DNA of 43,685 nt from Octopus bimaculoides (taxonomy: Eukaryota): the NCBI RefSeq assembly GCF_001194135.2, contig NC_068999.1, positions 3,898,095 through 3,941,779 on the forward strand, written 5' to 3'. The position numbers and the translations under genes were made by a program. Below the pieces are notes generated by a model. The model searched no databases and was not told where the DNA came from. It saw only the letters and a list, made by a program, of their open reading frames with translations. Within the stretch, counting starts at the first letter, position 1; each line of letters starts with the position of its first letter. This document shows, one piece after another, positions 1 to 43,685 of this stretch.

Positions 1-22
1 ATCTAATAATGGATTCTAATAT

Positions 23-192
23 AGGTACAAGACTAGGTTTCGAGGGAAGGGAGTTAGTCGAGAACATCAACCCCAGTACTTGACTGGTATTTTATTTTAT
101 CGACCACCGAAAGGATGAAAACCAAAACTGACTATGCCAAGATTTGAACTCGTAATGCTTTGCCCAATTCCAGATGCTCTACTGATTCTGCC
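23..192 (-). mobile_element. tRNA-headed SINE family A, degenerate copy
   Basis: Similar to 14533-14722 and 27785-28002 (ccccagtac..actggtacttatttatcgacc..gaaaggatgaaa core). A second decayed copy lies at ~228-345 and a head fragment at 1545-1587. Confidence 0.7.
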
Positions 193-354
193 TTCTTCGT
201 GTTGTGATAGTGTTTTCAAATTTTGACACAGGACTAGCAATTTTAAGGGGTTAGAGAGGTAAGTCCATTACATTAACCTTGACCCGCAAGAGGTACTTAT
301 TTTAGCCCGAAAGGATTAAAGGCAAATTTGAACTCCAGCTCACCTTTTAAGACT

Positions 355-800
355 TCAAAATATTAGCAAGGGACAATAATGAACTGGAAAAGTTATTAAG
401 AATTGTTCATGAATTCGGTCTTTAGACTTTGGAATTAGAGAAATGAGCCAAAGAGGTTGCAAGAAGACATATTAAATAAGATACTGAAAACAGTGGAACC
501 AGAAAATTGGACCAGAACCAAGTTTAGAAATACTGGAGATTAGATGGAACTGAGTTACAACACAGAGAAACGAAGAATAAATTTAAGAAAGAGTATTAGA
601 GAAGAATTAGTCTAAGATTAAAAACCGAACTCAATAACAGGCATAAATACATTCGTCATGCAGGGTGTACACAACGATTTCATCATAAATTGTATTATAT
701 GAATAGAAGATCTTAGAAAAACTAGGAAGTTACTAACAGCGTTCGTAAACCGGTAACATACGATATGAGAGAAGTAACTTTGGAAATATATTTCTGCCAC
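355..800 (+). mobile_element. Degenerate non-LTR retrotransposon RT fragment, R4/Dong-like
   Basis: Frameshifted, stop-ridden translation ILARDNNELEKLLRIVHEF / KY...QHRETKNKFKKEY*RRISLRLKTELNNRHK / RKTRKLLT, matching the recalled R4/Dong RT C-terminal pattern (KEY.RR...ILKTELN..NK...DRKTRKLLT). Confidence 0.65.
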
Positions 801-1027
801 CAGGGTTAAAATCAGAAAAATATGGCATCCAGATAATAATTATAGTTTAATTTTTTATCATATTTTTTGGTGCTTATACAAAAATGACGAAATGAATATT
901 AATTTTCGAAAGAAAATATATTTATTACTTTTAACTTAAGCAAAATATAAAAAAAAACAATGACTCATTTGCATACCCCACCCCGACCCCGTAACTATTC
1001 TCCTCCCTCTCCTTCTCTGTTTCCACG

Positions 1028-1085
<58 letters not shown>

Positions 1086-2019
1086 GCTTTCTTTAAGTGT
1101 TCTCTATTTACATAACAATCATTATACACACACACACATGCGTACATACATACAAATATGTATACAACCATTAGCATTCATTACATACATACAGAGATAC
1201 ATACATACATACATACATACATAAATGGCGATTGCACCGTCTTCACAAATAATCGTCGCCTCCTTTTTGCTTCCTCGTTGGCAATGTCATTTCTGACCTT
1301 CCACGCATGACCGCTCGCATGACAATTCAGTCCCATTGCAAATCTGCATAGTTTAAAAGCATAGGTGACAGACAAAAGTTGTATGTTATTGTCCACTTCC
1401 AACCGGTTACATCTGCACGCTTCATGGCTCTTCCATCGACACTGGGCTTTCGGGAGATGGAATGACAAATGAAGTCAGCATAAAGAGACATCTGTACGTC
1501 ATTGGATTATGGCGATAAACACTTGTACACCACGAGTGCCACCAAGCATTTCGTCCGACGGGCTAACGATTCTGCCAGCTCGCCGCTCTATGTATATAGG
1601 TATATGTGTATATAGATATGTAGGTATATGTGTATATAGATATATGTATATACGCATGTGTGTATACACACATACATATATGTATTAACATACACATCTA
1701 CCCACATATACAATAAAATCCATACTTGTTGACTTACATACGAGTCTAGAGACAAACGTACATACAAACACACATACATGCGTATATACATGCATATACA
1801 AACACAAACACACATGCGTGTATGGGGAGTGGCGGCGTGCACACATGCATATATATACATAAATGACTTCTTAATTGATGATGTTTAAATTCCAATGAAA
1901 TAACTTTGTTCCTGCGTTAGAAACCTGCTCCTCCTCTGTTGCTGAGAAAGTTGACAAATAAAAGCAAAACATCATGCATTTATGTAAATATAAATAATAC
2001 AAACACATATACAATGTAC

Positions 2020-2068
<49 letters not shown>

Positions 2069-2663
2069 NNNNNNNNNNNNNNNNNNNNNNNNNNNNNNNN
2101 NNNNNNNNNNNNNNNNNNNNNNNNNNNNNNNNNNNNNNNNNNNNNNNNNNNNNNNNNNNNNNNNNNNNNNNNNNNNNNNNNNNNNNNNNNNNNNNNNNNN
2201 NNNNNNNNNNNNNNNNNNNNNNNNNNNNNNNNNNNNNNNNNNNNNNNNNNNNNNNNNNNNNNNNNNNNNNNNNNNNNNNNNNNNNNNNNNNNNNNNNNNN
2301 NNNNNNNNNNNNNNNNNNNNNNNNNNNNNNNNNNNNNNNNNNNNNNNTTATTACTGTTATTGTTCTGCGTGGTCATTTCTTGTGAGTGAGAGAACATATA
2401 ATATTTCCATATAATTCATTCTTTTTTTTCATTTTTGGTATCCGTGTAGCAGAACATAACATTATTTCACTCTTATCGGAGCTTATCGATAAAACGTAAC
2501 CTGGCATCGTGAAACTAGTTGGTCTATGTTCATTTAAAACATGTAGGAACTATATACGCTCGATTTCTTTTTCTTCTGTTTTTTTCTTCTTTCATACTCT
2601 CTTAACAGTGAAGAAAAGGAGAGAAGAGATAGAGGCGAGGCAATGAAATCCTCAGAGTTATAC

Positions 2664-2703
<40 letters not shown>

Positions 2704-2744
2704 TCTTTTATTCTCTTATTCTTTTATTTGAGGTTCACAATTAC

Positions 2745-3040
2745 AACCAACTTCACTTCTGCCTCTGAGAATCTAATTTGTGTAATAACCTACTCGGTTT
2801 GTGGACATAACTATATAGGATAGACGATTTCTACATTGAGACGGAGAAACACTCTACATAAAGAGCAGATCCGGTTCCCGCAATACAGAAAGATTTCTTT
2901 AAGTGAATACATAGAAAGATGTGCAGGTAACCAAATTTCGCGGTTTTCCTCTTCCACCAGTGCAAATATACAATTTCTATACAAGAATGTTGATATAAAG
3001 AAAATTTTTTCATCGAAAAATACGGAACGCGTCTAAATAT
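2745..3040 (+). mobile_element. Degenerate Penelope-like element GIY-YIG endonuclease fragment
   Basis: Reads NFTSASENLICVITYSVCGHNYIG*TISTLRRRNTLHKEQIRFPQYRKISLSEYIERC, then after a frameshift ...KENFFIEKYGTRLN; matches FTC.S.N.IY.I.C..C...YIGET...L..R...H...I...E...I......LN. Confidence 0.75.
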
Positions 3041-5354
3041 GGACCCATAACCAACTTTGATCTCTCTACACATATTTTAATTCACGATTACATACCCATC
3101 ACTGTACATATTTCTCCCCACTACTCTTGCTTTTGAATTTTTCTGTATATTCCCCCCCACCAAAACATGAACAACTATCACTCCTTTCCACAATAATAAC
3201 GATCACCAATTACCTCCCCTTACTTTTTGAATCATTAATTCATAAACTCCTCCACACACAACATAGACAAAAGACTTTTTCTTAAGAAAATACGTAATTA
3301 AAATAATTTTAATGTCCAGTTTTATGCTGATGAGATTTTTACTCAAAATACTTCCATAATATGAATTTTTATAAATTTGTTATTGGTTTAGGGTCTGCAT
3401 CGAAACAATTGTAGGGTTTATTAATATTTATNNNNNNNNNNNNNNNNNNNNNNNNNNNNNNNNNNNNNNNNNNNNNNNNNNNNNNNNNNNNNNNNNNNNN
3501 NNNNNNNNNNNNNNNNNNNNNNNNNNNNNNNNNNNNNNNNNNNNNNNNNNNNNNNNNNNNNNNNNNNNNNNNNNNNNNNNNNNNNNNNNNNNNNNNNNNN
3601 NNNNNNNNNNNNNNNNNNNNNNNNNNNNNNNNNNNNNNNNNNNNNNNNNNNNNNNNNNNNNNNNNNNNNNNNNNNNNNNNNNNNNNNNNNNNNNNNNNNN
3701 NNNNNNNNNNNNNNNNNNNNNNNNNNNNNNNNNNNNNNNNNNNNNNNNNNNNNNNNNNNNNNNNNNNNNNNNNNNATATATATATATATATATACGTACA
3801 CACACGCGTGTACATATACATATGTACACACACTCCTACACAAACATCGAAACACACAAACACACCTCTTCAAAAGCTGTGATTGTAAAGTAAAGTGTGG
3901 AGTGGGGGGCAGTTTCTCTTGTTTTATAATCTCTAATTAATATTTAATCAGTGTAACGATGTAGTATGTCACTGTGACACCCAGGTTCCCACCTACGGTA
4001 AATGTAAGACCATTGTAGTTTCCTTGCCCTTCCTTGACCAGGAAGTTTTCTTCTTCCAAAATAAACCCACGAACGTAAAAAAAAAACTGCTGAGACGATT
4101 TTCTTGATATCGTCTCAGAAGAAATTTTTCTTTCAAACAACCTTTCTTTGTCGAATTATTTAGTCATCGATGTTGTTGTGCTTGCTGTTGTTTCTTCCTA
4201 TTCCTGTAATTGTTGTTGTTGTTATGGTGGTGGTAGATGTGGTGGTGTTTGTGGTGGTGGTGGTGCGTGTTGCTTTTGTTCGAAGACGGATTTTATGTCT
4301 TACCAGATGATAGTAAGTGCATGATACTGACGAAGCCCAAAGAGACGGAAATGCGCGTCTAGCATTCTCACTGCTGCAAATAGACGAATTTTGCCTGCTA
4401 CCGATATATATATATATATATATATCGGTATTATCGGTATGTAATTTTGTACATACTCACACACACATACATGCATACATACATACAAACTTACATACAC
4501 ACACATATATATACATACATACAAAGACATATACATACATTACACACACACACACACACACATGCACACACACATACAGAGACAGTCGCCCTGGCAAATA
4601 CCATGATTAACACTCCCGCTAACATCATCAACAGTACCACCGCCCTCACCAGCAACATCACCATCATTACCGCCATTGCCATCACCGCCACTACCTTTAC
4701 AACTACCAACATTAACACCACCAACACCATCACCCCTACCACCACCACTACCAGTCTCAAATACCCTACAAAGGTCATAGGTGTTGCCCTACCCAATCTG
4801 ATATAAAGCCACAACAAAAAAAGAAAGAAAGAAAGAAAAGAATAATAAAATAAGATAATTCTCTGTTTTCATTGAAATTTGTGGGGAAAGTGAAGACCAA
4901 GTAATTTTAAGTGGAGTTTCAATGAAAACACAACAAAACAGGAGAAAATGCAATAAAACAAGCCTAAAAAGCATCAACATAAAAGAAACAGTTTTGAAAG
5001 ATGGCTGCAAATGTCGTCTGACCAGTTCTCAGAAATATTTGTAAAGAATATAGGTTGTTTGTAATGAGTTAATGAATAAATAATAGATTAACGGAGTTAA
5101 TTTAGCTTTTAAATTTCACTGAATAGAAATTACTGGCACAGAATCCAACTAAATTTGCATAAGATCGAATTAATATCGAATTAAAAGTAAATTAATTATT
5201 TCAGAGTAAGTTGGAGATGAATGGCGTTCGCATGAGGTTGGGCATATAATTTAGCTTCTGGTTGATTAGTCGGGGAAACAGACGCATATACATGCGTGAG
5301 TACGTCATACATATGTGATGTCATGTGATGTTTGTGTGTGTATGTATGTGTGTA

Positions 5355-5392
<38 letters not shown>

Positions 5393-7792
5393 GGGGGGAG
5401 GCGTGTATGTAAGTGTGTAAGTATGTATTTCTGTGTGTGAATGTCTGCGTATGTGCATACATATACACACACATGCACGTATCTGAAACGGAAATATATA
5501 TATACATACATACATGTCATGCATGCGTACGTACATACATACATACATACATACATACATACATACACACTCGCATCAAAATAGCCAAGTGCCAACGTAA
5601 CAAGCATGATTTGTTTGGTATAGAAATTCTATTTCTATCCATGACGTTATCAAGTAGTAATGCTGACTCTACGACTTTTTCTGTTTTTCCTGTGTCTTCT
5701 GTGAAACATGCCTCACTCGATTATATGAGCAGGAAAATAATAAGTGGACATGTATGGGATCTAAATATTCTGGCTGGTTTGTGATATTCGCTCTCTATTT
5801 CAAAGAGAAAACACGCACAGAGAGCATATTTATACTGTTATAAATGTGCATCTCTTTTCATTATTTACAATCTCTGTAATTCTCTGCAAATCATTCATTG
5901 AAACCCAGAAAATCCTAGCAAGTTCAAGGTAAAAGATATGCACTGCATGACATTTCGCCTTGGTTATTAATATCAAGACAAAAACATAAAGACAAAAGCC
6001 GTAGTAGTTAATACTTCTGTCAGCTGACCTTTTTTCTCTTTTATCTGTTATTTATTAAGAACCGGTTGATAAATATGTCGTCTGTTATCCACGTGGCAGA
6101 TGACACATGTAACGTTCCCTGTACCCAGTGGCGGTACAGTATCATCAGGCTAGTTGCCGGATGAAAAGCCCGTAGTGGACAGATATCAACATTTTAACGC
6201 TAACACCACCACCATCACCTACACAATCAACTCCACTACTACCATCGCCATCATCATCATCATCACCACCACCACCACCACCACCACCACCACCACCACT
6301 ACCAAACCACAACGTTGTCATTGACCAATATATAAAAAGCTGTTTCACCAGATTTCAAAGATGTCACATTGTCAATTTGACATTAACAGATGTCGTTTGA
6401 CATTTGAATGAAATATGTCACGTATCTTTAGAAGCATCCTTTATTGTATTATATATATATATATATATACATATACCCAGCCATATGTGTGTGTGTGTAT
6501 ATATATATATATGGGAGAATATACAAATAATAACAACAGACGAGGACAGGTGGTGTAAATAACAAAAGTATATATTAGTATGACGCTCGGGAATATATAT
6601 ATATATTTATGTGGAGAATGGAGCAACAAATACAAGAAGAAGCAGTTCTGTTGGGCTAGTTAGCCGTTGTTTTATTGTGTGGAGGTTATGTAATGAGTCA
6701 TTGTGGAGGTTGAGGTTATGTAGTGAGTCATTGTGAATGTTATGTAATAGTCATTTACGTACGTTTCAATCTAGCCAATGGTNNNNNNNNNNNNNNNNNN
6801 NNNNNNNNNNNNNNNNNNNNNNNNNNNNNNNNNNNNNNNNNNNNNNNNNNNNNNNNNNNNNNNNNNNNNNNNNNNNNNNNNNNNNNNNNNNNNNNNNNNN
6901 NNNNNNNNNNNNNNNNNNNNNNNNNNNNNNNNNNNNNNNNNNNNNNNNNNNNNNNNNNNNNNNNNNNNNNNNNNNNNNNNNNNNNNNNNNNNNNNNNNNN
7001 NNNNNNNNNNNNNNNNNNNNNNNNNNNNNNNNNNNNNNNNNNNNNNNNNNNNNNNNNNNNNNNNNNNNNNNNNNNNNNNNNNNNNNNNNNNNNNNNNNNN
7101 NNNNNNNNNNNNNNNNNNNNNNNNNNNNNNNNNNNNNNNNNNNNNNNNNNNNNNNNNNNNNNNNNNNNNNNNNNNNNNNNNNNNNNNNNNNNNNNNNNNN
7201 NNNNNNNNNNNNNNNNNNNNNNNNNNNNNNNNNNNNNNNNNNNNNNNNNNNNNNNNNNNNNNNNNNNNNNNNNNNNNNNNNNNNNNNNNNNNNNNNNNNN
7301 NNNNNNNNNNNNNNNNNNNNNNNNNNNNNNNNNNNNNNNNNNNNNNNNNNNNNNNNNNNNNNNNNNNNNNNNNNNNNNNNNNNNNNNNNNNNNNNNNNNN
7401 NNNNNNNNNNNNNNNNNNNNNNNNNNNNNNNNNNNNNNNNNNNNNNNNNNNNNNNNNNNNNNNNNNNNNNNNNNNNNNNNNNNNNNNNNNNNNNNNNNNN
7501 NNNNNNNNNNNNNNNNNNNNNNNNNNNNNNNNNNNNNNNNNNNNNNNNNNNNNNNNNNNNNNNNNNNNNNNNNNNNNNNNNNNNNNNNNNNNNNNNNNNN
7601 NNNNNNNNNNNNNNNNNNNNNNNNNNNNNNNNNNNNNNNNNNNNNNNNNNNNNNNNNNNNNNNNNNNNNNNNNNNNNNTATATATATAAACTGATTTATT
7701 TGGCATATGCTGTTTTTGTTTTAAGGTCAAGAACTTGGAAGTAAGACAGAAGCGTAAACTCCGAGGCAGTGACCAGACCAAACTAATCCACA

Positions 7793-7861
7793 ATGTTCTC
7801 ATCATCACAATCATCACATTATGTCAAATCGAGCAAAGTGATTTCCTATGAAACGCAGAAG
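7793..7861 (+). CDS. Filamin-like coding exon 1 ([23 protein letters not shown])
   Basis: ATG 7793 with in-frame TAA at 7784-7786; acceptor ttttaag| at 7725; donor AAG|gtacgt at 7862; phase 0 matches next exon. Confidence 0.7.
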
Positions 7862-8483
7862 GTACGTATGACGTCATTCATCTACTAAACCGATCTCATT
7901 GCCAACAACAAGAATTACAATCAGCATGAATAAACTAGATTAAATGAACGACAATTATTCAATTTTCCCCCTCTTTTCCTCGCCTCCCTTTTTCTCTTAA
8001 ACAACCTTTATACCTTTCCTCCTTTCTTTCTCTCTTACTCGCTCTTCTTCTATCTTCTGCATACAAATCATTATTAACCTTCGCCTGTCCAAAGTATTTT
8101 CATAAATTTGTCATAAACGTCCATGTCTGTTTTCAGATTTTTAGTGAACCCCTTGTTTCACACGTTCTGAGTAATATAAAGCTATCCTTTCAGAAGTTCT
8201 AAGATAGTTTGGTGGTTGAAAAAATGTGAATGTCTATCGTATATGATGCATGGATGCAAGAAAAACATGTCAAGTGTATCACATGTGATTCACACGACAG
8301 ATAAAGGATTAAGCCTCGTCTACTGATTTTATCTTGCGCATGCCCAACCGGGTATTGACAACTCACTAAAAAATTACAGAAATTAACGAACAATCATACG
8401 ATCCCATATGATTGATCATATGACCGAGTTGACAACTTTGCTGCTTCAAACGAAAGAATGCCATAAAATAACTTCCTTTGGCA

Positions 8484-8538
<55 letters not shown>

Positions 8539-11500
8539 ACACATTAGGTAAAGCTTCTGTACGAATTATGTTATTTCTTGTTGTGTGCACGCGAAAAATT
8601 ACAGCTCAAATCCAATTGAAATGACCTTTTTCTATTTTGTAATTTGTGTTTGTGGTGTTTAAAAACCTGATCTCCGACATAAAACTTTTTTTTCTGATTA
8701 ATTCTTTTACTACGATTGGAAGAGAGTTCAATGAAAAAATAATCAGTTTTAGAACAATAATATAACTATACATAAACGTATAAACGTATTTAAACACATG
8801 TGCATATTTTTGCTCATATTTTCACAGGTGAATCGGGCCCGAAGTCATGTGACCACCAGTCACGTGGACTTGTCTAGAAACTACAATGACCAACTGGCTG
8901 ATCGAATGTTCTACAGTACAACGGCGATCGATAGCAATGGATTGGTCGACTCATCATCCACTCGGTATTCTGGTTCCTCCAGTTTCGTCCCCTATAACAA
9001 CACCCGCCATTCCAGCAGCAATACGTCTTCTGAAGGAAGCATCAGAGAATTTGTTATCAACCCTGACCCTTTGGACCAAGAAGGGACCTATTCGGTTGGA
9101 ATCATCTTTGATCGCACTGTAAGTTCCACCAGTCATCATTGCGATCCCACCTCCCCCCTCTATCATTTCTGTTTGCTTCTTATGTTCTTAAGTCTATAAT
9201 AAATACCAAACTCTTGAATAGACCTGTTGCTTTGTTTCAGGTTAACCTTTCTTTCTGATTAATTCTTTTACTACGGTTAATTTGATCAATAAACCCTTCA
9301 AGGCAGTGCCCCAGCATGGCCGAAATCTAATGAATAAAACAAATAAAAGAATAAAAGAACAGTACAATTTTATATTGACTAATATAAAATTAAACCAATT
9401 AAAGATAAATTTGCTTCGCGGCAAGATTGTTTCAGGTTGTTAATTATCGTCTTTCCTGGAGCATCTTGTTTTTGTTAGAGAGCGTATTTCGTAAGACGTC
9501 CAAACATTTTCATATCTGCCTCTCTACATCTCTGTATCTGTTTCCGTATATCTCCGTATATCCCCGTTAATGTAAGATTCATAAATACAAAGAACTTGGC
9601 TTCCCAGATAAATACGCTGGCATACCATCTAATGTAGTCCTTCCTTTCTAAAATGGTAACATGTAACTGCACCGGTTTACTCAGCTGATGATGCCTTACT
9701 ATATATGTGTGTACGAATGTGTGTGTGCATGTGTGTGTGTGTGTGTATGTGTGTGTCAAGCGGTCTACTCTATTCCCATTTCAATCACTCTACCGTTCTG
9801 CCTTATTTCTCCCCACTCCATCTCTCCAGCCCCCTTTTCTATTCTACCTCGCATCGTTCTGTCGACAGGTGAACGACTACATCAAAGACAAGAGCTGTGT
9901 CACAGTGGAAGCCAGGTCGCCGTCTGGTCGGTTGATAACCTTCAGCGGAGAGACCAACTACACGGCGAGGTTCGATGCTTCTGAAATCGGTAAGACACGA
10001 AACGCTAGTCAAACTCTTATTCTGCCAACAAGGAGTAGTCTAACATGTCTAGATATGCAAGTATATGCATGTGAATATATACATAAAGCAAAACATACAA
10101 ATTGACACGCATACACACATACATACGTACATACATACATACATACATACATACATACATACATACATACATACATACATACAAACAAACATACCCTGTT
10201 GTTGATGTTGAAATTCCAGTGAAGGAGACTTCGATATAGGCTAGAATTCTTTTCTTTCTCTATTGGCAAGAAATCTTGAAATAAAACTAAACAATGACAT
10301 ACATACATACACACGCATACATATATACATACAAACATACACGCTCACAAACATATACACACATACGCATATACATGCAAAAACACGCACGCACATATGC
10401 ACACACACATACATATATGTAAACACAATGCAAGCAAAAATATCGTTTTTCATCACGTGATCACCTTTTGCCCTCCATGAGTTATCTTCATCATGAGGAC
10501 ACCTCTCTTCTCGTGTAGCCATCTTTCATCTCAAGTGCACATCATCCGTCCGTCACATTATTATCTCCCCCCTCATTATGCAATCATCTTTCCATTCATG
10601 GTAGAATGACTTAAAATACCATTAATCTCAACAGTTCTCTTTAATCTTCACTCAAATTCAAACAGCCACAAAATCTATTTACATTCGCAACTAATTCTAA
10701 CTCATCCCAAAACTCCGTTCTTAAAGACATTTGTTCCAAGTGAGGAATTTATTTTAGTCTGCGATACATTCCAAAATTTCGAAATGTTAATGTTCAAGAC
10801 CAAAGTTGCATAATTTGCTTCTGTTGTGATATAAATATTAAATGTTGATTTTCTGACCACGCTCGGGTATTTTTCTGAAAACATATTTACAGGGAGATGG
10901 AGCGTGAAAATATTGTACAATGGCCATTGTGTGGAGAGCGGTGATATTTACGTGTGTGACCCTTGTAAAGTCCGTGTGAAAGGACCAACTCACGGCACTG
11001 TGGGTGAAATGGTCAGATACAGAGGTGAGTAATATGTTTTTAAATTGGCAAAAACATTAATTTAAGAACAGAAAAGACTCGAATTCAGTGAGGTTTGAGA
11101 GCTCACGGACAAACAAACAAACAAACACGACTGAAAACAATACCTCCGCCTTCGCTAAGGCGGAGGTAATAATAATAATAATAATAATTCTATGGTAGAA
11201 TGTTTATAATGGGCCATAGATGAAGGATATTATAAAGATGAATCAGAAAACGACGAGTCGTTTAGCCATTTGCTATTTTTCAATCACGAATTCATTCGTT
11301 GTCTCTTTCCTTCTCACAGTGAACTCGTTGGAAGCTGGACCTGGAGATATAAACATCGAAGTGTTTCTCGGGGAGAAGAAAATAGCAGCTGACGTAGAGC
11401 GTATGAAGAAACAAGTTGTGAAGGCAGATTTTATACCCCGGGTGCCCGGCACATATCGAGTCAAGGTGAAATATAATGGGGTGGAAATCAAAGGTAAGAT

Positions 11501-11751
11501 ATTTTCAGAAAACGTCACAGATGACAATGCGCATGTGAGCATATTCCTGTTTGCGAATGTGTGTGTATGTCTAAGCGTTTAACTATATGTATACATATAT
11601 AGATACACATACATACATACATATATACATACATACATACATACGTATCGTCTATGTATCTTTAATTTGTACTGATGTGACTCAGTCAAGTCGAAACTGT
11701 TCTGTTACAAATACTCTTCCTTGCCCATTAGAGAAAGAGTAGATATATGTG

Positions 11752-11823
<72 letters not shown>

Positions 11824-11965
11824 NNNNNNNNNNNNNNNNNNNNNNNNNNNNNNNNNNNNNNNNNNNNNNNNNNNNNNNNNNNNNNNNNNNNNNNNNNNNN
11901 NNNNNNNNNNNNNNNNNNNNNNNNNNNNNNNNNNNNNNNNNNNNNNNNNNNNNNNNNNNNNNNNN

Positions 11966-12006
<41 letters not shown>

Positions 12007-13565
12007 GGTGTGATCTACTATAAGATTACATTTCTAAATGTCTTCAAAACTATCTTGATTGTGATTAGTAACAGATTAGAAGTGACGAACTGATTTATAT
12101 ATATATATAGTAAAAAATATTTCTCATAACTTCCATTGGACACAGCTTTCTTCACAATTATCAACATTATAATTAGTATCACCAATGCCTTTATCATCAC
12201 CAGCACCACCACCAGAACGAGTACCATCATCACCATCATCATCATCGTCGTCGTCGTCGTCGTCGTCAACCCATCTTCGTCGTCAACCCATCTTCGTCAC
12301 AGCATTACCATAATCATCACCATGGTCATCAATGTCACCTTCTCTTCCCCAGATATCACTCAAGTCACTTCCCCCAAGCCGGTCATTCATAAAGCTGTGT
12401 TCTTTATGAAAATTGACGATGATGAATTTGGAGCGAAAATTAGCCTTAAATGTAAGTAGAACATATTTTAGTCAGTGATGGTCACGTCGAGTGGTGTTAG
12501 TTATTTTGTCAGTAATGATCATCTAGACTGGTGTTAGTTATTTAGTGAGTAGTGGTCATCTGGATTGGTGTTAGTTATCTGATCTGATCAGCGGATAGCA
12601 GGTGGCAGCCAGCAATAGTATTGTCCATCTTTTAGCTAACAACTATCTAATTCACATCTGTCTACTGTCTAACTCGCATCTGTCTACTGTCTTTTGGCTA
12701 TTATTTATTGTCTATTGTCTAACTACTGGCTACCTACCATCTAACTGATGTTTAAAAATCATGAGTAACAACTAGTTAACTAGAAACTAATGCCATACTA
12801 ACTGTTCTTTAACTACTGACTAATTTAAGTTAACTAGTGGCTAATTATTAAATGATGTCTAATTACTGGTCAGCTACTGTTATATGATTTAACTAATTTC
12901 GTAGTAGTGTCTAGCTATATCTAGCTAACCATTGACTAATTACTGTCAAACAGATGTATAACTTATGGCTATTTTCTGTCTTATTAACTGAAACAAAACC
13001 TGTCTAACCTAGATAATTATTTTTAACTAAGCAAATTATGCTGATCAATAATTATTTCATAACTCTTTTTAGCGATTAAAAATGTTCGTTAACTGACCAA
13101 GCAGATTTCATAATATTATAATACTATACTGATGGGGTCTAACAAGGTCGAAACATGCCTGTAGTTGCTTCCTTACCTACAAAACAAGATCAGATTGTCT
13201 CCTAAACATGTAAATTTAAATTTGAGGGATTAATTCTTAATTTCTTTAAATCATCTTGCCCCTTTCTTTGAAAATCTTCAATAATTCCAGTAACTCAAAA
13301 GAACATCAACCCCTTTTTTTTACCTGTCTGTTATATTACCTGTCTAATTTATTTTTTAGCTACTGTCTAACTATTCTTTTACTATAATTACTGTCTAACG
13401 AATTGTGTCTATATTTCTCTCTCTCTCTCTCTCTCCGTCTCTTTGTCTAAATTCCTCTTCCTTGCCTTCTTTTTATCTCTTTCTTCTCTACATCTTTCTC
13501 TCTATCACTTCCCTTCGTCTGTCTGTCTGTCTGTCTGTCTCTGTCTGTCTGTCTGTCTGTCTGTC

Positions 13566-13622
<57 letters not shown>

Positions 13623-16067
13623 CTCATTGTGTGTCTGACTATCTACCTTTCTTTTCCTCCCATTCTCTATCTCTCTTTTGCCGCCGTTTCCTTCTCTNNN
13701 NNNNNNNNNNNNNNNNNNNNNNNNNNNNNNNNNNNNNNNNNNNNNNNNNNNNNNNNNNNNNNNNNNNNNNNNNNNNNNNNNNNNNNNNNNNNNNNNNNNN
13801 NNNNNNNNNNNNNNNNNNNNNNNNNNNNNNNNNNNNNNNNNNNNNNNNNNNNNNNNNNNNNNNNNNNNNNNNNNNNNNNNNNNNNNNNNNNNNNNNNNNN
13901 NNNNNNNNNNNNNNNNNNNNNNNNNNNNNNNNNNNNNNNNNNNNNNNNNNNNNNNNNNNNNNNNNNNNNNNNNNNNNNNNNNNNNNNNNNNNNNNNNNNN
14001 NNNNNNNNNNNNNNNNNNNNNNNNNNNNNNNNNNNNNNNNNNNNNNNNNNNNNNNNNNNNNNNNNNNNNNNNNNNNNNNNNNNNNNNNNNNNNNNNNNNN
14101 NNNNNNNNNNNNNNNNNNNNNNNNNNNNNNNNNNNNNNNNNNNNNNNNNNNNNNNNNNNNNNNNNNNNNNNNNNNNNNNNNNNNNNNNNNNNNNNNNNNN
14201 NNNNNNNNNNNNNNNNNNNNNNNNNNNNNNNNNNNNNNNNNNNNNNNNNNNNNNNNNNNNNNNNNNNNNNNNNNNNNNNNNNNNNNNNNNNNNNNNNNNN
14301 NNNNNNNNNNNNNNNNNNNNNNNNNNNNNNNNNNNNNNNNNNNNNNNNNNNNNNNNNNNNNNNNNNNNNNNNNNNNNNNNNNNNNNNNNNNNNNNNNNNN
14401 NNNNNNNNNNNNNNNNNAAGAAGAAGAAGAAGAAGAAGAAGAAGAAGAAGAAGAAGAAGAAGAAGAAGAAGAAGAAGAAGAAGAAGAAGAAGAAGAAGAA
14501 GAAGAAGAAGAAGAAGAATCCTTTCTATTATAAGCACAAGGCCTGGAATTTCGAGGGAAGGGGCCAGTCGATCAGATCGACCTCCAGTACGCAACTGGTA
14601 CTTAATTTATCGACGCCGAAAGGGTGAAAAGCAAAGTCGACCGCGGCGGAATTTAAACTCAGAACGTAAAGACAAATGAAATGCTGCTCAGCATTTTGTC
14701 CGGCGTGCTAACGATTCTGCCGTCCTAAAATATCAGTACTCCGAGTGAGGTACATAATAATATATTGATAACTCTAATGTTGATAACTCTAATGTTGATA
14801 ATCATAATGTTTACAATTAATAAAGTTGATAATTATAATATATATATTGATCATTGCATTGCTGTCGACTAATAATGTTGATAATTACAATGTTGATAAT
14901 TATAATGTTGATAATTATATTGTTGCCATTTACCAATGCGTTTCTATAATTTAAACAGCTGACTGTAACAGAGCAGGAGATGGTTTAATCGAAGCTACTG
15001 CCACCCATAATGGTAAGGTAATTCCTGTGGAAGTGATTGAAAGACAACCAAGGGTGTACGCCATTACATTTACTCCAGACACACCCGGAAGTTACAAAAT
15101 TAGGATATTCTACGATGGGAAAGAGGCGAAATGTAAGATTTATACTTTTTTTATACAGATTTGTTTTATCATTTTTTATATTTTTGTTTCTATACCGCTA
15201 CAACAGTCGACGACCTCAACATGGCGTCACCAAATCATCATCGTGCCACTACAATACTACAACATTATTGAACTACCATATTAACATCACATCTTCAAAA
15301 ACAGTTTCAACCTCATGACTACCACATCATCATAACACGACCACGTTGTATAGGTATTGGCTGTGTTGTATGTGTTATATATGTAATAAATGATTATGAA
15401 TAAAAGAATTGTTCAAATTATGTTACGAACGTCTCCAGAGAATAATCATTTATTTGCTAAATAATGTATAACATTATATAATTGCATAACCAGACCATTT
15501 CATCAGACATCTTTCTATGTTGTTTCTTCTGTTGTAGGTTCTCCGTTTATTCACGTCATTGATGCCTTAATGATGCCGATAGCTTACGGAGATGGACTCG
15601 TTTATGCTTTCGAAGGAAAACCCTGTATTTTCTATGTTAACCCTTACGGACAAAGGGGAAACTTATCAGTTCAAATCAAAGGTTAGCCCTGAATTTTCAT
15701 TTACATTGAAACGGTTGACACATCGCATTTGAATGCCTTCTTCATATTTTTGTCGTTTATATGCTTGTTTTTGTTGTTAATCCTGCAGCTGAGGTGAACT
15801 ATTTTTATATCCCGAATAAGGGAAAACATTTTATTCCTAGGAATCCAAAGACACAGTTTTAGATTATGTAACAGCAATAATATTTCTTATTTTTTAATGA
15901 TTTAGACAGAAAGTACATGGTGTGGGAGTTTGATCTGACTAAAAGATTTCAGTCCAGACGACGTTTAAATTTATTACACAAATACAGGTCAAACTGTGAC
16001 TTCGAAGTTTCGCTGGTAACGACCCGTGAAACATCATATCTATATCTATCTATTTCTTTCTCCCCTT

Positions 16068-16100
<33 letters not shown>

Positions 16101-16971
16101 ATATATATATATATATGATGGTTATGAGATTTCAGACGGTTTCGGGTCTTTCGACATCAGATCCTCACACAGTTGACCCAGCTGCTGTTGATCAAGTCCC
16201 AGCAAGTACGTATGTACGTATGCATGTATGTATGTATGCATGTGTTTATACAAGTCTGTATGTATGTATGAGTATATACGTGAAATCATTAAAAATGTCG
16301 GCCCGTTTCTTCCTAAAAACTACGGAGAAGCTTTGTTCAATAAGATGACTCTACTTTGTTTATTATTCCAGGACAAAACTCGGAGCTTCACCCAACTATG
16401 ACCCTTGATCCAAACGGACACTATAAAGTCTGTTATAAACCAGTTGAGCTGGGAAGACATTCAATTCACGTGAAATGGAGCAATCAACCCTTGGAAGGTA
16501 ACAATTGATCAGCGATAAAATATTCGATAACAAGAGATATTATATGAAGAGTGGGATATATCAGTATTGGTGGATATCAAGTAGCACTGGATAACATATA
16601 GAGTCGGGTGATATATCTTTCCCTCTAATTCAGAGGTTTATTAGAATATCTGTGGTAGTCAAATCGACTTATAATAAAGGCGGGTTGAACCATGTCATTG
16701 GCACTGAGATATAATACTAGCAAATGTTCTAAATTTTACAGCAAGTTTCCATTGAACTCAAAATAGTTACCATGGTTACCTTAGAGGATAACAAAACACC
16801 CTCTCACTGTGCAGATATTGTTGAATCAGTATCTTTTAAATATGAATCCAGTTATATGTATTATTACGAAGGGTTCGGTTTTTACCCTGCTGACTCAGCT
16901 GTAATAGCTGTTATTATAAGAACAGATATTGAACATAGATGCAAATAGCTGCTATGAGAAATATGCATACA

Positions 16972-17017
<46 letters not shown>

Positions 17018-20000
17018 TATGGCCGAATGTTTAGGGTGTTGCACTCACGATCGAGAGATCGTGGTTTCAATTTCTAGATCGGCTGAGGCGTTGGAAAAAT
17101 ACCCCGGGGTGGAGAGTATTAGTCACTGCAACTTACTGTAAATACATTCCATTTTACTTACATTACTATTGTCCAACCATGACCATCCCATTTTTTGTAT
17201 ATCTATGACTCCATTGTCCAACGTGTCCTTCCTTTTTTTTTTAAGACGGTAGGGTGTGATTAGGAGGATATTTCACTACTATTTCTAGGAGGCCAAAAGA
17301 CCACATAGAGATTCCTTCGTTGTTGCTGTTCTCATTACAACTGTTACCATTGTTATTGATGTTGTTGCTGTTATTTTCAGGCAGTCCTTTCCACCCGGTA
17401 GTTGTAAACCCAGATAGAGTGCGAGTGTTACTAGGTTCCAATAATTTACTAAATGCTGCCGAACTCCAATCCAATGACAAAATCCGAGTCCCACTTGTGG
17501 TGAATGAACAGAAGCAGTTGGAGTTCCACACGAGAGATGCCGGACCAGGTAAGGAGTATACAGCCACTCCGAGTATTGCATTAATATTTATATATATATG
17601 AATTGTATAATGTCCAACATACATATTGATGCAAACATGTACATATAATTTCTTGCATACTGAAATTAATACTACGTGAAGAAGGTTGCGAAACGGCTGT
17701 AAACCTATGGATGTCACACGATTAAATAACCTATTTTCACCTCGTAACACACACACATACGCGCGCGTACGCATGTATATACATACAGGTGCGACACAAA
17801 CACAATGTGTGTATATGTATATATAAATCAATATAAATATATAAACTATTTCAGGTGAATTAACTGCAGAAGTGATAGGACCCTCAAAGAAAGTTCCCAT
17901 CATCATAGACTCTCCCAATTCGACCACCAAGATTATTAGTTTTACCCCAAGAGAAGAAGGTAGGTTAACTTTGGCTGGTATTTATATTTACGTATAGAAA
18001 ATAAATAGGGGAAAAATAGAAAAAAAAGGGTCACGTTTACTATAAATTATAATTCTATCTTCATGGTCAGATTATTGAAAATAAAGGGCGAAACAGAATG
18101 AAGAATAAAATTAAACGTTTAGAGATAATAAAGTGATAAAAGTGATGGAGACTAACCATTTCTGTTTCTTCGAAGGATCTAAATTATCCTCTGTCTTTCA
18201 CGACAAACTATTTGCTTTTCTGTTTATTTATTTCTGTATTTTGTATTTTGATTCTAATTGTATTTTGTCTGTTACAATATCTGTAGCCTTAGTTTGGTCT
18301 GTAGACTGTTGAAAATGACACATCCCTTTCGGCATGCATTGTCACATTGAGTGAAATAACGGTAGGATCTATCAAAGGGCGTATTTAAACGATCACCTGA
18401 GGAGGTGCATTTTATACTTCAGATGCATGATAATGATTACATAACATCTCATCAATGTACTATGAGTGTACGAAACAATTGTAGTGATTTTTATATAAAT
18501 GTCTATCATTTATGTATGGATGTATGTGTGTATGTATGTTTTATATCGTCAAGTTCAACAATAACATGAGAAATTTTCATTAAATATTTCAGGATCCCAT
18601 CAAATTGAAGTCTTCTGGTCTGGTTATCCGTTGCCCCGTTCACCGTACGAGGGTTATGCCACCCAGCAACAAGTACCTAATGTGAGACCAGACGTACCGC
18701 TCTTTCTCTCGGTTCCAAATGACAAACGGCCCATAACTCCAACTTCTAGCGTATCTTCAAGCGGGAAGCGAAGTCCGAGCTTCCCCAAAGTGATTCTGAA
18801 AGGATATGGATTGAAAGAAGCCAAAGTTGGTTATCCTGCCAGCTTCACGGTGGATGGCACCGATGCCGACTATGGTAAGTTCCTGTAAGACCCTTCTTTA
18901 CATGTATATTTAGCTTTGTTGTTGTAGAGTGATCAACTTATGCGCATTTATTCTCCAGCTCACCTTTTCCGTGGCAAGTCCCAATGACTTTGTCACACAA
19001 TGACCCAATGACCTTGTGGCACAATGACCCATTAACCTTGTGGCACAATAACCCAATGGCCCTTATGCCACAATAACTCAATGACCATGTGACACAATGA
19101 CCTTGCAACACAATGACTCGATGACCTTATGACACAAAGGCTCAATGTCCTTGTTACACAATGACCCATTGACCCTGAAACCTTGTGACCCAGTAACCCA
19201 ATGACCTCGTATCCCAATGTCCTAATGATCTAATGATACAATAAATCAGGAACCTCGCCATTCATTTATTCACCATGAACCAAGTGGAAGAATAAGATTT
19301 TTAAAGAAAATTATTAAACATTAATTAACATTATCTAATGAAATTATGTAACATTATTTAAGCATTTGAGTGCTATAGGATGGCTGGGTGGATCGGGTGG
19401 TGGACAATTAACCAAAAGTTTGGTGGTTAATCGAACAGAACAGATTTGTCTCTCATCTGTTTAATTCAAGAAAAATTAGAGATAATCCTCAGATTATGGG
19501 TGTTTTTATGATTGAAAAAACAATTGGCTGAGCAAGTAACTTAATAGAATTAAGTTCCTGCCAAATAAACAGAGATCTGGGTTCAAATTTTGAGGGAAGT
19601 ACTTGTCCTTAACACTTTTCCGTTGCATCACTTGAAAAGGGCATGAATGTCACATAATCCTAAATATTGTGTTTCTCTCTCAAATATCTGTTAAGATTTC
19701 ATTGGTTAATGAAATTTTGTTGAGGTTTAACTCCAGGTTAGCATCGATCGAGTATACTTGTAATGAAATATACTTCAACCATGACCATCCCCTCTGGTTC
19801 TCAGACAGAATTTATTCAGGTCCACATCATTTAATATGGTATATCATTCAGGTCCACATCATTTAATACGGTATATCATTTAAGATGGTAGAGTCAAGTG
19901 TAAATTTGAGAGGGATCTGACTGTTATTTCCAGCACATCGAGTAACCAGGGATTCCCTCAGGGGTCATTTTCAATAAGGTTGCTGTTTGTTATCCATTTA

Positions 20001-23000
20001 TTTATTCCTGTATTTCCAGGTGAACCCTACGCAAAACTCACTGGTTACAACCAACAGGATGCTGTTGAAGTCTTCACTCGACATCTTGGTCACAACGTAT
20101 ACATGTGCGAATACACCCCTGTAAAACCAGGAGCACATCTCCTCTCTATATTATGGAACGGTCGCAAACTGAAAGGATCACCTTATAAAGTAAACGTGCA
20201 TCCACCGGATTATCATCAAAAGATCTTGATGGTGGATGATTTTCCTAAAAGATTACAGAACCCCACAGTTGGGAGCCGGCTTAGTCTAAAGTTCAACCCA
20301 CAAGACAGTGGAATGGGTAAGCATCTTTTATTTTCTGTTCTTGTATATCAAATAATAATTGTTTCATTAAAATGTTCTGATGTAAACAGAAAGAATGAAG
20401 AATTGCCAGGAAACTGAATCTGTAAATTGATTATAGGAAATTTTGCTGTAAACGTTTTTGCTGTAGAAAAATTCACTGTAAGAAATCTTTTTTTTTAAAT
20501 GACCTCATCCCATTCTTTTAACATTTGACATTGAACAGTCATTGAGAAGGTTGCAAGAAGCAATGAAAGAGCTTTGTCAAATAAAATCAAAGCAATCAAA
20601 TATTTGATAAATGAATGGAAATGGGCCAGTGTGTGTGTCAATTATATTGGCATAATGACTCTCCTTAGACACAACAAAATTTGTTTCAACACACGAATTC
20701 ACATAAATAATCTTGCAAACCAAATACAAAAACGAAGTTGAATAATGATCTGTCTATTTAATGCTTTCATAAAACCTTTACCATTTTTTTTTTATTTAAA
20801 AAAAATTCTGATATAATACTCTTTATCAATGTCCATGTGGCAAATTTGTCTCACGGGGAATTTGTCTTTATGGTGGATTTTCCTATACAGCAAAATTTCT
20901 TATGATGAAGTTTCAAGACACACTGTGAATTAATTAGAATTCACAGTTGTAGTTATTTTACTTCACTTAACAACACTAGTACTCTTGGGGAAAGGCATAA
21001 ACATCACAACTTGTACAAATCTTATTGAGAACATAAATGAAGTGAAAAGAAATGAAGACATTTCAATCTGGAATCGAAACCATGTTATAAATTAGTGTAT
21101 CCAAGTTGTGCTATGATGTTAACCAACCATTTCTTAGAACACAAGATATTAAATTTAAAGTTTTGAGGAAAGGAGAACAAATTTCAATAATGTTTTTCTC
21201 AAGAATATCAGGAATATGTTTGGAATGAAATAGGAACATCTGAGGATGGAAACCAGCTCAGCTCGGTGGAGGCTTACCTTTATTCTAGAACACTCAACCA
21301 GTAAAGTGATGACGATGTAGCCTGAGAGTCTAACTACTCAGTGGTCACTCAATTGTCTTCAGACCTTTAAATGGGATTGTTTGGTTTATGGACACACTAT
21401 GATGGTCAGTCCATAAACTGACCATACAGTATGATCAGTTACCTGAATGACCATCCCAATGTGGGCAATCAGTTAAATGATTGCCAAAATATTATTTAAT
21501 TAGTTTTAAAAATATTTCCAGCTACTTGAATATTAATTTTGGTTTTTTAATAGATAATATTTTATATTTCAATTTTCCAGTCTGTTTGATACTTTGTTTT
21601 GATTGACACCTTACCTATCTACCCACCTGCCTACCTACCTACATACATGCTTATCTAAACATCCACCAACCAACCAATCAATACGCCTACCAACCTATTC
21701 CCCTACTTATCTACCTACCAGTGTACACACCTTGCTAGCTACTCACTTAGCTATCCACCTATCAATCAACATACCTGGCCACTTAACAAAATACCTACCC
21801 ACTAGTCTAACCAAATTTAATTCAATTTAACTAAATTAATTTGGTTAATTACTACAAGTGAGAATATCTTCAGGGAAAGATGTACAAAGAAATTTATCAT
21901 ATTTAAAACAAAATGAAAACATAAAAACAAGAATACAGGGTACCATTAAAGTTTAAAATATATACATTAATAAAAATACAGTTATGCAAAAAGAAAAAAA
22001 TATAGTTATTCATAAATTAATATAAATAATGATTCATATTTTTGCATGGGTATGTCTGCATTATCATTATTTATATTAATTTATGAATAACTATATTTTT
22101 TTTTAAACTGTATCGATTTTTATTAATGTATATATTTTCAACTTCAATGGTAGACTGTTTCTTCCTGTTTCTATGCTTTCGTTTTGTTTTAAATACAATA
22201 AATTTCTTTGTACATCTTTCCCTGAAGATATCCTCACTTGTAGTAATTAACCAAATTAATTTAGTTAAATTAAATTAAATTTGGTTGGTTTTATGCTGCA
22301 AGTAAGGAACTGAAACAATTGTAGGTCCGGTCTCGTCAATGTTAATAAACTTTTATAAATCTTATCTCCATCACTTTTTTTTTTTTGCATAATATTTATA
22401 ATATTATATATGTATGTGCCTATATTATTAGGTATTCAACCAGTCTAATCTTAGATAATTTTATCCCTCCAAGACTTATATCCTCACTTGTACCTTGATA
22501 TATACATATATATGTACATGTATGTGTGTGTACATGTACATACACACATGCCTACCTATATGATCATACACACATGCATACTTATATATACATACACACA
22601 TATTTCCATACATAAATACATATCAACTAACATACAACCAACTGACTCACCCATTACAAATATAATCTGTAGGTGGAACAGTAAAAATATGCAAAGTTTT
22701 TCTCAAGTTTAAAAGGTGACAGTCTTTGTTATCTACATTCCAATGATGATAGAGCTTTGTATCTTTGTCAGAAACTAACTCCTTCCTCAGAAGGAGAATT
22801 TAAATAATTAAAAAGTGAAGAGAACCATACATACCTTGGTGGGCCTCTATTAAATTTGGTTCATCCAGAACCAAATTTAAATGAGGTCCAATAAGGCTGA
22901 AACCCTGATATATCAAAAATAAAACCCATGTGGCCTCTGTAAGTGTTATTAGGATTATCCCAAAATAATTTGAATTATCAAGGTTAAAGATATAATATTT

Positions 23001-26000
23001 TATGTTAAAAATATAACAAAGTTCTTCACAGGTGTTTTTCTGTAATTAAGGCAAAGCAAATATTTGTTTTGTTGTTTTTTTGCCCTTCTTTTCCTGCTTG
23101 TTGTTTGGGTTCGAACGCACAACCTTCTCTTTACTAGAACAAGAAACAATCACTAAAATTTACGTAGTGAGACCAGAAGAAACAGCAAAACGGCAACCTT
23201 GGTTGGTGCGTGGGCTCAAACGGTTTTTTAAGAAACGGCGGCAACCTCATGTCCACCAAAGAGTACTGAAGAAATCAGTCGATAAACACAAATCTGGGTG
23301 TAAGTATAGGCTCTGAGGTGGACGATGACAGAATAATGATGACAACGATGCTGAGGACGATGATGATGATTATGATGATGATGTTGATGATGATCACAGA
23401 GACACATATATGTGTGTATATGTAGACTAGCCGCTCTCTTTCTTTGGCTTGAAACCCTAAGCTATTAGATCCTTGCCAAAGCTGAGTGCATAAAATGAAA
23501 GCCCTCTCTTCCTTCCTTAGAACTATTTAGTACAAGCTTTTGTGTAAGACTCCTTTAGTGCAGATTTTAAGCTCTAGAATATTCTGGAAGAAACCAGAAA
23601 ATGCCGCATACAGCAATCAAAGCTTGAATGTAGATGTAGAGCAATTGTAGTAAACTGAAAGCAACCAAATTGATGAAGCAATGTCAAAGCAACCAAACAG
23701 ACCAATCTTGAAGCAACCAAAGTGGCCCCTTATGAAGCAACCAAATGGAATGACCAAAAAACAAATTCAGTTATTTTTTTTTTGTTATTTTTATTGCTTT
23801 GTCATATTTCATTTTTAATTTCTTATTTCCTTTCCAAGGTATGTTCCGTTTTTGTTTCAAGATTTCCTTGGCTTTTTCTAAAATTGCCAAGTCTGTAGGA
23901 CATTGCTGTGCTTTCCATAGATTTCTTTTAGACATTTTGCTGCTTTGATCTTATAGTTGTTGTTGTTCTCGTTGTTACTGTCATTGTTTATGCTGTAGCT
24001 CTTGCTGTTGTTGTCGTGCTTTAACAGTCCCAAAAACTGTTTCCATTGTTGTTGTTGAAGATGATGATGATGGTGCTGATGATGACGACGATGTTCTTCT
24101 TTGATGCCCCTCCCTCCCCCCTCTCTCTCCTTCCTCCAATCTCTTCCAGGAATCTCCTTAACTAACGCCATGACACTACTCAACACTCAACCACACACAC
24201 TTTCAGCTTCTTGTTTGCCAATCCCCTCCCCCAAAGTTCGTATTCCTTAGAGGGAAAATAGCCGGTGTTCATGCCTTTCCCAATAACGGTGGAACTGTCC
24301 CAAATACAGATTGAAACCATGTCATGATCCTTGTTGTCTTGACTTAACCCCTCAATCTACAGACATTGGGCACCACTACCACCTCTACTACCATTCTGTT
24401 ATTACAGCCACCACCGCCACCATCACTATTACCACTACCTCCACCACCTACAACAGGAATCTTCTTTCCCCTTCTTATTCCCTAATCTCCCTCCACCCCC
24501 ACAACTATTGGCCCCTTTTTTCTTACATGTCGAATAAAACATACAAATGTTGTAAAGTTTAGTGTATGTGTAAGTGTGTGTGTGTGTGTATGCATATATT
24601 GTGCCCTTCATGCAACAACCTACACACAGATATATACATATGTAAACATATATATATATATATCAAACACCCATACATACACATATACAAATGCATACAT
24701 ATATACAAATATATGCATATATATATATATATATATATACACATGTGTACAGCTATATATATATAAATATATGTACATGTATATAGATACATCTATATAT
24801 ACACATGAGTACAGCTATATATATATGTGTGTGTACATATATATATAAATGCACATACATGTGTGTACATATAAATGAAGAAATATATCTATAACGTAAA
24901 ATCTGGTATTTCTAACAGGTATGTTGACAGCTGAGTGCTTAGGTCCCTCCGGCCTAGTCCCCTGTCATGTAAACAGGAATCCAGATGGAACCCAGAGCGT
25001 GAGAGTCACCCCAAGGGAACCAGGAAAACATTTACTTCAAATCAAATACGATGAGATCCACGTTATGGGTAAATATTTCACCGTTTCTCTTTATTTCTTT
25101 CATGTCACTCTTAACCATTTAAATACCAATGCAACAGAGATAAACCCAGGTTCTGTTATACAAACTTCCCATGATACATATGTCTATATATTTTCCTGGT
25201 TTAGCCCCCATTTAAGGATCATCCGTTCCCTAGCATGAAAAAACACATGGCTGGGAACCAGTACCACAGTGATCATGTGTGTTAATGTTGATGTAATATC
25301 TATTGTATAACTAAGAAGATGATGAAACAATTGTAAACGAATGGAATAAACATCTATCCACTCACCTCACTTCTCTTATGAGTTCTACTTATAGTGGCTG
25401 TGTGGTAAGTAGCTTGCTTACCAACCACATGGTTCTGGGTTCAGTCCCACTGCGTGGCATCTTGGGCAAGTGTCTTCTACTATAGCTTTGGGCTGACCAA
25501 AACCTTGTGAGTGGATTTGGTAGATGGAAACTGAAAGTAGCCCGTCGTATGTATGTATATATATGTGTGTGTGTGTGTGTGTCTGTGTTTGTCCTCCTAG
25601 CATTACCTGTCAACCGACGTTGGTGTGTTTATGTCACTTAGCAGTTCGGCATCATGCATGTACATGATGAGGTCTTTTATTGATTGATAAGGCACATAGC
25701 TACAGATCTATTGAGGACATTTAAATGACGTGTTGGGGCAGTCATGCCTTTCTTTTGTATAGAGAATTAACAACAAAAGTGAAATACTTCCAATCAATAA
25801 TTTATGCTGTTGTTGTTGTCGTCGTTGAATGTCTAATGTTGTTTTGGTGACAGGGAGTCCATATGAACTTGATGTGGGTGTGTCAAAGCACACAGGAAAG
25901 GTCGTGGTGAGCGGACCAGGATTACAAGATGGCATCCTTGACCATTATAACAGTAATTTTATGGTAAATACTCAGAATGCTGGACCCGGAGAACTGAAAG

Positions 26001-27010
26001 TCAGCATCATGGGACCTAAAGGTAAGTCTTGACGTTTTTCCAAATATGAGGCTGGTGCAGCCTTCTGGCTCACCAGTCCTCAGTCAAACCGTCCAACCCA
26101 TGCCAGCATGGAAAGCGGAGGTTAAACGACGATGAAGATGATGACATGTATGTGTGTGTGTGTGTGTGTGTAGAGCATGAGATGTATGTGTGTATATAGA
26201 ACATGTGGCATAGGTGTTAGTGGAACATGTGGGACAAGTATGTATGTGGGTATCTGGGAGGCATATAGTGTATATATGTGTGTATGTTCACATGTAGAAG
26301 ATGTGGAGTGTGTGTCTGTGGAACATGTATGTGTATGTATACAGGTGTCTATAGAACATATTGGGTATGTATATGTGTGGAGCATAAGATGTATGTATGT
26401 TTGTGTGTAGAACATGTGGAGTGCATGTCTGTGGAACATGTATGTGCCTGTGTGTATGCGATGTATGTAGACAACAGGTAGTCTATGTCAAACCCATGTC
26501 AGCATGGGTATGACAGCTGTCATGAAGTCTCTCACTTGTCACCTTCATTAGTTGGCAATCACACCAACAAAGATGAAACCAGCCATATTTGTTTTTCACT
26601 TTTACATCTAGAATTAAAACCCTGATTAAAGAAGTAATCACACTCAGTGCGGTGCTCCAGCATGGCCATAGACATACTCACAAAAACAAATTAAAAAACT
26701 AAAAAATGCTTTTGTGTAAACTTGTGTTAATATTATTTACCAAATTCTACCTGTTTTCTTAACTTTGGTCATTCCAGGCGCCTTCAAGACAGAAATGCAT
26801 CGCAACAGTCATGCAGACAAGATCTTCACCTGTTCTTACAGACCAATCGAGGCCGGAGTTTACACGATTCACGTGAAATGGTCAGGAGTCAATGTTTCTG
26901 GGAGTCCATTTATTGTTCATCTGGCAGAAACAAGAGAAGAACTGAGCCGCATGTTATTCGAAAGGATTTCTATGACACACGAGCCACGGTACCCAGACAC
27001 CTTATATTAA
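7793..27010 (+). CDS. jbug: Filamin-family gene, jitterbug/fln-2-like, ~880-910 aa, ~8 filamin Ig repeats, no CH actin-binding domain (gene span, spliced)
   Basis: 15 GT-AG exons join in frame: 7793-7861, 8828-9118, 9869-9989, 10893-11024, 11320-11493, 14959-15132, 15538-15681, 16372-16497, 17381-17548, 17855-17959, 18593-18874, 20020-20316, 24919-25068, 25854-26021, 26778-27010 (2634 nt incl. stop). Recurrent filamin motifs AGxG, Y/F-x-P-x-E-x-G, (W/Y)xG...GSPF/Y. The C-terminus ([12 protein letters not shown]...[21 protein letters not shown]...[17 protein letters not shown]) resembles the recalled end of Drosophila Jbug. Filamin family is near certain; the jbug subtype is less so. Confidence 0.88.
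8828..9118 (+). CDS. Filamin-like exon, Ser-rich N-terminal region (VNRARSH...GIIFDRT)
   Basis: ttcacag| acceptor, |gtaagt donor, 97 open codons, phase 0-0. Confidence 0.8.
9869..9989 (+). CDS. Filamin-like exon ([20 protein letters not shown]...FDASEI)
   Basis: gacag| and |gtaaga; phase 0-1; filamin-type V-x-A-x-SPSG segment. Confidence 0.85.
10893..11024 (+). CDS. Filamin-like exon ([12 protein letters not shown]...[22 protein letters not shown])
   Basis: tttacag| and |gtgagt; phase 1-1; not in ORF track, read by hand; DPxKVRVxG repeat start. Confidence 0.88.
11320..11493 (+). CDS. Filamin-like exon ([15 protein letters not shown]...[21 protein letters not shown])
   Basis: ctcacag| and |gtaaga; phase 1-1; AGPG and PGTYxVxVxYNG motifs. 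Confidence 0.92.
12470..12585. repeat. ~38-bp tandem repeat x3, followed by a long degenerate TAACTACTGTC-type array to ~13400
   Basis: tggtgttagtta(t) recurs at ~12492, ~12529 and ~12567. Confidence 0.7.
13698..14417. other. Assembly gap (N run) inside a filamin intron
   Basis: Other gaps: 2069-2347, 3432-3775, 6783-7678, 11824-11965. Most abut microsatellites. Confidence 1.
14418..14517. repeat. (AAG)~33 microsatellite abutting an N-gap
   Basis: Direct inspection. Many other (AC)n, (AT)n, (CT)n, (ATAC)n and (CTGT)n arrays occur throughout. Confidence 0.98.
14533..14722 (-). mobile_element. tRNA-headed SINE family A
   Basis: Minus strand has A-box (GCAGAATCGTTAG) and B-box-like GAGTTTAAATTCC, then the TTTCACCCTTTCGGCGTCGATAAATTAAGTACCAG core. 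Confidence 0.85.
14755..14925. repeat. 15-bp minisatellite (TAATGTTGATAATTA-like)
   Basis: Repeated taatgttgataa units in two clusters. Confidence 0.8.
14959..15132 (+). CDS. Filamin-like exon ([12 protein letters not shown]...[21 protein letters not shown])
   Basis: taaacag| and |gtaaga; phase 1-1. Confidence 0.92.
15538..15681 (+). CDS. Filamin-like exon ([21 protein letters not shown]...GNLSVQIK)
   Basis: ttgtag| and |gttagc; phase 1-1; SPF and YGDGL motifs. Confidence 0.9.
16372..16497 (+). CDS. Filamin-like exon ([10 protein letters not shown]...[21 protein letters not shown])
   Basis: attccag| and |gtaaca; phase 1-1. Confidence 0.9.
17381..17548 (+). CDS. Filamin-like exon ([16 protein letters not shown]...HTRDAGP)
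   Basis: ttttcag| and |gtaagg; phase 1-1. Confidence 0.92.
17855..17959 (+). CDS. Filamin-like exon ([16 protein letters not shown]...SFTPREE)
   Basis: atttcag| and |gtaggt; phase 1-1. Confidence 0.92.
18593..18874 (+). CDS. Filamin-like exon with Ser/Pro linker ([19 protein letters not shown]...[15 protein letters not shown]...DADY)
   Basis: atttcag| and |gtaagt; phase 1-1. Confidence 0.92.
18981..19245. repeat. Minisatellite, ~24-bp unit built from 8-bp CAATGACC subunits
   Basis: acaatgacccaatgaccttgtggc repeated about 9 times with decay. Confidence 0.85.
19818..19881. repeat. 32-bp tandem duplication
   Basis: caggtccacatcatttaata(t/c)ggtatatcatt x2. Confidence 0.9.
20020..20316 (+). 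CDS. Filamin-like exon (GEPYAKLTG...[13 protein letters not shown]...PQDSGM)
   Basis: tttccag| and |gtaagc; phase 1-1. Confidence 0.92.
21809..22286. repeat. Long inverted repeat (foldback), ~225-bp arms, 29-nt spacer
   Basis: Arm 21809-22033 is the reverse complement of 22063-22286 with scattered mismatches and one more divergent patch. Confidence 0.95.
24919..25068 (+). CDS. Filamin-like exon ([12 protein letters not shown]...[21 protein letters not shown])
   Basis: ctaacag| and |gtaaat; phase 1-1. Confidence 0.92.
25393..25650 (+). mobile_element. tRNA-headed SINE family B with internal (TG)n
   Basis: agtggctgtgtggtaagtagcttgct...gggttcagtcccactgcgtggca.cttgggcaagtgtcttctactatag...gccttgtgagtggatttggtaga; same sequence at 34952, 35112 and 43510. 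Confidence 0.85.
25854..26021 (+). CDS. Filamin-like exon (GSPYELDV...[12 protein letters not shown]...[14 protein letters not shown])
   Basis: gtgacag| and |gtaagt; phase 1-1. Confidence 0.93.
26778..27010 (+). CDS. Filamin-like last coding exon ([10 protein letters not shown]...[17 protein letters not shown]...PDTLY*)
   Basis: attccag| acceptor; TAA stop 27008-27010; several AATAAA follow at ~27400-27445. Confidence 0.92.
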
Positions 27011-27784
27011 TAGGGGACCAGATGCACATTGATGGACCCTACATTCTGGAAGAATCCGTGCGAGCTCCTTAAACTACATATTAATTAAAAAGGGATCAAT
27101 GGATGTAAAACATAATTGCAAATACAAATATTGTTATATTTTGATTTTTTTTGTTTTTTAACATTTTCAAATGAAGGGGGGGGGGGAGAATGGCTGTGAG
27201 GTTACATAATTGGACAATATTAATTAATGAGTTTTGAATTAACTACAGCTATTATACAGCACAAGGTACATAACTCTGCTTGCATCAGTTTGTCTGGCTG
27301 ACGAAACAGGTTTCACTTCGTACTTCACAGTTGAGTGGTTAATTGTAGGAATACCAAGCAACTGTGAAAAGAATTTTCCCTGACAAATGGAGAACTATAA
27401 ATAAACCATTCCATTTTTGCATGAAAGAACAAATAAATAAATAAATAACAAAAACAGAAAAATAAAGAAAAGTTGAAAATATTCAAAGAACAAAATTCCA
27501 TTGATATCAGAGGTGAAGATCAAGAGTTCCATCATTACCAATGTTTGATTTGTTTAAATAATTTGGAATAACTTGGAAGTGAATTAATTTTTTGTTGAAT
27601 ATGATTACTAGACATTAATTTACGAGAATTATCTTTGCTGAAATATTTGCTGCTTCTCTTTGCAAATGTTCATTAAATGTTTTATTTACAGAAAAAATCT
27701 CAAAACCAGGATGTTCTTAACTTACCGATTCCAAACCTATTGTCATGTTATAATTTCTGCTTTTGCCTACTAAGATATTATGTA

Positions 27785-28002
27785 TACCAGGGGGCTAAAC
27801 ATAGAGGGGACAGACAAGGACAGACAAAGGGATTAAGTCGATTACATCGACCCCAGTGCTTAACTGGTACTTATTTAATCGACCCCAAAAGGATGAAAGG
27901 CAAAGTCAACCTTGGCGGAATTTGGACTCAGAACGTAACGGCTGACGAAATACCGCTAAGCATTTCGCCCCGCGTGCTAACGATTCTACCAGCTCGCCGC
28001 CG
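27785..28002 (-). mobile_element. tRNA-headed SINE family A, near-intact
   Basis: Minus head GGCGGCGAGCTGGTAGAATCGTTAGCACG...GAGTCCAAATTCCGCC, then TTTGCCTTTCATCCTTTTGGGGTCGATTAAATAAGTACCAG. Confidence 0.88.
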
Positions 28003-28642
28003 TTTAACCGACATATTAAACAAACAACTGATTATTTGGTTAGATATTTAAACAGTTGGCTAACAATAAACAAGTGATATTGAAACGGTGCATGTGTTTA
28101 TTATTATTGGTGCAATGACCCCACCTCACCCCGCCAACACACAAGATATATAATATCTTTAATTAAATAGTCGTACTATTAATTACATAATAGTGCAAGT
28201 AACATATTTAAATAGATTAGTAGGTTTAGATATATAGAGATTTAGATATACAGTACTGTATAATATAACACCTTTAATCGGTGTCATTTACTTAATCAAT
28301 ATCAATCAATTACTCCAGATTGTAGGAAGTGTAATATTTTCATATTTCTGGAAATATTTGAGTTAATTTCTATCAAAAACTATAACAGAGAGAGAGGACA
28401 GAGAACTACACACACACACACACACACACACATACATACATACACACATACAAAGGTCTACACTCACACATACTACCACTTGCACACACACACACATCTA
28501 CACATTCATAGCCTCTCCAGGTAAGTTGCATTTATTTATTCATTTAAAGACAAAAACCAGTTTTATGAGAAAAAATAAACTGAAAAACATGTTTTCTTTA
28601 ACGAGAAGTTAAAAAAAAAATCAAATTCTTTTTTCCTTTGTA

Positions 28643-28677
<35 letters not shown>

Positions 28678-29406
28678 GTAATGTATGTATGGAACCTTGT
28701 ATGTGTATGTATACTTATGTATGTGTGCAATGAGTATATGCATGTATGTAGGGGGCTGAAGGTGAGTGTGTATGTGTATGTGTGTATCTCTATACACACA
28801 TATATATATATATATTGTAGGCTAGTGAGAGGTGGTAAAGTAATGTTTATAACATTCCAAGACACACCTGCACAGGTGAGACTGAAGTGAAGTCTTAAAC
28901 ATAGGTTAAACATCTGCAGAAAGAGCGTGGGAGGGGAGGAGAGGCACCAGGGACCAGTCCTGGATGTCAGCAACAGGCTGGACCCTGCTAAAGGCACCCA
29001 AAGACCTGAAGAAAGAATTAAACTGGGATCTCTATTAGGAATTACAAGGGCTTCTTCCAGTTTCCTTTTATGAAACCCCCATCACAAGGCTTTGGTCAGT
29101 CTAAGGCCAAAGTTGACCCTTTCCTGCCACTGACCACTCATCAGTGAAGTAAAGAATAGAAACACAGCACTTTTATTTGTTTAGTAAAATAAACTGGAGA
29201 AAGTAGAGTCATGTCTTGCTCAAGTCCACGATACAATGACAGTAGTAAGTTTTGATCCCTTGACCTGACCATTACTGCTCCTCATTGACCTCACAACTAC
29301 CCCTCCAGATAAACCATTTGACCTATAGAAAAATAGCTACAAGTTTTAAACAGGTCAGTGTCCAAGTTGGTGTTGTTAAAAAATAATGTCTATGGGGGGT
29401 GGGGGA

Positions 29407-29622
29407 TCAACGTAAAGATTCTTCTTGGGTTTCGACAGTGATGTTGTGGAGGTAACTCTTAGCTTCAGACAGGACGGTTTCTAAGTCGGTGGTGGCCTTC
29501 ATTGTGAGAAAATACATTGGAGGGTCACCAGGTTTGACCTCTTTGCTGATTTTACCCCTTCCTCCACACACCTGGCCCAGGTGTTGTCCAATGGCAGATG
29601 CATTCACTGCTCTATTCCAGTC
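29407..29622 (-). CDS. AARS2: AlaRS last coding exon ([23 protein letters not shown]...QEESLR*)
   Basis: ttgcag| acceptor; CGGRG glycine motif of C-Ala; TGA at 29409-29407; AATAAA on minus at 29177-29172. Confidence 0.85.
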   Translation of the reverse strand, partial: DWNRAVNASAIGQHLGQVCGGRGKISKEVKPGDPPMYFLTMKATTDLETVLSEAKSYLHNITVETQEESLR

Positions 29623-32600
29623 CTGCAACAACAACAACAACAACAACAATAATAATAATGGTTTCGAATTTTGGCACAAGGCCAGCAATTTTAGGCGTGG
29701 GGGAGGGTAAGTCTATTACAAGGACCCCAGTATTCAACCGGTACTTATTCCTATCAACTCCTGAAAGGTAAAAAGCAAAGTCAGCTTCAATGAAATTTCT
29801 GAATATTACTTTAAAATTTTTACAGTTGATTGAAAATAGGTTAAAATGAAAAAAATAATTATTAAAACTCTTTTACTTCAAGTAGAAATGGAAATACTCA
29901 GTGTTCTATAAATAGGACACTGAGACAATGTGATATAGCTTATGTAATGTTCTCATTTCGTGTCCTATTTATAGGACAGTGGGACTTCATGGGTTAAGAA
30001 GTTAAGTAGGGGTGCAAAACTCAAACAGATCGAGGCTGACCCCTTTTATTATTGCAGTGCCTACCAGATGTGAAGATTCCCTTGTCAAAGTTTATCTAAA
30101 AAATACCTAAACAAAACACACAGACACAAACCAAAACACACAAAATGATAACATATGTAATAGTAATAAGGCACATCGAACCACCAGCAGGTGAGGGCCA
30201 CGGCTGAGATTCTGTATAAAGTGCCGGGGTTTAACCCTGCTTTGCTAAGCCAGGGCAGGGGACACAGTTCTCAGTAAGGTATTTCTCAGGGACCTTTCCA
30301 AAGTAATATCCACTTACCCAAACTATACACACATATAGCATCATCATCATTTAATGTCTGTTTTCCATGCTGACATGGGTTGGACAGTTTGACTGAGGAC
30401 TGGTAAATCTGAGAGCTGCACCAGGTTCTGATCTGACTTGGTGTGGTATCTACAGCTGGATGCCCTTCCTAACACCAGCCACTCCGAGAGTGTAGTGGGT
30501 GCTTTTTACGTGATACCGGCATCAGCCATGATTACAATCTCACTTGGCTTGACAGGTCTTCTCAAGCACGGTATATCGCCAACGGTCTCGGTCACCTGAC
30601 ACTGCCTCTGACGAACGTTAAACAATGATGATGATGATGATACATGCACACACATTTATACAAACATTATAAATATGTACATAATACACATTATACACCC
30701 ATAATTTATTATATACACTGACAACACTTAAAATGGGGCACTAACCCATCCGCATTATCACAACCCCTTAATCTACAAAGATCTAAGACAGCTACGGCCA
30801 TTGACCCTTTCTATAAGATTAAAAAAACTCGAAGAAAAAATACTGTTATGCCAAGTGTCTGTTGTGGCCAGTCCACTAAATCCTGGGGCCGTCAACAAGA
30901 AAGATATGACAGGGAGACAGTAACTAAGAAATTAATTAATATACGGAAGATAACTTACCTTTGGTGTAACTACAGCAACTGATAGGTTTTGTTTGAGAGA
31001 AGAAACAGCTACAATTGGGCAGGTAAGATGGAGGTGCCTCAGGGCTTTTCTCACCTGTGGAGAAAGAAGATTGAATGTTGATCTTTTCAGAAACCCTGTA
31101 AGGTCCAATTATCTGTAAATAATATGTGACAATTGAAAAATGCACCAGGCCATTTTTCAATGGCCAGATACCTGAAGAGATGGCAGCATGGGTTTCTGCC
31201 CCGGCATTCGAAACTCAGAGTTTTATCATGGCTACCGAATAATTGTCACATATGATTTACAGTTAAATTCCTCTATTTACATAATATCGAGGTCTCTTTC
31301 ACAAAGCCTTGTGAGTGGATTTGATAAACTCAATCAGGACTCAAGGTGTGAAGAGCTAAATTAAAGATCTTACCTGCCGAGGTCCATCAAAGTCAGTGTG
31401 ACATATAACGTACTGGGCTGACTCTTTCTCATCCAGTCTCTTCTTCATGGCCTGAAAAACAAACAGAAGGGTCCAACATGAGATAATTCCTATTACGTAT
31501 CACACAACTGTGGAATCATGTATCTTCCGTCATACCTCACACATCTTCTATTGTGTATCAAAGAGTTGGATCAAACCTTACATGTCATCTATGATGCACC
31601 ACCATTCATCCAACATCTGCTAACACATTTTATCAGACATTACATTTTCTTCAATCGCACATTGCTTGCTCCAGTCTACTCAGCTGTAAAGGGGGGGGGG
31701 GGACCAGCTGATTGTCGGTGCAGTTCTTTCTCTCCCATCCAGCTGTCACATCTTCAAAGTTCTCCAGTGGTGAAGAATGGTAAGGCCAGCACGGTGCCTA
31801 CCTCTGCCCACAAATACATAAACAGCTAAAACAGCAAAAGTGCCATAAAAGACACAAAGTCAGACTCGTTTGTGAGTGATGCCTAAGCAGTTTCTAATTC
31901 ATACAATACCATTCTCCTCCTCCTCATCATCATTTACCATTTGTTCCCTGCTGGTATGGGTTAGATGGTGTAACAGGAGCTAGCAAGTCAGAGAACTGTG
32001 TGAAGCTCCAGTGTCTGCTTTGGCCTAGTTTCTATGGCTGAATGTCCTTTCTATTGCAAACTATTTCGCAAGAAGTCTATTGAGTGTCTTTTACATGGCA
32101 CTGGCACCAAAGAGGTCACCAAGTAACATGCAAGGCAAGACCCTTCCTCTGAGATGGAGACAGGTGTAATACTGAGGGTGGTGGCTTTGTGCCAGGAGAT
32201 GAGAGATTCATAATATTAGATGCACAATACACGTGCATTGAATACAGTATTTATATACAGTTTAAGGTGCATGGCTCAGTGGTTAGAGCATCAGGCTCAC
32301 AATCATAAGGTAGTGAGTTCAATTCTCAGACAGGACTGTGTGTTGTGTTCTTGAGCAAGACACTTTATTTCACATTTCTCCAGTTCACTCAACTGTAGAA
32401 ATGGGTTGCAACGTCACTGGTGCCAAACTGTATTGGCCCCTTTGCCTTTCCCTTGGACAACATTGGTGGCATGGAGAGGGGAAGCTAGTATGCATGGACG
32501 ACTAATGGTCTTCCATAAACAATCTAGCCTGGACTTTCTAGGTGTAGTCCCATGGTCATTCAAGACTGAAGGGGGTCTTTACCTTTTGTATACAAAGTAT

Positions 32601-35600
32601 CAAATGAAACACACACACATACACACAATATCAAACCTGAACTCACCATAGCAAGATCTGAACTGGCATCTGCATTCCTTATCTGTCGGATTTTCTCTTG
32701 TAATAAGGTGACGTTGGTCTTTAGTCTGTCACGACTCACCTTGGGTAGGAGTTGTTGACCCAACATCTGGGGGTAAAAAACATCGATTTATTTATTCATT
32801 TGAGATGATTAAACAAAAAGATACAATCTAGGTGAATATAATTTGTGTATTAAATTTTTTGGGGAAGGGAGGATTGATTAGATCGAATCCAGTGTACAAC
32901 TGGTACTTAATTTATCGACCCCGAAAGGGTGAAAGGCAAAGTTGACCTTGGCAGAATTTGAACTCAGAAGGTTAAGACAGATGAAATACCACTACGCATT
33001 TCGCCCAGCTAACATTTCTGCCAGCTTGCTGTCTTTATTTCTAGAGAAATATGGTAAGAAAAAGGTGCCATAGATTACTTTTCATCATCACCATTGTTTA
33101 ATGTCTGTTTTCCAAGCTGGCATGGGTTGGACGGTTTGATAAGAGAAGGCCAGCCAGGGAGCTGTCCAGACTCCAACTGGATGCCCTTCCTAATCCCAAC
33201 TACTTTACAGAGTGTGTTGGGTGCTATTTACATGCCGTCAGCACAGGTGCATTTATGCATCACTGACATGAATGCATTTTATGTGGCACCAGCACCTGTA
33301 AAAGACAAGTGTGCATGTATGGATAACAATAATGGTGATATCACAAGAACCAAACGAAATGCTATTATCTACAGTAAAGTTTGTAGACTGCAATAATTGT
33401 CTCCTATGTTGCAGGTCTACCTTGGTATCTAGGGTACCACATACACAAACTTACTGCATAGATCGTCTTTAACTGCCGCTCCAAACTTTCTCCAGCTTCT
33501 TTCATTCCAAGAGACATCTTTAACTGTTCGAAGAGTTTCTGAATTTCAGATAAGTTCTTGATGGCCTACAAAAAGAAACAAAACAACTCAACTGTTTTAT
33601 GCCCTTCATCACAAACAAATCATTGTTAAAAGGTACCAATGCACCCTAAATGCTTCACACAACTTCATGCTGGCCAACAAACACACCCAACTCCAAAGAG
33701 GTGCCACAAAGAACCACATAAGTAATGGTCTAAGAGGTGCAGTATACTTTAAATGTGAGTGACCGTTAGCCAGGCACCAGAATATAACAATGTTGAAATT
33801 TTAACCACCAACATCTCTGGCAAAAAGCATCACAAGGTGAGATTTCCTTGTCCTCATAAATTCTACAAAATACTCAATTCAGTAACTTCTTATCTCTAAT
33901 AGAGCTTAACTTAACTATTCTTTTTCCACACAGCTGTCACCTCTGAGTAATTAGTACTTTAGTAATATTATTAAATTAAATATGCAAATTTTCCACACCT
34001 TCTTATGTATAATATTGTACATCTAATTAGTGAGTCGCTTACTGGTATTTCAGTAAATACAACAATGTCTATACATAGCTGAAAAGTTCTAATAATATTG
34101 AACCATATCAGAGTTATCTCCCCAAATTCTTGAAATGGCTTCAATATTATTCATTGAGCTTCATATATTTTCCATAACTACATAATCATTTCTAATTAGA
34201 TCTTTGATGTTTTACTAACATAATTATTTGTATGGTGTGAACAAAAATATCAAAAATTTCAAAAAGATCTTTCCAGACAATTAAATATTTCTTTCCTCTG
34301 ATCCAATCCAACATCAACCACCCATTGCCCTCCTCAAATACTTCCAAGTTACCTTCATTACAGAAGACCAGAAATAGTTTACTCACATCATCAGCCAGTC
34401 TTCCTGTAACACACGTCATTCGTTTAGTGCTGTGTGATACACCTGAGAAGTTGGTGATGATAAACTGGCCGATATCACTTGTGTTGTGGACATGTCTGTG
34501 AAGACGAGAATGAAGGAAATGTAAAGGGACAGAAAGAAAATGGTAAAATAACAAAGAGAGCTATTTGTCAGAATTTCTGATGAAAACCAGTGGGTCTTTA
34601 TAGGGAATATTATTTTGCTGTTTGTGCAAGTGAACTAGTAGAACCACTTTCGCTGAAAGGGGTGGAGGGGAAACTACTATTTAGCAGTGGGTAAAGGACA
34701 GGCCCATAGCCTTTGTGGGTAAACAAGGAATGTAAATTAAAACTCTTTGACTCACGTGCCGGTACAGAGTTCCTGTGAATATTTAGATTGTTCAGAAGGG
34801 GGAATTGACCTCAGCTCATTGATGGGTAGCCCCACACTGATTAGGTAGACATAGTCAGGGTAAATCTGAAATGGAGAAATTATATATGAAGGCCAACTGA
34901 GACAGAGAAGGGAGGGGGGATTTTAGACATGTTAAACCAGAGAAAAATTGTGGTGTGGCTGTGTGGTTAAGAAGTTTGTTTCTCATCCACATGGGTGTAG
35001 GCTCAATCCCACTGCGTGGCACCTTGGGCGAGTTTCTTCTTCTGTAGCCTCGTCAGTGGATTTGGTAGACAGAAACTGAAAGAAGCCTGTCATGTGTGTG
35101 TGTGTGTGTGCAGGAGTGGGTGCATGGTAAGAAGGTTGCTTCCCAACCACATGGTTCCAGGTTCAGTCCCACTGCGTGGCACCTCGGGCAAGTGTCTTCT
35201 TCTAAAGCCCCAGGCCAACCAAAGCCTTGTGAGTGGATATGGTTGATGGAAACACATATAATCATATATTCATCTGATGGAAACAACTTTTTTCTAACGA
35301 TGTAATGTCTCCATTAATCAATTAAGATCATGAGCCAAACACCTTAACCACTAAGCCACTTTCCTTTACACACACACACACACACACAAAAAGGGAATCC
35401 CCATAGAAGGAATACTTCTGTTGATAGGTTTAGTGTCCCAGGGTTGACCAGTGGCTTAAACAACACCAACCAATGAAGTTGCCTGACCAATGAAAACAAA
35501 CCAAATGTGACCTACTTCGTTGGGGTTGTAGGTGACACAGTCCAGTGCCATAACTTCTGTTTTTCTAAGTTCTTGCCTGTAGACTGGCAACTGTTGCCTG

Positions 35601-38600
35601 ATCGCAGACTGAACCGTTTTCTCGATGGCACTTAACTTCTCAGCAGACATGTCTTCCTGTAACACAAATCATTCAGACATTTTATTTATATATCTGTGTG
35701 TGTGCATGTATATGTGTGTGTGTGTGTCTATGTGCTTGTAAGTGTGTGTGTATGTGTTTTTGCATCTGTATAGGCATATATCTGTAGGTCTGTGCATGTA
35801 TGTGTGTCTATGTGTGCGTGTATGCATTTGCCTGTGAATGTGTATCTGTGTCTGATACATAGTAGTAGTAGTAGTAGTTGTTGTTGTAGTAATAGTGGTA
35901 GTGGTAGTGGTAGTGTGGAGAGAATGGACTTACCAGACAGGAGAAATCAAATGTGAATTTGTGTTCCATGACTGAAGAACCAAGTTGTCGGACTTGAGAA
36001 GCAAGGATTTGTTGCAAGGCAGAGTTTAATAAATGTGTAGCCGTGTGGTTACACATACAGCCTTGTCTCACATCCTACAATTACACAAAAGAAATAGAAA
36101 TATGGAACTTATCGGCAAAGCATGGTCTGCAGGGCCTTTCTATATTGTTGGGAAGTTATGATGGTGGTCCTAGTGATATTGGTGAGGGTGACGGTAGCAG
36201 TGGCAGTGGTATTGAGGTTGATGATCATGATGGAGGGGATGGTGTTGGTGGTAGTGATGATGCTAGTAGTGGTGAGGTTGATGGTGGTGGTGGTGATGTT
36301 GGTGAGGATGACGGTGGTGGTGGTGGTGATGATGATGATGACAATGGTAGTGGTGGTGATGATGATGGTGTTGGTGGCAGTGATGATGGCGGTGGTGGTG
36401 ATGTTGGTGAGGATGACAATGGTAGTGGTGGTGATGATGATGGAATCGATGGTGGTTGTGGTTCCAAGGTTGTAGTAGTGAAGATAGTAGTGGTGATGAT
36501 GATTATGATAATGGTGATGATGCTAAGGGTGGTGGTGGTGGTGGTGGTGGTGATGAAAAACTCCTACCTGTTCCAGCTGCAAGCTAACCAAATCCTGCTT
36601 CATGAAACTGCCTTCTTGCACCTGGCCAAAATGCACTACATAATTCTGCATCTGTTGCACACTGGTTACCTGGAACTTAGCACCTGTCTTCTGTAAATAG
36701 TAAAAATAGAGGTGAGTGCAGGGGGGAGGAGTAATCTGATAGTATAATGGTAGTGAGTGTGGCAGTAGGGTCACATGTAGTAAACAGTGTGTTGTTTAAC
36801 CCTAGGTCATGCCTGATCAGGCAGATCTATGATCAAAATGATTCCAGCCATGACCAACCTGTCTTCTAGGGATATAATTAGGGTTCAGCAAAATTGCTTC
36901 ACCACATACCGAAATTTAGAAATAGCAGTTAAATACCATTCCTCTACCATTATATATCTCCCAGACAACGAGATATATCATGTCTTGGAGATATCTTATG
37001 GTAGTGGAATAGTATTTAACTGCTATTTCTAAATTTCGGTATGTGGTGAAGCAATTTTGCTGAACCTTAATTATAATTATGCTTATAATTATAAAACTTT
37101 TGTATAAGTTTACCAATAATGGTTCTTCTAACACACCGAACTACTTGGTGAAATTATTAGTTGTTAATTATTAATTTTCCCCCTATATCAGTATATATAA
37201 AACAGTTTATACAACTGGGGTGATGACTCTTAGTCTTATACACCTTATCAAGCATTATTTGTTTTATTAAAAGGGGGAGGAAAGGGATCAGAGCAACAGA
37301 AAATGTAAAATGAATAATTTACCTTTGCAACAATGTGACCCAGGTCAGACTGTTGACCTCCAGCCTCGGCATAGAAAGATGTCCTGTTTAAAAGAACAGC
37401 ACACTTGTCTCCAGCAGAAACCTTCTCAGTCAAAAAATCGTTATGGATCAAAGCCACCACGCAGCTGCCGGGGACATCGGTAAAACCTGGCAAGAATGGG
37501 GAAAGTGAAGATGTGAGAGAGACACCAGAATTGCAGGGAGAAAGTTATACATCAAGTATTAAGGGCCCAAAGATACACATGGAGAATATGGGCCCTATGG
37601 TACGTGATGCACAAAAGGGCTAAAGATACATCATCATCATCAGCATCACCATTTAATACCCATTTTCCATGCTGGCATGGGTCAGGCATTAAGGACCCAA
37701 AGACACATATGAAAAATTAAGGGTCCAGAGTTACATGTGGAAAATTAAGGGTTCATTAGTACAGCCAGAAGATTAAGGAGCCAAGGTTACATATGACACA
37801 CAAAGGGCTCAACAATACAATGGAACATTTTGGACCCAAAGGTACAAGTGGAAAATTAAGGGCTCAAAAGAACATATAGCACATAAAGAGCCCAAAGATA
37901 CAATGGAACATTAAAGGTCCTATGGTACAAGGTATATAGGGTCTAACTGTACATATGGTAAATTAAGGGTTCATAATATGAAATCTGTGCTCATTAGTCT
38001 TTAGGAAATATTTGACCAAACTGGACATTGCACAGTGTGATAGTGACCAAAGTGGGTTGGTGGGGGTGAATGCTTACCAATCATCATCATCATCATCATC
38101 AACATCATCTTTCTTTAATATATGTTTTCCATGCAGGCATGGGTTGGATGGTTTGACCAGAACTGGCAAACCGGAGTGCTGCTCTAGGTTCCAGTGTGGT
38201 TTCACTTGTTTTCTGCAGCTGCACACCCCTTCCTAACACCAACCACTTTACAGAGTCTGCTGGGTGCTTTTAACATGGTACCAGCATCATGCTGATGCCA
38301 TGTAAATGGTTCTAGCATTTAATGATGATGATGGCAAAATGGTTAGAGGCTGTGTGCTAAAATGTTTGTAGCAAAGAAAAACTGGTAAGTTTAGATCTCA
38401 AGATGTTGGACTTCACAGATGGATGAGTCAGGACGAAGAAGATGGAGTGACTTAGTGATCGTACTCTGTTGTAGATATGTTCATGTACTTTATGGACCAA
38501 CAGAATCAATACCAGTAATATACTGTGGTCCTATGAAAACTGACCTTTGTCCCAAAGGGAGGTCATCTGTGGGTCATGAAACAACAATGGACTTACTGTA

Positions 38601-40840
38601 AACACCATTAGTACTGGTGTATAGGTATTTGTAGTGGTCATCTGTGGTCAAAATGGAAGATTCCTGAAGCTTTGATATTAGGTCAGGATCCAGAAGAGCC
38701 TTTGGTACAGCTGGTTTCTCTAAACTGGGTTGAAGCTGTCAATAAGACAAACAGGAAACTATTAAACAACAACGATTATTATTATTATTAATTATTTATA
38801 GGAAAATAGCTTTTTATCATCACACTTACATTATACAGATGCATATGCATAAACACACACACACATATATACACACATATGATAAGGTGCTGGAAAGTTC
38901 CTGGCTTTTGGTAAAAGAAAATAGAAGAGGATCACTGAATTATGATTTTATTGAACATCTTCCCTTCTAAGATTCACAGATTATTGCAACGGTCCTTCAG
39001 TTTTTCTAAGCCCTGTAAAAGAACTTGGAAGGTTGGGCCTCCAACCAGGCCTTTCGTGACATTCTTAAAGCCAGGAACTTTTCAGAACCCCGTCATATGT
39101 ATGTGTGTGATGTCTGTATACTTATGTATGTATGTATGTGTGTGTGTATGTTTATGTGTGTAAGAGATAGAAGGACAGTGAGAGTGGTATGATGGTGTAT
39201 GGAAACTAAAAATGGATAGTCAGTGTAGAGGACTCTACATGGTGCATGGTTAAGATATATAGAGGACTACATGAGGGGTAAGATGTGTGAGGTGTGTAGT
39301 TGTATAGAGGGTACATGTGGTGTGAGTAAGAACATGTGGTGATGCGTTACATGTATGACAAGAGTGAAACATGGACAGCCAATGTGGAATATGATTTACC
39401 TGTCGTTTTAAAAAGTCTTCCTGAATTTTATCAATGTCCACCTGGTAACCTCTCTCCCATGCAATATTGCACAGAACATCGACAGGGACCGGTCGACCAA
39501 ACCGGCCCTCAGCTAACTGCATGATGTTTTCTGGAAAAACAAGAAGAATCTTTCTGACAAGGGAAAATAAATTCTAAGAATATGGTCAGATTAACCACAG
39601 TATGGGAGATTTACTTCAACATGGGTTAGAGGTGGCAAAATTTGTAGGTAGTTAGACAACTAACCAAAGTAACAAGGGTTCAAATCTCATCTGTCTGTAA
39701 TGTCTATGGCCAAGACAATACTTAACTCTCAATAATCCACTTTAGCAAAATTTAAATTTTCTTCTCCTGTTTTAAACCCTGCTGAAGTCACAATTTTTTT
39801 CTTTTCACAGTTGAGTGAATTTGCTAACATTAATCACTGAACCGTGACATACAAGAGAAGTCTAGTCAGTTGCTGACCACAAAAATGCAATTACAGTTAG
39901 TAACAAGGTTTGAACTCACGACCAAGAAGTCAGTAGACTAACATCTTAACCAGACGACTAACACAGTATACACACATATTCATAACTTAATAAACACAAT
40001 AAAGGTCTCTGAGAATTAAAATAAAACATTTACAAACCATCAGTGAAATGTTGAGAACCAAGTTTGTTGAGAAGTCTTTTGAAAGAATGGTAGCCATCCT
40101 GTAACATCTCCAAGTAATGCCTCTCGCTTTGGTCCAGAATCTCTTGGATCTGTCAACAGATTATGGAATATTTTTGGGGGTTTTTTCTACCAAAATATCT
40201 AAAATTTTCTAGAATATTTCAAACAATGAATTAGTTTGATATTTAAAATATAATATCATGTGTGTGTATATTTGTATACCAGGGACGTGCCACCTGGGTA
40301 GGCAAGGTAGGCAGTGCCTACCCTGAATGAAATAGATCCATAGTAACATTTTCCCTTTATGGCATTATAAAACACACACACACACACACACACACAGATG
40401 AAATTTATTCTAAGCATTATTTACCATTGTTTTATCTTGGAAGCATTCAGGGAAGACATCTTCCTGTAATGATAAAAACAGAATTTTTGTTCAATACATT
40501 TATCAGAATATTTCCACCCCCATCCCATGTTCCCCCAATTCTACAATATGTCCCTCCTACCCACATTTCCGTAATCAACAATGTGTCCCCGTAACCAAAG
40601 TCCAATGCCTGTTCTAACATAAAAGAAATAACAACAACAGAAGCAAGAATCCAAAACCAATCTAACATAGAATCCAGCTTACCAATGATTCCGCGACATC
40701 ATTGACCAATGATCCAAAGAATCCAGCTGGGGCTTGGAAGATGGTGTGGGACTGGTGGAGAGCTCGGTGGATGACATGGCGCAGTTTGTGTCTGGAGAAA
40801 GAATGAGAAACGGATTACACATATCTTATGAAGACTGAGC

Positions 40841-40876
<36 letters not shown>

Positions 40877-43190
40877 CTTATAGTCTGGGTTGTTCAGTGA
40901 CATCTATTTAGTGTCAAGATAGATTCAATACTTGGTAAAATATATACACCCCATTCACATACACTTAGAATAATATACACATCAACACACACAGACATAA
41001 ATAAATATAACACACACATATACATAAGGATACACAGGTATCAAAATACATAATAAACACATTGAATATGCAAATACATATATAACACACATGCACACAA
41101 TTGTAACACACACACACATATTACGCACATACACACACATGTATATACACAAACACAGGTACAACACAGTGATCTGTGCTGGAACTGAACCCAGTACCTT
41201 CACATTACATCTCACAGCAACGACAGATGCTAACAAGTCACTCACCCTAAGCCATCCCTGCTAGGTAACAAGCCATCACCGATGGATATTGTTGACATCC
41301 TTATATGGTCAGCAACAATTCTGTAGGCCTCGTCTCTGCCACCAACATCAGCCATTCCAGTCTTACCTTTATATTGAGCAGAACCAGTCACCTACAACAA
41401 AACAAACACAACCATTTTTCGACTCAGAGATGATGCCAAGCTGTAGGCAAACAAGTTCCAGTAAAAAAAAAAAACCCAAAATAGTTTCAATGCTTTAAAA
41501 CATTTACAAACCATCAGTGAAATGTTGAGAAGTCTTTCGAAAGAATGGTAACCACCCTGTAACATCTCCAAGTAATGCCTTTCACTTTGGTCCAGAATTT
41601 CTTGGATCTGTCAACAGATTATGGAATATTTTCTAAGGTTTTCCAGAATCAGACAAACTTATCTGCCTCCTTTCTGCTCTTTGAAGAAAAAAGTGGAGTG
41701 TGTATGCTCAAAGAATACACTTCTCATTTCTTCAAGGAATGGTACTGTCTCAGACACAAGAACTCATCTCTCTTCAAACCATACAAAAATATATTTTATT
41801 TTAGAAATTTTAAAAAATGTTTGTTTTTAGTTTCTGCCAACACTGGCCAGCACCAGCTTCTTCCAATTCTAATTGGTTTTTTTTTTTTTTTTTTTTTTTG
41901 AGTAAATAGCTTACCTTGTGAATTCTGTTAAATATTCCTTGAAACAAATCTGAGCTGTAATTGTCTTTGGAACCAGAAAGAACTGAACACAACCGCTCCA
42001 GTCCAAGTCCCGTGTCTACATGTTGTTTGGGGAGTTTCTGCAAACTTTGGTCAGTCATTCTATCAAAGACAATAAGGAAGAACGGATGCAGGTCTTTATA
42101 AAATGTGTGTGGTGTGTGAGTGTGCGCATGTGAGTGTACGTCTGTGCATTATTGCATCTGTCACTATCTCGTACTGCTCAAGGGCCAGTATTGCTTTATT
42201 TACATCCCTGTCACATAGTAATTCTTCAAAAGGGCACTGACAGAATAAGTATCAGACTCAAAATAAACCCCGGCGTCCACTTTGCTGAGTGGTTGGTGTT
42301 AGGAAGGGCATCCAGCTATAAAAATCCTGCCAAAACAGTCAGCGACGTCTGGTGCAGGCTTCTGCCTGGCCGGTTCCTGTCAAACCGTTCCACCCATGCC
42401 AGCATGGAAGGCGAACGTTAAACGATGATGGTGATAGTGATGATATATTTTTAACTGATGACACAGAATGAACCGTGGACACACAGCGGAGTCTAAAAGA
42501 AAATCTACTTTTAATATCATTAATAAAAATCGGAAGTGGCGCTGCAATTACGAAATTGTTATGGAAATTAAATTTCGATGCAGTGGAGCAAAAAGATTCG
42601 TCACTCTTAAAATATAAAGTGATTGGTCAGGAATCACTTCACTCCAGAATGAACTCGTCACCGTCTGACGGGTTATCTCCCTTCGTTAAACGACACTGGC
42701 AAAGAGTTACTTCCCTTCGATAACTAATGCGAAGAAATCCGCTAAAAAAAGTGTTTCGTGGAATCTGCAGAAAATGGTGACTTCCTGGTAGATTCGAACG
42801 TCAACCTACAGATAAAAAAACGATCTTAAAATTAAGATGGTGTGGTCACTATTGGAACGTCCTAAATTATAACTCTGCTGGATCAGGGTTTAACTAACAC
42901 TGAACAACATCAAAAACAACAAAACATGTTGGCCAAACTACCACATGTTAAAATGGACTGATCACGTGACAGAGCACCACAGCCATGATGTAACTCACCG
43001 ATTGTACTCCATAAATACCAGATTCCATATTTCAACAACATCCGAAGATCCAGTGTTAACCAAATGAGCAGCGTTTCTATTGCCAATGTGGTCGTAATGG
43101 ATTTCTGTGCAAGGACCACATGGCCCTGTGTTGCCCATTTCCCAGAAATTGTCCTTCACATCAAATGGTAAAATCTTCTCTGCAGGAATC
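29407..43190 (-). CDS. AARS2: Alanyl-tRNA synthetase, probably mitochondrial; 5'-truncated at window edge (gene span, spliced)
   Basis: 19 GT-AG exons join in frame (2422 nt). Motifs [81 protein letters not shown]. Heavy divergence of the tRNA-recognition helices and C-Ala domain argues for the mitochondrial paralogue (inference). Confidence 0.93.
29673..29795 (-). mobile_element. SINE family A, partial
   Basis: ggcacaaggccagcaatttt...ccccagtattcaaccggtacttatt...gaaagg..aaaagcaaagtc shared with other copies. Confidence 0.7.
30338..30612 (-). mobile_element. 3' end of RTE-like LINE (5'-truncated) with (GAT)n tail
   Basis: Minus strand encodes [22 protein letters not shown] then a 3'UTR with GTTAGGAAGGGCATCCAGC and a ttaaatgatgatgatg tail. 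Confidence 0.72.
30959..31054 (-). CDS. AARS2: AlaRS exon ([17 protein letters not shown]...AVVTPK)
   Basis: ctccacag| and |gtaagt; phase 0-0; C-Ala-like beta strands ending V-x-x-P-K. Confidence 0.82.
31374..31451 (-). CDS. AARS2: AlaRS exon ([26 protein letters not shown])
   Basis: ttttcag| and |gtaaga; phase 0-0. Confidence 0.8.
32265..32580 (+). mobile_element. tRNA-headed SINE family D
   Basis: A-box tggctcagtggttaga, B-box gagttcaattc, body gtgttcttgagcaagacactttatttcac...ccagttcactcaactgta; related head at ~17020-17090. Confidence 0.78.
32647..32766 (-). CDS. AARS2: AlaRS exon ([16 protein letters not shown]...SSDLAM)
   Basis: ccccag| and |gtgagt; phase 0-0. Confidence 0.85.
32860..33030 (-). 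mobile_element. SINE family A
   Basis: actggtacttaatttatcgaccccgaaagggtgaaaggcaaagttgacc...gaatttgaactcagaa shared with other copies. Confidence 0.82.
33083..33300 (-). mobile_element. RTE-tail family copy
   Basis: catcatcaccattgtttaatgtctgttttccaagctggcatgggttggacggtttga...ctggatgcccttcctaa; further minus copies at ~31940-32060, 37628-37685, 38080-38290. Confidence 0.78.
33455..33565 (-). CDS. AARS2: AlaRS exon ([16 protein letters not shown]...LKTIYA)
   Basis: tttgtag| and |gtaagt; phase 0-0; helical/coiled-coil character. Confidence 0.85.
34387..34495 (-). CDS. AARS2: AlaRS exon ([14 protein letters not shown]...[13 protein letters not shown])
   Basis: ttcacag| and |gtgagt; phase 2-0. 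Confidence 0.93.
34756..34865 (-). CDS. AARS2: AlaRS exon ([12 protein letters not shown]...YSQELCTGT)
   Basis: atttcag| and |gtgagt; phase 0-2. Confidence 0.92.
34952..35250 (+). mobile_element. Two tandem SINE family B copies joined by (TG)n
   Basis: Copies at ~34952-35090 and ~35112-35250, each with the head and cactgcgtggcacct.gggc.ag body. Confidence 0.82.
35516..35656 (-). CDS. AARS2: AlaRS exon ([15 protein letters not shown]...VTYNPNE)
   Basis: gttacag| and |gtaggt; phase 0-0. Confidence 0.9.
35934..36074 (-). CDS. AARS2: AlaRS editing-domain exon ([20 protein letters not shown]...QLGS...FTFDFSCL)
   Basis: ttgtag| and |gtaagt; phase 0-0; HxxxH motif. Confidence 0.95.
36160..36555. 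repeat. (GGT/GAT)n compound trinucleotide array
   Basis: Generates spurious Gly/Asp-, Val/Met- and Pro/Ser-rich ORFs. Confidence 0.9.
36568..36690 (-). CDS. AARS2: AlaRS exon ([12 protein letters not shown]...YVVHFG...LQLEQ)
   Basis: tttacag| and |gtagga; phase 0-0. Confidence 0.92.
36873..37075. repeat. Inverted repeat (foldback), ~95-bp arms, 13-nt spacer
   Basis: 55-bp perfect stem core; both strands give the ORF text [18 protein letters not shown]. Confidence 0.95.
37323..37486 (-). CDS. AARS2: AlaRS exon ([12 protein letters not shown]...[24 protein letters not shown])
   Basis: ttgccag| and |gtaaat; phase 1-0. Confidence 0.95.
37555..37975. repeat. Degenerate minisatellite (AAATTAAGGGCCCAAAGATACACATGG-like)
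   Basis: Recurring ttaaggg, cccaaag and tacacat/tacaatgg units. Confidence 0.7.
38597..38735 (-). CDS. AARS2: AlaRS exon (LQPSLEKP...[17 protein letters not shown])
   Basis: ttgacag| and |gtaagt; phase 0-1; TDD..KY motif. Confidence 0.88.
38878..39097 (-). mobile_element. Mariner-derived MITE with transposase C-terminal remnant
   Basis: ~30-bp imperfect TIRs (atatgataaggtgctggaaagttcctggcttt vs rc of aaagccaggaacttttcagaaccccgtcatat), TA-flanked; minus strand reads [12 protein letters not shown].(frameshift)VNLRREDVQ*, like mariner GIEKL..RW.KCV.L.G.YVE*. Confidence 0.75.
39400..39530 (-). CDS. AARS2: AlaRS exon ([20 protein letters not shown]...ERGYQVD...FLKRQ)
   Basis: tttccag| and |gtaaat; phase 1-0. 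Confidence 0.88.
40038..40149 (-). CDS. AARS2: AlaRS exon ([37 protein letters not shown])
   Basis: tgacag| and |gtttgt; phase 0-1; corresponds to the EIINEEE..FL.TL..G helix. Confidence 0.88.
40425..40463 (-). CDS. AARS2: AlaRS 39-nt microexon ([13 protein letters not shown])
   Basis: cattacag| and |gtaaat; phase 0-0; fills the expected GDAYPEL position. Confidence 0.8.
40683..40791 (-). CDS. AARS2: AlaRS exon ([11 protein letters not shown]...[13 protein letters not shown])
   Basis: tctccag| and |gtaagc; phase 2-0; aligns to YVLRRILRRA...FFATLVDVV of AlaRS. Confidence 0.92.
41246..41391 (-). CDS. AARS2: AlaRS exon ([10 protein letters not shown]...[10 protein letters not shown]...[10 protein letters not shown])
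   Basis: ttgtag| and |gtgagt; phase 0-2. Confidence 0.95.
41512..41607 (-). pseudogene. Duplicated copy of AARS2 exon 40038-40149 (pseudo-exon or cassette exon)
   Basis: Same sequence with 6 transitions and a 16-nt deletion; both splice sites and some flanking intron retained. Confidence 0.85.
41915..42059 (-). CDS. AARS2: AlaRS exon ([23 protein letters not shown]...NRIHK)
   Basis: tgatag| and |gtaagc; phase 2-0; motif 3. Confidence 0.96.
42270..42445 (+). mobile_element. RTE-tail family copy, opposite orientation
   Basis: ggttggtgttaggaagggcatccagctataaaaa...cccatgccagcatggaaggcgaacgttaaacgatgatg; a similar plus copy lies at 26045-26145. Confidence 0.8.
42999..43190 (-). CDS. AARS2: AlaRS exon ([19 protein letters not shown]...[13 protein letters not shown])
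   Basis: catccag| and |gtgagt on minus; phase 2-2; motif-2 region. Confidence 0.96.
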
Positions 43191-43509
43191 CTGGATGAAG
43201 TAAGAACAAGAACTTACAGCTACTTCATATCAATACTGTTTAGCTGATCTGGTAACATGGACCACACACATACAGATATATACAACACTCATATGTTGAA
43301 ATCAATAGGAGTGACCATCATCGTGGAGTAGGAGTGGAGGGACGTTGTAATTAATGAGAGGGAGATAAACTGGAGTAAAAACTCGACACAAACACAAGAG
43401 ATGGTGAGATCTGAAGGTACGACACAGGGGTCACAGGAGGGGAAAAAAGAATTGAATATGGAGCCTTTCAGAAGAGACAGAGAAAAAGTTAAGAAAGAGA
43501 GAGTAAGGT

Positions 43510-43670
43510 GTAGGAGTGGCTGTGTGGTAAGTAGCTTGCTTATGAACCGCATGATTTCCGGTTCAGTCCTACTGCGTGGCTCCTTGGGCAAGTGTCTTCT
43601 ACTATAACCTCGGGCCGACCAAAGCCTTGTGAGTGGATTTGGTAGATGGAAACTGAAAGAAGCCCATTTA
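43510..43670 (+). mobile_element. SINE family B, near-intact
   Basis: ggagtggctgtgtggtaagtagcttgct...cggttcagtcctactgcgtggc.ccttgggcaagtgtcttctactataacctcgggccgaccaaagccttgtgagtggatttggtagatggaaactgaaagaagccc. Confidence 0.88.
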
Positions 43671-43685
43671 TATATATATATATAT

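What the first reader, a model, noticed from the sequence alone, without database searches (positions are those of the whole stretch)
41495..41640. Displaced AARS2 exon duplicate whose 16-nt deletion makes it frame-compatible with its new intron
Seen: exon 40038-40149 (112 nt, phase 0-1) has a second copy at 41512-41607, four exons upstream in transcript order, not in tandem. The copy keeps the same acceptor (tgacag|), the same donor (|gtttgt) and some flanking intron, so the duplication was at DNA level. A 16-nt deletion between two tgttgaga microhomologies turns it into a stop-free 96-nt phase 0-0 exon ([32 protein letters not shown]). The host intron, between ...NRIHK and VTGSAQ..., is phase 0. 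Of 6 substitutions, 4 are synonymous. Inference: it may be a recently born in-frame cassette exon that inserts a second copy of a tRNA-contacting helix just after motif 3, or a silent pseudo-exon. The numbers are too small to prove selection.
Basis: partly seen in the sequence, partly recalled or inferred. Interest (0 to 1): 0.7.

Follow-up and report, generated by a model that had tools for sequence, protein, structure and literature searches.

The report
Old intronic relic of AlaRS exon
An intron of the octopus mitochondrial-type alanyl-tRNA synthetase gene holds a shortened second copy of one of the gene's own exons; it looks spliceable in this species, but comparison with other octopuses shows it is at least about 34 million years old and decaying like ordinary intron DNA, so it is most likely an unused pseudo-exon.

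Summary
Window 41496-41632 (minus strand) copies the exon at 40038-40149 plus about 25 nt of upstream and 16 nt of downstream intron (blastn E = 7e-45). A 16-nt deletion between two TTCTCAACA repeats leaves a stop-free 96-nt unit in a phase-0 intron.

The window is Octopus bimaculoides, and the gene is a mitochondrial-type alanine-tRNA ligase that NCBI labels "cytoplasmic".

The "recently born cassette exon" reading is not supported:
- O. sinensis and O. vulgaris carry the copy in the same intron with the same deletion, so it predates their split from O. bimaculoides about 34 Mya. Argonauta lacks it.
- In O. sinensis and O. vulgaris a retroelement-like insertion of about 560 nt sits after intron base +4 and changes the donor to GTTTAT.
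- In O. vulgaris a +1 T makes the copy 97 nt with an internal TGA.
- Between species the copy diverges about as much as ordinary intron (5.1% against an intron mean of 9.1%; 20-26% of intron windows are as conserved).
- None of six annotated octopod proteins includes it.
- Polarised with outgroups, only two of the six differences arose in the O. bimaculoides copy.

No RNA data could be reached, so low-level inclusion in O. bimaculoides is untested.

The parts
41496..41632 (-). Whole duplicated segment (137 nt): 25 nt of intron, the shortened exon copy and 16 nt of intron. Weaker homology runs about 12 nt further upstream.
   Evidence: blastn against parent 40022-40174; 7-sequence alignment
41512..41607 (-). 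Copy of the exon (pseudo-exon): 96 nt, open in the parent's frame, [34 protein letters not shown] at 41609-41608 and GT at 41511-41510.
41523..41531 (-). The single remaining TTCTCAACA repeat, which marks the junction of the 16-nt deletion
   Evidence: overlap of the two blastn HSPs; alignment
41392..41914 (-). Host intron (523 nt, phase 0) between E_b and E_c
41915..42059 (-). Exon E_b (145 nt; ...GLGLERL...FNRIHK, motif 3 region). Strong donor AAG|gtaagc.
41246..41391 (-). Exon E_c (146 nt; [12 protein letters not shown]...). T-rich acceptor.
40038..40149 (-). Parent exon E_f (112 nt, phase 0 to 1; [37 protein letters not shown])
   Evidence: 100% match to XP_052830844.1
40022..40174 (-). 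Source segment of the duplication in the parent (153 nt of clear identity)
40049..40073 (-). The two 9-nt direct repeats TTCTCAACA (40065-40073 and 40049-40057), 16 nt apart, between which the copy lost 16 nt

Best explanation
This is a non-tandem, DNA-level duplicate of about 165 bp. It comprises one exon of the Octopus bimaculoides mitochondrial-type alanyl-tRNA synthetase gene with short intron flanks, inserted 1.46 kb upstream into the phase-0 intron that follows the motif-3 exon.

Origin and history. The copy arose in the Octopus lineage after the split from Argonauta and before the O. bimaculoides / O. vulgaris-sinensis split (about 34 Mya or earlier). Before that split it lost 16 nt by slippage or microhomology-mediated repair between two TTCTCAACA repeats. 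Since then it has drifted as intron DNA. A retroelement-like insertion landed in its donor in the O. vulgaris/sinensis ancestor, and O. vulgaris later gained a frameshift.

State in O. bimaculoides. The copy happens still to have an open, frame-compatible 96 nt and the parent's own, weak, splice sites. The spliceosome most likely skips it in favour of the strong E_b donor and E_c acceptor, with at most noise-level inclusion.

Shown: the sequence facts, the shared deletion, the insertion, the frameshift, intron-like divergence and absence from annotated proteins.

Inferred: one-step templated insertion as the mechanism of origin, and skipping in vivo.
For: 1. Age and single origin. The same copy with the same 16-nt deletion sits in the orthologous intron of O. 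sinensis (L001 7459-7554) and O. vulgaris (L003 36282-36378). It is absent from the Argonauta hians locus by blastn and tblastn.

2. Decay.
- O. vulgaris copy: 97 nt (+1 T), reading ...LQDGLPFF*. Inclusion would give a premature stop.
- O. sinensis and O. vulgaris share a 571/555-nt insertion after intron base +4, so the donor is GTTTAT (5/9 consensus matches against 6/9).
- The insertion has a 175-aa open frame followed by a (GAT)n tail.

3. No constraint.
- Copy region 7/137 = 5.1% divergence, against intron 9.1% and exons 5.9%; 20-26% of intron windows are as conserved.
- Between O. sinensis and O. vulgaris the copy has 1 indel in 96 nt. The local intron rate is 36 gap openings in 4653 nt, and about 2.9 kb of CDS has no frameshift (Fisher p = 0.03 against CDS).

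4. Polarisation with other species.
- Only GAG>GAA (synonymous) and GAT>GGT (D>G) arose in the O. bimaculoides copy.
- E>K and AGT>AGC arose in the parent exon.

5. No annotated protein of O. bimaculoides (two models), O. sinensis, O. vulgaris (two models) or Argonauta has residues inserted at NRIHK|V.

6. The coincidences are cheap.
- 10 of 15 introns in the model are phase 0.
- About one random indel in three restores a length divisible by 3 (inference).
- P(stop-free) under neutrality is 0.73-0.90.

7. Weak splice sites. Pyrimidine content is 0.61 and the donor is ATG|gtttgt, flanked by a strong E_b donor (8/9) and a T-rich E_c acceptor.
Against: In O. bimaculoides nothing that inclusion needs is broken. 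The 23-nt acceptor and 9-nt donor windows are identical to those of a constitutively used exon, the frame is open, and the phase fits.

The 25 nt upstream of the acceptor are unchanged in all three species' copies. About 2.3 changes would be expected at the intron rate, so P(0) is about 0.1. This is a post-hoc observation and could also reflect gene conversion from the parent.

The copy's divergence (5.1%) is nominally below the intron mean, though not significantly.

No RNA-seq or cDNA could be examined. Three protein searches found no transcript-derived octopus fragments at all, so absence of inclusion rests only on gene annotations.

The O. vulgaris +1 T comes from an ONT-based assembly. 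It is judged real only because the same assembly has no frameshift in about 2.9 kb of this gene's CDS.
Confidence: 0.8

Rival explanations
1. It is a lineage-specific in-frame cassette exon in O. bimaculoides. The intact copy would be included in some tissues and add 32 residues (a second copy of part of the tRNA-recognition-domain helix) between the residues equivalent to human AARS1 K272 and G273, giving a variant mitochondrial AlaRS.
For: - Splice-site windows are identical to the parent's, and the 96-nt frame is open in a phase-0 intron.
- O. sinensis also keeps an open 96-nt frame.
- The insertion point lies next to a loop that shows some length variation among AlaRS homologues; 2-3 of 240 have insertions of 6 aa or more there.
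Against: - The frame is not conserved in O. vulgaris, and the donor is altered in two species.
- Divergence is intron-like.
- It is absent from every annotated isoform.
- The last 7 residues (NISLM...) are read in a shifted frame, so the duplicated helix would be truncated.
- The homologues with insertions at this site may be gene-model artefacts at a conserved intron position.
Confidence: 0.06
2. It is a regulatory pseudo-exon. The copy would be kept as a splicing decoy or as an unproductive-splicing (NMD) switch that tunes AlaRS mRNA levels, not for its coding content.
For: - In O. vulgaris inclusion would create a premature stop.
- The acceptor-side 25 nt are unchanged in all three species.
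Against: - The outcome of inclusion differs between species: in-frame in two, a premature stop in one. No single regulatory logic is therefore conserved.
- Known poison exons are typically highly conserved (established knowledge), whereas this copy diverges like intron.
- A retroelement-like insertion in the donor was tolerated.
Confidence: 0.04
3. The end state is the same, but the origin took two steps. A 1.46-kb tandem duplication spanning E_c to E_f was followed by deletion of the first unit's E_c, E_d and E_e, rather than a one-step templated insertion.
For: The present order (copy, then E_c-E_d-E_e-parent) and both junctions are exactly what that path would leave (reasoned). The copy-to-parent distance, 1458 nt, would be the length of the tandem unit.
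Against: - It needs two events.
- The intermediate would add 406 nt (not a multiple of 3) of exons to an essential gene.
- No remnant of the other three exons is found in the host intron.
- Argonauta introns do not align, so no empty site can be reconstructed.
Confidence: 0.1

Closest known systems
Unannotated intronic exon duplicates (exon-homologous sequences inside introns of the same gene), as catalogued in human, fly and worm (PMC9013439, which cites the 2002 survey of exon duplications)
   Same: It is a sequence homologous to an exon of its own gene. It lies in an intron on the same strand, is not part of annotated transcripts, and keeps splice-site-like flanks. That survey found 4,027 such intronic targets in human, with only some showing weak, tissue-specific expression.
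   Different: It is not adjacent to its parent: three exons lie between them. It is shortened by 16 nt, so it is not interchangeable with the parent. Here its age and its decay can be read from three species.
Tandem exon duplication giving mutually exclusive exons (for example SCN alpha exon 5a/5b, Dscam1 clusters)
   Same: It arose by DNA-level duplication of an exon together with its splice sites.
   Different: It is not tandem, not of equal length (96 against 112 nt) and not of equal phase (0-0 against 0-1). It could only add to the parent, never replace it. No transcript evidence exists.
Pseudo-exons: intronic sequences with splice-site-like signals that are normally skipped (for example the DMD pseudo-exons reviewed in PMC7175933)
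   Same: It is an intronic unit with usable AG and GT and exon-like length that the annotated mRNA skips. It could be activated by small changes.
   Different: Most described pseudo-exons are random or transposon-derived intron sequence. This one derives from a genuine exon and starts with authentic, though weak, splice sites.

Membership tests
Intronic exon-derived duplicate / pseudo-exon | Significant homology to an exon of the same gene, on the same strand | tested here: met
   110 nt at 94.5% (E = 7e-45) plus 36 nt at 100%
Intronic exon-derived duplicate / pseudo-exon | Lies wholly within an intron and is absent from annotated transcripts or proteins | tested here: met
   It lies inside intron 41914-41392. 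Six annotated octopod proteins have no insertion at the junction.
Intronic exon-derived duplicate / pseudo-exon | Evolves without coding constraint | tested here: met
   Frameshift and stop in O. vulgaris, insertion in the donor in two species, divergence within the intron background, and an intron-like indel rate
Functional cassette (alternative) exon | Usable 3' and 5' splice sites | tested here: met
   In O. bimaculoides the sites are identical to those of the constitutive parent exon. They are weakened to GTTTAT in O. sinensis and O. vulgaris.
Functional cassette (alternative) exon | Frame preservation and open frame conserved across species | tested here: not met
   96 nt and open in O. 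bimaculoides and O. sinensis; 97 nt with an internal TGA in O. vulgaris
Functional cassette (alternative) exon | Sequence conservation above the intron background | tested here: not met
   5.1% divergence; 20-26% of 137-nt intron windows are as conserved or more so
Functional cassette (alternative) exon | Inclusion junctions seen in RNA | not testable with these tools
   No RNA-seq access. Protein searches with the junction peptide found no octopus-derived fragment.
Tandem exon duplication / mutually exclusive exons | Copies adjacent, with no other exon between them | tested here: not met
   E_c, E_d and E_e lie between copy and parent
Tandem exon duplication / mutually exclusive exons | Same length class and phase, so that either copy can substitute for the other | tested here: not met
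   96 nt phase 0-0 against 112 nt phase 0-1
Poison (NMD-coupled) exon | Inclusion introduces a premature stop, conserved across species | tested here: not met
   A premature stop arises only in O. vulgaris; inclusion is in-frame in the other two species
Exonised transposable element | The sequence derives from a repeat family | tested here: not met
   Its only homologue in the window and in the four loci is the gene's own exon. A genome-wide copy number could not be checked.
Class II alanyl-tRNA synthetase (host gene) | tRNA-synt_2c catalytic/recognition domain and tRNA_SAD editing-domain motif | tested here: met
   PF01411 E = 1.6e-158 and PF07973 E = 4.5e-8; human AARS1 catalytic fragment 4xeo E = 2e-144
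Mitochondrial AlaRS (AARS2-type) as opposed to cytoplasmic | N-terminal targeting extension; orthology to AARS2 rather than AARS1 | tested here: inconclusive
   The first 35 residues hold 12 basic and 0 acidic residues. There is no DHHA1 hit, as in vertebrate mitochondrial entries. The NJ tree places it outside the pan-metazoan cytoplasmic clade but not inside the chordate mitochondrial clade. NCBI names it 'cytoplasmic'.

The most novel reading that the evidence does not exclude
Only in O. bimaculoides, where the copy is still intact, it would be used as a tissue-restricted in-frame cassette exon. The product would be a mitochondrial AlaRS isoform with a 32-residue helical insert right after motif 3. 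That would be a case of an old, drifting exon relic being recruited in one lineage while it decays in its sisters.
Probability: 0.05. Interest if true: 0.45.

Novelty: new member of a known kind. Interest (0 to 1): 0.15.

Why it matters
The biological weight is small. Exon-derived relics in introns are common, and this one shows no sign of use.

Its value is as a clean worked example. A copy that looks well adapted in one genome (same splice sites, open frame, right phase, mostly synonymous differences) turns out to be a neutral relic at least 34 million years old once two sister genomes and an outgroup are consulted. It also shows that counting synonymous against non-synonymous differences between a copy and its functional parent is misleading unless the changes are polarised.

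If RNA data did show inclusion in O. bimaculoides, it would be a modestly interesting case of late recruitment of an old pseudo-exon in an essential enzyme.

Tried and rejected
1. Transcript evidence through the protein collections.
- Three searches were run: a 229-aa query containing the copy, a 637-aa exon model, and a 129-aa junction peptide.
- The first and third found no octopus-derived entry. The second found only annotated full-length proteins.
- The searches appear to return only proteins of about 0.7-1.75 times the query length (my inference from the hit lengths). This explains why one search missed the octopus protein.

2. Global MAFFT alignment of introns for the background divergence was distorted by large lineage-specific insertions. 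It was replaced by collinear local HSPs.

3. An apparent third copy in O. sinensis and odd E_b/E_c secondary hits were an artefact. The file L001.fa also held the Argonauta locus, so those hits are the Argonauta orthologous exons.

4. P0241 (XP_014790754.1, 978 aa against 945) looked like a possible +32-aa isoform. Its extra 33 residues are intron read-through upstream of exon 43190-42999, not the copy.

5. Assembly artefact was rejected. The copy is present in three independently assembled species.

6. Structured RNA, or a gene on the other strand, was rejected. Rfam hits are far below gathering scores and there is no plus-strand ORF.

7. Tolerance of the insertion site. Indels of 6 aa or more at the site occur in only 2-3 of 240 homologues, and these may be annotation errors. 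This is not used as support.

8. Structure prediction of an inclusion isoform was not run. The window lacks the N-terminal ~190 residues of the catalytic domain, and a model would not bear on whether the exon is used.
Full report
WHAT IS THERE

The minus strand of the window carries most of an alanine-tRNA ligase gene. I read the exons directly and built a 15-exon model. Every boundary is AG/GT and the model has no stop codon. Exons in transcript order:

| Exon | Window coordinates |
|---|---|
| E_a | 43190-42999 |
| E_b | 42059-41915 |
| E_c | 41391-41246 |
| E_d | 40791-40683 |
| E_e | 40463-40425 |
| E_f (parent) | 40149-40038 |
| E_g | 39530-39400 |
| 8 | 38735-38597 |
| 9 | 37486-37323 |
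| 10 | 36690-36568 |
| 11 | 36074-35934 |
| 12 | 35656-35516 |
| 13 | 34865-34756 |
| 14 | 34495-34387 |
| 15 | 33565-33455 |

The 637-aa translation is 100% identical over its full length to Octopus bimaculoides XP_052830844.1 (P0121). The window is therefore O. bimaculoides, and it matches assembly GCA_001194135.2, CM046619.1.

- blastn of 41301-41800 against the whole window finds only the parent exon region. Copy 41523-41632 matches 40065-40174 (110 nt, 94.5%, E = 7e-45). Copy 41496-41531 matches 40022-40057 (36 nt, 100%).
- The copy exon is 41607-41512 (96 nt) and the parent exon is 40149-40038 (112 nt).
- The 25 nt before the acceptor and the 16 nt after the donor are identical in the two. 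Intron was therefore copied along with the exon, and the event was at DNA level.
- The missing 16 nt lie between two 9-nt direct repeats, TTCTCAACA (parent 40065-40073 and 40049-40057). One repeat remains in the copy at 41523-41531. This is the signature of slippage or microhomology-mediated deletion.
- The copy is open in the parent's frame, and the last seven codons are read in a shifted frame (...LLNISLM).
- The host intron (41914-41392) is phase 0, and three exons separate copy and parent.
- All six substitutions are transitions. Four are synonymous.

GENE IDENTITY

- Pfam gives tRNA-synt_2c (E = 1.6e-158) and tRNA_SAD, with no DHHA1 hit.
- The best solved relative is the human AARS1 catalytic fragment (4xeo, E = 2e-144). 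In that alignment the host intron falls between the residues equivalent to human K272 and G273, just after the helix that follows motif 3.
- NCBI calls the protein "cytoplasmic". Three features suggest otherwise. It has an N-terminal extension with 12 basic and no acidic residues in the first 35. It lacks a DHHA1 match, like the vertebrate mitochondrial entries. In a distance tree it sits in a lophotrochozoan clade outside the tight pan-metazoan cytoplasmic clade.
- "AARS2-like" is therefore plausible but not proven.

COMPARATIVE EVIDENCE

I fetched the orthologous loci of O. sinensis (L001), Argonauta hians (L002) and O. vulgaris (L003).

| Species | Copy | Length | Frame | Donor |
|---|---|---|---|---|
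| O. bimaculoides | window 41607-41512 | 96 nt | open | GTTTGT |
| O. sinensis | L001 7459-7554 | 96 nt | open (one S>R change) | GTTTAT |
| O. vulgaris | L003 36282-36378 | 97 nt (+1 T) | ...LQDGLPFF*, shifts the downstream frame | GTTTAT |
| Argonauta hians | none; parent only at L002 10945-11055 | - | - | - |

- Both Octopus species have the copy in the same intron with the same 16-nt deletion.
- Argonauta shows no trace of a second copy in the host intron or elsewhere in 30 kb, by blastn with word size 7 or by tblastn.
- The duplication and the deletion therefore predate the O. bimaculoides / (O. vulgaris + O. sinensis) split, put at about 34 Mya (PMC10700109). They postdate the split from Argonauta, or the copy was lost there.
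- O. sinensis and O. vulgaris share an insertion of 571/555 nt after intron base +4 of the copy's donor. It has an apparent target-site duplication (GATGGTTT), a 175-aa open frame ending in a stop, and a (GAT)n tail. I read it as a 5'-truncated retroelement. This is an inference: the only Pfam hit is a sub-threshold DUF6451 match.
- That insertion changes the donor from GTTTGT to GTTTAT, losing the +5 G.
- The O. vulgaris assembly is ONT-based (PMC10700109). However, all 21 genuine exons of this gene align to the O. sinensis protein with no frameshift over about 2.9 kb. The +1 T is therefore probably real.

IS THE COPY CONSTRAINED?

- From collinear local alignments, O. bimaculoides against O. 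sinensis shows 9.1% divergence in introns and 5.9% in exons. The 137-nt copy region shows 7 mismatches (5.1%). 20% of intron windows of the same size are at least as conserved; the figure is 26% against O. vulgaris. That is not significant.
- Between O. sinensis and O. vulgaris, non-coding DNA at this locus has 36 gap openings in 4653 nt, while CDS has no frameshift. The copy's 1 indel in 96 nt fits the intron rate (0.74 expected) and not the CDS rate (Fisher p = 0.03).
- With Argonauta and the other species as reference, only two of the six copy/parent differences arose in the O. bimaculoides copy: GAG>GAA (synonymous) and GAT>GGT (D>G).
- AGT>AGC and GAA>AAA (E>K) arose in the O. bimaculoides parent exon. 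GAA>GAG arose in the parent of all three Octopus species. One site is ambiguous.
- The excess of synonymous differences therefore reflects selection on the parent, not on the copy.
- Counting changes on the copy lineages across the three species by hand from the alignment gives about 2-3 synonymous changes, 3 non-synonymous changes, 1 frameshift and 1 disrupted donor.

HOW SURPRISING IS THE "FIT"?

- 10 of 15 introns in the model are phase 0.
- About one random indel in three gives a length divisible by 3 (inference).
- A 96-nt former ORF stays stop-free with probability 0.73-0.90 after 2-6 random substitutions.
- The joint coincidence is about 1 in 5 to 1 in 6.

SPLICING LIKELIHOOD

- The copy's 23-nt acceptor window and 9-nt donor window are identical to the parent's, so any position-weight score is the same for both.
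- These are among the weakest sites in the gene: pyrimidine fraction 0.61 at -20..-3, and donor ATG|gtttgt with 6/9 consensus matches.
- The competing E_b donor (AAG|gtaagc, 8/9) and the T-rich E_c acceptor are strong.
- I infer that skipping is favoured.

ANNOTATION AND TRANSCRIPT EVIDENCE

- None of the annotated proteins has residues inserted at NRIHK|V. These are O. bimaculoides XP_052830844.1 and XP_014790754.1, O. sinensis XP_036367012.1, O. vulgaris CAI9736688.1 and CAI9736689.1, and Argonauta GAB1605404.1.
- The two Logan cephalopod entries, P0124 and P0125, have none either.
- Searches with peptides containing the copy found no octopus-derived fragment at all. Direct RNA evidence was out of reach, and this remains the main gap.

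OTHER POSSIBILITIES

- Nothing in Rfam reaches even a third of a gathering score in 39800-42300, and the plus strand has no ORF across the copy.
- A conserved poison-exon role is unlikely, because the consequence of inclusion differs between species.
- A two-step origin (a 1.46-kb tandem duplication, then an internal deletion) would leave exactly the present arrangement. It needs an out-of-frame intermediate in an essential gene and leaves no remnant, so I rank it below a one-step templated insertion.

PLACE AMONG KNOWN THINGS

Unannotated exon-homologous sequences in introns are a known and abundant class. One survey found 4,027 such targets in human, with only some showing weak, tissue-specific expression (PMC9013439).

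This case differs from classic tandem or mutually exclusive duplicates. It is displaced by three exons and shortened, so it could only add to the parent and never substitute for it. It is a new member of a known kind, of low interest, unless RNA data show real inclusion in O. bimaculoides.

VERDICT

"Recently born cassette exon" is not supported, and "silent pseudo-exon" is supported. Confidence is about 0.8 that this is an unused relic at least 34 million years old.

Noticed in passing
window 43191-43685 and beyond; L004 2626-3913: Both O. bimaculoides gene models lack the roughly 49 residues that O. sinensis, O. vulgaris and Argonauta have between ...GDYFK and IPAE... (P0122 residues 138-186, part of the catalytic domain). 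XP_014790754.1 fills the hole with intron read-through (APYSILFSPPVTPVSYLQISPSL..., window about 43467-43354). A 1288-nt run of N in the assembly abuts the window's high end. The exon is most likely lost in that gap, which would make this an assembly or annotation defect rather than biology.
   Followed up: partly
L001 7559-8129; L003 about 36383-36937: This is the retroelement-like insertion shared by O. sinensis and O. vulgaris and absent from O. bimaculoides. It has a 175-aa open frame, a stop, a (GAT)n tail, an apparent 8-nt target-site duplication (GATGGTTT) and a sub-threshold Pfam DUF6451 hit. The two species' copies are 95.5% identical.
   Followed up: partly
L003 51674-51793: Both O. 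vulgaris protein models (CAI9736688.1 and CAI9736689.1) omit a 40-residue exon ([16 protein letters not shown]...SNLAM). That exon is present and intact in the O. vulgaris genome (100% tblastn match to P0122 residues 823-862). This is either in-frame skipping or an annotation omission.
   Followed up: no
window 25393-25543, 34968-35049, 35115-35265, 43515-43665; L001 about 10725-10935: A dispersed repeat of about 150 nt (74-89% identity between copies) contains GGTTCAGTCCCACTGCGTGGCA-like motifs. It is probably a SINE. One copy is inserted in the O. sinensis intron just downstream of the parent exon and is absent from O. bimaculoides.
   Followed up: no
window 36873-36967 / 36981-37075, and 21809-21933 / 22162-22286: Two near-perfect inverted repeats: 95 nt at 94% with a 13-nt spacer, inside the AlaRS intron between exons 37486-37323 and 36690-36568; and 125 nt at 94% with a 228-nt spacer. 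They would form long hairpins in pre-mRNA. They may be MITE-like elements, and could be substrates for the A-to-I editing that is widespread in cephalopods.
   Followed up: no
window 40049-40073 (and the orthologous parent exons in L001 and L003): The functional parent exon still carries the two 9-nt TTCTCAACA direct repeats, 16 nt apart, in all three Octopus species. The same frameshifting 16-nt slippage deletion could therefore recur in the essential exon. In Argonauta the second repeat is imperfect.
   Followed up: partly
L001 6901-12000 against L003: O. sinensis and O. vulgaris differ by about 5% in substitutions, plus 36 gap openings, over 4.6 kb of this locus. That is high for a pair said to have split about 2.5 Mya. 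It may reflect long-read assembly errors in non-coding DNA or an older split.
   Followed up: no
window 36100-36560: A long imperfect trinucleotide-repeat tract, (GAT/GGT)n on the plus strand, gives His/Thr/Pro-rich open frames of 79-137 codons on the minus strand inside an AlaRS intron. It looks like low-complexity sequence rather than coding sequence.
   Followed up: no
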